Assembly (NCBI GenBank): GCA_964626065.1
Contig: CAZVDE010000005.1
Span: 1 to 61,951 of the forward strand
Origin: an uncultured Clostridiaceae bacterium
GTDB taxonomy: Bacteria > Bacillota > Limnochordia > Darwinibacteriales > Darwinibacteriaceae
Length of the DNA stretch: 61,951 nt
Reading direction: 5' to 3'
Positions within the stretch are counted from its first letter, which is position 1; every line of letters starts with the position of its first letter. Positions 1 through 61,951 of the stretch are shown here, in pieces. The notes below the pieces were generated by a model, which saw nothing but the letters and a program-made list of their open reading frames with translations, had not been told where the DNA came from and ran no database searches. The translations under genes were made by a program, and so were the position numbers.

Positions 1-62
1 TCCGCGCTAACAAAATTATACTACAGTCCAAACTTGTTGTAAAGTCCAATTTTATTGCATTC

Positions 63-91
63 TTGCTTTTCCAAGCGGCAGCTGTTATAAT
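63..91 (+). promoter_or_regulatory. sigma-70-type promoter for tRNA-Arg
   Basis: TTGCTT (63-68), 17-nt spacer, TATAAT (86-91); ends 17 nt upstream of the tRNA 5' end. Confidence 0.55.
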
Positions 92-108
92 TACTGTGAT
101 CACTGCAA

Positions 109-183
109 GCGCCTATAGCTCAGGGGATAGAGCACCGGCCTCCGGAGCCGGGAGCGCAGGTTCGATTCCTGCTAGGCGCGCCA
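109..183 (+). tRNA. tRNA-Arg (anticodon CCG), CCA encoded
   Basis: Hand-folded cloverleaf: acceptor GCGCCTA/TAGGCGC, D arm GCTC-AGGGGATA-GAGC, anticodon arm CCGGC-CTCCGGA-GCCGG (anticodon CCG), T arm GCAGG-TTCGATT-CCTGC, discriminator G, then CCA at 181-183. Confidence 0.93.
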
Positions 184-194
184 TTTGTTTTTTA

Positions 195-230
195 ACCGGA
201 CGTTTCCCGCAGGGGGCGTTCGGTTTTTTG
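195..230 (+). terminator. intrinsic terminator after tRNA-Arg
   Basis: ACCGGACG (195-202) pairs with CGTTCGGT (217-224) including one G-T wobble, inner CCC/GGG pairs, followed by a T-run at 224-229. Confidence 0.7.
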
Positions 231-326
231 TTTGCACTCTCATCTTCACTTTAGCAGGGATCGGCAGCCCGCCTGTTTAATAAGCAAAGGCATACTATAA
301 GGACGGAGAACATAAGGAGGGCTAAA

Positions 327-1178
327 ATGAGCGCACGTATTATCGATGGTAAGGGCATCGCCCGGGAGATTCGGGCCGGCCTGGCGGAGCAGGTGGCAAT
401 CATGGCCAAGCGGGGTGAACGCCCGGGTTTGGCTGTCATTCTCGTGGGGGATGATCCCGCCTCGGCCGTTTATGTCCGTCAAAAAAGGCGGGCTTGTGAG
501 GAGATTGGCATCACTTCGGTGATCCACCGCTTGCCCGAAACAACTTCGCAGGGTGATCTTTTGGATTTAATAGCGCAGTGTAATCGGGATTCTAAAATAC
601 ACGGGATTTTGGTGCAGCTTCCTTTACCGGAAGGGCTTGATGAGGAAGAAGTGATTGAAGCTATCTCGCCTGCTAAGGACGTTGATGGATTTCATCCAAT
701 TAATATAGGTAGGTTGCAGACGGGAACGGAGGGGTTTGTCCCCTGCACCCCGGCCGGTGTGGTAGAGTTGGTCCGCCGCACAGGTGCCTCCATCTCGGGT
801 AAGCAGGTGGTGGTGGTCGGGCGCAGCAATATCGTGGGCAAACCGGCTGCCAGCCTATTTTTGCGGGAAAATGCCACTGTGACAATCTGTCATTCACGCA
901 CAAAAGACGTGGCAGCCGAATGCAGGCGGGCCGATATTCTTATCGCTGCCGTGGGACAGCCGCGGTTGATTAAGCGTGATTGGATTAAGCCCGGGGCAAT
1001 TGTGATTGATGTGGGCATTAACCGGGTCGATGGGAAACTTGTGGGTGATGTGGACTTCGATGCGGTGCAGGAAGTTGCGGGAGCCATAACGCCTGTTCCG
1101 GGCGGGGTGGGCCCCATGACCATCGCCATGCTCATGAGAGCAACCGTTTTGGCGGCGGCTAAGGCTCAAAAGGGGTAA
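327..1178 (+). CDS. folD: bifunctional methylenetetrahydrofolate dehydrogenase / methenyltetrahydrofolate cyclohydrolase
   Basis: 283 aa; N-terminus IIDGKGIA...[31 protein letters not shown] and C-terminal [12 protein letters not shown] are classic FolD; AAGGAGGG SD precedes the ATG. Confidence 0.95.
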
Positions 1179-1776
1179 TAAACTGTTTGATGATGATGCA
1201 TAAATGGCGGGCCTGTTCCACATTACCGCGGCCCGCCGCGGCCAACCCCATGCTTTTCTGAAAAGGTCGGGGCGTCCAAAGCGGATAAAAGCAGTCCCGG
1301 AAACGAACATACTGTGTTGTTTCTCGGAGTGGTGCCAGAACGTGGTTGCGGAAGTATTCTTGGGCCAGCCCTTCTTCTATAACCAAAAGATCGGGTATCG
1401 GTCCGTTGGCCAGGTGGTCTTCTAGGCTTTGGCGCGTGTAATGGTGTTCAATTTTCCAGGTTAAACCGTGGGCTAGAATTTCCGGTTCCAGCCAATTTTT
1501 GATGTTATTAAATTCCGCTTCCGTGCTGACAACGGCCAGGGTAAGGGTATCACTCTCTGCCCGGGCGGGGATCCCTGCGCTAAAATAAAACAAAACAAGC
1601 GGCAGTAGGATAATAAGGGTCGCCGGGGCAATCGCCCACCAACACCACTGCGGATTCGCGGGGGGAGGGTCGCCATATGGGCGCCGGGGCGGTCTTCGGC
1701 CATCTTTACCCAGGAGTGCCTGCTTTTTTGTCTCTATGTATTTCTTTTGGGCTTCGATATGGTCGCGGTAGCTCAA
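1159..1776 (-). CDS. hypothetical membrane-anchored protein (Pro-rich cytoplasmic N-terminus, one TM helix, extracytoplasmic domain)
   Basis: 205-aa ORF with one hydrophobic helix ([20 protein letters not shown]); no motif recognised; 3' end overlaps folD by 20 nt. Confidence 0.5.
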
Positions 1777-1871
1777 TTGGATTCCTCCGTTTCGGTTTCT
1801 CTAGTATTTCCAAAGATAGGGCAGGATATTGGGCAGAGTAGTAGTATAAGGTAAAGGACAACTGTATAGCC

Positions 1872-2045
1872 GGTGTGGTGGCAGCTGAACGATCTATGCT
1901 GCAGAATAGGGAAGTTGGGCTCGGGAAACTGAGAAGCCACGCGGTCCCGCCACTGTATCCAAGGAGTAACCCATATAATCCACTCGCATAGCGGGGAAGG
2001 AATGGGCGGCGATGATTTGGGAGCCAGGAGACCTGCCAGACCGGG
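1872..2045 (+). promoter_or_regulatory. cobalamin (B12) riboswitch aptamer
   Basis: Conserved blocks AATAGGGAAGTTGGG, GCGGTCCCGCCACTGTA and the B12 box GAGCCAGGAGACCTGCC; P1-like pairing TGGCAG (1879-1884) with CTGCCA (2033-2038); directly upstream of a BtuFCD-type transporter. Confidence 0.88.
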
Positions 2046-2096
2046 TTTTGTAGGACCATCTTGCGCGGAAGGGAGTGGTTTTGTTTACTGTCTTTC

Positions 2097-2132
2097 CCCC
2101 GGTGATCTTTGGTCCCGGGGAATTATTATTTT
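2097..2132 (+). terminator. candidate riboswitch expression-platform terminator
   Basis: CCCCGG (2097-2102) pairs with CCGGGG (2115-2120), followed by the T-rich tract AATTATTATTTT. Confidence 0.5.
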
Positions 2133-2144
2133 AGGAGTGAAAAT

Positions 2145-2975
2145 GTGAAAAAAAATTACGTTAAGATAGCCATTTTATCCGCTCTGCTCGTGCTGTTTGT
2201 GGCCATGGGGAGTGTGGGGGCCGCGCCGCGGCGCATTGTGTCATTGGTGCCGAGCGTTACTGAAAATCTTTTCGCCCTTGGCGTAGGTGAGCGGGTGGTA
2301 GGAGTGACTGCCTGGTGCGATTACCCGGCGCAGGCCGCGGAGAAAACGGTGATTGGCGATGCGTTTAATCTTAACCTGGAACTACTGCTAAGCCTAGAAC
2401 CGGATCTAATCGTGGGTGATGCGAATTTGGTTGCGGGCACAATAGAGACATTAGAAGGGTTTGGGCTTAGCGTTTTGGTTGTCGAGCCTACGAACCTAGC
2501 CGAGGTGCGGGAATCCCTTATTCAGTTGGGTGATGCGGTAGGGGCCCCCGAGAAGGGCCGTGAACTGGCGGCCGCCATGGAAAAGCGGCAAAAGGAACTT
2601 GTGGCGGGCGTTGATGTGGCGGAAAGACTAAGGGTTTTTGTGGAAGTCTGGAATGAACCGCTCATGACCGCGGGGCCGGGAAGTTTTATGGACGAACTGA
2701 TTGTTCTGGCGGGTGGGGAGAACATCGCGCAAGATGCGGATAATCCCTGGCCAACATTTAGCGAGGAATTGGTGATTGATCGGGATCCGCAAGTTGTGAT
2801 CTTAACCGGCTTCAATCTCGATGAGGTACTGCGGCGCAGTGCCTGGCAGGATATTACCGCCTTGCAGACAAAAGCGGTGTTCGAGGTTGACCCCGATCTC
2901 TACGCGCGCACGACACCTCGCCTCTTGGACGCTTTAGAAGAAATGATCTCCATTTTGGCTGATGTAGGGCAATGA
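2145..2975 (+). CDS. ABC transporter periplasmic substrate-binding protein, cobalamin/Fe-siderophore (BtuF-like) family
   Basis: Signal peptide, then RRIVSLVPSVTENLFALG and WCDYP motifs typical of class III SBPs; GTG 2145 preferred over TTG 2109 (AGGAGTG SD at 2134-2140; 2109 lies inside the terminator hairpin). Confidence 0.85.
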   Translation: MKKNYVKIAILSALLVLFVAMGSVGAAPRRIVSLVPSVTENLFALGVGERVVGVTAWCDYPAQAAEKTVIGDAFNLNLELLLSLEPDLIVGDANLVAGTIETLEGFGLSVLVVEPTNLAEVRESLIQLGDAVGAPEKGRELAAAMEKRQKELVAGVDVAERLRVFVEVWNEPLMTAGPGSFMDELIVLAGGENIAQDADNPWPTFSEELVIDRDPQVVILTGFNLDEVLRRSAWQDITALQTKAVFEVDPDLYARTTPRLLDALEEMISILADVGQ

Positions 2976-4003
2976 AAGTCAAATTAGGGCGTTTCGCCGC
3001 CATAATTCTAATTTTAGGGGTGGTAGTGATCTTCGCTACCGCCCTGGGGGCGGTTCGCATTCCATTTGGCAATGTGCTTTTGATGATCGGTTCTGCCCTA
3101 CCCGGCCTAAAGAACCTAATTGTGCCCGATTGGCCCGCGGCGCAGAGGGTGATAGTCTTGCAGATAAGGCTGCCCCGTGTGCTTTTGGCCTTGCTGATCG
3201 GCGGTGGGCTGAGCGTTTCGGGCGTTCTTTTCCAGGGCACGTTAAGAAATCCGCTGGCCGATCCGTACATCATCGGTGTTTCGGCGGGAGCGTCTTTAGG
3301 CGCAACATTGGGGCTTTTGTATTTCATTCCCCGCGGTCTTGCGGGATTTGGCGCTCTGCCCGTATTTGCCTTCCTGGGCGCCTTGGCGGCGACTGCCGCG
3401 GTGGCCCGTTTGGGCAGCAGGCGGGGCCGCCTGGAACCTACCGGCCTCATATTGGCCGGGGTGGCGATCGGGGCTTTTTTGACCGCAATTGTCTCCTTGC
3501 TGATGGTTTTGCGGATTCAAAATTTGCAAGACGTCTATCTATGGCTGATGGGCAGCCTTTCGGGGCGGGGCTGGAGGCACTTTTTTGTGGCGCTGCCCTA
3601 TGTTGTTTTCGGCACGGCGGCCGCAGTCTGGCTGGCCCGAGATTTAAACGTCTATCTCTTGGGCGAAGAGGTGGCGCACAGCTTGGGCCTTGATGTCCAG
3701 AGACTGCAGCGCAGAGTGCTCATTACAGGCGCTTTGGTTGCCGCGGCCTGTGTCGCGGTTTCGGGGGTCATCGGTTTTGTGGGCCTTATGGTGCCTCATG
3801 CCCTGCGCCTTGTGATAGGCGGAGAACACAAGCGCTTGATTGGCCATTCCTTTTGGGTAGGCGCCCTTTTTCTTTTGCTCGCGGATACTCTGGCCCGCAC
3901 TGCATTCGCCCCGCTGGAACTACCGGTAGGGATTATAACGGCATTCGTAGGCGGCCCCTTCTTTATCTATCTGATGAAAAGAGGCGGTGGATCACATGGC
4001 TAA
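2972..4003 (+). CDS. FecCD/BtuC-family ABC transporter permease
   Basis: 343-aa polytopic protein; RLPRVLLALLIGGGLSVSGVLFQG..RNPLADPYIIGVSAGASLG is the FecCD signature; ATGA overlap with the upstream gene. Confidence 0.92.
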   Translation: MKVKLGRFAAIILILGVVVIFATALGAVRIPFGNVLLMIGSALPGLKNLIVPDWPAAQRVIVLQIRLPRVLLALLIGGGLSVSGVLFQGTLRNPLADPYIIGVSAGASLGATLGLLYFIPRGLAGFGALPVFAFLGALAATAAVARLGSRRGRLEPTGLILAGVAIGAFLTAIVSLLMVLRIQNLQDVYLWLMGSLSGRGWRHFFVALPYVVFGTAAAVWLARDLNVYLLGEEVAHSLGLDVQRLQRRVLITGALVAAACVAVSGVIGFVGLMVPHALRLVIGGEHKRLIGHSFWVGALFLLLADTLARTAFAPLELPVGIITAFVGGPFFIYLMKRGGGSHG

Positions 4004-4760
4004 AATGCGTTTAGAAGATGTTACCTTTGCCTATGGAGCATTACCCGTTGTGCGCCAAATCAGCCTTGCTTTAAATTCCGGCGTCTTTTACGGGATCGTG
4101 GGGCCCAACGGGGCGGGTAAATCCACCATCCTCAAATTACTTGACCGTTTTGTAATACCCCAACAGGGCACCATTTTCTTGGATGAACGGGATTTAAACA
4201 GCTACAGTCTGCAGGAACTGGCTAGGCGTATTGCCTTGATACCCCAAAATTCGCCGGATTTTTCCTTCACAGTCGAAGAAGTGGTGCTTTTGGCCAGAAC
4301 ACCCCACAGCTTCCGCTGGCAGCCCCCTAGTGCTGAGGATCGGGAGATTGCAGCGGCCAGTATGGCCCTCACGGAAGTGCAGCATCTCGCGGGTCGGCAT
4401 GTTGGAGAGTTGAGTGGGGGTGAACGCCAACGGGTGAATTTAGCCCGCGTTTTTGCCCAGGGCACCGATATTTTGCTTTTGGATGAACCAACCACCTTTC
4501 TCGATTTAGAACATCAAATCCGCATTTCGAAGCTGCTTTGGGCCAAAGCGCGGGAAGGAAAGACCTGTGTGGGCGTTTTTCACGATCTTAATCTGGTCTC
4601 AAATTACTGCGATTATGTCTTCGTCTTGGCCGCCGGAGAGTTGATGGCCGAAGGGGAACCGGAAAAGGTTTTTACGCCCCAACTGATTAAGGAAATATAT
4701 AATGTGGGTGTGGTGGCCGTTAAACATCCCCACACGGGGCGGCCGATCATCGTTCCTTGA
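3996..4760 (+). CDS. ABC transporter ATP-binding protein (BtuD/FepC-like)
   Basis: Walker A GPNGAGKST, signature LSGGERQRV, Walker B ILLLDEP; overlaps the permease stop. Confidence 0.92.
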   Translation: MAKMRLEDVTFAYGALPVVRQISLALNSGVFYGIVGPNGAGKSTILKLLDRFVIPQQGTIFLDERDLNSYSLQELARRIALIPQNSPDFSFTVEEVVLLARTPHSFRWQPPSAEDREIAAASMALTEVQHLAGRHVGELSGGERQRVNLARVFAQGTDILLLDEPTTFLDLEHQIRISKLLWAKAREGKTCVGVFHDLNLVSNYCDYVFVLAAGELMAEGEPEKVFTPQLIKEIYNVGVVAVKHPHTGRPIIVP

Positions 4761-4823
4761 ATAAGCGTTGAAACCCAATCCCCCGGTTATACTATCGGTA
4801 CAGTGTCTATGAGGGGGATGCAG

Positions 4824-5888
4824 ATGAAGTGGCGGATAGTGTTGGGGGTTACAATTCTGATGCTGGCCGTATTTATGGCCTGGAGTATACTCAGTCCGGG
4901 CGAAGCCCCGTTGGTAGAAGATTCTGTTGAGTCTCAGGAACCGGCGGGCAATTGGGAAGAACCGGTGGTACGGGCGGTAGATAAGGCGGGGCCGGCCACA
5001 GTGAAAATTGAAACAACCCGCGAGATTGTGGTGGACCAGTTTTTCTTTCAGCAGCTCGAACGGGAGCAAGGCATCGGTTCGGGAGTAATTTATCGTACGG
5101 ACGGGCACATTCTGACCAACGATCATGTGGTGGCGGGCGCGGAGGAGATCATTGTCCAGCTGGCGGACGGGCGCAGCTTTATGGGGCATGTGATCGGCCG
5201 GGATCCCTTGACCGATTTGGCGGTTGTCAAGGTTGATGCCCAAGATCTGCCTATAGCTGAATTTGCCGACTCTAATGAGCTGCGGGTGGGGCAGATGGTG
5301 GTCGCTATCGGAAACCCCCTAGGCCAGGACCATACTGTGACAACAGGCGTGGTTAGCGCATTGAATCGAGATCTACTGGTGGATCCCAGACAGAACCGCT
5401 TTTTGGAGGGGATGATTCAGACCGATGCGGCTATCAACCCCGGTAACTCGGGCGGGCCTCTGCTAAACCGCGGTGGCCAGGTCATCGGTGTGACAACCGC
5501 CATTATCGAGCGCGCGCAGGGTATAGGTTTCGCTATTCCCTCAACTGTGGCCCGGGCGATAGGCGATCAGATTATTTCCCACGGCAGGCCGCTGCGTTTA
5601 GGCGTGCTGGGTGGTTCATTAACGCCTGCGCTGGCCAGAAGTATTCAAACCCAGACTAATTTAAAACTGGCGGTGGAACGGGGAGCCTTTATTACCAGGG
5701 TGCTTGCTGACACACCCGCCGCTAGGGCGGGTCTCAATCAGGGGGATATTGTGACTGCGATTGGGGGCGAACAAATAGCCGGCATCAGAGAATTGCGAGA
5801 TGCGGTGCAGCGGGAGGGTTTTGGCGGCAAACTCACTTTAGAAGTCTACCGGGGCCCGGACAAAAACGAAATTGAGGTACAGCTATAA
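4824..5888 (+). CDS. htrA: HtrA/DegP-family serine protease with one PDZ domain
   Basis: N-terminal TM helix; catalytic motifs TNDHVV, DLAVVKV and GNSGGPL; C-terminal PDZ (GDIVTAIGGEQI); the ORF opens at 4803, and ATG 4824 is preferred after the GAGGGGG SD. Confidence 0.9.
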   Translation: MKWRIVLGVTILMLAVFMAWSILSPGEAPLVEDSVESQEPAGNWEEPVVRAVDKAGPATVKIETTREIVVDQFFFQQLEREQGIGSGVIYRTDGHILTNDHVVAGAEEIIVQLADGRSFMGHVIGRDPLTDLAVVKVDAQDLPIAEFADSNELRVGQMVVAIGNPLGQDHTVTTGVVSALNRDLLVDPRQNRFLEGMIQTDAAINPGNSGGPLLNRGGQVIGVTTAIIERAQGIGFAIPSTVARAIGDQIISHGRPLRLGVLGGSLTPALARSIQTQTNLKLAVERGAFITRVLADTPAARAGLNQGDIVTAIGGEQIAGIRELRDAVQREGFGGKLTLEVYRGPDKNEIEVQL

Positions 5889-5908
5889 AGCCATCTTTAT
5901 TAGGGGGG

Positions 5909-5949
5909 GAAGAAGCAGACAGCATGGATGAGCTCTGCTTCTTTTTTTT
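5909..5949 (+). terminator. intrinsic terminator after htrA
   Basis: GAAGAAGCAGA (5909-5919) pairs with TCTGCTTCTT(T) (5934-5944), followed by a T-run. Confidence 0.8.
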
Positions 5950-6010
5950 GGTAATTGAATGTGTTATGATATAATTACGTTTGTATATTTTCTAATAAGG
6001 GAGCAAGGCG

Positions 6011-6178
6011 ATGTATGCAGTCTGCGCGGACCATGTGGCAATGGCAATCGATGAATTCATAGAAAAATACGCGACCGCCCCCGATTTATATGAACTCGAG
6101 CAGATCTCCTTATCTGATTGGGAGGCCCCCGCTCACTGTGCGTATTGTGAGCGGAAACCCAAATACTTAGTTGTTTAG
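6011..6178 (+). CDS. small CxxH/CxxC protein (55 aa), absent from the ORF track
   Basis: MYAVCADHVAMAIDEFIEKY...HCAYCERKPKYLVV has an N-terminal C-x-x-H and a C-terminal C-x-x-C; it resembles my recollection of the Firmicute BA_5709-type CxxH/CxxC family; 19 nt upstream of rlmH. Confidence 0.6.
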   Translation: MYAVCADHVAMAIDEFIEKYATAPDLYELEQISLSDWEAPAHCAYCERKPKYLVV

Positions 6179-6197
6179 CACCAAAGGCGGGGTTGTT

Positions 6198-6677
6198 TTG
6201 AGGATCAGGATTTTGGCTGTGGGCAAGATCAAAGAACGGTACATAGCTGAAGGAATCGCGGAATACAGTAAAAGGCTGCAGAGATACGGGCGTTTCGAAA
6301 TTGCGGAGATCAAGGAGCAGCCTTACCGAGAACCGTTGGGGGAAAAAGAGAAAGAACAGGTGTTGGCGGGCGAGGGAAAGCGTATTTTGGCAAGGCTGAA
6401 CCCCCGGGCCCACATTATTGTTTTAGATCGGCACGGCATCCAATGGGATTCAGAGGAATTGGCGGCTCGGCTGCGGGCTTTAGCGGTCAGTGGTATACAC
6501 CTGGTCGATTTTGTCATTGGCGGCTCCCATGGCTTATCGCCTCAGGTTATTTCACGGGCTGATTTTGTGTGGTCCTTTTCTGAATTGACCTTCCCCCACC
6601 AATTGATGCGCTTAATCTTGACGGAGCAAATTTATCGCGCCCAGACTATCTTGGGCGGAGAAGGCTATCATAAATAG
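6198..6677 (+). CDS. rlmH: 23S rRNA (pseudouridine1915-N3)-methyltransferase
   Basis: SPOUT RlmH hallmarks: (M)RIRILAVGKIKERYIAEGIAEYSKRL, IGGSHGLS, LTFPHQLMRLILTEQIYRA, C-terminal YHK; TTG 6198 preferred over the ORF-track start at 6171. Confidence 0.9.
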   Translation: MRIRILAVGKIKERYIAEGIAEYSKRLQRYGRFEIAEIKEQPYREPLGEKEKEQVLAGEGKRILARLNPRAHIIVLDRHGIQWDSEELAARLRALAVSGIHLVDFVIGGSHGLSPQVISRADFVWSFSELTFPHQLMRLILTEQIYRAQTILGGEGYHK

Positions 6678-6694
6678 AAAGGTAGGGTGGTGAA

Positions 6695-7333
6695 ATGCGT
6701 TGGAATAAAATTTCAACAGCCGTTATTAGGCGCTTGCCCCTTTATTTGCGGATCTTGGATGAATTGGCGGAGGATACGGAGCTGATTTCATCTCAAGAGC
6801 TGGCGGACCGGGCGGGGGTGGGCTCGGCCCTGGTTAGAAAGGATTTGGCTTGGTTTGGCGAATTTGGCAAGCAGGGTGTGGGCTATGAGGTTGGTCTGCT
6901 CCGCCATGAACTGCGAAAAATTCTCAACTTAGATCAGGAAATACCCATCGCTCTGATCGGTGTGGGCAGCCTGGGCAAGGCCCTAACCCGTTATAACCGG
7001 CGTAGGCTGGCAGAAGACGTCGATTTTGGCTTGAAATTGGTTGCCCTGTTTGATAATGATCCGGCGAAAATCGGTACCAATATTGAAGGTATCCCCGTTT
7101 ACGCGTCGGAAGAGCTGGGCGAACAGGCCGAAAGGCTCCAATTTAAACTGGCTATGCTGGCCGTTCCCGCGGAAAGCGCTCAGCAAGTTGCCAATCAGAT
7201 TATAAAAGCCGGGATAAAAGGCATCCTAAATTTTGCCCCGGTCAAACTTCAAGTGCCGGAAGAGGTGCAGGTGGCTAATGCAGATGTTTCGCTGGAACTG
7301 CAATTTTTAGCCTATTACCTTACACAAAAATAG
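6695..7333 (+). CDS. rex: redox-sensing transcriptional repressor Rex
   Basis: IRRLPLYLRIL..ISSQELA wHTH, DLAWFGEFGKQGVGYEV, and a Rossmann segment IALIGVGSLG. Confidence 0.93.
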   Translation: MRWNKISTAVIRRLPLYLRILDELAEDTELISSQELADRAGVGSALVRKDLAWFGEFGKQGVGYEVGLLRHELRKILNLDQEIPIALIGVGSLGKALTRYNRRRLAEDVDFGLKLVALFDNDPAKIGTNIEGIPVYASEELGEQAERLQFKLAMLAVPAESAQQVANQIIKAGIKGILNFAPVKLQVPEEVQVANADVSLELQFLAYYLTQK

Positions 7334-7346
7334 GGGGACAAACATC

Positions 7347-8708
7347 ATGCAGCAACCAGACTTACTTGTTCTTGGGGGCGGGCCGGCGGGCTATTCGGCC
7401 GCCATCCGGGCCAGCCAATTAGGGAAAAAGGTTATTGTGGCCGAAAGATGCGGCGTGGGCGGGGCCTGCCTTAATCGCGGCTGTATTCCGACCAAATCTC
7501 TCTTGGAAAGTGCTCGCTTTTACCGAGAACTGGATTTTGCCGCCAAACACGGAGTTTCTTTACAGATAGGCGAGCTTGATTATGGTGCGGTCCTCGCCCA
7601 AAAAAATGCCACGGTAACCCGCCTGGTGGAGGGACTCGAATTTTTGCTTAAACGCAGGGAAATTGAGATTGTCCGAGGCGAGGCGCGGTTTTTATCTTCC
7701 ACCGAAATTAGAGTGGGGGACCGGACTTTTCAACCGGATAAAGTGATTATAGCTACCGGCACAGTACCCATGCAGCTGCCCGGGTTGGAAACGGACGGTG
7801 AATTCGTTCTAAACAGCGATCAGCTGCTAGACTTAGCGGCGCTGCCCGAATCACTGTTGATTGTGGGCGGTGGCGTGATCGGCTGCGAGTTCGCCACAAT
7901 TTTCGCGTCCTTCGGTGTAGAAGTGACGATCGTGGAAATGCAGGAACAAATTTTGCCCCCGGAGGATCAGGAAATCAGCCGCACTTTAGCCCGGGAATTT
8001 AAGAAGCGCAAGATTAAGATTCTAACAGGTGCAGCGGTGCAAAAGGTGAATCGTCTGGGGCGGGGGCTGGCAGTGGAAGTGAGCCAAAAAGGGCGCACAC
8101 GCGCGATTGAGGCTGAGCGGGTGCTGGTATCAATCGGTAGGCGGCCCGTCGTACCCGAGGGTTTCAAGGGCGAACTTGATCGGCGCGGCTGCATCAAGGT
8201 TAATCCTTCCTTTCAGACATCCCTTCCCCACATTTATGCCGCGGGCGATATCATTGGCGGGATGCAGCTTGCCCATCTAGCCTTTGAGGAGGGGTGGGCC
8301 GCGGCCAATAATGCCTGGAGTGAGCCGGCCCGCAGCGAATGGTTTGTGCCCAGCTGTGTGTATACCCAACCTGAGATAGGCTCGGTCGGTTTAACGGAAG
8401 CAGAGGCCAGGAAAAAGTACGGCGATGTGGTGGTGGCCAAATATTCTCTTAAAGGCAACGGCAAAGCGGTTATTCTTGGAGATGACGGGGGATTTTGCAA
8501 GGTCATCGCTTCGCCCGACGGTGTAGTCCGGGGTGTGCATCTGATCGGGCCCCAGGCTACAGAATTGATTTCCAATGCTGTTTTGGCCCTGGAAAACGGG
8601 CTGACCTTAGCCCAATGGGCCGAAATCATCTACCCCCACCCAACCGTATCGGAGGCGATTAAAGAAACGGTATTAAGCGGATTAGGTACCGGATTACATT
8701 CAATATAG
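7347..8708 (+). CDS. lpdA: dihydrolipoyl dehydrogenase-family flavoprotein disulfide reductase
   Basis: GGGPAGYSAA FAD motif, redox-active CLNRGCIPTK, second dinucleotide fold VGGGVIGCEFA, C-terminal HPTVSEA interface motif. Confidence 0.88.
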   Translation: MQQPDLLVLGGGPAGYSAAIRASQLGKKVIVAERCGVGGACLNRGCIPTKSLLESARFYRELDFAAKHGVSLQIGELDYGAVLAQKNATVTRLVEGLEFLLKRREIEIVRGEARFLSSTEIRVGDRTFQPDKVIIATGTVPMQLPGLETDGEFVLNSDQLLDLAALPESLLIVGGGVIGCEFATIFASFGVEVTIVEMQEQILPPEDQEISRTLAREFKKRKIKILTGAAVQKVNRLGRGLAVEVSQKGRTRAIEAERVLVSIGRRPVVPEGFKGELDRRGCIKVNPSFQTSLPHIYAAGDIIGGMQLAHLAFEEGWAAANNAWSEPARSEWFVPSCVYTQPEIGSVGLTEAEARKKYGDVVVAKYSLKGNGKAVILGDDGGFCKVIASPDGVVRGVHLIGPQATELISNAVLALENGLTLAQWAEIIYPHPTVSEAIKETVLSGLGTGLHSI

Positions 8709-8729
8709 ATATTTAAGGAGGAACGTGGA

Positions 8730-10400
8730 ATGCTTAGTGACATTGCAATTGCGCAGCAGGCCCGGCTGCGCCCAATTACCGAGTTGGCGGATGAATTATC
8801 CTTGGGTCGCGATGAGATTGAATTATACGGAAAGTACAAGGCCAAAGTTGATCTGAGCGTGTTGGAACGACTCAAGGATCGCCCCCAAGGGAAGCTGATT
8901 TATACTACGGCTATTACGGCAACCCCCGCGGGTGAAGGCAAAACGTGCACCACAATCGGACTGGCCCAGGCCCTGGGCAAGCTGGACAAGAAAGCAATCG
9001 CCTGCATCCGGGAACCGAGTTTAGGGCCCACTTTCGGAATCAAAGGTGGTGCCGCGGGCGGAGGCTATGCTCAGGTTGTACCCATGGAGGATATAAATCT
9101 TCATTTTACCGGCGATATTCATGCCGTGAGCACTGCCCATAATCTGCTGGCCGCCCTTTTGGACAATCATATCGCTCAAGGCAACGAATTAAATATCGAT
9201 CCCAAGCGGATCGTCTTTCGCCGCGTCATGGATATGAACGATCGGCAGCTGCGCAACATCGTAATTGGTTTGGGCGGCCTTGGCGACGGGTATGTTCGTG
9301 AGGCGGGTTTTGATATCTCCGTTGCTTCCGAGATAATGGCGATTTTGTGCCTGGCAAGTGATCTGCAGGATTTGAAAGAACGGGTGGGCAAAATCTTGGT
9401 TGCCTATACTTATGATCGTAAGCCCGTGTACGCCAGGGATCTAAAAGCCCAGGGCGCCTTGGCGGTGATTATGAAGGATGCCATCAAACCTAATTTAGTA
9501 CAAACACTGGAAGGGCAACCGGCCTTCGTTCACGGTGGTCCTTTTGCAAATATCGCCCACGGCAATAATAGTATTGTTGCGACCCAGCTTGCTTTGAAAC
9601 TGGCGGATTACGTTATTACGGAAGGCGGCTTTGCCGCGGATTTAGGCGCCGAAAAATTCTTTAATATTGTCCACGGTTATTCCGGACTAAAACCTGATGT
9701 GACCGTTATTGTGGCATCTGTGCGAGCTTTAAACATGCATGGCGGCGTGAGCCGAGAGCAAGTTGCCGAGACTAATCTCGAGGCGTTGGAGGCCGGTTTG
9801 GCCAACCTGGATAAACATGTGGAAAATATGAAAAAATTCGGTGTTCCCATCGTCGTGGCGATCAACCAGTTCCCCTCAGATGCGCCGGAGGAATTAGAAT
9901 TGGTGCAAAAACACTGTGAACGGCTTGGTGTGCGCTGGGCCCTTTCGCAGGTTGTGGCTAAGGGCGGCGAGGGCGGCCTGGATTTTGCCCGCACAATTCT
10001 AAATGTGCTGGAAACGGAGGCGGCAAATTTCAAACCTCTGTATGATTGGGAACAGCCCATAAAAGAGAAACTGGAAACGCTGGCCAAAGAAATATACGGG
10101 GCAGACGGCGTAGTTTATTCGCCTCAGGCGGAGCGGTCCATCAGGGCCTTATCCAGATTAGGTTATGACAAACTGCCCGTGTGCGTTGCCAAAACACAGC
10201 ATTCCATTTCAGACAATGCCGCGTTAAAAGGTGTGCCCAAGGGGTGGACCTTGACCATCACCGATGTGAGGCCCTCTTTGGGTGCGGGGTTTTTGGTGTG
10301 CCTAGCAGGCGACATTATGACAATGCCGGGACTGCCCGCCAGGCCCGCTGCGGAAAACGTGGATATTGATGCTGAAGGCACAATTACGGGTTTGTTCTAG
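8730..10400 (+). CDS. fhs: formate--tetrahydrofolate ligase
   Basis: 556 aa; TPAGEGKTCTTIGL P-loop, EPSLGPTFGIKGGAAGGGYAQV, FANIAHGNNS; full-length FTHFS. Confidence 0.96.
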   Translation: MLSDIAIAQQARLRPITELADELSLGRDEIELYGKYKAKVDLSVLERLKDRPQGKLIYTTAITATPAGEGKTCTTIGLAQALGKLDKKAIACIREPSLGPTFGIKGGAAGGGYAQVVPMEDINLHFTGDIHAVSTAHNLLAALLDNHIAQGNELNIDPKRIVFRRVMDMNDRQLRNIVIGLGGLGDGYVREAGFDISVASEIMAILCLASDLQDLKERVGKILVAYTYDRKPVYARDLKAQGALAVIMKDAIKPNLVQTLEGQPAFVHGGPFANIAHGNNSIVATQLALKLADYVITEGGFAADLGAEKFFNIVHGYSGLKPDVTVIVASVRALNMHGGVSREQVAETNLEALEAGLANLDKHVENMKKFGVPIVVAINQFPSDAPEELELVQKHCERLGVRWALSQVVAKGGEGGLDFARTILNVLETEAANFKPLYDWEQPIKEKLETLAKEIYGADGVVYSPQAERSIRALSRLGYDKLPVCVAKTQHSISDNAALKGVPKGWTLTITDVRPSLGAGFLVCLAGDIMTMPGLPARPAAENVDIDAEGTITGLF

Positions 10401-10414
10401 AGACAAACTGCGGT

Positions 10415-10448
10415 GGCCCCGGGGATGGATTTTTCCACGGGGCCCTTT
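10415..10448 (+). terminator. candidate terminator after fhs
   Basis: GGCCCCG (10415-10421) pairs with CGGGGCC (10438-10444); only a weak CTTT tail follows. Confidence 0.45.
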
Positions 10449-10470
10449 AGCCTACCGCGACAAAATTCGG

Positions 10471-10499
10471 TTGAGTATTTAAGTGACTAATGGTATACT
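10471..10499 (+). promoter_or_regulatory. sigma-70-type promoter for argS
   Basis: TTGAGT (10471-10476), 17-nt spacer, TATACT (10494-10499). Confidence 0.55.
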
Positions 10500-10592
10500 G
10501 ACGTGGGTGGAAAGTGCTTCTGCACAACGCCGATTTTTTCCCCTGTAGGGTTTCCTATGGGGGAGTTTCTTTAAATCGAGGAGGTTCACGGA

Positions 10593-12266
10593 ATGACCGT
10601 TGTGATTCGGCAAAAAAGGCACCTGCAGGCAGCTGTTAAACAGGCCCTACAGGCAGCTTTAGCCAACGGAGAAATAAAACTGGAAGCCATTCCCGAGGTG
10701 GCCCTAGAGACGCCTAGGGATTCGGGGCATGGGGATTTTGCTTCTAACATTGCTTTAGTGACCGCCGGGCAAGCAAAAAAGCCTCCCCGGGAGGTTGCAG
10801 AAATTATCGTCAGCCACATAGATTCCCCCGAGATAGACCGGGTCGAAGTTGCGGGGCCGGGATTTATAAATTTCTTTTTGAGAAGCGACTGGCTGCACGC
10901 GGTGTTGAAAGACATCGAAGAGCAGGGCGAAGATTACGGCAACAGCGAACATGGCGCAGGCGAAAAAATCCTGCTGGAATTTGTCAGTGCCAATCCGGTG
11001 GGACCCATGAATGTGGTTAACGCCCGGGCAGCCGCGGTAGGGGATACGCTGGCCCGCCTACTTAGGGCCGCCGGTTATGATGTGGATACTGAGTTTTACG
11101 TCAATGATGCGGGCAATCAGGCTCAGATTTTTGCCCGTTCTTTATGGGCCCGCTATCAGCAGCTGACTGAGCCTAAATATCCCTTTCCAGAGGATGGCTA
11201 CCCCGGTGATTACGTGGGGGAGCTGGCAAAAGTCCTGCGGACAGAAAACCCAACGTTGGCTCAATTGCCGCCGGAAGAACGTTTAGACTTCTGCAAGCGT
11301 TGGGGTACGGACAAAATCGTCGAGATGCAAAAAAACGATCTCAAAGCTTATGGAGTTGAGTTTGACCGCTGGTTTAGGGAGCGCGATTTGCATGCGGCCG
11401 GGGCCTTGGAAAAAGTCATTGCTGTCTTGGAAGAAAGGGATTTTGTATTCGAAGATGATGATGCGGTTTGGTTCAGATCAACTGAATTTGAAGATGACAA
11501 AGATCGGGTAATCATCAAAAGTGACGGTACCTATACTTATGTAACGGCGGATATTGCCTATCACTATGATAAACTGAAGCGGGGCTATAAAAGGTTGATT
11601 AATATTTGGGGCCCCGACCACCACGGTTATATTGAACGAATGAAAGCAGCCATTCAGGCGTTGGGCTATAGCCGCGCTACACTGGAAGTTATGATTTTGC
11701 AGTATGTCGCCCTGCTCAGAAAGGGGCGTCAGGTGAAGATGTCCAAGCGGGCGGGCGAGTTTATTACCATGGAGGATCTTGTGGGTGAAGTAGGTAAAGA
11801 TGCGGCGCGGTTCTTCTTTTTACACCGCAGCCCGGAAAGCCATTTAGATTTCGATTTAGATTTGGCCGTTGAGCAGTCCAACGAAAACCCGGTTTTTTAC
11901 GTCCAGTACGCCCATGCTCGTATTGCCAGCGTTCTGCGGCAGGCGGGGGAAATGGGAATTGAACTTCCCACTGTGGGCCGGGTTTCTTTGCATCTTCTGG
12001 ATCACGCGGCCGAAACAGCCCTTTTAAAGCAGTTGGCTGCCCTACCCGAGGAGCTTTACACCGCTGCCCTGCAGCGGGAGCCTCATCGGCTGACCCATTA
12101 TGTGTTGGAATTAGCGGGCTTGTTTCATTCTTTCTACACCCACTGCCACATTTTGGGCGAAAGTGACGAGTTGAGGGATTCTCGTCTCGTTTTGGTGCAG
12201 GGGGTACAGACTGTGCTTAGGAAGGTACTCACCATTTTAGGCGTGGATGCCCCTGAGCAGATGTAA
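10593..12266 (+). CDS. argS: arginine--tRNA ligase
   Basis: 557 aa; class I motifs (SANPVGPMNVVNARA HIGH-like region, MSKRAG KMSKS-like), Arg-tRNA synthetase N-domain and C-terminal DALR anticodon-binding domain. Confidence 0.95.
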   Translation: MTVVIRQKRHLQAAVKQALQAALANGEIKLEAIPEVALETPRDSGHGDFASNIALVTAGQAKKPPREVAEIIVSHIDSPEIDRVEVAGPGFINFFLRSDWLHAVLKDIEEQGEDYGNSEHGAGEKILLEFVSANPVGPMNVVNARAAAVGDTLARLLRAAGYDVDTEFYVNDAGNQAQIFARSLWARYQQLTEPKYPFPEDGYPGDYVGELAKVLRTENPTLAQLPPEERLDFCKRWGTDKIVEMQKNDLKAYGVEFDRWFRERDLHAAGALEKVIAVLEERDFVFEDDDAVWFRSTEFEDDKDRVIIKSDGTYTYVTADIAYHYDKLKRGYKRLINIWGPDHHGYIERMKAAIQALGYSRATLEVMILQYVALLRKGRQVKMSKRAGEFITMEDLVGEVGKDAARFFFLHRSPESHLDFDLDLAVEQSNENPVFYVQYAHARIASVLRQAGEMGIELPTVGRVSLHLLDHAAETALLKQLAALPEELYTAALQREPHRLTHYVLELAGLFHSFYTHCHILGESDELRDSRLVLVQGVQTVLRKVLTILGVDAPEQM

Positions 12267-12990
12267 AGGATGTGAATGGATAGTGAACTTCAGCCAAAGT
12301 TGGCAGGCCTTTGTTCGCTCGCTGCGCCTGGGGTACGAACACTTGGGCAAATTGATGTTAGCCAATCTCCTTTGGTTTAGCTTGGGTTTCGGCCCCTTGA
12401 TCATTTTGCTTTACCTGCCCTGGCAGGCACCCATTATGCTTATTGCCGCTCTTTTGATCAGCTTGGTGATGTTCGGCGGTGCCTACCCCGCGCTGCACAT
12501 GCTGATCAATCATATTATGGACAGGCAGGATGTGTCCTGGCGCCTTTTCTGGCAGGGGTTTAAAAAGTTTGCTGTGCGGGGGACAATCCTATTCTTTATC
12601 AGGATGCTTGGTTTTTTCATCCTTGGTTTCAATATTTGGGTCACTTTAAATAATCCCAGTACCTTGTTTTTAATTCTATCCGGAGTTTGGCTTTGGGGCA
12701 TTTTTTATTGGTACGCTATCCAACAGTTTGTCTATCCATTTTTGATCAGGCAGGATATTGGCGTACTGATGACGCTGAAAAGGGCGGTGCTGATTACGCT
12801 GGATAATCCGTTGGCCAGCGTGTTCGTGCTCGTGGTCAGCCTTGTTTTTGGTATTGCCAGCGTGTTTTTGGCTATTCCCCTTGTGCTTTTTACTGCCGGG
12901 TTTTTGGCTTTTTTACAGAATAATTTTTATGTGGGCATTATGCTTAAATACGACGAACAGGAAGAAGCGGTTGTTGAGCGCGAAGTATGA
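12247..12990 (+). CDS. polytopic membrane protein, DUF624 (YesL)-like
   Basis: About six hydrophobic helices; N-terminal KLMLANLLWFSLGF resembles DUF624; the start may be GTG 12283, since 12247 overlaps the argS end. Confidence 0.55.
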   Translation: MPLSRCKGCEWIVNFSQSWQAFVRSLRLGYEHLGKLMLANLLWFSLGFGPLIILLYLPWQAPIMLIAALLISLVMFGGAYPALHMLINHIMDRQDVSWRLFWQGFKKFAVRGTILFFIRMLGFFILGFNIWVTLNNPSTLFLILSGVWLWGIFYWYAIQQFVYPFLIRQDIGVLMTLKRAVLITLDNPLASVFVLVVSLVFGIASVFLAIPLVLFTAGFLAFLQNNFYVGIMLKYDEQEEAVVEREV

Positions 12991-12993
12991 TAG

Positions 12994-14604
<1,611 letters not shown>

Positions 14605-14625
14605 CCTTCTTGGAGGTGTTAGTCA

Positions 14626-15102
14626 ATGTTGCGTATGAAAGTAAAAGTAGTCGGCGTAGATCGGGAAACAATGCTTCCGGTTGTTATCTTAACGGACAAT
14701 GATGAACAGTCTTTTGTTCCGTTGGTTATTGGTCCGGCTGAAGCTAACGCCATCGCCATTGTGATGGAAAACGTTGAAATCAACCGGCCGCTGACGCATG
14801 ATTTGCTTCTTAATTCCATCCTCGCTTTAGGCGCTAAAGTGGATCGAATCATCCTTACCGATTTAGCCGATGATGTATATTATGCCGAATTGTGCCTGCT
14901 GCAGGGCGAAAAGCGCCTGCGGATCGATTGCAGGCCCAGTGATGCCATTGCCCTAGCACTGCGGGCCGGGGCGCCTATCTTTGTTGATGAAAAGGTTATG
15001 GCTCATGCAATTTCCGTGCCTAAAGAGGAGGACCCCGAGTTGGAAGAGTTCCGTTCGTTTTTAAAAGATCTTTCGCCCGAGGATTTCCAAAAGGACAATT
15101 AG
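14626..15102 (+). CDS. bifunctional nuclease (BFN, DUF151) family protein
   Basis: PVVILTD..FVPLVIGPAEANAIA....RPLTHDLL... matches the DUF151 core. Confidence 0.75.
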   Translation: MLRMKVKVVGVDRETMLPVVILTDNDEQSFVPLVIGPAEANAIAIVMENVEINRPLTHDLLLNSILALGAKVDRIILTDLADDVYYAELCLLQGEKRLRIDCRPSDAIALALRAGAPIFVDEKVMAHAISVPKEEDPELEEFRSFLKDLSPEDFQKDN

Positions 15103-15165
15103 GGCCGGAAAAAATTGCATAGATGTGAATTGCCGGGCGCATACTTCCTGTAGGAGGTATGCGCT

Positions 15166-15543
15166 GTGTTAATACGTAAGATCGGTACATTTATTGTGAT
15201 CAGTATCGTTTTGGCCTGTTTTGCGCCGTTGGCCGCCGCCGAGACAAACCGGTGGCAAGCGGTACATGGAAGTGTTCTGCAAATTTTCCCCGAAGCGAAT
15301 AAGATCATGCTTTGGTCCGATGGAAAGACTTTGATTTTTGTGCTTGAGGCGGATTGCGAAATTCTGCGGCAGGGCTGCCCCGTGGCCTTGGAATCTCTGC
15401 GCCCCATAACCTCTACTGATTTCCAAGACGCCCTCTGTTTGATAAATCCTCGGGGCCTGATCGACTGCATCTTTGCCAATTATTTTGTTTGCGAGAAAGG
15501 GGGCAATTTGATCAGCCTCGATATATTTGGGAATGTCAAATAA
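15166..15543 (+). CDS. hypothetical secreted protein
   Basis: 125 aa with a signal peptide (IVISIVLACFAPLAAAE); GTG start 8 nt after AGGAGG; no recognisable motif. Confidence 0.5.
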   Translation: MLIRKIGTFIVISIVLACFAPLAAAETNRWQAVHGSVLQIFPEANKIMLWSDGKTLIFVLEADCEILRQGCPVALESLRPITSTDFQDALCLINPRGLIDCIFANYFVCEKGGNLISLDIFGNVK

Positions 15544-15602
15544 ACCTCAAAGGAAAATCCTTCTTGTTGGCGAATAGTTGATCCCGATAGGAGGAATTTT
15601 TC

Positions 15603-16265
15603 GTGATTGTCAACAGCGAGAGGGCCCTAGCCTTGACCTGCCCTGCTTGTCAGGTGGTGCAGGCACATGAGTTTTCCCTTTTCAGGCTTTCTCGGCCGCT
15701 GCAGCTGACCTGCGGCTGCGGTTTTTCCCAAGGCCATTTTCGTAAACTAAATAAAAACTATGAGTTGGATGTGCTCGGCATCGACGGCAATCGAATCAGG
15801 CTGTTGTTCTCAAAGCGCGAGCTTTTCCATAAACATTTAGTAAATGTTCTATCGCCTAAAAACGGGCAAAAATTGGGTTATTTGGGTTATCCGCAGATCG
15901 TGAAAGAAACGGTTTGCTCGGATGCCGTTAGGCATGCGACGGATGCCGTTAGGCATGCGCCGGATGCTGAAAGGCATGCGCCGGATGTGGGCAACTTTTC
16001 TAATTCGCAAATAATGCGTGAAGTTTTAGATAGGCTGCAGGATTTAGCGGAGCAACGTAAAATAAGATGCGAGTGCGAACGGCCCAGTGTGGGCCTTGAC
16101 GTTTACACGGACAGGGTAGAGCTGGTCTGTTCGTTTTGCGGCAGCACCGTTTTGATTGGGGCAAGCATTCGTGAGCATGCAGACCGGTTATCCCGGGTCA
16201 GCGAGATAATAATGCAGCCTCGTTCCGCCGGGTATTTGGAGGAATGGCTGAGACCGTTGAACTGA
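15603..16265 (+). CDS. hypothetical double zinc-ribbon-like protein with an internal 7-aa tandem repeat
   Basis: CPACQ..(x)..CGCG near the N-terminus and C-E-C..(x)..CSFCG near the C-terminus; central repeat DAVRHAT/DAVRHAP/DAERHAP. Confidence 0.55.
   Translation: MIVNSERALALTCPACQVVQAHEFSLFRLSRPLQLTCGCGFSQGHFRKLNKNYELDVLGIDGNRIRLLFSKRELFHKHLVNVLSPKNGQKLGYLGYPQIVKETVCSDAVRHATDAVRHAPDAERHAPDVGNFSNSQIMREVLDRLQDLAEQRKIRCECERPSVGLDVYTDRVELVCSFCGSTVLIGASIREHADRLSRVSEIIMQPRSAGYLEEWLRPLN
15920..15990 (+). repeat. in-frame 21-bp tandem repeat (about 3.3 copies)
   Basis: GGATGCCGTTAGGCATGCGAC / GGATGCCGTTAGGCATGCGCC / GGATGCTGAAAGGCATGCGCC / GGATGTGG... Confidence 0.9.
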
Positions 16266-16291
16266 CCCGAATTGATGAGGAGGTAGTACTA

Positions 16292-17143
16292 GTGTTAGTA
16301 TCAGGCAAGGAACTATTTCAAGCGGCAAAAAAAGGCGGCTATGCGGTTGGAGCATTTAATCTCAATAACATGGAGATCCTCCAAGCAATTATTGAAGCAG
16401 CAGAAGAAGAGAATTCCCCTGTTTTCATCCAGGCCAGTCAAGGCGGTATTAAGTATGCGGGGATCGAGTACATAGCCGGTATGGGCAAGGTGGCGGCAGA
16501 AAAGGCCAAAGTACCCGTGGCGATCAACCTCGATCACGGCACGAGTTTTACCCAGGTAGTGCAGTGCATCAGACACGGTTTTTCCGCGGTTATGATCGAT
16601 GCTTCCCAATATCCGTTTGAGGAAAACATCGCCTTAACTAAAAAAGTGGTTGAAATCGCCCAACCCGTTGGTGTATCAACAGAAGGAGAGTTGGGTAAGA
16701 TTGGCGGAGTCGAAGATGATGTTAGCGTGGAGACCGCCGATGCCACTTTTACTGATCCCAAGGAGGCAGCGGAATTTGTCGAGCGCACGCAGGTCGATGC
16801 ACTAGCAATTGCCATCGGCACGGCTCATGGTGTTTATAAAGGTGTCCCTAAATTGGACTTTGCCCGCTTAGAAAAAATAGCGGCTACCGTTGATATACCG
16901 TTGGTTTTGCACGGTGCATCGGGTGTGAGCGATGAAGATATTCGAGCAGCGGTTGAACGGGGCATCTGCAAAATCAACATTGATACTGAACTAAGAATGG
17001 CATTTGCGCAGGCGATTAAGAAAGTTATAGCGGAAAATCCGGCGGAGATTGATCCGCGCAAGATGCTCGGGCCCGCCCGGGAAGCAATGAAACAAGTGGT
17101 TAAATACAAGATGCGCCTATTTGGTTCGGCCGGCAAAGCTTGA
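16292..17143 (+). CDS. fba: class II fructose-1,6-bisphosphate aldolase
   Basis: [30 protein letters not shown]; GTG 16292 after the GAGGAGG SD is preferred to ORF-track 16244. Confidence 0.92.
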
Positions 17144-17151
17144 TTTACAGC

Positions 17152-17176
17152 GGGGGGATTTACTCCCCCCTTTTTT
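17152..17176 (+). terminator. intrinsic terminator after fba
   Basis: GGGGGGA (17152-17158) pairs with TCCCCCC (17164-17170), followed by TTTTTT. Confidence 0.8.
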
Positions 17177-17193
17177 CCAAAGGTGGTGAATGT

Positions 17194-18465
17194 TTGAATA
17201 TTGCAGAACTGGAAATGAAGACAGCCGCGGAGTTACAAGATTTAGCCCGTGATCTTGGTGTTTCGGGTTTTACAAGGCTCCGTAAGAAGGATTTAATCAT
17301 TGAGATTTTAAAGTATGAAACGACTAAAGAAAACCTGTTGTTTATCAGCGGAATCTTAGAAATAACCAACGATGGTTACGGTTTTTTGCGGGTACAAAAC
17401 TATACGCCCGGCCCGGATGATGTGTATGTTTCTCCTTCGCAAATCAGGCGTTTTTCCATGCGTACGGGGGATGAAATCTTAGGCCAGGTCCGCCCGCCAA
17501 AAGAGGGTGAACGCTACTACGCCCTACTGCGAGTGTTGGCCATTAATCTATCTGATCCGGAGCTAGCCTCCAAACGTCCTTGCTTTGATGATCTTACGCC
17601 GATTTACCCCAACCAGCGCTTAAATTTAGAAACATCACCCAAGAGTTATTCCATGCGTTTGATGGATCTACTATCTCCTTTAGGTTTCGGCCAAAGGGGT
17701 CTCATTGTCTCGCCGCCAAAAGCGGGCAAGACAACTATCTTAAAGATGTTGGCCAACTCGATTGAGGAGAACCATCCCGATATCGAGGTAATTGTACTGC
17801 TCATCGATGAGCGTCCGGAAGAAGTTACGGATATGGAGCGTTCGGTGGGCGGAGAGGTGATCAGCTCTACCTTTGATCAGCCCCCTGAAAATCACGTGCG
17901 GGTTTCGGATATTGTATTAGCTAGGGCCAAAAGCCTGGTAGAGTCCGGCAAAGATGTGGTGATTTTACTGGACAGCATTACCCGGCTGGCTAGGGCACAC
18001 AACCTAGTTGTCCCGCCGAGCGGGCGCACCTTATCGGGAGGTGTGGATCCTGCTGCTTTGCACCGCCCAAAAAGATTTTTTGGTGCGGCGCGCAAACTGG
18101 AGGAACAGGGAAGTTTGACAATTTTAGCCACATGTTTAGTGGAGACGGGCAGTCGCATGGACGATGTCATTTACGAAGAGTTTAAAGGCACGGGTAATAT
18201 GGAACTCCACTTAGACAGGAAATTGGCTGAACGCCGCATTTTCCCGGCCATCGACATTTACCGCTCCGGTACTCGCCGCGAAGAGCTGCTGCTGTCTGAA
18301 AAAGAATTGGACGGTACCTGGCTTTTGCGCCGGGCAATGGGTACACTTGGGCCCTCCGAAACATTAGATTTGCTCTTGGATCGGGTCACTAACACGAAGA
18401 GTAATGCCGAGCTCTTGGAGTTGATTACCACTTCCAGCTTTGCCGAAAATGTAAGGAATAAGTAA
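17194..18465 (+). CDS. rho: transcription termination factor Rho
   Basis: N-terminal Rho insertion/CSD ([14 protein letters not shown]), Walker A SPPKAGKT, Walker [16 protein letters not shown]; TTG 17194 after the AAAGGTGG SD. Confidence 0.95.
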
Positions 18466-18538
18466 AAGGATTTTTTGGATCCGCATCGAATTATAGAGAG
18501 TGAGCCATTGTCATTTGCGATTTAGGGGAGGACCTGAC

Positions 18539-19657
18539 ATGTGGAGGCGGCTGTTTCGCAGTAAAGCATTTATACTTGTGGCCTTTATGATTGTTTTCAG
18601 CTTAGGTGTCCTGGGCCAGATAGATACGCGCATGCATATTGGAGGCAGCGATTGGGATCTGGACAACCTAATTTATATTAATATAGATGATTACTTGGAA
18701 CCGGCGGTGGAACCTGCAGCGCTTGAACAAACCCCAAAAACCTCTTTGCGGATTGGGCCGGAACAAGGAGATCAGCGGCAGGATGCGGATGTGATGAAGG
18801 AAAATCACGAAAATGATGCAGCCTCCGTCGAAACGCCCTTAGCGGTCAAGAGAGACAGTATTGATCCCGCGGGGAATAAAGAGCAGTTAACACCCCCCGA
18901 AGCGGTACGGCCTAAAGTGGAAGAGGCAAAGGAAAAGAAGCCGGAAATTTTCGTACATAAAGTTCATGCCGGCGAAACGCTTTGGGATATAGCAAAAGCA
19001 TACGGAATCACAATAGATGCCATTCTCTCCGCGAATGCCCTCAGGGATCCGAATCGGATAGCGGTGGGGCAAGAATTGCGGATTCTTTCGGTGCAAGGGG
19101 TCCTGCATCAGGTGGCCGTTGGTGAAAGCCTTTGGGAAATAGCGGAACGATATGAAGTATCGATAGATGAGATTGTGAAGGCTAATTCAATTCAAGATCC
19201 CAATAGACTAAACCCCAATGCGGAGGTTGTCATTCCGGGCGCAACCCGCTTAAAACCCAGGGACGTTTTGGTTGTCAGCGGTCAACTGCAGCGGGCGTTT
19301 GATTGGCCCGCGAAGGGTAGAATTTCATCGCCTTTCGGTCCTCGCTGGGGACGCATGCATAATGGCTTAGATATTGCAGTGTCCACCGGGACTCCAATCA
19401 AGGCCGCCGCGGACGGCAGGGTCAACTTCGCCGGGTGGAACGGCGGTTACGGAATTTTAGTCATTATCGATCATGGTAATAACGTGGAGACGCGCTATGC
19501 CCATAACTCTCGTTTAAACGTAAAGGTGGGGCAGAAGGTGAATCGTGGCGATGTGATCGCCTACAGCGGTAATACGGGTGTTTCCACCGGGCCGCACAGC
19601 CACTTTGAAATCAGGCACAGGGGTACACCGGTCAACCCGCAAAGTTATTTGAAATAA
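18539..19657 (+). CDS. M23-family peptidoglycan endopeptidase with two LysM domains
   Basis: TM anchor; two LysM repeats (HKVHAGETLWDIAKAYGI..., HQVAVGESLWEIAERYEV...); M23 motifs HNGLDIA and GNTGVSTGPHSHFE. Confidence 0.9.
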   Translation: MWRRLFRSKAFILVAFMIVFSLGVLGQIDTRMHIGGSDWDLDNLIYINIDDYLEPAVEPAALEQTPKTSLRIGPEQGDQRQDADVMKENHENDAASVETPLAVKRDSIDPAGNKEQLTPPEAVRPKVEEAKEKKPEIFVHKVHAGETLWDIAKAYGITIDAILSANALRDPNRIAVGQELRILSVQGVLHQVAVGESLWEIAERYEVSIDEIVKANSIQDPNRLNPNAEVVIPGATRLKPRDVLVVSGQLQRAFDWPAKGRISSPFGPRWGRMHNGLDIAVSTGTPIKAAADGRVNFAGWNGGYGILVIIDHGNNVETRYAHNSRLNVKVGQKVNRGDVIAYSGNTGVSTGPHSHFEIRHRGTPVNPQSYLK

Positions 19658-19670
19658 CAGCGGCCGGTTC

Positions 19671-19699
19671 TTGCCACGACAGTAAGACTATGTTATAAT
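19671..19699 (+). promoter_or_regulatory. sigma-70-type promoter for rpmE
   Basis: TTGCCA (19671-19676), 17-nt spacer, TATAAT (19694-19699). Confidence 0.6.
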
Positions 19700-19742
19700 T
19701 GCTTTTGGCTTGGTTAGCACAGATAGTGAGGTGAACGCGGAC

Positions 19743-19970
19743 ATGAAAGCTGGAATACATCCGGAATATGGAAAAAGTGTAGTTAGTTGCTCCTGTGGCG
19801 AGACCTTTGAAACTAGGTCCACGAAAAAAACAATCAGGGTGGAAGTGTGTTCCAAATGCCACCCCTTCTATACCGGTCAAAGACAGAGTTTAAGCAGTAC
19901 GGGTGGGCGAGTCGAACGTTTCCTCACCAGGTACAATCTAAAAGAGAAAGCCGAAGAAGGGAAAAAATAG
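19743..19970 (+). CDS. rpmE: 50S ribosomal protein L31 (Zn-ribbon type A)
   Basis: MKAGIHPEY...CSCG...[10 protein letters not shown]; ATG 19743 is the conserved L31 start. Confidence 0.95.
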
Positions 19971-19985
19971 GCTTGTCTTATGCAA

Positions 19986-20010
19986 AAGCAGGGGCTTCCC
20001 TGCTTTTTTT
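19986..20010 (+). terminator. intrinsic terminator after rpmE
   Basis: AAGCAGGG pairs with CCCTGCTT, followed by a T-run. Confidence 0.8.
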
Positions 20011-20026
20011 ATTGGAGGGATTTTGC

Positions 20027-20965
20027 ATGGGTGTTTTTTTAGCCCCCATGGCGGGTGTCACCGATCTGCCCTTTCGCCTCATTGCCAAAGAATACGGGGC
20101 GGATCTAGTTGTTACGGAAATGATTTCGGCCCAGGCCCTAGTTTATTCGAATCGGAAAACGCTGAGAATGCTCGCAATTGAGCCGGCGGAACGCCCCGTA
20201 TCAGTGCAGTTATTTGGGCACGATCCGCACACTATGGCCCGGGCAGCCGGGCTTGTCTGTGAGTACGCGGGGCCGGACATGATTGATCTCAATTTTGGCT
20301 GCCCAACGCCTAAAATAGTGAAAAACGGCGATGGGGCCGCTTTGCTTAAGGATCCCCATTTGCTAGCGGATATCGCTGCTGCGGTCGCTAAAGCGGTATC
20401 GGTTCCGGTTACGGCCAAAATCCGCCTAGGTTGGGATGAAAAAAGCATCAACTGCATTGAAGTGGCTCAACGTCTAGCTGATGCGGGCATGCACTGGGTT
20501 ACGGTACACGGCCGAACCAGGGAGCAGTTTTACGGAGGGGCGGCTGATTGGAATTGGATAGCTAGGGTTAAGGAGGCGGTAGACATCCCCGTAGTGGGCA
20601 ATGGCGATGTATTTTCCGCTACGGCTGCTGAGCGCCTTCTAAAGCTGACCCAATGCGATCATCTGGCTGTGGGTCGCGGCGCCAGGGGAAACCCGTGGAT
20701 TTTTCGCCAGATCAAAGCGCGGCTGCGGGAAAACATTTGGCTGCCCGAACCTACCACCGCCGAGCGAGTGGCGCTGGCCCTGCGCCACCTGCGCCTGAAA
20801 ACGGAGCAGGATGGTGAAGAACGAGCGGTACGGGAGATGCGGCCCCATCTTATGTGGTATCTAAAAGGGGTGCCGGGCTCTAGCCGGCTGCGCCGGGAAA
20901 TCAATACCGCCTGCTGTGTGCGGGAAGTGGAAAACATTCTAAATTCTCTTGTGGCGCCGACTTAG
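20027..20965 (+). CDS. dusB: tRNA-dihydrouridine synthase
   Basis: LAPMAGVTDLPFR, DLNFGCP, NGDV; ATG 20027 after the GGAGGG SD; the ORF-track start at 19847 runs through rpmE and its terminator. Confidence 0.92.
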   Translation: MGVFLAPMAGVTDLPFRLIAKEYGADLVVTEMISAQALVYSNRKTLRMLAIEPAERPVSVQLFGHDPHTMARAAGLVCEYAGPDMIDLNFGCPTPKIVKNGDGAALLKDPHLLADIAAAVAKAVSVPVTAKIRLGWDEKSINCIEVAQRLADAGMHWVTVHGRTREQFYGGAADWNWIARVKEAVDIPVVGNGDVFSATAAERLLKLTQCDHLAVGRGARGNPWIFRQIKARLRENIWLPEPTTAERVALALRHLRLKTEQDGEERAVREMRPHLMWYLKGVPGSSRLRREINTACCVREVENILNSLVAPT

Positions 20966-20971
20966 ATCTGC

Positions 20972-21002
20972 TATAATGTTCATGTGAACATATTGTGCAC
21001 AA
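20972..21002. promoter_or_regulatory. -10 box overlapped by two perfect palindromes (putative operator)
   Basis: TATAAT 20972-20977; ATGTTCA-TG-TGAACAT 20976-20991; TTGTGCACAA 20993-21002. Confidence 0.5.
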
Positions 21003-21017
21003 CGTGTGAGGTGGGCC

Positions 21018-21548
21018 ATGACAGGTTTTTTCCGGGTTGGCGATAAACTGTTGAATCGAGATAGGCTGGATCGGATTATTGACCGCATTTTTGCTCTGCG
21101 CGCATCGGGCTTGGCCCAGCAAGAGGTTGCTCAGAGGGTCGGCTGCGACCGCTCCTTTGTGTCGCGGCTGGAGAGCCTGGCGGAAGTGCGTAAAGGGGGC
21201 AGCTTGGCGGTCATTGGTTTTCCCCTGGCAAACAAGGATGAAATATCCGATGTATGCCGTGAACTGGGAGTGGAGTACACGCTTTTAATGACTGACTCCG
21301 AGCGTTGGGGAGTGATCCAATCCTTTGATGGGCAGAGCTTGTTAAATTGGCTGATGAAGATTATCGCTGAGATGAACGAATACGATTATGTGATCATGAT
21401 CGGATCGGATATGCGCATCCGCCTTGCGGAAGCAATTTTGGGGGAAAAAATGTTTGGCGTTGAGATAGGCAGTTCACCGATTACGGAGGACTATCATTTG
21501 AACGCAGAAAGGCTCAGAGAGCTCATTATTTCGATTAAAGGGGATTAG
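21018..21548 (+). CDS. helix-turn-helix transcriptional regulator with an uncharacterised C-terminal domain
   Basis: HTH segment GLAQQEVAQRVGCDRSFVSRLE; ATG 21018 after the GAGGTGGG SD. Confidence 0.65.
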   Translation: MTGFFRVGDKLLNRDRLDRIIDRIFALRASGLAQQEVAQRVGCDRSFVSRLESLAEVRKGGSLAVIGFPLANKDEISDVCRELGVEYTLLMTDSERWGVIQSFDGQSLLNWLMKIIAEMNEYDYVIMIGSDMRIRLAEAILGEKMFGVEIGSSPITEDYHLNAERLRELIISIKGD

Positions 21549-22460
21549 ATGATGAGGCGCATCGTGAGTGTGAGCATAGGGTCGTCCCATAGAGATAGCA
21601 AAGCGGTAGTGACCGTCTGCGGTGAGGATTTTTCCATCGAAAGGATTGGAACGGACGGCGATATCAAAAAGGCAATTGAGATGATCGAGAAGCTGGACGG
21701 GCGAGTGGCCGCCTTTGGAATGGGCGGCATTGATCTGTACTTGTGTGCCGGGGAGCGCCGCTTTATCCTGCGGGAAGCAAAAAAGATAGCCCGAGCACCT
21801 AAGATTACACCGATAGTTGACGGTTCGGGACTTAAAAACACTCTGGAACGGCGGGCGATCGAAAAGCTGGCTGCGGACCCCGAAATGTTCGCGGGCAAAC
21901 GAGTGCTGCTCACCTGCGCCGTGGATCGTTTTGGCATGGCACAGGCCCTTGCTAAAACAGGAAGCGAAGTTTTATATGGTGATTTTGTCTTTGCCCTCGG
22001 TGCGCCCTTGCCCATTTATAATCTTAGGGCTTTAGAACGCGCTGTGGCTGTTTTCGCCCCCTTGGCTGTGCAGCTCCCTTTTAAATGGCTGTACCCCATC
22101 GGCGAAAAACAGAAGGACACACCTAAGAAAAGCAAATATACGAAGTTTTACGAGTGGGCTGACATTATTGCCGGCGATTACCACATGATTCGCAAATATA
22201 TGCCGGATGATTTATACGGCAAGACTTTAATTACCAATACCATCACTCCGGCTGATATGGAGTTTTTGCGGCAGCGCAGAGTGCGGGAACTCATTACCAC
22301 AACGCCAAATATTGGGGGGCGTTCCTTCGGCACCAATGTTATGGAGGCTCTGCTGGTCGCGCTGATTAATAAACCCGTGGGTGACATTACTCCCGCCGAT
22401 TACAATCAAATGCTGGATAAATTGGGATTTGCCCCGAGAAGGGAAATGCTGGGCGCTTAA
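21549..22460 (+). CDS. conserved uncharacterised protein (family often auto-annotated 'quinate 5-dehydrogenase')
   Basis: 303 aa, abuts the stop of the upstream HTH gene; N-terminus IVSVSIGSSHRDSK..GTDGD; recognition is from memory of similar Clostridia annotations, and the function is unverified. Confidence 0.5.
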   Translation: MMRRIVSVSIGSSHRDSKAVVTVCGEDFSIERIGTDGDIKKAIEMIEKLDGRVAAFGMGGIDLYLCAGERRFILREAKKIARAPKITPIVDGSGLKNTLERRAIEKLAADPEMFAGKRVLLTCAVDRFGMAQALAKTGSEVLYGDFVFALGAPLPIYNLRALERAVAVFAPLAVQLPFKWLYPIGEKQKDTPKKSKYTKFYEWADIIAGDYHMIRKYMPDDLYGKTLITNTITPADMEFLRQRRVRELITTTPNIGGRSFGTNVMEALLVALINKPVGDITPADYNQMLDKLGFAPRREMLGA

Positions 22461-22512
22461 CCGCTCGGTTGGCATATTGCTGAAAAAGGGCTGATCAAGG
22501 GGCTTGGAATTC

Positions 22513-22541
22513 TTGACATCCCTTTTTTTGTTACTTATAAT
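22513..22541 (+). promoter_or_regulatory. consensus sigma-70 promoter for greA-lysS
   Basis: TTGACA (22513-22518), 17-nt spacer, TATAAT (22536-22541). Confidence 0.7.
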
Positions 22542-22646
22542 AGATGGAGCATTGAGAAAGATTTGTATAAGTCGTCCGCGGCACTGCCCCGGACAGACAC
22601 GGTTTGGGCAAATCTTTAGAATTGTAACTAAAGGGGATGAAAACAG

Positions 22647-23126
22647 ATGGCCGATAAAGAGGTGCTGTTAACACCGGAAGGGTTAAAGAAACTAGAATCG
22701 GAACTGGAAGTCCTAAAAACTGTGAAAAGGCGCGAGGTCGCGGAGCGGATTCGGACCTCGTTGGAATTTGGGGACATTAGTGAGAATTCCGAATATGACA
22801 ATGCTAAAAACGAACAGGCTTTCATTGAGGGCCGGATCTTAACACTAGAAAAATTGCTGCGCAATGCCAAACTTATCGAGACTGATGATAACGAAGATGA
22901 GGCGATCGTATCGCTCGGCAAGAAAATTACGCTTAAGGATCTGGAAACGACTGAAGTTTTCGAATATCAGTTAGTTGGCTCGGCCGAGGCGAATCCGGCG
23001 GAGGCCAAAATTAGTAACGAATCCCCGGTGGGCCAGGCTATTTTAGGCAAAATGCCCGGCACCGTTGTGGAAGTGGAGGTACTAGACGGTACCCTGCGCT
23101 ACGAGATCATGAAAGTTGCCAGATAA
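22647..23126 (+). CDS. greA: transcription elongation factor GreA
   Basis: LTPEGLKKLESELEVLK...ENSEYDNAK coiled-coil N-domain and FKBP-like C-domain (SNESPVGQAILG). Confidence 0.95.
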   Translation: MADKEVLLTPEGLKKLESELEVLKTVKRREVAERIRTSLEFGDISENSEYDNAKNEQAFIEGRILTLEKLLRNAKLIETDDNEDEAIVSLGKKITLKDLETTEVFEYQLVGSAEANPAEAKISNESPVGQAILGKMPGTVVEVEVLDGTLRYEIMKVAR

Positions 23127-23142
23127 AACAGGGGGTATTATC

Positions 23143-24639
23143 GTGAGCGAGCAGCCTATTGACTATACAGAAAATAGGGACGAACTAAATGAACTTATGG
23201 CGATACGCCGGGATAAGCTGCAAGCCCTGATTAATCAGGGTATTGATCCCTATGGGGAAAAATTTGTACGCACTCATACCGCAGCTGAGATTTTATCGGA
23301 TTTTGATTCGTTAGAGGGGCAGCAGGCGGTGCTTGCAGGCCGGATTATGTCTATGCGGGGGCATGGTAAAGCCAGCTTCGCCGATCTAATGGATCAAACC
23401 GGGCGGATTCAATTGTATTTTAGGGTGAATACGCTTGGTGAAGATAAATATGCCCTACTGCAAAAGATGGATATCGGGGATATCTTAGGTATTACCGGAA
23501 AGATATTCAAAACCCGGCGGGGTGAAATAAGCATTGAAGTTCAAGAGGTGAAGTATCTATCCAAATCGCTGCGGCCCCTGCCGGAAAAATGGCACGGCCT
23601 CAAGGACGTGGACCTGCGCTATCGCCAGCGTTATGTGGATCTAATCGTCAACCCCGAAGTGCGCCGAGTATTTGAGGTCCGCAGCAAGATCATTCAGAGC
23701 CTGCGCAATATTTTGACGGAGAAGGGGTATATGGAGGTGGAAACTCCTATGCTCAATGTTATCGCGGGCGGGGCCAATGCTAGGCCGTTCGAGACTCACC
23801 ATAACGCTTTAGACATGGATATCTTTTTACGGATTGCCCCCGAATTGTATCTGAAACGCCTCTTAGTGGGCGGGTTCGAAAAGGTATTTGAATTAGGCAA
23901 GAATTTTCGTAACGAAGGTATTTCTACCAAGCACAACCCCGAGTATACTTCTTGTGAAATCTATAAGGCATACGGGGACGCCAACGATATGATGGAGCTC
24001 ACCGAGGAAGTTTTCGCCCATATCGCCAGGGAAATTACGGGCGGCACCACTATCGTCTTTCAGGGGCAAGAAATAGATTTGGCCCCGCCTTGGCCAAGGA
24101 AACCCATGTTGGAGGCAATCAAGGAATATTCGGGTGTGGATCTAACCGGGCTTGATGCTGCACAGGCTAGGCAGGCGGCGCGGGAAAAAGGCCTGGGCTT
24201 GGACCCTCAAGCGGGATTTGGACATGTGGTAGAGGAATTATTTGACGCCTTCGTTGAGCCTAAATTGATTCAGCCCATCTTTATTACGGATCATCCGGTG
24301 GAAGTGAGCCCTTTAGCTAAACGAAAAAGGGACAACCATCAGCTCACCGATCGCTTTGAACCATTTATAGTCACGTGGGAGGTAGCTAACGGTTTTACTG
24401 AGCTAAATGACCCCATCGATCAGGAACAGCGTTTTCGCCAGCAGGTGGAACAGCGCGAGCTGGGGGACGAAGAGGCACATATGATGGACGAAGACTACAT
24501 TCGGGCATTGGAGTACGGCATGCCTCCCGCGGGTGGGCTTGGTTTTGGTATCGATCGTATGGTGATGTTATTCACAGATTCGCCCTCAATCCGTGATGTG
24601 CTGTTGTTTCCCCATATGCGGCCGCGGCCCGGGCTTTAA
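23143..24639 (+). CDS. lysS: lysine--tRNA ligase (class II)
   Basis: OB anticodon-binding domain (GRIMSMRGHGKASFADL), class II motifs (FRNEG, GGLGFGIDRMVM); GTG 23143 preferred. Confidence 0.95.
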   Translation: MSEQPIDYTENRDELNELMAIRRDKLQALINQGIDPYGEKFVRTHTAAEILSDFDSLEGQQAVLAGRIMSMRGHGKASFADLMDQTGRIQLYFRVNTLGEDKYALLQKMDIGDILGITGKIFKTRRGEISIEVQEVKYLSKSLRPLPEKWHGLKDVDLRYRQRYVDLIVNPEVRRVFEVRSKIIQSLRNILTEKGYMEVETPMLNVIAGGANARPFETHHNALDMDIFLRIAPELYLKRLLVGGFEKVFELGKNFRNEGISTKHNPEYTSCEIYKAYGDANDMMELTEEVFAHIAREITGGTTIVFQGQEIDLAPPWPRKPMLEAIKEYSGVDLTGLDAAQARQAAREKGLGLDPQAGFGHVVEELFDAFVEPKLIQPIFITDHPVEVSPLAKRKRDNHQLTDRFEPFIVTWEVANGFTELNDPIDQEQRFRQQVEQRELGDEEAHMMDEDYIRALEYGMPPAGGLGFGIDRMVMLFTDSPSIRDVLLFPHMRPRPGL

Positions 24640-24641
24640 CA

Positions 24642-25751
24642 TTAACGCAATCTATTGCGGTTTAAAACCGATGTAAGGCGTTTCCAGGCGGCTGCAAAGC
24701 CGCCTGCGTTGATCACGTAGAAAATGGTAGCTCCGGTGCCGACGAAGAATAAAAGGCCCGTTATACTGCGTTTTGCCGCTTTACCCTGTCCCAACTCCGC
24801 GGCTTCGGCGCTCGGCCCATAAAAATACAAATCCACTACCTCCGCAAACAAACTGATGCCCCGTTGCGCGGCCGGTCGGCTGTTCGTATGGGCCCCAACC
24901 TCCAAGAGCAGGCTTAAGGGTGATAGGTCCTGGTTATAATTGCCCCTGCCAAAGAAGATGCCCTTCACGAGGCCGGGGTAAAGGTCATCAGCTATTTTTT
25001 TCAAGGACTGGGCGTATTGGCGGTTGATTCCCAGGTTTTGATTCTGCCTGCCCACAACAAACTGGACGCGGGTCATCCACTCATCATTTAGTTGGACAGC
25101 ATACGCACCCTGCGGTGCCGCATCACGATGTACATCGAAAATGGCATCGGGTTTTTTTGCTAAGAGCTCTAAGACCGTTTCCCGTGAACGGCGGTATGCA
25201 CCCCGATCGTGCGGTAAATGGAGGCGCTCAGAATAATCGGCATGGATGCCCATCTTTTCCATGGCTGTGACAAAGGCCCGGCCCACATGATGAATGCCGC
25301 CCTTGCCGTTGATACTGTCCGTACCATCCGTGGGAACGTAGCTTTCCGCATTGTGGGTGTGATAGACGGCAATCGTTCCCCTTCGCTTCTGGTCGGCCTT
25401 GGCGGCAGTCAGACCAAGAGCTTGGCGTAATTCGGCTAGGGGGACAACCTCTAGTTCGACCTTTTCCACGAATTTGGTTTTGGCGATCCGCCGGTCCTCG
25501 TCTACTTCAATTACTTGGTACAGCCCATTTTGTTCAGTTAGGTATTGATCCTCCACATAGACTTGCCTGCCCGTTTCGGTCAGAATCTCTCCTGCGGGGT
25601 CCAGGATGGAGTAGTACTGGCCCGCGGGCAGAAATCCGCCCCAGTTTTCTTCCGGGCGGTCAGTCCCACCGGCGGTGGTAGGGAGCAACAGTAGTGAACA
25701 AACCAAAAGACCTGCACCCAGCACTATTTTAGCGATTTTATTCAGAATCAT
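24642..25751 (-). CDS. spoIIP: stage II sporulation protein P
   Basis: TM anchor, then IAVYHTHNAESY..DG...GGIHHVG and DVHRDA, LLEVG (SpoIIP amidase family). Confidence 0.88.
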   Translation of the reverse strand: MILNKIAKIVLGAGLLVCSLLLLPTTAGGTDRPEENWGGFLPAGQYYSILDPAGEILTETGRQVYVEDQYLTEQNGLYQVIEVDEDRRIAKTKFVEKVELEVVPLAELRQALGLTAAKADQKRRGTIAVYHTHNAESYVPTDGTDSINGKGGIHHVGRAFVTAMEKMGIHADYSERLHLPHDRGAYRRSRETVLELLAKKPDAIFDVHRDAAPQGAYAVQLNDEWMTRVQFVVGRQNQNLGINRQYAQSLKKIADDLYPGLVKGIFFGRGNYNQDLSPLSLLLEVGAHTNSRPAAQRGISLFAEVVDLYFYGPSAEAAELGQGKAAKRSITGLLFFVGTGATIFYVINAGGFAAAWKRLTSVLNRNRLR

Positions 25752-26376
25752 CGCCTCCTGTCCGGTTGATTGCACTGTGGTGCAGATACTGTCGTACTTC
25801 ACCGATTATTTCGGCAATCAAGACTGCTAAAAATGGACTTATGACTGCGCTGGAAAACAAACCTCCGCTGCCGAAAATAATGGGCTGATGAATTTTCTGC
25901 GCCCATAACTGCAGCAACGCACCAAGGTCAGCAAGATAGACTCCCAGGATGCCTCCGATGAAAGCACCCCGGCGCGACCGGCCCCACAGATAGGAAAGCA
26001 GTCCTGCGAAGATACCTGCGCTGAAAACGGGATCTAGAAGCCCCGGGTCGGGGGGCAGGAGCTTGTCTGTAAGCAGAACGAAAACAGCGGTCGCCAGACT
26101 GACCAAGGCAGCTCTTACCCTTTCCTGCGGGGAGGTGGTCGACAGTAGATAGGCCGCAATACCCACCAGTGCCAGCGAACCCAGATTTAGCGCCAGGTGG
26201 GGCCCTAAGGGCACAGTAGGGAGAAAATGGCCCGCAACCATTATTCCTATGATAATCAGTGCAGACGCGTCCGTGAGTCTCATGCGATCCAGAATTCTCT
26301 GGCCGAGTCCGAGATAAATCAATACGCTGATAATTCCTAAAATGAAAATGCTGGTGAAAAGCTGAATGTGATTCAC
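25738..26376 (-). CDS. polytopic membrane protein (DUF1614-like)
   Basis: 212 aa, about six hydrophobic helices; family call from memory only; sits immediately upstream of spoIIP. Confidence 0.5.
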   Translation of the reverse strand: MNHIQLFTSIFILGIISVLIYLGLGQRILDRMRLTDASALIIIGIMVAGHFLPTVPLGPHLALNLGSLALVGIAAYLLSTTSPQERVRAALVSLATAVFVLLTDKLLPPDPGLLDPVFSAGIFAGLLSYLWGRSRRGAFIGGILGVYLADLGALLQLWAQKIHQPIIFGSGGLFSSAVISPFLAVLIAEIIGEVRQYLHHSAINRTGGDDSE

Positions 26377-26406
26377 CTTCCTGTCAACAAGCTAAATTTA
26401 GTGTAC

Positions 26407-26436
26407 AAAAAAAGCCCCCGTAATATGCACGGGGGC
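26407..26436 (-). terminator. intrinsic terminator after ytvI
   Basis: GCCCCCG (26414-26420) pairs with CGGGGGC (26430-26436); the A-run at 26407-26413 gives a U-run on the minus strand. Confidence 0.8.
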
Positions 26437-26451
26437 TTTGGGAATCGAAAA

Positions 26452-27519
26452 CTACTCGCTATAGGGCGGAAATTTGAACAGACCCGAGAGGGTTGCGGCT
26501 CTGATTAAAATGGCAATAATCGGGCCTAGAAAGATTCCCAAGAAGCCGAAAAATACGATGCCTCCATAGATTGCGATCAGCATGATTAACGGGTGGATGC
26601 CCACCGAGTCACCCATAATTTTGGGTTCGGAGAGCTGACGTACTGAAAATATTACCAGATATAGTATGGTTAGGTAAACTGCCCGATCAAGATCGCCCGT
26701 AATTACATTTACCGCTACCCAGGGCGTAAAGATAATGCCGGGCCCCACGACGGGGATATTATCCAAGATACCGATGGCAATAGCGATCAACAGCCAGTAC
26801 CGCGTGCCAATCAAGAACAAACCGATGCCTGATATGAGCGTGGCGATGATCAGCATCAGAATACGGCCCTTGATGAAACCGAGAAGGTCAGTGGCCACGA
26901 GTTTTCTGGTTTCTCCTACTTGCTCTCTTATACGGGGCGGCACAAAGCGCATGAGCGTATCCACGATCAGATCCTTGTCTCGGGCTATGAAAAATGTGGA
27001 GACAAGGCTGATCAGGCTGACGAGCACGAAAACGGGCAGGCTGGTGAAGGCCGCTAAGACCCTATTGATTAAATCTTTTGTTCCGGTCTCTAACGTGACC
27101 AAAAACTCCTGCACACTGCGTTGGATGTTTAGACTTACGATGGGCGGCAGCGTTTCGTTGAAATGTTGAAACTGCGTCAGCAAATCATTGGTTAAATTGG
27201 TAATCATTTCCCGGTATTTGGGCAATAATAAAGCTAGGTCCATTAATTCGGCAACCATTTTACCCACAACTAAAAAGAGGCTGTACCAAGTCAAAAGCCC
27301 CACCGCCAGCAGCACTGTTAAAACCGCTAGGCCCCGGGGGAAACGAAGTCTTCGTTCCAGAAAGGAAATCAGAGGTTCCAGTAGGATGGCGAAACCGATA
27401 CCGATCAAAAACGGCAGTAGGGCGGTTGCCAGCTGTTTGGAAAAGAAGATCAGGATTAGGAGAGCTATAACAATAATAATGATTAGTTTAGGTGTAATCA
27501 TGTTCCGCAAAGAGCTCAC
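26452..27519 (-). CDS. ytvI: AI-2E/UPF0118-family membrane protein, sporulation YtvI-like
   Basis: 355 aa with about eight TM helices; ILDNIPVVGPGIIFTPW and SEPKIMGDSVGIHPL are AI-2E family hallmarks. Confidence 0.8.
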   Translation of the reverse strand: MSSLRNMITPKLIIIIVIALLILIFFSKQLATALLPFLIGIGFAILLEPLISFLERRLRFPRGLAVLTVLLAVGLLTWYSLFLVVGKMVAELMDLALLLPKYREMITNLTNDLLTQFQHFNETLPPIVSLNIQRSVQEFLVTLETGTKDLINRVLAAFTSLPVFVLVSLISLVSTFFIARDKDLIVDTLMRFVPPRIREQVGETRKLVATDLLGFIKGRILMLIIATLISGIGLFLIGTRYWLLIAIAIGILDNIPVVGPGIIFTPWVAVNVITGDLDRAVYLTILYLVIFSVRQLSEPKIMGDSVGIHPLIMLIAIYGGIVFFGFLGIFLGPIIAILIRAATLSGLFKFPPYSE

Positions 27520-27605
27520 CGGATCGCCTCCCTCCGTTTAACACGGTTTAAGTATATTATGTTCACCCATTATTTGCAAGAACGGGATGTGTGGTTTCCC
27601 CTGAA

Positions 27606-27634
27606 TTGACAGAATGTCCCTTTCTTAGTATAAT
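27606..27634 (+). promoter_or_regulatory. consensus sigma-70-type promoter
   Basis: TTGACA (27606-27611), 17-nt spacer, TATAAT (27629-27634), upstream of the SleB-like gene. Confidence 0.6.
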
Positions 27635-27666
27635 GCAGGATATCACAGAAAAAGAGAGGTGCGGCA

Positions 27667-28392
27667 ATGGTTTGTGAAGCGGTAAAACACAATAATAACG
27701 CCAAGCTGTTCTTCTTTTTCTGCCTTGCCTGTGCAATCTCTATTGCGTTTATTCAGGCGGGCGCGGCCTTTCAGATGGAGCAGATTTTGGCACCGGAGGA
27801 GGCCGATCCGGAAAAGATCGCTGCCGAAGCGGAGCATGGAGCAAAACCTAAGTACCGCTCTTTTGGTGTCTATCAGGTGCAGCGCGGGGACAGCCTGTAC
27901 TGGATTGCGGGCAGTTATGGTATTTCCACCGAGGAGCTGTGCAAGCTTAACAATCTCAATTCTGATATAATCGCGGTGGGAAAGCGTCTGATTGTACCCC
28001 TGGATCATCTGAAATTATACCCCGCCGGTGTGCGCCTCTCAGGTATGGAGGTGGAATGGTTGGCGCAGATGATTTACGCGGAAGCAAGGGGTGAACCTTA
28101 TCTAGGCCAGGTGGCTGTGGGTGCGGTCATCATCAACAGGATGCTCAGTTCCCAGTTCCCCGATACGTTACGGGGCGTGCTTTTTCAGTCAAATGCGTTC
28201 CAACCTATTCGAAACGGTAGTTTTTATATGACTCCCAATGAGAGTGCTAGGCAGGCAGCCCTAGAAGCGCTCAGCGGTCATGATCCCACGGGCGGCGCTC
28301 TTTACTTTTTTAACCCTCGCCAATCCACCGATCGCTTCATGCACAGCCGGCCCGCACAGACAACCATCGGCCAGCATCGGTTTACAAATTAA
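27667..28392 (+). CDS. LysM-domain cell wall hydrolase, SleB/CwlJ (Hydrolase_2) family
   Basis: LysM (YQVQRGDSLYWIAGSYGIS...LNNLNSDIIAVGKRLIVP), then MIYAEARGEPYLGQVAVGAVIINR...FQP. Confidence 0.88.
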   Translation: MVCEAVKHNNNAKLFFFFCLACAISIAFIQAGAAFQMEQILAPEEADPEKIAAEAEHGAKPKYRSFGVYQVQRGDSLYWIAGSYGISTEELCKLNNLNSDIIAVGKRLIVPLDHLKLYPAGVRLSGMEVEWLAQMIYAEARGEPYLGQVAVGAVIINRMLSSQFPDTLRGVLFQSNAFQPIRNGSFYMTPNESARQAALEALSGHDPTGGALYFFNPRQSTDRFMHSRPAQTTIGQHRFTN

Positions 28393-28418
28393 AGATACTG
28401 CCCGTAGGCAGTATCTTT
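28391..28418. terminator. bidirectional terminator hairpin between convergent genes
   Basis: AAAGATACTGCC (28391-28402), loop CGTA, GGCAGTATCTTT (28407-28418); A/T runs on both flanks. Confidence 0.8.
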
Positions 28419-28444
28419 CTTTAAATGGTGCGCCGCGCCTGGTA

Positions 28445-29632
28445 CTACACAACAGCGGCTGTATCTCTGGCGATTACAACCTCTTCGTCCGTTGCCACAA
28501 CAAAGACTCTAACTTTGGAATCGGGCGTGGAAATGTCTAGATCTTCCCCCCGCCTGGCGTTCAATTCCGGATCAATTTGCAAGCCCAGGTAACCGAGATT
28601 GCGGCACACTGCCTCCCGTACCGCCGGGGTGTTTTCACCGATACCCGCCGTGAACACAATGGCATCGACTCCGTTCATGGCGGCGGCGTAGGCACCTACG
28701 TATTTTAGGATGCGGTAGGAGAAGAGGTCGAAGGCAATCTTGCTCAACCGATCACCCTCAGCAATGCCCTTCTCAATATCACGCATATCGCTGGCTCCGC
28801 CAATACCATAAAGCCCGGAGTGCTTATTCAGCATGGAGTCAATTTCCTGCGGTGTCAGCTGTTCTTTTTTCATAATGTAAAAGATTGCCCCAGGGTCAAT
28901 GTCTCCGCTTCTGGTGCCCATGACCAAACCTTCCAGGGGTGTAAAGCCCATCGATGTGTCAATGGATTTGCCTTTCTGGACAGCGGCAATGCTGCCCCCA
29001 TTGCCTAAATGGCAGGTAATAATCTTAAGATCTTTTATGTCTTTATTCATAAGTTCCGCGGTGCGCTGGGAGACGTATTTATGGCTTGTTCCGTGAAAAC
29101 CGAAGCGCCGAACCTTATGACGCTGGTAGACGGTGTAGGGAATGGCGTATAAAAACCCGTGTGGGGGAATGGTAGAGTGGAATGCTGTATCAAACACCGC
29201 CACTTGTGGCGTCTTCGGGATAATCTTTTCAGCAGCGCGGATGCCGATTAAGTTCGCCGGATTATGCAGCGGTGCTAACTCCGCCAAGGATTGCAAAATT
29301 TCTTTGGTCCGCTCCGTAATCAACACCGAATCTGAAAAAGATTCACCGCCGTGAACTACGCGGTGGCCGACCGCATCGATTTCATCGACGCTTTTGAGTA
29401 TTCCGTGTTCGGGATGTGTCAACAGATTAAGGCTTTCCCGAATGGCTACCGTATGCTCTAAGATGGGCATCGTTTTGGAGACCTCTTCTTTACCCGTTGA
29501 TTGGTGCGTTATTACGGCATTATCCTGTCCAATCCGCTCAATCTTGCCTTCAGCCAGGACACTTTCGTCTTCCATCGCGTATAATTTATATTTCACGGAC
29601 GAAGAACCGCAGTTCAATACAAAAATTTTCAT
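28445..29632 (-). CDS. ackA: acetate kinase
   Basis: MKIFVLNCGSSSVKY, GHRVVHGG, FDTAFH, FGFHGTSH, VFTAGIGEN. Confidence 0.97.
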   Translation of the reverse strand: MKIFVLNCGSSSVKYKLYAMEDESVLAEGKIERIGQDNAVITHQSTGKEEVSKTMPILEHTVAIRESLNLLTHPEHGILKSVDEIDAVGHRVVHGGESFSDSVLITERTKEILQSLAELAPLHNPANLIGIRAAEKIIPKTPQVAVFDTAFHSTIPPHGFLYAIPYTVYQRHKVRRFGFHGTSHKYVSQRTAELMNKDIKDLKIITCHLGNGGSIAAVQKGKSIDTSMGFTPLEGLVMGTRSGDIDPGAIFYIMKKEQLTPQEIDSMLNKHSGLYGIGGASDMRDIEKGIAEGDRLSKIAFDLFSYRILKYVGAYAAAMNGVDAIVFTAGIGENTPAVREAVCRNLGYLGLQIDPELNARRGEDLDISTPDSKVRVFVVATDEEVVIARDTAAVV

Positions 29633-30528
29633 GCTTCATAAGCCTCCTTCTCTGCGTCTTCCAGTGGGATAAGTGCATCATCTTCTGTGTAAGAGAAAAA
29701 TCCCAGTCTTGTTTTGACCCCAAGGCGTCTTTGGCGCACATACCGTCTGATCAAGGGGCAGGGGGCGTAGCGGTCGCCGTGTTCTTCCTGCATCTGTTCC
29801 ATCCAGTTAAGGACCAAATCCAGACCTAGGCGATCGGCCATTTCCAGAGGACCTTGCGTCATACCCCAGCTTTGTTTAAGGATAATCTCCGCGGTGGCGG
29901 CATCGCTGATTCCCTCATCAACCATGTAGGCCGCTTCGTTCACTAATGTTACTAAAGCCCGGGGGTTAATTAGGCCGGGGCTTTCGTGGATCTGCAGCAC
30001 CTTTTTGTCCAAACGGCGGGCAAATTGTTTGGCGATCTCAACAGCTTCTTCCGATGTATAATCGAGTACTACTAATTCCGCGACGGACACATCGGGAACG
30101 GGGGGGATAAAATGCAGCCCCACCAGCTGTTCGTTGCGTGTTATACCGCGGGCTAAATCTGAAACGCGCAGGGTGGACGTGGTGGAAATAAAGACAACCT
30201 CGGGGCGGCAGAGATGATCAGCTGTGCGCAACAGCTCTTGTTTAGTGTAGAAATGGTCAATTGTTGCTTCTACCAGCAGATCTACGCTGGCCAGTTCTTT
30301 CAGGTCCAAGGTGTAGCTAATGCGCCCCAGTATTATCCTTTTTTCCGATTCAGTAATGGCCCATTTGGCCAATTTGCGGTCCAGGCTTTTCTCAATACGC
30401 CGAAGGGCATCCTGTCCGCCGGCCCCCTGGGAGAAGAGCACAACATCATATCCTTTGCTGGCGGCGCATTCGGCGATGCCCCGGCCTAAGCGGCCTGCTC
30501 CCAGCACAGCTATTTTTCTTATCTCCAT
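29629..30528 (-). CDS. 3-hydroxyacyl-CoA dehydrogenase family protein
   Basis: IAVLGAGRLGRGIA Rossmann motif and the 3HCDH C-terminal domain; ATG 30528 after the AGGAGG SD; stop overlaps the ackA start (ATGA). Confidence 0.85.
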   Translation of the reverse strand: MEIRKIAVLGAGRLGRGIAECAASKGYDVVLFSQGAGGQDALRRIEKSLDRKLAKWAITESEKRIILGRISYTLDLKELASVDLLVEATIDHFYTKQELLRTADHLCRPEVVFISTTSTLRVSDLARGITRNEQLVGLHFIPPVPDVSVAELVVLDYTSEEAVEIAKQFARRLDKKVLQIHESPGLINPRALVTLVNEAAYMVDEGISDAATAEIILKQSWGMTQGPLEMADRLGLDLVLNWMEQMQEEHGDRYAPCPLIRRYVRQRRLGVKTRLGFFSYTEDDALIPLEDAEKEAYEA

Positions 30529-30648
30529 ACTATACCTCCTATAGATAAATCTTACTAAAAAACGATCCCTGTTGCTAATTCTAACATTACCCACCGTTTC
30601 CTGCTTTAGTCCCCCTTTTTAGGTTGCTATTTGGCGTAAGTGTGATAA

Positions 30649-32163
<1,515 letters not shown>

Positions 32164-32220
32164 GAACAAAGGGGCATAGCAAAAATCCCCCTTCTGCGTA
32201 CAGGTAATAAGAAGGAGGGG

Positions 32221-32364
32221 ATGACAATCTACGATTATAGATTTGCACGCGATGTTTCCCAAGGCTTGGTTTACAAATATTGGTGGGACATTTTACCCGT
32301 AACGATGCAGGCCCAAGTAATGGGTGTGCACAGGCCGTGGGGATACGAACGTTTCGGTAAATAA
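32221..32364 (+). CDS. candidate small ORF (47 aa, Trp/Tyr-rich), absent from the ORF track
   Basis: ATG preceded by GAAGGAGGGG; MTIYDYRFARDVSQGLVYKYWWDILPVTMQAQVMGVHRPWGYERFGK; fills an otherwise unexplained 250-nt gap upstream of the CPBP protease gene; the SD-to-ATG spacing is short. Confidence 0.35.
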   Translation: MTIYDYRFARDVSQGLVYKYWWDILPVTMQAQVMGVHRPWGYERFGK

Positions 32365-32412
32365 TGTCGACGGGGCGCCGACGGCGCGCCGGTCTTGTTG
32401 GGAGAGGTAGCA

Positions 32413-33072
32413 ATGTGTGAACCTGATAGAAGGCGGCTCGGGGTATTCCTAGGCCTGGGGGGTTGGCTGTTTTTACTTCTTTTAACCCGCAGATTGGGGC
32501 CTTCGTTGACGGCCCGCTTCGCTCTGCTCGCTGCCCAACAGGCCATGTTTATCGCTATCGGGCTGTTTTGTGTCCGCAGGAAGATCTTGTCCTTTCCCGG
32601 GTTGAAAACGTTTGCCAAGGGGATTTTGTCCGGAGTGGGCCTCTATGCGGCAAACGCAGTTTTGGGTTCACTTACACTACAAATTTTCGCACGATTATTG
32701 GGTTCCGAAACTACCCTACGGTTGCTGGCAGCGGAACGGGCCGCACTGGAGCCCTTTCTAAATGGCGAAAGCCCGCTATTAGCTGCGGGAATGGGGCTGA
32801 TGCTGATTGTAGGGGCACCGTTGAGCGAAGAATTGTTTTTTCGGGGCCTTATTCTTGATCAACTGAAAGAGCACGTTGGCGCGGGCCCGGCCATCTTTTT
32901 AGCCGCACTGCTCTTTGCGGGCCTCCACTTTTATGTTATCCAGTTTATCCCGGTCTTAGCGGCCGGTATCTTCTTGGGCCTCATGTTCACCCGCGCAGAA
33001 AACCTCTTTTTGCCCATAGTTGCCCACGCGGTAACAAACGGACTCGCCTTGGCGGCTTGGTTTGCACTATAG
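32413..33072 (+). CDS. CPBP-family (CAAX/Abi) intramembrane glutamic endopeptidase
   Basis: Motifs SEELFFRG, FAGLH and HAVTNG within a polytopic membrane protein. Confidence 0.88.
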   Translation: MCEPDRRRLGVFLGLGGWLFLLLLTRRLGPSLTARFALLAAQQAMFIAIGLFCVRRKILSFPGLKTFAKGILSGVGLYAANAVLGSLTLQIFARLLGSETTLRLLAAERAALEPFLNGESPLLAAGMGLMLIVGAPLSEELFFRGLILDQLKEHVGAGPAIFLAALLFAGLHFYVIQFIPVLAAGIFLGLMFTRAENLFLPIVAHAVTNGLALAAWFAL

Positions 33073-33387
33073 CTTCCAAAATTGGTTAACATCAATTACG
33101 AAAACGATTGCTCCGCCCGCTTCAATTTCAATGGGCACGCCAATGGCGGTGGGGAGTTCGGGAGTAACTTGAGGGATAATCTTTTTCCGCGGCGCACAGG
33201 TCGTTCGAATTATCTTTAACACATCTTCCAGGCGATCCGCATCTACCCCAATCAGCAGAGTTGTGTTGCCTTGCAGTAAAAATCCGCCCGTACTGGCCAG
33301 CTTGGTAGCTTGAAAACCGTTCTCTACCAATGCTTCCATGAGAAAAGCGGCATCATTATCTTCGATTACTGTAATCACCAGTTTCAT
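33067..33387 (-). CDS. darA: PII-like cyclic-di-AMP receptor (DarA/PstA, DUF970)
   Basis: MKLVITVIEDNDAAFLMEALVENGFQATKLASTGGFLLQGNTTLLIGV; length and pattern are typical of DarA. Confidence 0.8.
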   Translation of the reverse strand: MKLVITVIEDNDAAFLMEALVENGFQATKLASTGGFLLQGNTTLLIGVDADRLEDVLKIIRTTCAPRKKIIPQVTPELPTAIGVPIEIEAGGAIVFVIDVNQFWKL

Positions 33388-33487
33388 GTGGACTCCCTCC
33401 TTCCCTGTTATTTTAGACAAAGATCGTTATATTCCTTTCCCGGGGTGTGCAACTTTTTTGGTCAGTGTGCTGGCCGGGCCCATTCTG

Positions 33488-33526
33488 GGAAAAAACCAAA
33501 TCCAGCAGTCTCTGCTGGATTTGGTT
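33488..33526 (-). terminator. strong intrinsic terminator after the Cys/Pro-rich gene
   Basis: 15-bp stem AACCAAATCCAGCAG (33494-33508) / CTGCTGGATTTGGTT (33512-33526), 3-nt loop; the A-run at 33489-33495 gives a U-run on the minus strand. Confidence 0.85.
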
Positions 33527-33531
33527 ACTGC

Positions 33532-34149
33532 CTAACCTATTTCCGCGGGCTGCGGTGGGAAGGGGGGCCAAAACGCCCCGGTTTCCGCCATTTCGAACCA
33601 TTCCGCACAGCCCAATGGCGACACCTGCTCGCAGAGGGGCGGCTCGTTTGAGAATCTTCCCATTACTTCCAGCTGCACCAAGGCGACGGCTTTGACAACG
33701 ATGTAGACACCCACATCGCATTCAATTACCTCTCCGCTGTCAACTACACGGCAGGCTATGCAGCGAACCAAGGGCAGTATAACGACCTGCATGCCGGGCA
33801 CGGCACCTGCAAGGCGAAGGCCCCGCCGCCTGAATTGGCCGGCCTGCTGGATGAACTGGGAATTTCCGTTGGAGTCGTATTCGATGTTCAAGGTGAAGGT
33901 AACGTCAACATCAATTTCGTTTGTCCCGACCACAAAACCTTCCGCCACAAGATCAGTCACAGCGCAGTCCACAACATTGACTGCAGGCGGGAAACATGGT
34001 GGAACAGGAACTCTAAGGGTGATGCAATCCACCATGGAACACTCGTTATAGACTTTGTTGACGTAGATGATCTCCGGCCGGAAGGGTTGGGGCGGATCGG
34101 GGTGGCAGCATTGGGGATCCGGGCGACGACGTTGTTCAGGGTTATTCAT
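33532..34149 (-). CDS. hypothetical Cys/Pro-rich protein
   Basis: 205 aa, AGGAGG SD; Pro-rich ends (PDPQCCHPDPPQPFRP..., ...FWPPFPPQP) and 11 Cys; no signal peptide; no family recognised. Confidence 0.55.
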   Translation of the reverse strand: MNNPEQRRRPDPQCCHPDPPQPFRPEIIYVNKVYNECSMVDCITLRVPVPPCFPPAVNVVDCAVTDLVAEGFVVGTNEIDVDVTFTLNIEYDSNGNSQFIQQAGQFRRRGLRLAGAVPGMQVVILPLVRCIACRVVDSGEVIECDVGVYIVVKAVALVQLEVMGRFSNEPPLCEQVSPLGCAEWFEMAETGAFWPPFPPQPAEIG

Positions 34150-34256
34150 ACAATAATCCTCCTTTCTCTAAACCATACTATGCAGGTAGTGTTCTACGGT
34201 GATTCTTGTTGATAAAATGTCTGAATGAACAGGCTCCCGCATAATTTAAGAAGGGG

Positions 34257-35606
34257 GTGTTCATTGTGTTGATTCATATTCGCCATCCGGAGTATTGGGC
34301 CATAGAAATAAAAGGCGAATCCTTGTTAGTCCACCCCGCGCGGGGCCAAAGCAGGTTGCTGTCAGAAGGCATCGTGGATGTGGCTGCGGCCGTGAGCGCC
34401 GGCCTGATCCACATCGTGGCGTTTGGTGAAAACAAAGACTATGCTTGGCACTTTTTCGGCCGGGAAAGTTTTAATCGTGACCGTGTCGAGCTCGGACAAG
34501 TATACGGCGGTGGGGCCAGGCTTGTTTCGGATGGGGCGGGGATGATCCATTTGCTGTATTTGGCACAGCAGTCAACGGGGCGCGGCACTATATTGAAGCA
34601 CCGCGTTTTTTCTCAGTCGTGGGCTGAGCCGCTATCAGTATCGCCCAATGTTTCAACTCAGGGTTCTAATTTCAGCGCTGCATGGCACAATGACGGCTAT
34701 CTGCACATCGTTTATTGCTGCCAGCGGGAACAGCATCTTTATTACCGTGTTTTCAACCCTGAGCAGGGTATCTGGAGCGGCGCCATTCCTTTTTCCCGGG
34801 GGCGCTGCAGCTATCCCGTGCTGATTCCCGCGACCGTACTCTATTTATTCTGGCTGGAAGAAGCCGCAAAGATTGGTTTGCAGGTGCGCCAAAAAGAAAC
34901 GGTCTGGTCTGAAACGATGTTAATTTCGGAGCAAAAGGCGCACGTGAGCGGTGTGGGTTTTGCCTTAAAAGAAGAGGCATGGCGTCTATTTTGGCGGGAA
35001 GGCGCTGCATTGTATCGAACCGCCTTTGGCGACTGGGCCGGTCGGGAGCAAGAGGAAGCGGATCAGTATAAATTTGTCTGGGCAGTTGAAGGGGGAGTCA
35101 TGATTCCCGCCTACAGGGCTGAAATCGCCGCGGACGACGTGGTCGCCGATATGGTTGCCGACACAGCCGACACGGTCGCTGACAGGGTCGCCGACACGGT
35201 CGCTGACACAGCCGCCGCGGAGACGGCACGACGTCAAAAGATTGTGCGTAAGCAGGATGAAGAGCGGGAAAAAAAAGAAGCGGAGGCACAGGCCGCCTTT
35301 ATGCAGCAGTCTTTCCGGGTGCTGCAGGAATGGGAAAGGCTGAGGGAAGAAATTCGCCTCTGGCGCGGTGAAACGCTTGTAGCCGAACCGGTTGATCTGG
35401 GACCCATACTTAATAGATGTGAGCGTTTGGAGAGGCGTTATGTCTCTTTAGGGCAGGTGCAAAAACAGCATATGGAACATTCTGCAGCCGAACTGGAAAA
35501 AATCAGGCTTGATCTCCAACGGATTCAGCGGCGGCTCCACGATTTTGAGCAGGCGCAAAAGAAACGCAAAACCGGTTTTTGGCATAGATTATTGGAAAAG
35601 GATTGA
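34257..35606 (+). CDS. hypothetical protein: repeated beta-rich N-terminal blades, acidic VAD repeat, charged coiled-coil tail
   Basis: 449 aa; recurring blade-like units (GLIHIVAFG, GMIHLLYLA, GYLHIVYCC, VLYLFWLE each followed by an aromatic-rich strand), then VADMVADTADTVADRVADTVADT, then an E/K/R/Q-rich helix; the exact start is uncertain (GTG 34257 or 34266). Confidence 0.6.
   Translation: MFIVLIHIRHPEYWAIEIKGESLLVHPARGQSRLLSEGIVDVAAAVSAGLIHIVAFGENKDYAWHFFGRESFNRDRVELGQVYGGGARLVSDGAGMIHLLYLAQQSTGRGTILKHRVFSQSWAEPLSVSPNVSTQGSNFSAAWHNDGYLHIVYCCQREQHLYYRVFNPEQGIWSGAIPFSRGRCSYPVLIPATVLYLFWLEEAAKIGLQVRQKETVWSETMLISEQKAHVSGVGFALKEEAWRLFWREGAALYRTAFGDWAGREQEEADQYKFVWAVEGGVMIPAYRAEIAADDVVADMVADTADTVADRVADTVADTAAAETARRQKIVRKQDEEREKKEAEAQAAFMQQSFRVLQEWERLREEIRLWRGETLVAEPVDLGPILNRCERLERRYVSLGQVQKQHMEHSAAELEKIRLDLQRIQRRLHDFEQAQKKRKTGFWHRLLEKD
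35141..35215 (+). repeat. in-frame imperfect tandem repeat encoding (V/T)AD(T/R/M) units
   Basis: GCCGACACGGTCGCTGACA occurs exactly at 35166-35184 and again at 35190-35208 (24-nt period), flanked by degenerate 12-nt units. Confidence 0.85.
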
Positions 35607-35619
35607 CGGGGGGCTTTGT

Positions 35620-35919
35620 ATGGAGGTTATAATTTGTGGGCCCGGGCACTTCAGACTACCATCGTGCGGGGGCTGAAGAAAAAATGTGCCCCTGGCGGAG
35701 GCAGTGATTTATCTTAGGAGGGCAGTGCGCCGCCGTGTGGGGACGGGGGTTGTGGTGCGGTTTGTGGCTGTTGACAGCACTGAGGCTCGGCAAAGCCCAT
35801 GGGGGGCCGAAACCTCACTGCCGCTTGTGGTTATTAACGGAATAGTGTTTTCAAAAGGTGTCTTTTCTTTTGCAGAGATTATCCAAGCGTTACAGACGAT
35901 GCAGTCCAAAAAGCAATAG
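35620..35919 (+). CDS. candidate thioredoxin-fold selenoprotein (CxxU; TGA 35674-35676 read as Sec), YuzD/glutaredoxin-like
   Basis: ATG 35620 is in frame with the 77-aa ORF (GTG 35686) and separated from it only by one TGA; the read-through product MEVIICGPGHFRLPSCGGU... restores strand 1 and a C-x-x-U motif at the CxxC position; a GGGGGG SD-like run lies 6 nt upstream. Confidence 0.5.
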
Positions 35920-35922
35920 GAC

Positions 35923-35962
35923 AATGGCAGAAGTTACCGTTCGGTTCTTCTGCCATTTTTTT
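35923..35962 (+). terminator. intrinsic terminator
   Basis: AATGGCAGAAG (35923-35933) pairs with CTTCTGCCATT (35947-35957), followed by a T-run. Confidence 0.85.
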
Positions 35963-36002
35963 GTTACACTGGAATTGAAATACTGCAAAGGAGGAAATAA
36001 TT

Positions 36003-36635
36003 GTGAAACGCAGCTTTTTACTTAGCTTTGTCCTCGTACTGTTTTTAGTGTCCTCTGTGGGCGCAAGTTCCTGGAACTGGTGGGCCCCGAGCGCTCCTAG
36101 TGGCGCCGGTGATTCGGCTTGGGGTCAAATTCTGTGGCCCGAGCTCAGCCAACCCTCTTGGCCCCCCTCAACTCAACCGCCCGCTCCATCCCCGGGTACT
36201 CCGCCCGTAAACCCGGAGGTGCCAACTGAACCCACTCCTCCGCCAAATTCATCGCTGACAGCCGACGAACAGCGGGTATTTACTCAGGTTAATGAGGAGC
36301 GGGTCAAGAACGGCCTTAACGCCTTATCTCTTGACACAGGTTTAATCACTTTGGCCAAGATGAAAAGCCGGGATATGGCCGTAAACAACTATTTCGATCA
36401 CGTTTCCCCCACATACGGTACCGTGTATACAATGCTAAACAGTGCCGGAATCAGCTACTCTCGCGCCGGCGAAAATATTGCGGTAACGGGAAGTATTGCC
36501 CGCGTTCATCCTCTTTTTATGGGCAGCCCCGGCCATAGAGTGAACATTCTCCATTCGGGGTATACTCACATAGGCGTCGGTGTGGTTAAGCGCGGAGTTA
36601 CTTATTATGTCACTCAAATTTTCATCAAAAAGTAG
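36003..36635 (+). CDS. secreted CAP (SCP/PR-1, YkwD-like) domain protein with a Pro-rich linker
   Basis: Signal peptide, PS/PT-rich linker, then LTADEQRVFTQVNEERVKNGL, YFDHVSP, GENIA, PGHRVNIL, HIGVGV. Confidence 0.85.
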   Translation: MKRSFLLSFVLVLFLVSSVGASSWNWWAPSAPSGAGDSAWGQILWPELSQPSWPPSTQPPAPSPGTPPVNPEVPTEPTPPPNSSLTADEQRVFTQVNEERVKNGLNALSLDTGLITLAKMKSRDMAVNNYFDHVSPTYGTVYTMLNSAGISYSRAGENIAVTGSIARVHPLFMGSPGHRVNILHSGYTHIGVGVVKRGVTYYVTQIFIKK

Positions 36636-36640
36636 GTTAT

Positions 36641-36676
36641 AAAAAAGGTGCTCCCTTGGGGGGGCACCTTTTTTCG
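36641..36676. terminator. bidirectional terminator hairpin
   Basis: AAAAAAGGTGCTCCC..GGGGGGCACCTTTTTT sits between convergent genes. Confidence 0.8.
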
Positions 36677-36682
36677 ATGTCA

Positions 36683-37276
36683 TTACAAAAAAACAAGGAA
36701 AAGCACCTGCATAATACCAATGACCAGCCCCACCACTGCGCCGAAGACCTCAATATACCGCAGTTCATTCTTGGCCACCTTCAAGACCAGTGATTCCAGT
36801 TCGACAAGATTGAAGGTGGTAATCTTAGCCTCCACAAGGCTGCCCAGAAGTTTTTGTTCCTGCAGCTCCCGGCCTACCGCATCTCCGAGTTGATTGAAAA
36901 GGTTCTCCATTTCCCCGCCGATCATGTCTTCTAGATGGTCTTTAATTTTGTCACCGGCGTAGTTAGCTATGAACCGGGGCAGGATTCTATCGATCTTAGC
37001 CGCGATGCTGCCTGTGACCAATTTGGTCACTTTTTGACGTGTTTCCGGTGTGTTGACCGCTTCAATGAGCTCGCCGGTGGGCAGTAGATCCTCATCGAGA
37101 ACCTCCCCGATACTCCGGGCGATCTCCGCCTGCCGTTTGGGCAGTACACCGAGGAATTCCCAGCCCAGGATTTTGATGGGCCTGCGGGGCCAGAAAAGCA
37201 TTTTGATGGCAATCACATTCGTACCCCAGCCAATTAGGGCAGCCATAATTGGTAAAGAGATTAATTCCCAGTTCAT
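36683..37276 (-). CDS. DUF445-family membrane-associated protein
   Basis: N-terminus PIMAALIGWGTNVIAIKMLFWPRRP and C-terminal TM helix, typical of DUF445. Confidence 0.7.
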   Translation of the reverse strand: MNWELISLPIMAALIGWGTNVIAIKMLFWPRRPIKILGWEFLGVLPKRQAEIARSIGEVLDEDLLPTGELIEAVNTPETRQKVTKLVTGSIAAKIDRILPRFIANYAGDKIKDHLEDMIGGEMENLFNQLGDAVGRELQEQKLLGSLVEAKITTFNLVELESLVLKVAKNELRYIEVFGAVVGLVIGIMQVLFLVFL

Positions 37277-37529
37277 GATAACGTTCCCCTTCGTCTTTGC
37301 AACTCGTCCTTAGTATAACTGAGTGGGGTCAAAAATCAACAAAAATCACCATGTAGGGAAATCATTAAAGGGGTAGGAATTATGTAAAAAATATGTTACA
37401 ATCGAAAGGTGGAAAAATAAGTCATAATTGGGAGGAGGGCCTTAGGTAGTCGGCAGGAGTGAATAACGGGCAGAATAGACAGAATTATCAAGGAAGATGA
37501 ACCAGGGACAAGCTTGACTACTGTGGCGG

Positions 37530-38483
37530 GTGTTTATGGGTAACGAACTCTTTGTTGGTGTTGCGGACAACAACCATTTTTCGACGGCGGTTGTGGGTGA
37601 TTCGCGGGGCCGAATAATCGCTACCGGCGTGGGCGAGTCGGTAAACTTTTGTTTGTGCGGCGTACCGCGGGCACGAGAGAATCTGAAACGCCTTCTTGCG
37701 GATACGGTTGGTTGGCGGGAAAGGCACAACCTTGCTTGCGTGTGTATCACCTTCAAATCGGATTCTATGCATAATAATTTGGAGACATTTGGCCTTGTCC
37801 ATAATTTTTTCTCCAACACCAGGGTGCGTTTTGAGAAGTTTTCGATCAGCTGTACCATGGGTATTTCGGGGGCGCTGAACAGGATCGTCTTAGTGGGCGG
37901 CCGCTCCGGGTTGGTTTTGTTCGAAGATGGCAGTGGGCTGCGTTATTCTCTGCGGCAGAATGGACCCGCTTGGGATTTGCAGACGCGATTTTTAAAAAAG
38001 ATAAAAGCGGGCCGCCATGTCTGGGCCTATCGCGAGACGCAATTTCTTTTGGAGATGGGCCTGCGGCTGCCCAAACCCGCTCGTCTCGCCTTTATCTGTG
38101 ATTTTTTGGATAGCCAGGCAAATCGGGGCAACCCGTTAGCTTTGGAGGTCGCGTATGATGTGGCACATGATTTGGTCGAACTATTGGCGCAGGTGATTGG
38201 GCGCGTTGAAGCACAGGAATCGGTAATTGGCCTTTACGGCCCGGTTTTGCTGGGGTCAGAGATCGTTTACGAACGGGTCCGTCATTTAATAGCGCTCCTA
38301 TTTCCTCGGGTTAGGCTTAAGGAGGCGGCCCTAGCACCGGCTAAGGGGGCGTATCTGTCATCGCTGCTCACAAACGGTTCTCCTTTAAGAGCGGAGGTGA
38401 TCGCAAATTTACTATCCTCCTCCCAAGTGCTGCGGGGCAGAAGACGGCCTGAGTTGGATTGGCGCCGCCGTTTGGGCTATTAG
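37530..38483 (+). CDS. BadF/BadG/BcrA/BcrD-type (ASKHA) ATPase-like protein with a degenerate phosphate-1 motif
   Basis: 317 aa; overall N-acetylglucosamine-kinase-like layout (LFVGVADNNHFSTAVV..., LVGGRSGL..., GLYGPVLLGS) but no DGGGTKT-type loop. Confidence 0.5.
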   Translation: MFMGNELFVGVADNNHFSTAVVGDSRGRIIATGVGESVNFCLCGVPRARENLKRLLADTVGWRERHNLACVCITFKSDSMHNNLETFGLVHNFFSNTRVRFEKFSISCTMGISGALNRIVLVGGRSGLVLFEDGSGLRYSLRQNGPAWDLQTRFLKKIKAGRHVWAYRETQFLLEMGLRLPKPARLAFICDFLDSQANRGNPLALEVAYDVAHDLVELLAQVIGRVEAQESVIGLYGPVLLGSEIVYERVRHLIALLFPRVRLKEAALAPAKGAYLSSLLTNGSPLRAEVIANLLSSSQVLRGRRRPELDWRRRLGY

Positions 38484-38552
38484 GTGTGGCGGGGGCATGC
38501 TTTTGTGTTTTCGCGGGCATTCTAAGTTTAAAATAGCTTGGGAGGCGTGGCG

Positions 38553-39002
38553 ATGTCCTCAACACTCATGGAACAGCTTTCCCAAAAGCAGCTGGCGGAG
38601 GAGATCAACCGGTTCATCCGCAGTCGAGATAGTGGTGCGCTCGGTACAAGGGGGCCGGCAGGTCTAAGGGTTAGCCCGGTGAGATATTTTCTGGATGGGG
38701 AGTCAAATCTGTTTGTGCAGTCCGAAGGGGGCAGCAAATTTACTAATCTAGAGGCGGATAACAGCGTCTGCCTGCTTATCTCCTCACGGTTCGATGGAGA
38801 CTGCCGCAAGGTTCACGGTGTGCAGTTTTTCGGTCAGGGCGAAGTATTGGAGCAGGATAATCCGCAATATGCGGCAGCAATTTCTCACAGCCCCTGGCCC
38901 GTCAACGAAAATTCTAAACTAATTCGCATTCACTGCAAACATGCCGTTTATGTCGATCGCATTAGGCACAAAAATCTAAAGCAGGAATGGGTACCCCGTT
39001 AG
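38553..39002 (+). CDS. pyridoxamine 5'-phosphate oxidase-family (FMN-binding split barrel) protein
   Basis: GALGTRGPAGLRVSPVRYFLDGESNLFVQSEGGSKFTNLEADNSVCLLI pattern. Confidence 0.65.
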   Translation: MSSTLMEQLSQKQLAEEINRFIRSRDSGALGTRGPAGLRVSPVRYFLDGESNLFVQSEGGSKFTNLEADNSVCLLISSRFDGDCRKVHGVQFFGQGEVLEQDNPQYAAAISHSPWPVNENSKLIRIHCKHAVYVDRIRHKNLKQEWVPR

Positions 39003-39028
39003 CAGAATTGTCTTGGCGGGGGGGGTAC

Positions 39029-39727
39029 ATGATGAGAAAGAGACTAATGTTTGTTTTAGTGTTGGCGGTAATCCTTGGGGCGTGTCCGGGTGTTAGAGCA
39101 GAGACCCTCTGGGATAGGATGGGAAAGGGCTTTCCCAATCGGGAGCAGGTTTATGAGTATGTTTATGAATTGCGCAGTCCTCAATTGCAGATAGACGTGG
39201 CTTTGCCTCAGATTATCGGTGCCGCGGATGCGGCCTGGCAGGGTCGGTTTAATCAGAAATTGCTTGATTTTGCGGAGCAATTCACAGCTGAACTGCGCGA
39301 AATTGCCCATCAATCGGAGCAGGCGGGATTTGAGTTTCACGCCCCCTTTGAGGGCATTATCCGGTTCGATCTTAAATTGAACAGCGGCGGCCTGTTGAGC
39401 CTGGTGATTCAAACCTATACATACACGGGCGGCGCCCATGGAATGACAGTACGCGATTACATTAATCTTGATCTGACCACCGGAGAACACCTTCGTTTTC
39501 GGGATTTTTTTGCAACGGAGGCGGAGTTGGAAAGGGCGGCAGAAATAATTAATGCTAAGGTGGTCGCAGAACCGCAGCGGTTTTTCATCCGGGAATTCAC
39601 GGCAGATGAGTTCCTGGCGGACCAGGATTTTTATCTAGAATCCGGGCGGGCTGTTATTTGTTTTGGCCTTTATGAGATTGGCCCGTACGTGGCCGGCATT
39701 CAGGAGTTTGCGGTATCGGCCCCATAG
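39029..39727 (+). CDS. secreted DUF4163/DUF3298 domain protein (RsiV/PdaC C-terminal-like)
   Basis: Signal peptide; YTYTGGAHGMTVRDYINLDLTTGEHL and FYLESGRAVICFGLYEIGPY are DUF3298 hallmarks. Confidence 0.8.
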   Translation: MMRKRLMFVLVLAVILGACPGVRAETLWDRMGKGFPNREQVYEYVYELRSPQLQIDVALPQIIGAADAAWQGRFNQKLLDFAEQFTAELREIAHQSEQAGFEFHAPFEGIIRFDLKLNSGGLLSLVIQTYTYTGGAHGMTVRDYINLDLTTGEHLRFRDFFATEAELERAAEIINAKVVAEPQRFFIREFTADEFLADQDFYLESGRAVICFGLYEIGPYVAGIQEFAVSAP

Positions 39728-41880
39728 GGTACTAGTTTCAGCACATCACCGTGTTTGATTGGCGCAGTGAACCCCACTTCTTTTCCGTTGAGAAGGATTG
39801 TGCCGCCTTGGCGCAAGAACTCCGCATCCGGTTCGTAGTTTCGAAAAATATCCGTTACAATGTAAGAATTCAAGGCTCCGGCCGGGCTAGGCACATATTT
39901 GATTCGGTCCAGGGGCCTTATTTTATAATCAAGAGTGACTGTTTTTCCGTTCACGGTAGGATTGGTGAGTTTGGGAGCCAATTCGAATTCTTCCCCGTTG
40001 ATCAGCACAGCAATGTTTTCTGATGCTTCTTCTTCCGGCGGGCCCAGGACTTCCCTGAGGCTACAGCCCGGGCGCTCGTATTCCACTTTTGCCCCGTTTC
40101 GCAGGTGGGCGCGCAGTGATTGTTCAACTCCGTCAACCAGAATTCTAAGCCGTTCCAGCGCGGTTTTAGGCTCGTTATTAAGATAAAAGCGGATTTCTTG
40201 TTCAATGGGGATGCGCAGATATTCAAACAGGCCCGCAAAATCAGTTATGGGCCCCAGAGCGATTTTGTCCCGATCGCGCACAATATAGTCCGGGGGACGG
40301 ACTTCGCCGTTAACCAGAATCTGCGGTTTGACCTCAATCGCTGATCCGTTCAGAGTGAACCGGAAACTGTGGGCAGAAATATCCGTTAATTCCTCGAGCG
40401 TAACGCCGGGCGGCTCCCCCGCTTTACCTCGAAGGACCGTGATCTGATCCCCATCGCGGAGCGGGGTATCTAAACCCGCGGCCTTCCCGTTCTTTAAGAT
40501 CGCTGCCGGCCTGCCCAAAGTTCCCGGCAGGGGAATGCAGCGACCATTTAGTTCTACCGTATAGGCCCGGCCCGGCCTACCGGCGAATTCTCCGGGAACT
40601 ATCCCGGCATATAATAAAGAGTCGCCCACAGTTGAAGATGCCATTTTTAAAACCTGCAGCTGCTGTTCGTTGACGCTCACTCGTATGAGCTGCATACCCC
40701 GGCCGTCCAGGTGCGTTACGCCTATAGCCATGGGTGTAATCGTCTGAGGCCCATGGAAGTCGGGCACGCCCACGATATTTTCCAAACTGGAGCGGTTGCG
40801 CACTCGCACCAAAGTTGAAGGCAGGCTTAGGCTTTGGGCCAGTGTTTCTGCGAGCCCGGGCGTGAGGCTGCCGCCCCCAATTAGGATCACGCCCTTAGGG
40901 GCGCCGCCATTTAACTCCAAAATCTTGCGGGCTATCTTGTCCGCTAACACCTGCACATGGGGTTGAATTGTTTCCAGCAGTTGGCGGTAGGATATTGTTA
41001 AAGTGTTTCCAAACACATCTTCGCACTCATATGTCCGGTCCGGCCGGAGTTCGGTTTTTACCCGCTCAGCCACTTTTGTATCCAATAAAAATTGTTCCGC
41101 GATGCCCGCGGTAATAGCATCGCCCGCGTGAGAGACCATACCGTAATCCTTAATCGTCCCTTCCGCAGAAATAGCCAGATCGGAGGTGCCCGCGCCCACG
41201 TCTACCAGGGCAATATTCAGCATGCGCATCGTAGCGGGTACCACTAGGTGCATCGCGGCTATAGGTTCTAAAGTTAGCGAATCCATGCTTAAGCCGGCAC
41301 TCTCAAGGGCGGTGCTGAGCGAATCAATGACAATACGAGGTAAGAAGGTGGCAATGACCTCCACTTTTCCTTCTCTACCTCGATGATCGATCAAAGAACC
41401 GATGGGTTCCCCGTCGAGATAACGTTGGGTGACACTGTAGCCGACACAAAGGTAGCTGTCCATTGCGCCTTTTCCACCGTTAGCGGACAGTTTCTTAACA
41501 GCGTTCCACACCGCTTCCAACTCCAGTGATTTGATGCCGGCGGCGGAAAAACGCTGGTTTAAAGCAGACGTGACGGTACTCACACCAATCTCGGTAATCA
41601 GAGAACGCCCCGCGGCGGCGACGGCCGCTTTTTCCAAAGTAACGCCCTCAGCCTGCTCCAATTCGTCTTTTATTTTGGCAATCACTCGAGCAACGGCATC
41701 GATGCGGTGGATTTGGCCATCCGCCATTGCCCCGGGCAGCTGCCGGTGGGTTGAAGCGTGCATGATTGCAAAACCCTCATCTGTCGGGGACATCAATAGA
41801 CCGGCAATTTCTCGGGTTCCGATATCAAGAGCAAAAATCCGGGCCGTACTCATTGGCATCACCTCAATATTCATTTCCAC
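39700..41880 (-). CDS. actin-like (FtsA/PilM/EutJ-type ASKHA) ATPase fused to six C-terminal beta-grasp-like repeats
   Basis: IFALDIGTREIAG (phosphate 1), LVDVGAGTSDLAI (phosphate 2), ILIGGGSLTPGL (adenosine); residues about 396-726 contain six repeats of h-x-h-x-h-N-G ... (R/H)-D/x-G-D-x-I/L. Confidence 0.75.
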   Translation of the reverse strand: MEMNIEVMPMSTARIFALDIGTREIAGLLMSPTDEGFAIMHASTHRQLPGAMADGQIHRIDAVARVIAKIKDELEQAEGVTLEKAAVAAAGRSLITEIGVSTVTSALNQRFSAAGIKSLELEAVWNAVKKLSANGGKGAMDSYLCVGYSVTQRYLDGEPIGSLIDHRGREGKVEVIATFLPRIVIDSLSTALESAGLSMDSLTLEPIAAMHLVVPATMRMLNIALVDVGAGTSDLAISAEGTIKDYGMVSHAGDAITAGIAEQFLLDTKVAERVKTELRPDRTYECEDVFGNTLTISYRQLLETIQPHVQVLADKIARKILELNGGAPKGVILIGGGSLTPGLAETLAQSLSLPSTLVRVRNRSSLENIVGVPDFHGPQTITPMAIGVTHLDGRGMQLIRVSVNEQQLQVLKMASSTVGDSLLYAGIVPGEFAGRPGRAYTVELNGRCIPLPGTLGRPAAILKNGKAAGLDTPLRDGDQITVLRGKAGEPPGVTLEELTDISAHSFRFTLNGSAIEVKPQILVNGEVRPPDYIVRDRDKIALGPITDFAGLFEYLRIPIEQEIRFYLNNEPKTALERLRILVDGVEQSLRAHLRNGAKVEYERPGCSLREVLGPPEEEASENIAVLINGEEFELAPKLTNPTVNGKTVTLDYKIRPLDRIKYVPSPAGALNSYIVTDIFRNYEPDAEFLRQGGTILLNGKEVGFTAPIKHGDVLKLVPYGADTANS

Positions 41881-41977
41881 ATTAAGGGTGCCTGTTCCTG
41901 TTTTAATTGCCTAGGCAGGGAAATTTTGCCTTACAGAGAAAAGATCAGTCAGTATAACAAACAAAGGAGCGATAAGG

Positions 41978-43780
41978 ATGGGGCAACTGCCGACGCGGCA
42001 AGAAATACCGGAGGAATTGAAATGGAGACTGGAAGATATTTTCGCCACTGACCGGGAATGGGAAACGGAGCTGGCCCAAATCAGGGCGCATAAAGACGAA
42101 ATTCAAAATTTAAGGGGTACAATTACATCTGCCCAGACTCTGCTGCACGCGCTGCAGGTACGAGACGAGATCACACAGCGGTTAAGCCGTCTCATTTCCT
42201 ATGCAAACATGAGGCAGGATGAGGATAACACTGAACCGCGCTATCAGGGGTACGCGGATCAGGCCATGCGCATAGCAGTGGAATTCAACAGCGCCGGGGC
42301 GTTTTTGCAGCCGGAGATCTTGGCACTGGACCCCCGGGATGTCGTACGCTGGATTGATCAGCTTCCGGAACTGGAAGTATACCGGCATCATTTAGACAAT
42401 ATCTTGCGTATGAAACCGCACACTCTCCCGGCGGAACAGGAAGAACTATTAGCCGCGGCGGGTGAACTTGCGCAGGCCCCGGGTAATATCTTTCAGATGT
42501 TCAACAATGCGGATTTGAAATTTCCCCGGGTTAAGAACGATGAAGGCCAATTGGTTGAATTGACCCATGGCCGCTATATCCAACTTTTAGAATCGCGCCA
42601 TCAGGAAGTGCGCCGAGATGTCTTTGAGGCTATGTACACCACCTACCGCGGATGGAAAAACACTTTAGGGGCTACCTATTTGGCCGCGGTAAAAAAACAG
42701 CTTTACTTTTCCCGGGCGCGCAAATACCCTTCTTCTCTAGAGGCGGCTTTGCACGCGGACAATGTAAAACCCGAGGTCTATACCAACCTAGTTGATTCGA
42801 TCAACGAGCATCTGCCCCTACTCCATCGTTACGTGCGTTTGAGGAAAAAGCTGCTCAAGCTGGATGAGCTGCATATGTATGATTTATATGTGCCCATGGT
42901 GGCGGACGAGCAAGTGGAATTTGACATACCACAAGCTGTGGAAACGGTACAAAAAGGATTGCGCCCGTTAGGCGATGAGTATCTGAGCGATTTGAACAAA
43001 AGTTTTAATCAGGGTTGGATTGATTGGATGGAAAATCGGGGCAAGACGAGCGGCGCCTACTCTTCGGGTACCTATGGTGTACACCCCTATGTTCTTTTGA
43101 ATTACCAAAAAACATTGGATAATGTGTTCACCCTTGCCCATGAGCTGGGCCATGCAATGCACAGCTATTATTCAAACCGGAATCAGGAGTTCATAAACGC
43201 TCGGTACACGATTTTCGTTGCTGAAGTGGCATCCACCGTTAATGAGGCCTTGCTAATTGACGATCTGCTGAAAAAAACGGAGGCTCCCAGGCAGCGAGCG
43301 TATCTGCTCAATCATTATCTAGAACAATTTAGGGGGACGGTGTTCAGGCAGACGATGTTTGCGGAATTTGAGATGATCGTCCATGACAAAATAGGCCGGG
43401 GCGAATCTATGACAGCGGATCAACTGAGTGAGGTTTATTACGATTTAAACAAAAAATATTTCGGTGATGATTTGGTTGTAGACGAACTGATTGCCATGGA
43501 ATGGGCCCGCATTCCCCATTTTTATAGGCCTTTTTATGTTTACAAGTATGCGACCGGATTTTCTGCCGCGGTTTCTTTGGCAGAGCAGATCCTAGAGCAG
43601 GGAAGGCCGGCTGTGGATAAGTACCTCAGTTTCCTGGGCGCCGGGGGTTCCGCTTATCCCCTGCAGCTTCTGCAGGCCGCCGGTGTTGACATGAGTGAAC
43701 CTAAACCCATTGTCCAGGCCATGCAAGTATTTGAAGAATTGCTGGACGAACTGGAAAAAATATCAGAAAGCGATTTCTAG
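41978..43780 (+). CDS. pepF: oligoendopeptidase F (M3B)
   Basis: 600 aa; HELGHAMH zinc motif plus a downstream E; N-terminal WRLEDIF typical of PepF. Confidence 0.93.
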   Translation: MGQLPTRQEIPEELKWRLEDIFATDREWETELAQIRAHKDEIQNLRGTITSAQTLLHALQVRDEITQRLSRLISYANMRQDEDNTEPRYQGYADQAMRIAVEFNSAGAFLQPEILALDPRDVVRWIDQLPELEVYRHHLDNILRMKPHTLPAEQEELLAAAGELAQAPGNIFQMFNNADLKFPRVKNDEGQLVELTHGRYIQLLESRHQEVRRDVFEAMYTTYRGWKNTLGATYLAAVKKQLYFSRARKYPSSLEAALHADNVKPEVYTNLVDSINEHLPLLHRYVRLRKKLLKLDELHMYDLYVPMVADEQVEFDIPQAVETVQKGLRPLGDEYLSDLNKSFNQGWIDWMENRGKTSGAYSSGTYGVHPYVLLNYQKTLDNVFTLAHELGHAMHSYYSNRNQEFINARYTIFVAEVASTVNEALLIDDLLKKTEAPRQRAYLLNHYLEQFRGTVFRQTMFAEFEMIVHDKIGRGESMTADQLSEVYYDLNKKYFGDDLVVDELIAMEWARIPHFYRPFYVYKYATGFSAAVSLAEQILEQGRPAVDKYLSFLGAGGSAYPLQLLQAAGVDMSEPKPIVQAMQVFEELLDELEKISESDF

Positions 43781-44377
43781 GCCCAGGCACTGCAGTGCGC
43801 CGTCCGGGGAAGAGGAGTAATTGAATTTAGCGGTACCGCCCCAGGAGGCGATGTGGTGCATTTGATAGGTTAAAAGGGGATTTTTCCCGTATTTTAGATG
43901 GGCTCCCAGGGCCCATCTTTCGTTTACGGCAAAAAGGGCGCCAACGTTAAGATGATTTGCCCCACCTTGACGCGTGATCGAGTACTGGATTAAAAGGGGA
44001 TCGGACAAAACCTCTACCCCCCCGTCAACTTGAATTTGCCGCTGCCGGGGATCGCACTTGATTTCCAGTTTGCCCGTTACCCCCCGCTGAAAGGGATGCC
44101 GCCAGCACAGCTTCAGGCTGGGAAAAAACAGCTGAAGATCCTGCCCTTCTAAGCCGGTCATGATCTGCAGGGGCAGAATTATCCCGCCGGTGAGTTTCGC
44201 AGAAAACGACCGGCTGCAGTTGAGTGCGCCGGCATAAATCTTGTGGGCATGGTAGGGCGAGCTCCAGACTTCAAATTGGCAGGCCCATGACCACCCTTGG
44301 CAGGGACGCACGGCTAGGGACAGGAATATAATGAGCAATAGCGAACATACGAGTAATCTTTTCATCGGGACCGGCAT
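43763..44377 (-). CDS. hypothetical secreted beta-strand-rich protein ending in Phe
   Basis: Signal peptide MPVPMKRLLVCSLLLIIFLSLAV; alternating-hydrophobicity strands (LNVGALFAV, WALGAHLKY, GGTAKFNYS, LQCLGLEIAF); AAGGAGG SD before ATG 44377; lies directly downstream of the C39-like gene. Confidence 0.55.
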   Translation of the reverse strand: MPVPMKRLLVCSLLLIIFLSLAVRPCQGWSWACQFEVWSSPYHAHKIYAGALNCSRSFSAKLTGGIILPLQIMTGLEGQDLQLFFPSLKLCWRHPFQRGVTGKLEIKCDPRQRQIQVDGGVEVLSDPLLIQYSITRQGGANHLNVGALFAVNERWALGAHLKYGKNPLLTYQMHHIASWGGTAKFNYSSSPDGALQCLGLEIAF

Positions 44378-44394
44378 TATCTTCCTCCTTGGCA

Positions 44395-44937
44395 TTAATA
44401 AACAGACTGCTGCAGTAAGTCGAGACGTCCGGCGGTGCGCCGCACAAGTTCATCAACTGCGGGCAGCGCCGGAAGGGAAGGGAAATGAAGAACATAGCCG
44501 CTGAATTCCCTCCTAAACTGTCGGGGGTCGATCGCTTGCACACCCCAACCGGGATCAGCCACTACAAGCCATCCTTCGGTAAGTCCCAACAATACTAGGT
44601 AGTGCCCTTCGGCGCGGCCGCTGTGGGCAATCAAGGGGCGGCCGGGGGAATGCTCCAAAAAATATTGCACATCGTCCCAATCCAGGCCATAGGCATTTAC
44701 AGCTAAACCGTGATCTTGTAGATAGCGGGAGAGTTCAATCAGCGCAGCGCCATGATCGGCCCGGTTTTGCGGCCAAGGCAGCACATCCCTGCCCGCTAGA
44801 AGAAGTACAGTCGCCGCCGCTGCGGGGCCGCAATCCCAGTCCGTTTTTTGGGCGGGCAGGCCCTGAAACTTGGTGGCCTGATAAGGCTGCAGTGATCCGA
44901 ATAGATGCAGAAATAGAATCAACCAGATGGAAATCAC
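44395..44937 (-). CDS. secreted stand-alone C39-like cysteine peptidase domain protein
   Basis: N-terminal hydrophobic leader; WDCGPAAAATVL (catalytic Cys context), GHYLVLLG (His), VVADPGWG (Asp). Confidence 0.65.
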   Translation of the reverse strand: MISIWLILFLHLFGSLQPYQATKFQGLPAQKTDWDCGPAAAATVLLLAGRDVLPWPQNRADHGAALIELSRYLQDHGLAVNAYGLDWDDVQYFLEHSPGRPLIAHSGRAEGHYLVLLGLTEGWLVVADPGWGVQAIDPRQFRREFSGYVLHFPSLPALPAVDELVRRTAGRLDLLQQSVY

Positions 44938-45054
44938 CCCTTCGGCTTCAGTTTAGCGGCAAGGAGGCAGAATGTCAAGAATAATCAGATAATTATAAAC
45001 GGCCGGGGGCGAAAATTAGCTTGAACGATTGGGTTATTTGTCCACCCACTAGAT

Positions 45055-45903
45055 TTAGCCCACCTCGGGGACGGATGCCCTGATCCCCACGGAGTCCAGC
45101 GTTTCCCGCACCCGTTTTTCGTCAAAACCCACACGCCCCGCCCGCCAGCAGCACAAAGCGGGCACGTCTCGGCGGATGGTGGCCAGGCGTCGATAAAGTA
45201 AGGCGTCCTGCTGCCTATTGGCCAAATTTTCGCCCGCCTTGCCCGGGAGCAGATGGACATTTGACAAGATGTTTTCCAGCGAACCGTAGGCAGTCAGCCA
45301 GCGAACGGCTGTTTTGGGTCCCACTAAAGGAATGCCGGGTATATTGTCGCTAGCATCGCCCATGAGGGCTTTGAGTTCGGGGATCTGTTCGGGAGGCACC
45401 CCCATTTCATAAGTAACCAGCTCCGGCGTGAATACTTTATTGGCGCGGTTATTGGGCGACACAACCGTTACATCCTCAGTTACAAGCTGTAATGTGTCTT
45501 TATCGCTGCTGACGATGTAACAATGCACACCGTGGGGTACTCGTGCACTGATTGTACCGATCACATCATCCGCTTCGTAACCCGCTACCCTAACTAGCGG
45601 CGCTTCCAGGCTGTGTATTATTTCAGCGATTAAGGGTAACTGTCCGCGAAGTTCATCGGGCATGGGAGGTCTTTGCGCTTTATATTCAGAATAGAGTAGG
45701 TGGCGAAAAGTGGGGTCAGGATGATCCGAGGCAATGATTAAAAAAGATGGCCGAAACTGATCCAGCAGGGAAGAGACCATATTGTAGAAACCCAGTACCG
45801 CATTGATCGCTTGCCCGTCCTGTCGCCTAATTGTGGTGGGCAACCCAAAATAAGCACGGTAAACGAGGGAAAGGCAGTCCAGGATAAGACAGGTTTCGGG
45901 CAA
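45055..45903 (-). CDS. 5'-3' exonuclease (FEN / Pol I N-terminal domain family)
   Basis: LILDCLSLVYRAYF, GYEADDVIGT, SSDKDTLQLV, H3TH segment LMGDASDNIPGIPLVGPKTA. Confidence 0.9.
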   Translation of the reverse strand: MPETCLILDCLSLVYRAYFGLPTTIRRQDGQAINAVLGFYNMVSSLLDQFRPSFLIIASDHPDPTFRHLLYSEYKAQRPPMPDELRGQLPLIAEIIHSLEAPLVRVAGYEADDVIGTISARVPHGVHCYIVSSDKDTLQLVTEDVTVVSPNNRANKVFTPELVTYEMGVPPEQIPELKALMGDASDNIPGIPLVGPKTAVRWLTAYGSLENILSNVHLLPGKAGENLANRQQDALLYRRLATIRRDVPALCCWRAGRVGFDEKRVRETLDSVGIRASVPEVG

Positions 45904-45979
45904 AATTATTCTCCTTTAGATACCATTTAGCTTATAGTATATCATAGTTTACCGGTTGGAAAAAGAAAGGGGTTTGCTT

Positions 45980-46390
45980 GTGACTACTGCTATTGAAAAA
46001 GCTCTGCGCCTGAAAAATGCGGCGGTCGTGGGACTAAGCAGGGATCCTGCCAAGGCGGCTCATAGTGTGCCGCGCTACCTTCAGCAGCACGGCTATCGGA
46101 TTATACCGGTCAATCCGTTTGCCCGGGAATTACTGGGGGAGCGTGCCTATGCAAAGGTGAGCGAAATAGGGGAACGAGTTGATTTGGTGATCGTCTTTAG
46201 GCCTTCCTCGGAGGTGCCCCCCGTCGTGGAGGATGCGCTAACGCGACAGGATGTGCAGGCAATCTGGCTTCAGGAGGGAATCACAAACGAAGAGGCACAG
46301 AACCTTACTGAAGGCCGCGGCCTGATCTACGTTGAGGATAAATGCGCCTTTAAGGAACATCGCAGGCTAAAAAGGGAGCATAAACTGTGA
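45980..46390 (+). CDS. CoA-binding domain protein (YccU/YneT-like)
   Basis: NAAVVGLSRDPAKAAHSVPRYLQQHGYRIIPVNP ... DLVIVFRP. Confidence 0.8.
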   Translation: MTTAIEKALRLKNAAVVGLSRDPAKAAHSVPRYLQQHGYRIIPVNPFARELLGERAYAKVSEIGERVDLVIVFRPSSEVPPVVEDALTRQDVQAIWLQEGITNEEAQNLTEGRGLIYVEDKCAFKEHRRLKREHKL

Positions 46391-47901
46391 TGAGAAAGAC
46401 AGTGGGCCCGGCCTGCATTTTCCTTCTTTGTCTCGCCTTTAGTTTTGCGGCCGCGGCGGTGGCAGGGGAGATTGCCGCGGGATGCAGCGACCCTTTACCG
46501 CTTCCCGCCGATAAAGTAATGCGTATATCCGAGGCCTGGGTGGAATTTGAACATCATGGTTCGCTGCCCATCGCAGAGGAGACGCGGTCCTACCATCACT
46601 GGGAGCAACTGGTCTTCGAGGTACCTTTGGCGGCGGTTTTAGTTGGTTTTGAAGAGGTGGTCGCTACTGTTCAAAACGGTGAGATTATTAGATTTGATGT
46701 GTATGATCCCCTCTACATTCGCACTATGCGTGTGGCGGTTAGCAGGGAAGATTTCGCCGGGATTGAACACACAGAATTGCGTTTTGCCCCCACATCTAAA
46801 ATCTATGTGGAAGAAACGGGAACGGGGCGCGGTTTTGTGGCGGAGGCGGGTGAGGAAATCACCGCCTTTGCCCAAGGCGGAAAGCTGTTCTTTAAAGATG
46901 GGGCGAAAACCCTTTGGGAGTTTGATCGCCGGCTTTATCTCTGGGCTGACCAGGAGGGCATGATTCAAATTAAATCCTTTCAGCGGGGGACTACCGCCAA
47001 ATTTTATCCCCGTTATCGGGGCCGCTTTGAGCTCACTGCAGCGGGGGCGGACACTTTTTTGGCTATAAATGAGGTTGATTTGGAAGAATACCTATATCAG
47101 GTGGTTCCAAGCGAGATGGTGATCAGTTGGCCTTTGGAGGCGCTAAAAGCCCAGGCTGTTGCATCTAGGACCTATGCGGTGGCCCAGGTCATTTATTCAC
47201 GCCGGGGGCATCTTGGTTTTCATGTCAGTGACAGCACCAGTTCTCAAGTTTACAATAATCAGCCTGAGGCGGATAGCGCGACCCGGGCTATTTTAGAAAC
47301 GTCGGGTGAAATTTTGGCTAAGCCTGACGGCACAATCGGCTCCACTTATTTTTATTCCACCTCGCCCCGGGGCGTTATGAACAGCAAACAGGCTTGGAGT
47401 GATCGGACCGGGCTTGATCTAGAAGGCAATTCGCCCTGGTATCGCTGGCAGTGTTACTTCAGCGCAGAAGAATTGGCCGCCCTGCTGCATCCGTGGCTGC
47501 AACTGCCCCCGGGGACCTTGCAGCAAGTGGAGGTGGGAGAACGTGATGAACTGGGCCGAGTAGTAAACTTGACTGTGCAGAGCACCGCTGGCACGGCTTC
47601 GATTTTAGGGGAGTTGAATATCCGCAGTGCGCTGCGGCCCAGCCGTTTGCAGAGAGTCAGCGATAGCCTTAATCAATTAGCGCTGCTGCCCAGCGCCATG
47701 TTCATGATTGAACCCCGGCGAGATGCGCAGGGCAATCTTGTGGGCGCGGCATTTTTCGGGGGCGGAAGCGGCCATGGCCTGGGCATGAGCCAGTGGGGGG
47801 CGAAGGGTATGGCCGAGGCAGGATATGATTATCTCAGCATTCTCAGCACTTATTATTCCGACATGCATTTAATTACCCATGCGGAGCAATTGAGGTATTA
47901 A
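46387..47901 (+). CDS. SpoIID/LytB domain-containing protein
   Basis: LEEYLYQVVPSEM, EALKAQAVASRTYA, and C-terminal GGGSGHGLGMSQWGAKGMA. Confidence 0.88.
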   Translation: MMRKTVGPACIFLLCLAFSFAAAAVAGEIAAGCSDPLPLPADKVMRISEAWVEFEHHGSLPIAEETRSYHHWEQLVFEVPLAAVLVGFEEVVATVQNGEIIRFDVYDPLYIRTMRVAVSREDFAGIEHTELRFAPTSKIYVEETGTGRGFVAEAGEEITAFAQGGKLFFKDGAKTLWEFDRRLYLWADQEGMIQIKSFQRGTTAKFYPRYRGRFELTAAGADTFLAINEVDLEEYLYQVVPSEMVISWPLEALKAQAVASRTYAVAQVIYSRRGHLGFHVSDSTSSQVYNNQPEADSATRAILETSGEILAKPDGTIGSTYFYSTSPRGVMNSKQAWSDRTGLDLEGNSPWYRWQCYFSAEELAALLHPWLQLPPGTLQQVEVGERDELGRVVNLTVQSTAGTASILGELNIRSALRPSRLQRVSDSLNQLALLPSAMFMIEPRRDAQGNLVGAAFFGGGSGHGLGMSQWGAKGMAEAGYDYLSILSTYYSDMHLITHAEQLRY

Positions 47902-47904
47902 GAT

Positions 47905-48951
47905 ATGGAAAAAGCAAAAAAATCAGTCTGGAAAATACCCTGGAAAGGGATCTTAGTTGCCCTGGGCAGTGGGGCGCTTGCCCTATTTTTTGTCTTCAAT
48001 AAGGTGGCCCGGCCCGGGGAAATACTCAGGGAATTAAGGGTTTATCCCCTGGCATATTTTTTCACCGCCCTTTTCTTTGTTCTAGCCGCCTGGATCGTTG
48101 ATGGACAGCGCATCGGCATCTTGATACGCTCCCTAGGCCACCGCATACCGTGGTGGCAGTTGGCGATTACTTTGGGTGCGGCCAATTTTTTGACGTTGGT
48201 GACGCCTTTTGCCGGGGGCGGCGGTGCTTTGATCATCTATTTTTTGTATCGGCGGGGTTTTACAGTACCCAGCGCCAGCGCCGTGGTTGTCGCGGGCGGC
48301 ATGGCGGGCCAGCTCAGCCTGGCGGCCTTAAGCCTAGTACTATTTTCCTTCGTTACTAACGTGCCGCCAAACCTGGCCAAGTTTTTTTTCTATATAAAGG
48401 TTGGGGCGTTCGGCTATATTTTGATTCTCATTGCCCTAATACTCTTAATTACAAGAAATGACAGGTTCTTTCGGTGGTTTTTTCAAAAATGGGGCAACAA
48501 GTCCAGATCGGCCCAGTGGCTGGAGGAGTTTCGTTCCGTTTACACACTGCTTGTCAGTGAAAAACGCCTCCACTACACTGCCTGCTTGGGGATGGCTCTA
48601 GGCTATTATGGTGTTTATTATCTGGGCGGCTTCGTGCTGCTCAGTGGTTTTAACGTTTACCATCCCTGGTTGCGGTATGCAATTTCAGTATCCTTTGGCA
48701 TCGCCCCCGTTTTTTCACCCCTTCCGGGCGGCGCGGGGCTTTCGGAGGGCATTGCTTACTTGGTACTCAATGATCTGCCTCGTGATGCCTTGGCAACCTT
48801 TATCGTCCTATGGCGTACGGTAGTTTTCTATGTTCCAATTCTATTGGGCGGCGGTATTTTTTCGTTTCTCGCCGTTCGCTGGGCAACACGCGGTTCGCCT
48901 CGTCGCGATGAGCGTGTAATATTACCTGAGGAAAAGGATCATAATAGGTAA
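47905..48951 (+). CDS. flippase-like (UPF0104 / MprF TM-region family) membrane protein
   Basis: 348 aa with about eight TM helices; PLPGGAGLSEG motif. Confidence 0.75.
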   Translation: MEKAKKSVWKIPWKGILVALGSGALALFFVFNKVARPGEILRELRVYPLAYFFTALFFVLAAWIVDGQRIGILIRSLGHRIPWWQLAITLGAANFLTLVTPFAGGGGALIIYFLYRRGFTVPSASAVVVAGGMAGQLSLAALSLVLFSFVTNVPPNLAKFFFYIKVGAFGYILILIALILLITRNDRFFRWFFQKWGNKSRSAQWLEEFRSVYTLLVSEKRLHYTACLGMALGYYGVYYLGGFVLLSGFNVYHPWLRYAISVSFGIAPVFSPLPGGAGLSEGIAYLVLNDLPRDALATFIVLWRTVVFYVPILLGGGIFSFLAVRWATRGSPRRDERVILPEEKDHNR

Positions 48952-48975
48952 TATAACTTGCAGAGGGAGATGGCC

Positions 48976-49404
48976 ATGGGTTACCAAGAACAGCTCCGGG
49001 AGGCCCGGGAGATTTTACAGAAAGAGATCAAGGAATTGCATGATAATTTGGCTTCAAAAGAGTTCGCGCTGCGTAAGATTGACGGGATTCTAAAGGGTTC
49101 CGGTTCGGGACGCGGCAGAAGGCCTTCTTTGACGAGCCAGATTGTGGAAGCCCTTTATTCTCTATCTAAGGAACACGAACGGGGGGTTCCGGCCAAGGCG
49201 GTGATAGAGGAATTCGCGGGCCGGCGGCAGGATGTGAACCCTTCTACGATTCGTTCCACTTTGTATCAGGTGACACGTAAATTGCGACCGACCGAAATCG
49301 CGGTGGGTGAAGGGATCAAACAGGTGCGCGTTCTAAAAGACGGCCCATTATACGATGTGGAACTGGTCAGCGCTCAACAGGCGGAAGGGCAGCCTCGGTC
49401 CTGA
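48976..49404 (+). CDS. hypothetical protein (coiled-coil N-terminus, possible winged-helix C-terminus)
   Basis: ORF with SD-like GAGGGAG; no motif recognised; 3' end overlaps the dinG-like gene by 38 nt. Confidence 0.45.
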   Translation: MGYQEQLREAREILQKEIKELHDNLASKEFALRKIDGILKGSGSGRGRRPSLTSQIVEALYSLSKEHERGVPAKAVIEEFAGRRQDVNPSTIRSTLYQVTRKLRPTEIAVGEGIKQVRVLKDGPLYDVELVSAQQAEGQPRS

Positions 49405-51331
49405 ACAAGCCCGCGAGTTCGTCGAGATCACGGGTGAACCTGGCGGGCGGAAGCGATTGCATAAACTGGCGGCCGTAACCGCTGGTCAAAATGCGTTCGT
49501 CCAAAATCACCACACCCCCCACATCCCGCTTAGTGCGGATCAGCCGGCCGAAGCCCTGTTTAAGGCGTAGAATGGCCTGGGGGATGCTGTAGTCGAAAAA
49601 AGAATTGCCCCCTGCCGCTTCGATCGCCTTCAGCCTCGCCGCGGTAACGGGGCGATCGGGTACCGTAAAAGGCAGGCGAGTGATGACCACCGCTTTAAGG
49701 GCGCTGCCGGGCAGGTCAATTCCTTCCCAAAAACTGTTTGTGCCAAAGAGCAGGGAGTGGGGTTCTTCCTGAAAATATTGTATTAGGCTCAGGCGGGGTC
49801 CGTCCCCCTGTTTAAACAAGGCGTAGCCCTCTTCTTCCAATTTGGGAGTAATGGCCTGCGCCACTTCGTTCATGAGGCTATAGCTTGTGAATAGGGCTAA
49901 CACGCCCCCTTTAGTGTTGGCCGCGGTGCGCAGGATCAGATAGGCAACGTAGTGGGCGTAGCGGGGGTGGTTGGGGCTTTTTGCCTCTCGCGGCACACAC
50001 AACAGCGCCTGCTGATCAAAGGCGAAGGGCGAGCCTAGAATCAGGCCTGTGGCTTCCTGCAGGCCCAGTTGGTTCTGGATGTAATCAAATGAGGCATTGG
50101 TGCTTAGGGTGGCGGAAGTCAATATCACGGTTGAAACCTGCTCAAACAAGGCTTGGCGCAGCAGCCGATTGACTGTGGTAGGTGCCGCAACCAAAGAGGC
50201 CTCGCCGTTTTGCAGCTCGGCCCAGTAAACGTAACTGTCATCCTCCCCGAGAAGAATCAGCTCCAAGGCGCTCTGCAATTCGGCTGTATACTCCGCAAAG
50301 CGTTCCAACAAGCCCGAAAGTTCCCCTTCTTCCACGTTACACTCCTGCAGTGCTTTTTCTACATCCCGCAGATGTTTGGGCAGGCTCGTTTGGGTGAAAT
50401 GGGCCCGATTATCAGCCTCAATGGGGAAAGTGTAGCCCGTTATCAAAGGCTCTATTTGGGCAAAGTATTGTCCCGCTTCTTTGATCGTTTCTTCTAGGAT
50501 TAATTGTAGATCCTGCACCACGTATTCGGGCACTGTACCGCGTAAGGAGGCTAAAAGCTGGATACCGACGCGATAATAGGCCAAAAAGCCCTCCCGGTTC
50601 AGCCTATGGCTGAAGGAATTAGTGGCCACCTCATCTAAGTTATGTGCTTCGTCAATGACAACCCCATCATAGTTGGGCAGCACGCGCCCCTCGGTACGCA
50701 CGTCCGCCAACAGCATGGCCTGATTGGTAATGATCAGCTCCGCGTCCGCAAGGCGGTGGCGTAAACTCCAATAAAAACAATCACCAAAATAAGGGCACAG
50801 CTCTTCAGGGCAGTTATCCCTTTCACAGCGAATTTCGGACCAAACGTCCCAGGCAATCTTTATGGGGGACTCACTGTAATCGCCGGTGTCGGTGGCCTGT
50901 ACCCATTCATCCAACACTTTAAATTCCGGGACAAGCCCCAATTGATTACCGCTATTTTGGCGAAATTCATGCCAGCGCCGCCGGCAGAGGTAATTGCTGC
51001 GCCCTTTGAATATTTCCGCTCGAAAATCCAAGGGAAGTACCCGCCGTAAGAATGGAATGTCTTTTTCAAAGAGCTGTTCCTGCAGGGTAATGGTGTGTGT
51101 GGCCACAACAGCCCTTTTGTTTTCCTGTACTGTGTGGTAGATTAAGGGTAAAAGGTAAGCGAGGCTTTTGCCTACCCCGGTACCTGCTTCGATAATTCCG
51201 TGCTGTTGCGTTTTTAGGGCCGCGTAGATATGATCCGCCATTTTGATCTGTTCGGGCCGATATTCATAGGTTGCTAATTCCTGTGCCAACAGCCCCGCAG
51301 GGCCCAGCAGCCTTTTCGAGTCAAAAGCCAC
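49367..51331 (-). CDS. dinG: ATP-dependent DNA helicase, DinG/XPD (Rad3) family with an Fe-S cluster domain
   Basis: AGTGVGKS Walker A, DEAHN box, four-Cys insert (CRRRW..CERDNCPEELCPYFGDC), C-terminal helicase motifs (QGFGRLIR). Confidence 0.9.
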   Translation of the reverse strand: MAFDSKRLLGPAGLLAQELATYEYRPEQIKMADHIYAALKTQQHGIIEAGTGVGKSLAYLLPLIYHTVQENKRAVVATHTITLQEQLFEKDIPFLRRVLPLDFRAEIFKGRSNYLCRRRWHEFRQNSGNQLGLVPEFKVLDEWVQATDTGDYSESPIKIAWDVWSEIRCERDNCPEELCPYFGDCFYWSLRHRLADAELIITNQAMLLADVRTEGRVLPNYDGVVIDEAHNLDEVATNSFSHRLNREGFLAYYRVGIQLLASLRGTVPEYVVQDLQLILEETIKEAGQYFAQIEPLITGYTFPIEADNRAHFTQTSLPKHLRDVEKALQECNVEEGELSGLLERFAEYTAELQSALELILLGEDDSYVYWAELQNGEASLVAAPTTVNRLLRQALFEQVSTVILTSATLSTNASFDYIQNQLGLQEATGLILGSPFAFDQQALLCVPREAKSPNHPRYAHYVAYLILRTAANTKGGVLALFTSYSLMNEVAQAITPKLEEEGYALFKQGDGPRLSLIQYFQEEPHSLLFGTNSFWEGIDLPGSALKAVVITRLPFTVPDRPVTAARLKAIEAAGGNSFFDYSIPQAILRLKQGFGRLIRTKRDVGGVVILDERILTSGYGRQFMQSLPPARFTRDLDELAGLFRTEAALPPVER

Positions 51332-51505
51332 GATCTCACCGCCTCATTTTGATTATATCACAGGGTTAGAGAAAAATAGCCGGTATGCTGAATTTAAACC
51401 GAGAAAGCGAGTGATGGCGGCGCACGTACCGGGATTGGAGTATCAAACCCCGAGCAGGGCAGGGATTGGGGAAGGGAAGTTGAACTAAAGCAGAAGCAAT
51501 GGAAG

Positions 51506-52462
51506 GTGAAAAGGATGCACAGAGAACAACTGCAGCGGCTTAGGAAAAACATAAACCGAGTAATAGTAGGCAAGGAAGAAGTGACAGAACTTCTTTTGAC
51601 CGCACTTTTGGCTCCCGGGAACTGTTTGATCGATGATGTGCCCGGCGTGGGCAAGACGAAATTGGCCAACGCCTTGGCTCGCTCATTGGGTATTGATTTT
51701 AAACGGATTCAGTTTACGCCCGATCTGCAGCCCGCTGACATCACCGGAATATATTTTTACAATCAAAAAGAGGGTGAGTTTCAGTTCCGGCCCGGGCCCG
51801 TGTTTACCAATATTCTTTTGGCGGATGAGATCAACAGGGCGGTGCCCCGCACCCAATCCAGCCTTTTAGAGGCCATGGAGGAACAGCAGGTAAGCATCGA
51901 GGGGACAATTTTCCCCCTTGCCGCCCCGTTTATGGTGATCGCTACCCAAAACCCATTAGAACTGGAAGGGACTTTTCCGCTGCCGGAGGCGCAGTTGGAT
52001 CGTTTTTTGCTCAAGATTGAAATGGGTTATCCCTCCTTGGAGCAGGAAGCGCAGATTTTGGCCCGTTTTAAAGAGGCCGATCCTTTGGAAACGCTAGAAC
52101 CTGTCTTGGACGAAAAAGCTATTTTACAGCTGCGTGAGGCAGTCAAACAAGTCCGCCTCAGTCCGGATTTAATGGATTATATCGCGCGCCTATCCCAAGC
52201 GACCCGCGAAAGTTCGGATATACGCCTGGGCCTCAGCCCCCGCGGATCTTTGGCCTTAATGCGCTCCGCGCTGGCCTACGCTTATCTACAGGGTCGCGCT
52301 TATGTTCTGCCCGATGATTTAAAATATCTGTTCCCCTATGTGGCTAGCCACCGTCTCATTTTGGAGTATGAAAGCGAGTATGCGGAAGACAGCAAGCCGG
52401 AGTTGATCCGCAATATTTTGGCGCAGGTGCCTGTCCCGGTGGAGGATGTGCTGCATGGCTAA
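51506..52462 (+). CDS. MoxR-family AAA+ ATPase
   Basis: GVPGVGKT Walker A, ILLADEINR Walker B, ATQNP, LDRF. Confidence 0.92.
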   Translation: MKRMHREQLQRLRKNINRVIVGKEEVTELLLTALLAPGNCLIDDVPGVGKTKLANALARSLGIDFKRIQFTPDLQPADITGIYFYNQKEGEFQFRPGPVFTNILLADEINRAVPRTQSSLLEAMEEQQVSIEGTIFPLAAPFMVIATQNPLELEGTFPLPEAQLDRFLLKIEMGYPSLEQEAQILARFKEADPLETLEPVLDEKAILQLREAVKQVRLSPDLMDYIARLSQATRESSDIRLGLSPRGSLALMRSALAYAYLQGRAYVLPDDLKYLFPYVASHRLILEYESEYAEDSKPELIRNILAQVPVPVEDVLHG

Positions 52463-53705
52463 TAGATTTAAAAGGGGGCTTCTGCTTTTGAGTTTTGGCT
52501 TTTTGGCCCTTTTTGCCGGACTGCGGGGTTATACATCCGTATTCATAGGATCCTTACTTGTTCTTGTGGCCATGGGCCTGGCATATTTGTGGAATCGCTG
52601 CGTTTTTACCCGATTATCCTTTAACCGCACTCTCAATCGCACACAGGTGGAATTTGAGGGTACAATAAATATGCAGCTCACCGCAACCAATCGAAAAATT
52701 CTGCCGCTGTTTGGGTTAAGGGTAGAGGACACCATCTCGCATGGGCTGAAACTGGCCGATTCGGATAAACTTGTGGAAGTGAAGGACGGCGCCTATAATA
52801 TTTTTCGCGATCATCTTCATATAAACTGGTACGAGAGGCGCAGGCGCGTCTATGAACTTATTCCTGAGCAGCGCGGCCGCTTTGAATTTGGTGGGGGTAG
52901 TGCGAATTATGCCGACCCTTTCGGTTTTTTTCAAAACCGAAAGGAGCAGATCTTTGCCCCCGCCAGGTTGATCGTTTTCCCCAAGGTGGTGCCTGTTAAA
53001 GGAATTGAGGCCCTTGATACTTATTTATTCGGCTCTCGGCCCCGTGAGGGTTGGATTTTTGTTGATCCCCTCAATCGGGTAGGCACCAGGCCCTATGAAA
53101 GCACTGATTCGGCTCGCTTGATAAACTGGAAGGCTACTGCCAGGCATGTGCAGGTACAGGTTAACGTGGAGAAACCCTCCTTTGATCAACAGATATTCAT
53201 TCTGCTGGAGCAGCCCCCCCAGGTGAAGTGGTGGAGCCCCGCAACTGCCAACAATCTGGAAGTGGCTATTATGGCCGCGGCCTCGTTAATCCACAGCTAC
53301 ACGCAGGAAGGCTATCAGATCCAATTTGCCAGTAATTTGATTTCCAAGGTGCACCGCCTAAACCGGAGGCCTTCGCCGGTGGTTCGCGGCCGGGCACAGC
53401 GTTCCAAATTGCTCAGCGGCCTTGCACTGCTGCAGAATTTTAGTGTAGAACCCGGTGCAAAAATGTTGGCCCGGCTGCAGCCGGTGCTGAAACCGGGAGC
53501 GACGGTGGTGGTTATTTCCACTGCCCCGGGACATCTGGAAAAAGCATTCAGCCAAGCGATCCGCAAAATGATGCGCCGTTCACGGGTGGCAGTTGTTCGA
53601 GTGCAGCCGGACTGTTCAACTCTGCCGCGGGAAGCAGGACTAAAGGAATGGCGGATAGAAGGGGGGAGGCAGTGGCATGAAATTGCCGCGTTGGAATTAT
53701 CTTAG
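52455..53705 (+). CDS. DUF58 domain-containing protein
   Basis: Two N-terminal TM helices; R(P)Y..(G)D..R.INWKATAR motif typical of DUF58; overlaps the MoxR stop. Confidence 0.85.
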   Translation: MANRFKRGLLLLSFGFLALFAGLRGYTSVFIGSLLVLVAMGLAYLWNRCVFTRLSFNRTLNRTQVEFEGTINMQLTATNRKILPLFGLRVEDTISHGLKLADSDKLVEVKDGAYNIFRDHLHINWYERRRRVYELIPEQRGRFEFGGGSANYADPFGFFQNRKEQIFAPARLIVFPKVVPVKGIEALDTYLFGSRPREGWIFVDPLNRVGTRPYESTDSARLINWKATARHVQVQVNVEKPSFDQQIFILLEQPPQVKWWSPATANNLEVAIMAAASLIHSYTQEGYQIQFASNLISKVHRLNRRPSPVVRGRAQRSKLLSGLALLQNFSVEPGAKMLARLQPVLKPGATVVVISTAPGHLEKAFSQAIRKMMRRSRVAVVRVQPDCSTLPREAGLKEWRIEGGRQWHEIAALELS

Positions 53706-54981
53706 GGATTATTTCTTGATTTTGCTGCAGGGTGTGCTGCTTGCCGTTTTTGCTTACCCCTGGCTGCAGCTGGCCGCGGCGTACTGGGGCTTTAAACTAA
53801 GCAGTGTTTTGCTCTGGGTGTTCGTCACCGCGGTAGTCAGCATGGCAGTGGTGGAGCATGGCGCCGGGCGCGGCAGGCGCGGCCTTGTGTATTTGGCTGT
53901 CTGCCTATCTCTAATGCTTATTTTGGCTCTTCTATGGGGCCTGCCCTTAGTCTTAGTGATACCCCTGGCTTTGATGCTTCTTTATGCAGGTGCAAGATTT
54001 AACGGATATGCTGCCGATAAAAGCTTTACCTTTGACTGGGGCTGGAGCACATTACTACTACTTATTGCCCTACTCTTGGAGGAGCGCCTAGAATACAATT
54101 TGGGTTTTCCTTTGGTTTTTCTCTACGTCGTGCTGGGCATTGCGGCCATTATTCTTTGGAATGCGAAGACGCTGGAGGATAGGGGCTTATCTCCCGGCTA
54201 TGGGGGTCTAAGTCGGTTTATTCCTTTGTTTGTCTTGGGAGCAACGGTTGTTTCCGGCCTGCTGGGCCTAGCCTTATCCCCTTCGCTGCTGCGGCAGGGA
54301 ATCAATTTTTTGCGGCTTGTCTACCACGGGTTGGTGGAAGTTCTATTCTTTTTGTTTGTTAAGCCCTTTGCCTGGCTTATGTCGCCCTTGTTCCGCTGGG
54401 CTGAACGGCAGGAATTTTCACGGCCCATGTCTCCTTTAGAGGAGTTTGCCTCTGAACGGCTGCAGGGAGAAACGGTCGCTCCCCCCAGTGAACGGGCAGC
54501 TCAAGTGGCGGCCTCCGTTGGTTGGGTTGTGCTTGTTATCATTTTACTGCTCGTGACCTGGCTGGTACTGCGCCGCATCCTGAGGCGGACCAGGCCAAGC
54601 ACGAAAGGCGGAATGGTGGAAGAGCGCCAATCAGTGTTTTCCGGAGAAGAAGTCCTGCGAGATTTAAAGCGCGGTCTGCGGAACTTAGTGCGCCCCCTGG
54701 CCAAACTGGGGAGAACCAGGTGGTATAGGGGGGACGATCCGATCTTAGTAATTCGGGCGTTCTATGCCAGGTTTATTACCGGGGCAAACAAAAAGGTAGC
54801 CTACCGGCCGGGGTTTACCCCGGAGGAGTACGGGCGGGAGTACGCCGCAAGGCGCGACGAGGTGGATCAACAGGCTCTGCAATCGTTAACGAGGATTTAC
54901 AACGAGGCACGCTATGGTGCACAGGGCGATGCCCAGGCCGTTAGAACAGCGGAACAGGCTTTTTCCAAACTGCGCCGTTAG
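53677..54981 (+). CDS. polytopic membrane protein with a C-terminal DUF4129 domain
   Basis: About nine TM helices; C-terminus FTPEEYGREY...LTRIYNEARYG matches DUF4129; no transglutaminase Cys-His-Asp core seen. Confidence 0.75.
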   Translation: MKLPRWNYLRDYFLILLQGVLLAVFAYPWLQLAAAYWGFKLSSVLLWVFVTAVVSMAVVEHGAGRGRRGLVYLAVCLSLMLILALLWGLPLVLVIPLALMLLYAGARFNGYAADKSFTFDWGWSTLLLLIALLLEERLEYNLGFPLVFLYVVLGIAAIILWNAKTLEDRGLSPGYGGLSRFIPLFVLGATVVSGLLGLALSPSLLRQGINFLRLVYHGLVEVLFFLFVKPFAWLMSPLFRWAERQEFSRPMSPLEEFASERLQGETVAPPSERAAQVAASVGWVVLVIILLLVTWLVLRRILRRTRPSTKGGMVEERQSVFSGEEVLRDLKRGLRNLVRPLAKLGRTRWYRGDDPILVIRAFYARFITGANKKVAYRPGFTPEEYGREYAARRDEVDQQALQSLTRIYNEARYGAQGDAQAVRTAEQAFSKLRR

Positions 54982-55002
54982 CGGCGAAAGGGGGTTGTTT
55001 AG

Positions 55003-55341
55003 TTGTATGCCTTGTTTTTGGTACTCAATGAAACGGAACTGTTAGAGGAGATGCTGGCTAGATTTGTGGATGTGGGCGTGCAGGGGGCTACCATTTTGGA
55101 TAGCCAGGGTATGGCCAGCGCCCTAGCGGGCAGCCGCAGGGATCTACCTTTTTTCAGTTCGCTTAAAGTGCGGTTTGAGGGGGCCCGGCCCTACAGCAAA
55201 ACGATCTTTACCGTTTTGGAAAACGAGGATCTGGTGGAACGGGCCGTTGCCGCGGCCCGCGATGTTTTAGCGGATACAGATGTACCCGGCGCCGGATTTA
55301 TGTTTTCTTTACCTATAGGCAGGGTTTATAAACTGGGCTAG
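55003..55341 (+). CDS. small hypothetical protein, PII/GlnB-like secondary-structure pattern
   Basis: 112 aa; MYALFLVLNE..LEEMLARFVDVGVQGATILDSQG resembles a beta-alpha-beta PII-like start; TTG start after the AAAGGGGG SD. Confidence 0.45.
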   Translation: MYALFLVLNETELLEEMLARFVDVGVQGATILDSQGMASALAGSRRDLPFFSSLKVRFEGARPYSKTIFTVLENEDLVERAVAAARDVLADTDVPGAGFMFSLPIGRVYKLG

Positions 55342-55411
55342 TTGCCTTGTTCTTGATTTACCATGGCTTGAATATTAGTACAGACAGAGGGACCTAGAAG
55401 GGAGCGAGGGC

Positions 55412-56101
55412 ATGAGGTGCCACTACGGGCAGGAGGAAACGGTTTCCTGTGTTAAATTGGTGCCAATCTTTCACAGTTTGAGCCGGGAAGAAATGGCGGA
55501 AGTCGCGGGAATCACCCGCCAAAGGACCTTCGTTGGGGGTGAGCAGATTTATGCCATGGGCGATCATATGGACGGTTTATTCGTCATCCATACCGGCCGG
55601 GTAAAGGTCTACCGTTTGAGCGACACAGGCAAGGAGCAGGTGCTGCGGGTGCTTGGTCCGGGGGACTTTCTCGGTGAACTATCTTTGTTCAGTCATTCGC
55701 CCATGCCCGACTACGGGGAAGCGTTGGAGGCCGGTACCATGTGCGTAATCGAAGGTGCCAGGTTGGGATCTTTAATGCAGAAATACCCCGTGATTGCCTT
55801 TAAGATCCTGGAAGAATTAAGCCGGCGGCTGGAGCGCACTGAACAGCTTCTGGAGAATATTAGCCTCCATTCCGCTGAAAGGCGTTTAGCCCATACACTG
55901 TTAGAATTAAGCGCCGGAAATTCCGAGATAGAGCTCGGTTTGACTAGGGGCGACTTAGCCAGCCAGCTGGGCATGACCCAGGAAACGCTAAGCCGCAGGC
56001 TATCGTCATTTCAAGAATTGGGCCTGATTACGCTGTTGGGCCACCGCCGGATCGTGCTGCGCGATAGGGACGGTTTGGGGAGGATTGGGCGCGGTGAATA
56101 G
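55412..56101 (+). CDS. Crp/Fnr-family transcriptional regulator
   Basis: cNMP-binding barrel (GDFLGELSLF) and C-terminal HTH (TRGDLASQLGMTQETLSRRL); N-terminal C-x(9)-C. Confidence 0.9.
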   Translation: MRCHYGQEETVSCVKLVPIFHSLSREEMAEVAGITRQRTFVGGEQIYAMGDHMDGLFVIHTGRVKVYRLSDTGKEQVLRVLGPGDFLGELSLFSHSPMPDYGEALEAGTMCVIEGARLGSLMQKYPVIAFKILEELSRRLERTEQLLENISLHSAERRLAHTLLELSAGNSEIELGLTRGDLASQLGMTQETLSRRLSSFQELGLITLLGHRRIVLRDRDGLGRIGRGE

Positions 56102-56906
56102 GCGTGAGGGCTATCTATACAAATTTGGCGGCGGCATCATGATCGGTTTTGGCCTGATTTTGCCCGGGGTGAGCGGTGCCGTTTTGGCCATGGGTTTAGG
56201 CCTCTACCAGCCTTTGATCGAGGCGGTGGCACGGCCGTTTTCCGATTGGCGTAATAAATTTCGGCTGCTGTTTCCCTTGGCACTGGGTGTGGGAATCTGC
56301 CTGTTGTTGTTCAGCCGTCTCCTGGAATTACTGTTTGTCTATTACCCCCTGCCTACACTTTACTTATTTTTGGGTTTGGTGGCCGGAGGGCTTCCCTCGG
56401 TGGTGGGATGGGCTAACCGGGCGGGTTTTCGCCTTTCTTTCTTGATTAGTTTTTGTCTGGGGTTTTGCCTTCTTCTTTTTTTGACCGCTCTTCCCCAATC
56501 GGGTCGCGGGTTATCTCTTGGTCAGGCCCACCCCCTGGCTTTTATGCTGCAGGGGATGCTGGCGGGCGCCGGATTGGTTGTTCCCGGGCTGAGTGCTTCT
56601 TTTTTGTTGATGGCCTTCGGTGCTTATCAGGGGTTATTAAATGCAGTGGTAAGACTTAATTTCGCTGTTTTGCTTCCCGTTTTTGTTGGTTTATTGCCCG
56701 CGGTCGTGTTGATGTCGCGTTTGATAAACAGGGCGTTGAAAAAACTGGGGGGTTATGCGCTTTATGGCATATTAGGCCTAATTATGGGGTCTTTGTATAG
56801 GGCTTTTCCGGGCCTGCCGCGCACCTTTTTCGAAACGGCGGTCTGTTTGATTCTTCTCTGTACCGGGTTTTTGATTTCGGTCCGTTTTTCTAAGAATCAT
56901 AATTAA
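56085..56906 (+). CDS. DUF368-family membrane protein (undecaprenyl-phosphate translocase-like)
   Basis: Duplicated (I/V)LPGVSGA / VVPGLSAS motifs in a polytopic protein; the true start may be 56094 or 56139. Confidence 0.8.
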   Translation: MGAVNRREGYLYKFGGGIMIGFGLILPGVSGAVLAMGLGLYQPLIEAVARPFSDWRNKFRLLFPLALGVGICLLLFSRLLELLFVYYPLPTLYLFLGLVAGGLPSVVGWANRAGFRLSFLISFCLGFCLLLFLTALPQSGRGLSLGQAHPLAFMLQGMLAGAGLVVPGLSASFLLMAFGAYQGLLNAVVRLNFAVLLPVFVGLLPAVVLMSRLINRALKKLGGYALYGILGLIMGSLYRAFPGLPRTFFETAVCLILLCTGFLISVRFSKNHN

Positions 56907-56920
56907 ACTGGGAGGTATCA

Positions 56921-57580
56921 TTGGTGTTTAATTTTGCTGATCTTTTTGATTTAGCCGGCTGTCCGTGTCCGGATGTTTTCGAGCGCTGTGCTTATCCCTG
57001 GGAGGTGGTTCCCCGGATCCCTGCGGTGATCGATGAGGTTTTGGAGCTAAATCCGGGAAAATACAAAGAGATTGCCCCACAAATCTGGGTTGGCGAGGGA
57101 ACCACAATTGCCGATACCGCCGTGTTGGTGGGCCCGGCCCTAATAGGTGCTAACTGCGAGATTAGGCCCAACGCCTATGTGCGCGGCAATGTGATCGTTG
57201 GCGATGGCGTTGTCTTGGGCAACGCGACTGAGATTAAGCAGGCCATCGTGTTTTCCCGCGTGCAGCTGCCCCATTACAACTATGTGGGTGATTCAATTCT
57301 GGGCGGTAAAGTGCATTTGGGGGCCGGCGCTATTATCTCGAATTTAAAATCCGTGCAGGGGTTAGTACGCATAAAATATAATGGACAGGTTCTAGAAACG
57401 GGACTGCGTAAACTAGGCGCCATCTTAGGTGACGGGGTAGAAGTGGGCTGCAATGCCGTTTTAAACCCCGGTACGGTGGTGGGCCGGGGTACAGTGATCT
57501 ACCCCGTAACATCCGTAAGAGGGGTGCTGCCCGCCGGTATGATTTTTAAGGGAGAGGGCAAGCTCGTTCCTCGCCGTTAA
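56921..57580 (+). CDS. hexapeptide-repeat (left-handed beta-helix) protein, GlmU C-terminal-like
   Basis: Successive [LIV]-G-x-x-x-x hexads across residues about 60-200. Confidence 0.7.
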   Translation: MVFNFADLFDLAGCPCPDVFERCAYPWEVVPRIPAVIDEVLELNPGKYKEIAPQIWVGEGTTIADTAVLVGPALIGANCEIRPNAYVRGNVIVGDGVVLGNATEIKQAIVFSRVQLPHYNYVGDSILGGKVHLGAGAIISNLKSVQGLVRIKYNGQVLETGLRKLGAILGDGVEVGCNAVLNPGTVVGRGTVIYPVTSVRGVLPAGMIFKGEGKLVPRR

Positions 57581-58859
57581 CGTCGGCGGGTGGCAGCCGC
57601 AGGGTGAATGAGGTTTCGGTGGGGGTGCTTGTGTAGCTGAGCGTACCGTTTAATTCAGTAGCTATTCTGCTGCAGATTACTAAGCCCCAACCGTGCCTGC
57701 CCTCCTTATTGTCCTTAGTGGTAACCCCCGCTTGAAAGATCTTTCTACCCTGCTCCGCGGTGATGGGCGGCCCGTTATTAGACACCCGCAGGGTTCGCCC
57801 CGTTTCCCGTTCTTCCCACAGCAGTCGTACCCGGGGGCCGGGGGCCTTGAGGGTCGCGGCAAAGGCGTTATCTACCAGATTGGAGATCAACTTGGGCAGG
57901 AGCCGCTGTTCCTCGAAGGCGTGGGGCGGCTCCGCTTTGATCTCAACCGTAAACTCAATGCCGCACATCAGGGCAGTTTGTTTTTTCCCTTCTAAGACCA
58001 TCAGCCAAGCATCTTCGGGCAGGTAAGGGCCCCCGCCTTCTTGTGACAGTGAAGCGGCCGCATAATCAATACAGTGCTGTGCTTTTTCTTTTTCGCCCAT
58101 CTGTAGGTAGGTGGAAATTAAAGCCAGTTGGTTGCGGAATTCGTGGCGTTCTTCCCTCAGTGTTCGCAAAGCGGAAGACTTCACTCGGTGTTTTAGCGCG
58201 TGATAGTCCGCCTTTTTGCGCTGCTGCTCAGTTTGGCGTATCTGCCTTAGCAGGGTGGCAGCAACGATGGCGGCTAAGACTGTTCCCGACACAGCGTAGA
58301 CTGTATTTAACCGCGATGCAGTCCCATTTGTACTTGTCAGATTGAAGATCGCCCTGATATGCAAAAGAATGCTGGCCGCGGCGATGACCCCTATATTGCG
58401 TATGCCCGGTTGAGCCCCGGCCAAAGTGGGGCCTCGAGGCGATAGCACCTGCCGCAGGCCATAATAAGCTGCCATAAGCAGGCTCGGCAAGAAAAATAAA
58501 AACTCCCTTACACTGGCGTCAAGCTCAGTTTCCAGCAGCCAGGAAAGGAGGGGCAGCAGAATTTGATGGGAGGAAAAACCCAAACTAAGGGGCAGGGCAA
58601 CGCTAGCTACCGCATCCGGGAAAATCGGCGCTTTGAAGACTTTTCGGTGCAGTGCTACATGGGCTGAGGTTGTAAGTAAAATCTTGGGTATCAAGACAGG
58701 ACAGGGTTTTGTCATCAAGTGCACCGCGGCCGAGGCTGTCCCATAGATGATCAATTCCTTCAATGCCGTGGGGCGTTCAATTACGGAGCGCGCAACAAAG
58801 GCTTGCATGGCAAAAAGGCAAAGGTAAAGGATAAAAGAAAATGGGGAAGGCCAAGTCAT
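57546..58859 (-). CDS. orphan membrane sensor histidine kinase (SpoOB/DcuS-type H-box, GHKL ATPase)
   Basis: About six N-terminal TM helices; H-box EERHEFRNQLALISTYLQMG; N-box LVDNAF; G-box GWGLVI; no adjacent response regulator. Confidence 0.8.
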   Translation of the reverse strand: MTWPSPFSFILYLCLFAMQAFVARSVIERPTALKELIIYGTASAAVHLMTKPCPVLIPKILLTTSAHVALHRKVFKAPIFPDAVASVALPLSLGFSSHQILLPLLSWLLETELDASVREFLFFLPSLLMAAYYGLRQVLSPRGPTLAGAQPGIRNIGVIAAASILLHIRAIFNLTSTNGTASRLNTVYAVSGTVLAAIVAATLLRQIRQTEQQRKKADYHALKHRVKSSALRTLREERHEFRNQLALISTYLQMGEKEKAQHCIDYAAASLSQEGGGPYLPEDAWLMVLEGKKQTALMCGIEFTVEIKAEPPHAFEEQRLLPKLISNLVDNAFAATLKAPGPRVRLLWEERETGRTLRVSNNGPPITAEQGRKIFQAGVTTKDNKEGRHGWGLVICSRIATELNGTLSYTSTPTETSFTLRLPPADVNGEERACPLP

Positions 58860-58950
58860 ATCCGCCCTCCTTTCATTTCTTCAGAATCTTGGCAATCGTT
58901 GTTTTCGGCACCGGCCGCCCTTTTTCCTTTTTTTGTAAGATAATGTCGAA

Positions 58951-59790
58951 TTAGGAAGAATTTTGCACGAATTCACCGTGCTCGTTCCAGATTACCGCAA
59001 ACCTATCCGCTAAACGGAGAAAACACTTGACCAGATCCGGGTCGAAGTGGCTCCCTTTACCGCTGCGGATAATGGCCACCGCTTCTTCGTGCGTAAACGG
59101 CCTTTTGTAAGGCCGCGGGCTGCGCAGCGAATCATAAACATCGCAGACGGCCGCGATTCTGGCGCTGAGGGGAATTTCCTCCCCTTTTAGGCCCATGGGG
59201 TAGCCGGAACCATCCCATTTTTCGTGATGGTAAAGGGCTATTTCTTTAGCGGTATTGAGATAGGCATCCGTTTCCACATTGGTATCGGTCAGATCTTTGG
59301 TGATGGAATCGAGAACCATGGCACCCGCCAGGGGATGTTTTTTAATTATGTCCCATTCTTCCGCATCCAGGGGCCCGGGTTTATTCAGGATTTTGTCGGG
59401 CACGCCCACTTTGCCAATGTCATGCAGGGCGATGGTTTTAATAATATTTTCCTTTGTTTCCGGCGCCAAATTCAAGTCTGTACCCAATATGTCAGCGTAA
59501 TAACCTAAGCGGTGCAGGTGAGAACCTGTCACATCGTAATCGCGCATCTGGGCCAGATCAACCAGGGCGGAAATGCTCGCCTTCTGCAAAGCAAGTGCGG
59601 CCGCCAGCTCGGAGCGGTGTTGGCGGTTAAGCAAATGGACGAAAAGGCCAACCATAGCGGCCCAAGCCAATAAAATGAGAGCGGGTGCCAGGCCCTGGGT
59701 ATGCCGACAGATCAGCAAGGCGCAGAGAACTGCAAGGGCGGTTAGGGAAAAGATATTAAGATAGGATTTGATTTTCATGATTGCCTTCAC
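58951..59790 (-). CDS. HD-GYP domain c-di-GMP phosphodiesterase-like protein
   Basis: Two TM helices, then HDIGKVGVPD, HHEKWDGSGYP, DVYDSL. Confidence 0.9.
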   Translation of the reverse strand: MKAIMKIKSYLNIFSLTALAVLCALLICRHTQGLAPALILLAWAAMVGLFVHLLNRQHRSELAAALALQKASISALVDLAQMRDYDVTGSHLHRLGYYADILGTDLNLAPETKENIIKTIALHDIGKVGVPDKILNKPGPLDAEEWDIIKKHPLAGAMVLDSITKDLTDTNVETDAYLNTAKEIALYHHEKWDGSGYPMGLKGEEIPLSARIAAVCDVYDSLRSPRPYKRPFTHEEAVAIIRSGKGSHFDPDLVKCFLRLADRFAVIWNEHGEFVQNSS

Positions 59791-59826
59791 CTATTTCTGT
59801 CTATCAGTTCAAACGGGCTTGGACAA

Positions 59827-60996
59827 TTATTTCAGTCTCTTTAAAAGCAATCGGCAGAACTCTTCTTTACGCTCGGGCTCAGGAAAGAAGGCCTGCGCGC
59901 TAAAAGCGCTGCCCCCGCCCCTTCCGCCCAGAGGTAGAGCATACTCTTTGACCAGCCGGCCGCAGTGCAGAGGGCCGCTGAGATTATGGGCTAAAATAAC
60001 GTGGTTTTGCAGTTTGACGATGATGCTGAACGTGCCTAGATTTAACACGGAGCGGGCCAGGAGATGAGCATCCTCAGGGCTGCCCTCGGGCAGCTTTGCA
60101 ACCAGGGGGCAGTGATTTCCCTCGCTGACCAATGATCGGGCGCGCCAATCCATTAACTCACTTTGCAGATCAGCCATCTGTCGTTCCAAATCTCGCTTGT
60201 CGCTGAGCTCCCGCTTACTGCGGGAGAGCAATTCAGAGACGGGCACAGACAATAGCGCGCCCAGTTCGGTGCAGGTTTCGTGCTTGAAACGATAATCTTG
60301 TCGGGCACGCCCCCCGCAGAGAAAGTGGACCCTTGTCATACCTTTATAGTTTTCTGCCCGCAGTAGTTTTAACAGCCCGATCTGTCCTGTGCCGGAGAGG
60401 TGCGTGCCGGAACAGGGCGAATAATCGTAACCGTCAATTTCCACTATACGCAGGTCCCCGGCTAAATCGGGGAGTTTGCGCACGGGTAGTCTTTGCAATT
60501 CAGTTGGGGTTGCGGAGTAAATATCAATTTTTAGGTTTCGGAAAATAAGGTCATTGGCGACGTCTTCCACCCTAATTTGTTCTGCCTCAGGCAGCCGGGC
60601 GGTGGAAATGTCGATACTTGAGTAATCCGCTCCCAAATGAAAACTTTCGGTGTGATAGCCGTACTCAGCAAGAAATACTGCCGATAAAAGGTGCTGGCCC
60701 GTATGCTGCTGCATGTGATCGAGGCGCCTTTTCCAGTCTAGGCGGCATTGGGCCGGCCCGGGTTCTAACGGTGTAGGTAAAACATGGTAGACTAGACCGT
60801 CCCGTTGAAAAACATTCAGTAGGGGCACATCGTTGATCGAGCCTAGGTCGTGCGGCTGCCCTCCGCCGGTGGGGTAAAAAATTGTATCTGCCAAGATGAC
60901 CTCCCAGCCGTCTGCTGTAGGTGTGCACGATCTAATCGTTGTATGCAAATTGTCCAGCCAGGGGTCTGTATTGTATTTGTTAGTAATGGCGTTCAC
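59827..60996 (-). CDS. alaX: alanyl-tRNA editing protein (AlaX-L type: editing domain plus DHHA1)
   Basis: HTGQHLLS and CSGTH zinc/editing motifs; C-terminal GGRGGG (DHHA1). Confidence 0.85.
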   Translation of the reverse strand: MNAITNKYNTDPWLDNLHTTIRSCTPTADGWEVILADTIFYPTGGGQPHDLGSINDVPLLNVFQRDGLVYHVLPTPLEPGPAQCRLDWKRRLDHMQQHTGQHLLSAVFLAEYGYHTESFHLGADYSSIDISTARLPEAEQIRVEDVANDLIFRNLKIDIYSATPTELQRLPVRKLPDLAGDLRIVEIDGYDYSPCSGTHLSGTGQIGLLKLLRAENYKGMTRVHFLCGGRARQDYRFKHETCTELGALLSVPVSELLSRSKRELSDKRDLERQMADLQSELMDWRARSLVSEGNHCPLVAKLPEGSPEDAHLLARSVLNLGTFSIIVKLQNHVILAHNLSGPLHCGRLVKEYALPLGGRGGGSAFSAQAFFPEPERKEEFCRLLLKRLK

Positions 60997-61005
60997 TTCC
61001 TCAAA

Positions 61006-61869
61006 TTAAAGAGTGGGTGTAAGCGTTGTTTTCCGGTAGAGTCCTACCCGCATAAAAACAAAAGGGGCACCGAAACAGGCCCAAAAACCCATTAAGCCAT
61101 AACGCACAATGATGGCTAAATCCGCGGGCAGCCAGTTCAGTATGGGTTTGAGCGCTATGCGCAGCAAAAACAGCACTGCCAGGCCTAGGCTTGACTTGAT
61201 CACGTTTTGCACCGCAGTGGCTTCTTCTCTGAACTGCACATGCCGTGACTCTAAAGTATAACCGAGCACTGCGCCCAAGAGAAACCCGATCGTCATGGGG
61301 CCATCGCCCGCCGGGTGAATAAGGTACAGGATGGCGGCAAACAAAACAGAACCCACAATGATCGCCCGCAAGGAGAAGCTATACCACGTTTTGCCGGCCA
61401 TTTGGCCGTATATAAACAGTAAAACGAGGCCTATGGCCAGGCCCCCCACAATGTCAATGGGCCAATGGACGCCCAAATAGAGGCGGGAAATACTGATCAA
61501 CGCCACCAATACGGCGGAAAACCAATAAGCCCAAGGTTTTTTCAGCTCCAAAGCCAAAAACCCCCAAAAGGCGGTGCTCCCCTGGGCATGCCCGCTGGGA
61601 AAGGAATAACCCTCTTGGGTGACCAAACGGAGTTCTCGCGGGGGCCTCTCGGTGGCAAAGAGATGTTTTACACCGGAGTTGATATATGCGGACAGTGCAA
61701 AAAAAACTGCGAACCGAAACCCGAAATGCTTGTTGATTGTCCAATAAATAATCGGGATCGCCAGCATATAAAACTCTAGGGAGCCCAACGAAGTAATCGC
61801 AGTAAAAAATGCGGTAAGGCCCGGGACAGCGTATTGCTGCAGCCACAGGATCAGGCCGGTGTCAGCCAT
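61006..61869 (-). CDS. PAP2-family phosphatase
   Basis: Acid phosphatase motifs K..(x)..RP, PSGH, SRLYLGVHWPIDI in a polytopic membrane protein. Confidence 0.88.
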   Translation of the reverse strand: MADTGLILWLQQYAVPGLTAFFTAITSLGSLEFYMLAIPIIYWTINKHFGFRFAVFFALSAYINSGVKHLFATERPPRELRLVTQEGYSFPSGHAQGSTAFWGFLALELKKPWAYWFSAVLVALISISRLYLGVHWPIDIVGGLAIGLVLLFIYGQMAGKTWYSFSLRAIIVGSVLFAAILYLIHPAGDGPMTIGFLLGAVLGYTLESRHVQFREEATAVQNVIKSSLGLAVLFLLRIALKPILNWLPADLAIIVRYGLMGFWACFGAPFVFMRVGLYRKTTLTPTL

Positions 61870-61951
61870 GCTAAGACCTCCCTGTTAAATTTGTCAACTA
61901 TATTATTCGCAGTTCGGAGAAATTGTCCTTCTTAAAACGGTGATTAGGCAG

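What the first reader, a model, noticed from the sequence alone, without database searches (positions are those of the whole stretch)
35620..35919. In-frame UGA joins a CxxU-bearing 5' segment to the 77-aa ORF: candidate thioredoxin-fold selenoprotein
The ORF track starts this gene at GTG 35686. An ATG at 35620 is in the same frame and is interrupted only by TGA 35674-35676. This ATG has a GGGGGG SD-like run at 35608-35613 and lies 13 nt after the stop of the upstream gene. Read through, the 99-aa product is MEVIICGPGHFRLPSCGG-U-RKNVPLAEAVIYLRRAVRRRVGTGVVVRFVAV...SLPLVVINGIVFSKGVFSFAEIIQALQ. That gives strand 1 (EVIICG), a C16-x-x-U19 motif at the start of helix 1, a PLVV strand with the Pro where thioredoxin folds carry the cis-Pro, a Gly turn and a C-terminal helix. 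This is the glutaredoxin / YuzD (DUF1462)-type thioredoxin fold, with the redox dyad exactly where CxxC normally sits. The 77-aa version would lack strand 1 and the whole active site. CxxU/UxxC thioredoxin-fold proteins are a well-documented class of bacterial selenoproteins that gene callers routinely miss. A small GC hairpin at 35687-35703 (UGCC / CCUGGCGGA / GGCA) puts a G-rich apical loop about 18-22 nt after the UGA. That is the distance expected for a bacterial SECIS, but the stem is short, so this part is weak.
Basis: partly seen in the sequence, partly recalled or inferred. Interest (0 to 1): 0.8.

Follow-up and report, generated by a model that had tools for sequence, protein, structure and literature searches.

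The report
Unannotated YuzD-like selenoprotein gene (CGGU)
A small gene that annotators cut short at an in-frame UGA is very probably a 99-residue selenocysteine-containing redox protein distantly related to the Bacillus YuzD thioredoxin-fold family, and it appears to be a selenoprotein family that has not been described.

Summary
ATG 35620 has a G-rich SD at 35608-13. An in-frame TGA lies at 35674-76, the annotated GTG at 35686, the stop at 35917-19, and a small hairpin at 35687-35703.

The selenoprotein reading is strongly supported by comparison. I recovered 15 distinct homologous loci, 36-79% identical in protein, all metagenomic, with some named Limnochordia/Bacillota.
- All 15 keep the in-frame TGA in an invariant C-G-G-TGA motif. 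The genes' real stop codons vary (TAG 7, TAA 6, TGA 2).
- All keep a conserved N-terminal strand with its own SD and free synonymous variation.
- All have the hairpin GCCUCU-GGG-AGAGGC exactly 11 nt after the UGA. It meets the four published bacterial SECIS criteria, and its synonymous sites are frozen.

Profile-profile comparison links the read-through protein to YuzD/DUF1462 (Prob 96%, E 3e-9) across both sides of the UGA. The truncated ORF alone scores much lower.

No Cys-form or full-length homologue turned up in 1.8 or 5.8 billion proteins. Databases hold only 64-79-aa stubs. NCBIfam and a 2026 family catalogue do not list it.

Not verified: selA/B/C/D in these genomes, and selenium incorporation.

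The parts
34257..35606 (+). Upstream 449-aa gene of unknown function. It is the probable operon partner, with its stop 13 nt before the candidate's ATG.
   Evidence: ORF list. No Pfam or NCBIfam hit. A ~410-445-aa gene occupies the same position in every related locus long enough to show it.
35608..35613 (+). Shine-Dalgarno-like GGGGGG run, 6 nt before ATG 35620.
   Evidence: Sequence. All 15 homologues have GGAGG, GGGGG or GGAGGG 5-9 nt before the equivalent ATG/GTG/TTG.
35620..35673 (+). True start codon and N-terminal 18 codons, MEVIICGPGHFRLPSCGG. This is strand beta-1 plus the loop carrying Cys16.
   Evidence: Conserved as protein in 15 loci, with synonymous variation in the invariant G7, C16, G17 and G18 codons. 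One homologue has a 6-nt (2-codon) in-frame deletion. Adding this segment raises the hhalign score to YuzD from 30 to 42-54.
35674..35676 (+). In-frame UGA, the proposed selenocysteine codon (residue 19 of the C16-G-G-U19 motif).
   Evidence: TGA in 15 of 15 distinct homologues. The terminal stops of the same genes are TAG 7, TAA 6, TGA 2. Long ORFs of the window end in TAA 24, TAG 17, TGA 12.
35677..35686 (+). A-rich spacer (AGAAAAAAUG) coding R-K-N and the start of V23, between the UGA and the window's own hairpin. In the family consensus the spacer is 11 nt (35677-35687).
   Evidence: Ungapped alignments A5 and A9. The spacer length is the same in all 15 loci.
35687..35703 (+). SECIS-like hairpin. 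The family consensus is GCCUCU-GGG-AGAGGC, equivalent to 35688-35702. The window's copy is register-shifted by two synonymous changes: U14-A30, G15-C29, C16-G28, C17-G27, bulged A26, C18-G25, C19-G24, loop UGGC.
   Evidence: RNAalifold gives a 6-bp consensus stem at -8.4 kcal/mol. Per-sequence MFE is -7.7 to -9.8 kcal/mol. 98.9% of stem cells are paired, with no covariation because the stem is invariant. Synonymous sites are frozen. bSECIS criteria are from PMC13188914.
35677..35919 (+). C-terminal 80 codons plus stop TAG (35917-35919): alpha1-beta2-alpha2-beta3-beta4-alpha3 of a thioredoxin-type fold. The annotated 77-aa ORF (35686-35919) is this piece.
   Evidence: Translation. AF2 model of this part has pLDDT 72, with that order of elements. 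It aligns to YuzD.
35923..35962 (+). Intrinsic terminator: an 11-bp GC-rich stem with an inner 3-bp stem, followed by U7. It ends the transcription unit just after the gene.
   Evidence: RNAfold -20.3 kcal/mol, z -5.55, 0 of 200 shuffles as good.

Best explanation
Window 35620-35919 is a single gene for a 99-residue selenoprotein.

**Proposed mechanism**
- Translation starts at ATG 35620, with its SD at 35608-13. The gene is probably co-transcribed with the upstream 449-aa gene.
- At UGA 35674 the ribosome does not terminate. SelB-GTP-Sec-tRNA(Sec) is tethered by the small G-loop hairpin that begins about 11 nt downstream (35687-35703), inside the coding sequence.
- Selenocysteine is inserted as residue 19.

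**Product**
- The product is a minimal thioredoxin-fold protein, remotely related to Bacillus YuzD / S. aureus SA0789 (DUF1462).
- Its CxxC redox centre is replaced by C16-G-G-U19, at the end of the beta1-alpha1 loop and the start of helix 1.
- It would cycle between a selenol/thiol form and a selenenylsulfide form, acting as a thiol-disulfide-type oxidoreductase.

**Shown:** the conserved UGA, the coding constraint on both sides of it, the conserved SD, the conserved hairpin with frozen synonymous sites, and the remote homology to YuzD across the UGA.

**Inferred:** Sec rather than another residue at the UGA, SelB binding, redox activity, and the substrate. The substrate is unknown. The invariant neighbours are a ~430-aa protein, a Cys-rich ~200-aa protein, a YkwD-like CAP protein and a DUF445 protein, in spore-forming Limnochordia-type Bacillota.
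For: 1. **UGA conserved.** TGA is kept in frame in 15 of 15 distinct homologues (36-79% identity to the window protein), within the invariant motif CGG-TGA-[RS][KR]x-[MV]PL. Their true stop codons vary: TAG 7, TAA 6, TGA 2. The metagenome scan pattern lay downstream of the UGA, so it was blind to the codon there. All 9 loci it found still carried TGA.
2. **Upstream segment is coding.**
   - Invariant residues use 2-4 synonymous codons.
   - The only indel is a 6-nt in-frame one.
   - An SD lies 5-9 nt before the upstream start in all 15.
3. **Hairpin.**
   - It starts 11 nt after the UGA in all 15 loci, with a 6-bp stem and a 3-nt GGG loop.
   - The distance from UGA to the loop is 17 nt, and MFE is -7.7 to -9.8 kcal/mol.
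   - All four bSECIS model criteria quoted in PMC13188914 are met.
4. **Frozen synonymous sites.** The codons inside the hairpin are P24 CCT 14/15, L25 CTG 15/15 and E27 GAG 15/15, at 0-0.35 bit. Twenty-five other conserved columns average 1.60 bit, with a minimum of 0.75. The A28 third base, just outside the stem, is free.
5. **Homology to YuzD.** hhalign of the read-through family against real PF07315 members gives Prob 96.2%, E 2.8e-9, over 89 columns (query 1-93), with C16 and U19 opposite the invariant CxSC.
   - With X at the Sec position it still gives 92.7%.
   - The truncated ORFs alone give 67%.
   - DUF1462 is the top Pfam hit in 5 of 9 members.
6. **Fold.** The YuzD model matches PDB 1xg8 (TM 0.79), then thioredoxins. 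The 80-aa C-terminal model has exactly the thioredoxin-fold elements minus beta1.
7. **No recoding of UGA.** TGA is an ordinary stop in this genome. The upstream gene ends in TGA, as do 12 of 53 long ORFs, so no general reassignment of the code explains it.
Against: - No selA, selB, selD or tRNA-Sec was seen. Only 282 kb around these loci could be examined (Pfam), so this is absence of data rather than evidence of absence.
- No orthologue with Cys in place of Sec was found in two very large searches. [quoted passage not shown]
- The hairpin stem shows no compensatory substitutions, and its sequence overlaps the conserved peptide PLGEA.
- In the window alone the hairpin is the weakest of the family and is not better than shuffles.
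- Pfam DUF1462 scores stay below the gathering cut-off, and the window's own protein gives no DUF1462 hit.
- The residue-level register at the active site changes when U is coded as X.
- The full-length protein could not be modelled because the tool refuses non-exact sequences. The truncated model found no significant fold match.
Confidence: 0.82

Rival explanations
1. There are two separate translation products. A conserved 18-residue upstream ORF (MEVIICG...SCGG) ends at UGA. The 77-aa protein starts independently, or by termination-reinitiation, at the GTG/ATG 9 nt later, as gene callers annotate it. The hairpin would be a regulatory element at that start.
For: - Codon 23 is always ATG or GTG in the 15 loci.
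- Every database entry for the family is the 64-79-aa form.
- The UGA-to-RUG spacing is fixed.
Against: - The stop would have no reason to be UGA in 15 of 15 loci when the genes' real stops are mostly TAG or TAA.
- There is no SD before the internal RUG, whereas a good SD precedes the upstream start in all 15.
- The G of the RUG is the first base pair of the hairpin. That explains why the third base is fixed, and it would hinder initiation there.
- The 9 nt between the UGA and the RUG evolve as codons R/S-K/R-N/S/D.
- The N-terminal peptide aligns collinearly with beta1 and the active-site loop of single-chain YuzD, and raises the homology score.
- The 77-aa form lacks beta1 and any redox residue.
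Confidence: 0.06
2. The UGA is read through without the Sec machinery. The hairpin stimulates decoding by a near-cognate or suppressor tRNA (for example Trp or Cys), giving a full-length protein that contains no selenium.
For: - The Sec machinery could not be shown for these genomes.
- No Cys-form orthologue exists, which is unusual for selenoproteins.
- The same comparative signals (conserved UGA, hairpin, coding on both sides) would also be expected under this model.
Against: - The hairpin's position, size and G-G loop fit the SelB-dependent bSECIS model specifically.
- A redox CxxU next to a thioredoxin-fold helix is the classic context for Sec (PMC13188914).
- From general knowledge, no hairpin-dependent non-Sec UGA recoding of this type is established in bacteria. 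If Cys were acceptable at this position, TGY variants would be expected among 15 diverged loci, and none was seen.
Confidence: 0.05
3. The gene is a pseudogene or a sequencing artefact. Under this reading the TGA is a nonsense mutation or a homopolymer error in a CxxC gene.
For: - The window has G and A homopolymers around the TGA.
- The Ion Torrent assembly of the same organism (L002) differs there by inserted bases, and yields an artefactual 78-aa protein, P0003.
Against: - The same TGA is found in 15 distinct sequences from independent assemblies and platforms. Several have no homopolymer at the site, for example tgt ggc ggc tga in L001.
- Both sides remain under purifying selection.
- L002 shows inflated homopolymers throughout the locus, so it is the erroneous copy.
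Confidence: 0.01
4. The hairpin is a terminator or attenuator rather than a SECIS. Read on the minus strand, it is followed by a T-run.
For: The consensus scan lists 35703-35687 plus CATTTTTTCT as a terminator-like site on the minus strand.
Against: - No minus-strand gene ends nearby. The nearest is the DUF445 gene, which ends at 36683, with two plus-strand genes in between.
- The number of terminator-like sites in the region equals the shuffle expectation: 3 found against 2.6 expected.
- The T-run is simply the reverse complement of the Arg-Lys-Asn codons.
- A genuine strong plus-strand terminator lies after the gene's stop.
Confidence: 0.01

Closest known systems
YuzD / DUF1462 family (Pfam PF07315; B. 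subtilis YuzD, S. aureus SA0789, PDB 1xg8)
   Same: - Similar size (about 100 aa) and the same order of secondary-structure elements: beta-alpha-beta-alpha-beta-beta-alpha.
- A conserved Gly ends beta1.
- The redox dyad sits in the beta1-alpha1 loop.
- A conserved Pro precedes beta3.
- hhalign gives Prob 96% over 89 columns.
- JGI already labels some truncated members 'disulfide oxidoreductase YuzD'.
   Different: - Only 12-15% identity, and below the Pfam cut-off (best 19.3 bits against 25). The window's own protein gives no DUF1462 hit.
- CxSC is replaced by CGGU, with 4 extra residues in the loop before it.
- The invariant YuzD motifs YGA, LPSSKET..EW and GEGNP are absent.
- Found in Limnochordia-type anaerobes rather than Bacillaceae or Staphylococcus.
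- YuzD itself has no established function in the papers searched.
Known CxxU / UxxC thioredoxin-fold bacterial selenoproteins (SelW-like/Rdx PF10262, Sec-Trx, Sec-Grx, AhpF-N-terminal-like, Thioredoxin_3 'Sec.1/Sec.2', HUIPC-motif Trx-like NF047660)
   Same: - A small thioredoxin-fold protein with Sec in the position of one Cys of the CxxC dyad.
- UGA followed by an in-CDS hairpin.
- Truncated by gene callers (table in PMC13188914).
   Different: - No significant match to any of their Pfam or NCBIfam models. The best are Thioredoxin_3 at E 0.086 in 1 of 9 members and NF047660 at E 0.14 in 1 of 9.
- The motif is CGGU, not CxU, UxC or UxxC.
- No Cys-form orthologues were detected.
Eukaryotic selenoprotein M (SELENOM)
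   Same: It has the same tetrapeptide redox motif, C-G-G-U, in a thioredoxin-like fold (PMC10668967, found).
   Different: - SELENOM is a eukaryotic ER protein with a 3'-UTR SECIS.
- No sequence similarity was detected: no Sep15/SelM Pfam hit at E <= 10.
- The shared motif is best read as convergence.
E. coli fdhF-type / consensus bacterial SECIS
   Same: - A hairpin inside the coding sequence immediately 3' of the UGA.
- An 11-nt spacer before the minimal stem-loop. The figure of 11 nt for fdhF is from my own knowledge.
- A G-G at the start of a small apical loop.
- All four published consensus criteria are met.
   Different: - It is very short: a 6-bp stem and a 3-nt loop.
- No conserved bulged U, and no supported lower stem.
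- No Rfam family matches.

Membership tests
Bacterial selenoprotein gene (Sec-UGA with bSECIS) | In-frame UGA conserved among orthologues, with protein-level conservation on both sides. | tested here: met
   15 of 15 distinct loci. Terminal stops of the same genes vary.
Bacterial selenoprotein gene (Sec-UGA with bSECIS) | A stem-loop 3' of the UGA that fits the bSECIS model: loop of 3-9 nt, upper stem of 4-16 bp, G in the first two loop positions, 16-37 nt from UGA to loop, MFE <= -7.5 kcal/mol (PMC13188914). | tested here: met
   Loop GGG (UGGC in the window), stem of 6 bp, 17 nt to the loop, MFE -7.7 to -9.8 kcal/mol in 15 of 15 loci. Synonymous sites are frozen. There is no covariation.
Bacterial selenoprotein gene (Sec-UGA with bSECIS) | Homologues with Cys aligned to the UGA position. 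| tested here: inconclusive
   No Cys-form orthologue among 1.84e9 representatives or 5.8e9 proteins. The distant YuzD CxSC aligns to C16/U19 when U is coded as C, but the register shifts when U is coded as X.
Bacterial selenoprotein gene (Sec-UGA with bSECIS) | The genome encodes selA, selB, selD and tRNA-Sec. | not testable with these tools
   None found in the window or in the other loci fetched, 29 sequences and 282 kb in all (Pfam).
Bacterial selenoprotein gene (Sec-UGA with bSECIS) | Selenium is incorporated into the product. | not testable with these tools
   Needs 75Se labelling or mass spectrometry.
YuzD / DUF1462 (PF07315) | Score at or above the Pfam gathering cut-off (25 bits). | tested here: not met
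   Best member scores 19.3 bits, E 0.0015. Five of 9 members hit below threshold, and the window's protein has no DUF1462 hit.
YuzD / DUF1462 (PF07315) | Profile-level homology over the whole domain. | tested here: met
   hhalign Prob 96.2%, E 2.8e-9, 89 columns. With X at the Sec position it is 92.7%.
YuzD / DUF1462 (PF07315) | The family's invariant motifs: Y-G-A after beta1, C-x-S-C, and G-E-G-N-P after beta4 (from alignment A8). | tested here: not met
   Only the Gly of YGA, the dyad position (as CGGU), the Pro before beta3 and one Gly (G80) are retained.
Thioredoxin fold | beta-alpha-beta-alpha-beta-beta-alpha topology, with the dyad at the N-terminus of helix 1 and a Pro before beta3. 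| tested here: inconclusive
The 80-aa C-terminal model (pLDDT 72) shows alpha1-beta2-alpha2-beta3-beta4-alpha3. Foldseek gave no significant hit, though the weak list is rich in GST, AhpF, Dsb and Trx proteins. The homologous YuzD model is a clear thioredoxin fold: 1xg8 at TM 0.79, then thioredoxins.
Described prokaryotic selenoprotein families (NCBIfam release 20; Table 1 of PMC13188914) | A match to an existing selenoprotein model or a listed family. | tested here: not met
   No NCBIfam hit for the window's protein. The best among 9 members is E 0.06-0.14. No YuzD/DUF1462 entry appears in the 2026 table. No paper combines 'selenoprotein' with DUF1462 or Limnochord*.

The most novel reading that the evidence does not exclude
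This is a selenoprotein family with no cysteine-form orthologues at all, confined to one uncultured lineage of anaerobic-digester Bacillota (Limnochordia-type). Such a family would be invisible to the Cys/Sec-pair methods that now define the bacterial selenoproteome.

A more radical version is that these genomes lack selABCD, and the conserved hairpin drives a UGA-specific recoding that is independent of Sec.
Probability: 0.3. Interest if true: 0.75.

Novelty: new member of a known kind. Interest (0 to 1): 0.6.

Why it matters
- **A likely new family.** It would add a family to the bacterial selenoproteome that current pipelines miss. NCBI records give 64-79-aa 'hypothetical protein' stubs, and JGI labels the stub YuzD.
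- **A blind spot in prediction tools.** The authors of deep-Sep state that their tool, and Cys/TGA-pair methods generally, depend on Cys-containing homologues. They also say all known selenoproteins seem to have them (PMC12013277). A family found only in the Sec form shows where those tools can fail.
- **A handle on YuzD/DUF1462.** This is a widespread Firmicute family with a solved structure (1xg8) but no assigned function. A Sec version argues that the dyad is catalytically redox-active.
- **A compact test element.** The 15-nt hairpin, 11 nt from the UGA, is invariant across the family. It is a convenient minimal SECIS for testing SelB recognition in Gram-positive anaerobes.
- **A practical correction.** The gene model in this window should be 35620-35919, with Sec at codon 19.

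Tried and rejected
1. **Single-sequence searches.** Pfam and NCBIfam scans of the read-through protein gave nothing usable.
2. **First genome-contig scan.** A single-protein query found no relative.
3. **Second genome-contig scan, wasted by my own choice.** I coded Sec as Cys, so the only pattern used was CGGC..., which cannot match TGA. As a result no named genome was obtained, and no sel genes could be sought there.
4. The search of protein representatives and structure prediction reject sequences that are not exact.
   - The representative search therefore ran on a profile that lost the N-terminal columns (79 positions).
   - Only the truncated protein could be modelled. Its Foldseek search was not significant.
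5. **Rfam.** No SECIS family matched; only a cobalamin riboswitch and a tRNA were found.
6. **Lower SECIS stem.** A possible stem (positions 4-6 with 39-41) has no statistical support.
7. **Other selenoprotein genes nearby.**
   - The read-through ORF scan of the window showed only chance cases or adjacent genes.
   - The all-against-all TGA-as-sense comparison of 13 loci was swamped by off-frame conservation. Its output was cut, but in the part I could read only this gene stood out.
8. **Sec machinery.** tblastn with E. coli SelA, SelB and SelD sequences written from memory, against all 282 kb held, gave no hit. No tRNA-Sec was found.
9. **Literature.** Nothing links YuzD/DUF1462 or Limnochordia with selenoproteins. 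No BSepDB supplements are held.
10. **The listing of cluster members** does not accept U-containing sequences.
11. **Minus-strand terminator reading of the hairpin.** Considered and rejected.
Full report
**1. The observation**

Every coordinate in the finding is correct.
- The upstream 449-aa gene stops at TGA 35604-06.
- A G6 run lies at 35608-13.
- ATG 35620 opens a frame that is closed only by TGA 35674-76.
- The mechanical ORF list begins the gene at GTG 35686 (77 aa), and the frame ends at TAG 35917-19.
- Read through, the product is 99 aa, with C16-G-G-U19.
- The small hairpin at 35687-35703 is real. Taken alone it is unimpressive: folding of 35670-35740 or 35674-35715 gives z-scores of -0.95 and -1.2.

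The window by itself does not prove anything. The case rests on comparison with related loci.

**2. Relatives**

A first word-indexed search found only three proteins.
- One, P0003, comes from GCA_001509945.1. This is the Ion Torrent assembly of a Spirulina-fed biogas reactor (PMC4683858).
- Its DNA (L002) is the same locus with inflated homopolymers, which shift the TGA out of frame. P0003 is therefore an artefact, not a counter-example.
- The other hit, P0002 (79% identical; L001), showed the key result. Its DNA reads GTG-EILICGPRRSILPSCGG-TGA-RKNVPLAEAV, with tgt ggc ggc tga where the window has tgc ggg ggc tga.

An exhaustive HMMER search of 1.84 billion representatives used a profile of the C-terminal part. 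It returned eight proteins, all 70-78 aa. I fetched their contigs and translated upstream in frame. Every one has the same in-frame TGA in [S/L/A]CGG-TGA-[RS][KR][NSD]-[MV]PL[GAE]EA, preceded by (M/V)E(V/I)(I/L)(V/I)xG.

A metagenome scan used a peptide pattern that lies downstream of the UGA, so it was blind to the codon there. It added nine loci, five of them new sequences, and all carry TGA.

A profile search of 5.8 billion proteins with 14 full-length sequences found 24 entries, all 64-79 aa. None was about 98 aa and none had Cys at the site.
- Source names include 'Limnochordia bacterium', 'Bacillota bacterium' and 'Firmicutes bacterium'.
- JGI calls some of the stubs 'disulfide oxidoreductase YuzD'.
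- One member, P0015, occurs on 190 contigs, including a 2.33-Mb contig.
- Synteny is constant: a ~195-aa Cys-rich gene (-), a ~430-aa gene (+), this gene (+), a YkwD-like CAP gene (+) and a DUF445 gene (-).

**3. Coding signals**

I aligned the codons of 15 distinct genes.
- Invariant residues upstream of the UGA use several synonymous codons: G7 four, C16 two, G17 four, G18 three.
- The one indel is 6 nt.
- All 15 have GGAGG, GGGGG or GGAGGG 5-9 nt before the upstream ATG/GTG/TTG. Nothing SD-like precedes the internal RUG.
- The internal stop is TGA in 15 of 15. The terminal stop of the same genes is TAG 7, TAA 6, TGA 2.
- TGA is the rarest stop among the window's long ORFs, 12 of 53.

A stop that merely terminates a leader peptide would drift among the three codons just as the terminal stop has. 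Its fixation as UGA is what a recoding event requires. TGA is otherwise a normal stop here, so a reassigned genetic code is excluded.

**4. The RNA element**

The sequence GCCUCU-GGG-AGAGGC starts exactly 11 nt after the UGA in all 15 loci.
- The consensus fold is a 6-bp stem with a 3-nt loop, at -8.4 kcal/mol.
- Individual hairpins are -7.7 to -9.8 kcal/mol.

The bSECIS model quoted in a 2026 review (PMC13188914) asks for four things:
- an apical loop of 3-9 nt and an upper stem of 4-16 bp;
- a G in the first two loop positions, usually followed by G or U;
- 16-37 nt between the UGA and the loop;
- MFE <= -7.5 kcal/mol.

All four are met, and the distance to the loop is 17 nt.

There is no covariation, because the stem does not vary. 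The stem also overlaps the conserved peptide PLGEA, so conservation alone would be ambiguous. The synonymous sites resolve this.
- P24 is CCT in 14 of 15, L25 is CTG in 15 of 15 and E27 is GAG in 15 of 15, giving 0-0.35 bit.
- Twenty-five other conserved columns average 1.60 bit, and none falls below 0.75.
- The third base of A28, the first nucleotide outside the stem, takes all four values.

The window's copy carries two synonymous changes, CCU to CCC and GCA to GCG relative to L001. These break two consensus pairs but create C18-G25 and C19-G24. The result is a register-shifted 6-bp stem with a bulged A and a UGGC loop. A putative lower stem has no support. Rfam has no matching family.

**5. 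What the protein is**

Pfam and NCBIfam give nothing significant for the window's protein. Across nine members, however, DUF1462 is the most frequent hit.
- It appears in 5 of 9 members, best E 0.0015 and 19.3 bits against a cut-off of 25.
- The alignments run nearly end to end, and three of them begin exactly at C16 opposite profile position 9.

I fetched genuine PF07315 proteins using a YuzD sequence written from memory. The hits are real database entries annotated PF07315/YuzD, 77% identical to the seed. I aligned 20 of them.

| Query against YuzD alignment | Prob | E-value | Score |
|---|---|---|---|
| Read-through family, U coded as C (89 columns, query 1-93) | 96.2% | 2.8e-9 | 53.6 |
| Read-through family, U coded as X | 92.7% | 4.3e-7 | 42.1 |
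| Truncated ORFs alone | 67% | 5e-5 | 30.4 |

- With U coded as C, beta1 aligns to beta1, C16 and U19 align to the invariant CxSC, and P68 aligns to the invariant Pro before beta3.
- With U coded as X, the local register at the dyad shifts, so residue-level equivalence is not secure.
- The 18 upstream residues therefore contribute homology in a collinear way. This is what a single chain predicts and what two separate products do not.

An AF2 model of YuzD (pLDDT 89) matches PDB 1xg8 (S. aureus SA0789, TM 0.79), followed by dozens of thioredoxins.

The full-length candidate could not be modelled because the tool refuses it.
- The 80-aa C-terminal part (pLDDT 72) folds as alpha1-beta2-alpha2-beta3-beta4-alpha3, which is a thioredoxin fold minus its central first strand.
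- Its Foldseek search was not significant, although the weak hits are mostly thioredoxin-fold proteins.

**6. Mechanism proposed**

The gene is probably co-transcribed with the 449-aa gene, given the 13-nt gap. A strong terminator follows at 35923-35962 (-20.3 kcal/mol, z -5.55). Initiation is at 35620, with SelB-dependent Sec insertion at 35674 directed by the hairpin. The product is a YuzD-like thiol/selenol oxidoreductase with a C16-x-x-U19 centre.

Sec occupies the C-terminal position of the dyad, as in SelW/Rdx-type proteins and in eukaryotic SELENOM. SELENOM happens to share the exact CGGU motif (PMC10668967) but shows no detectable sequence similarity. The substrate is unknown. The invariant neighbours, especially the Cys-rich ~200-aa protein, are candidates by position only.

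**7. What is missing**

The Sec machinery could not be checked.
- There is no tRNA-Sec in the window or in seven long loci.
- No SelA, SelB or SelD homologue was found in the 282 kb held (Pfam).
- I lost access to named genomes through a poor pattern choice.
- No paper in the library links Limnochordia with Sec.

The lack of any Cys-form orthologue is unusual. The deep-Sep authors state that all known selenoproteins now have Cys homologues (PMC12013277). Here the only Cys homologues are the remote YuzD proteins.

**8. Novelty**

The 2026 catalogue of known and predicted prokaryotic selenoprotein families lists no YuzD/DUF1462-like or bacterial CGGU family. NCBIfam release 20 has no matching model. 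Public records annotate only truncated stubs.

I therefore file this as a new family of a well-known kind: thioredoxin-fold CxxU selenoproteins with an in-CDS SECIS. Its unusual trait is that it has been seen only in the Sec form.

- Confidence in the selenoprotein reading: about 0.8.
- Interest: 0.6.

Noticed in passing
window 1859-2054 (+): Cobalamin riboswitch (Rfam RF00174, 94 bits) upstream of a run of plus-strand ORFs (2109-5888).
   Followed up: no
window 35923-35962 (+): Strong intrinsic terminator immediately after the candidate gene: -20.3 kcal/mol, z -5.55, followed by U7. The consensus scan missed it because its loop is longer than 8 nt.
   Followed up: yes
L002 6001-6237 (GCA_001509945.1, JMBV01000007.1): This is the same locus in an Ion Torrent assembly, with inflated G and A homopolymers. 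It produces a frameshifted, artefactual 78-aa protein (P0003) that is deposited in NCBI.
   Followed up: yes
window 39700-41880 (-): A 726-aa FtsA/PilM-like actin-fold protein carrying C-terminal ThiS/MoaD/ubiquitin-like matches. It keeps the same relative position in the related loci long enough to show it. This is an unusual domain combination.
   Followed up: no
window 33532-34149 (-) and 34257-35606 (+): Two conserved genes with no Pfam or NCBIfam match flank the candidate on the upstream side. One encodes a Cys-rich 205-aa protein. The other encodes a 449-aa protein with a short V-A-D-T/R-V-A-D repeat (about 35130-35200) and a charged C-terminal tail. They are possible functional partners.
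   Followed up: partly
window 35703-35687 (-): The SECIS-like hairpin is scored as a minus-strand terminator-like site, because the A-rich Arg-Lys-Asn spacer reads as a T-run on the other strand. I judged this a coincidence.
   Followed up: yes
window 24642-25802 (-), 46387-47901 (+), 36003-36635 (+): SpoIIP, SpoIID and a YkwD-like CAP-domain gene indicate an endospore-forming Bacillota. GC content is 49-54% across the window.
   Followed up: partly
window 8730-10400 (+) and 7347-8708 (+): A formate-tetrahydrofolate ligase gene lies next to a pyridine nucleotide-disulphide oxidoreductase (dihydrolipoamide-dehydrogenase-like) gene. No formate dehydrogenase or other known selenoprotein gene was seen in the window.
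   Followed up: no
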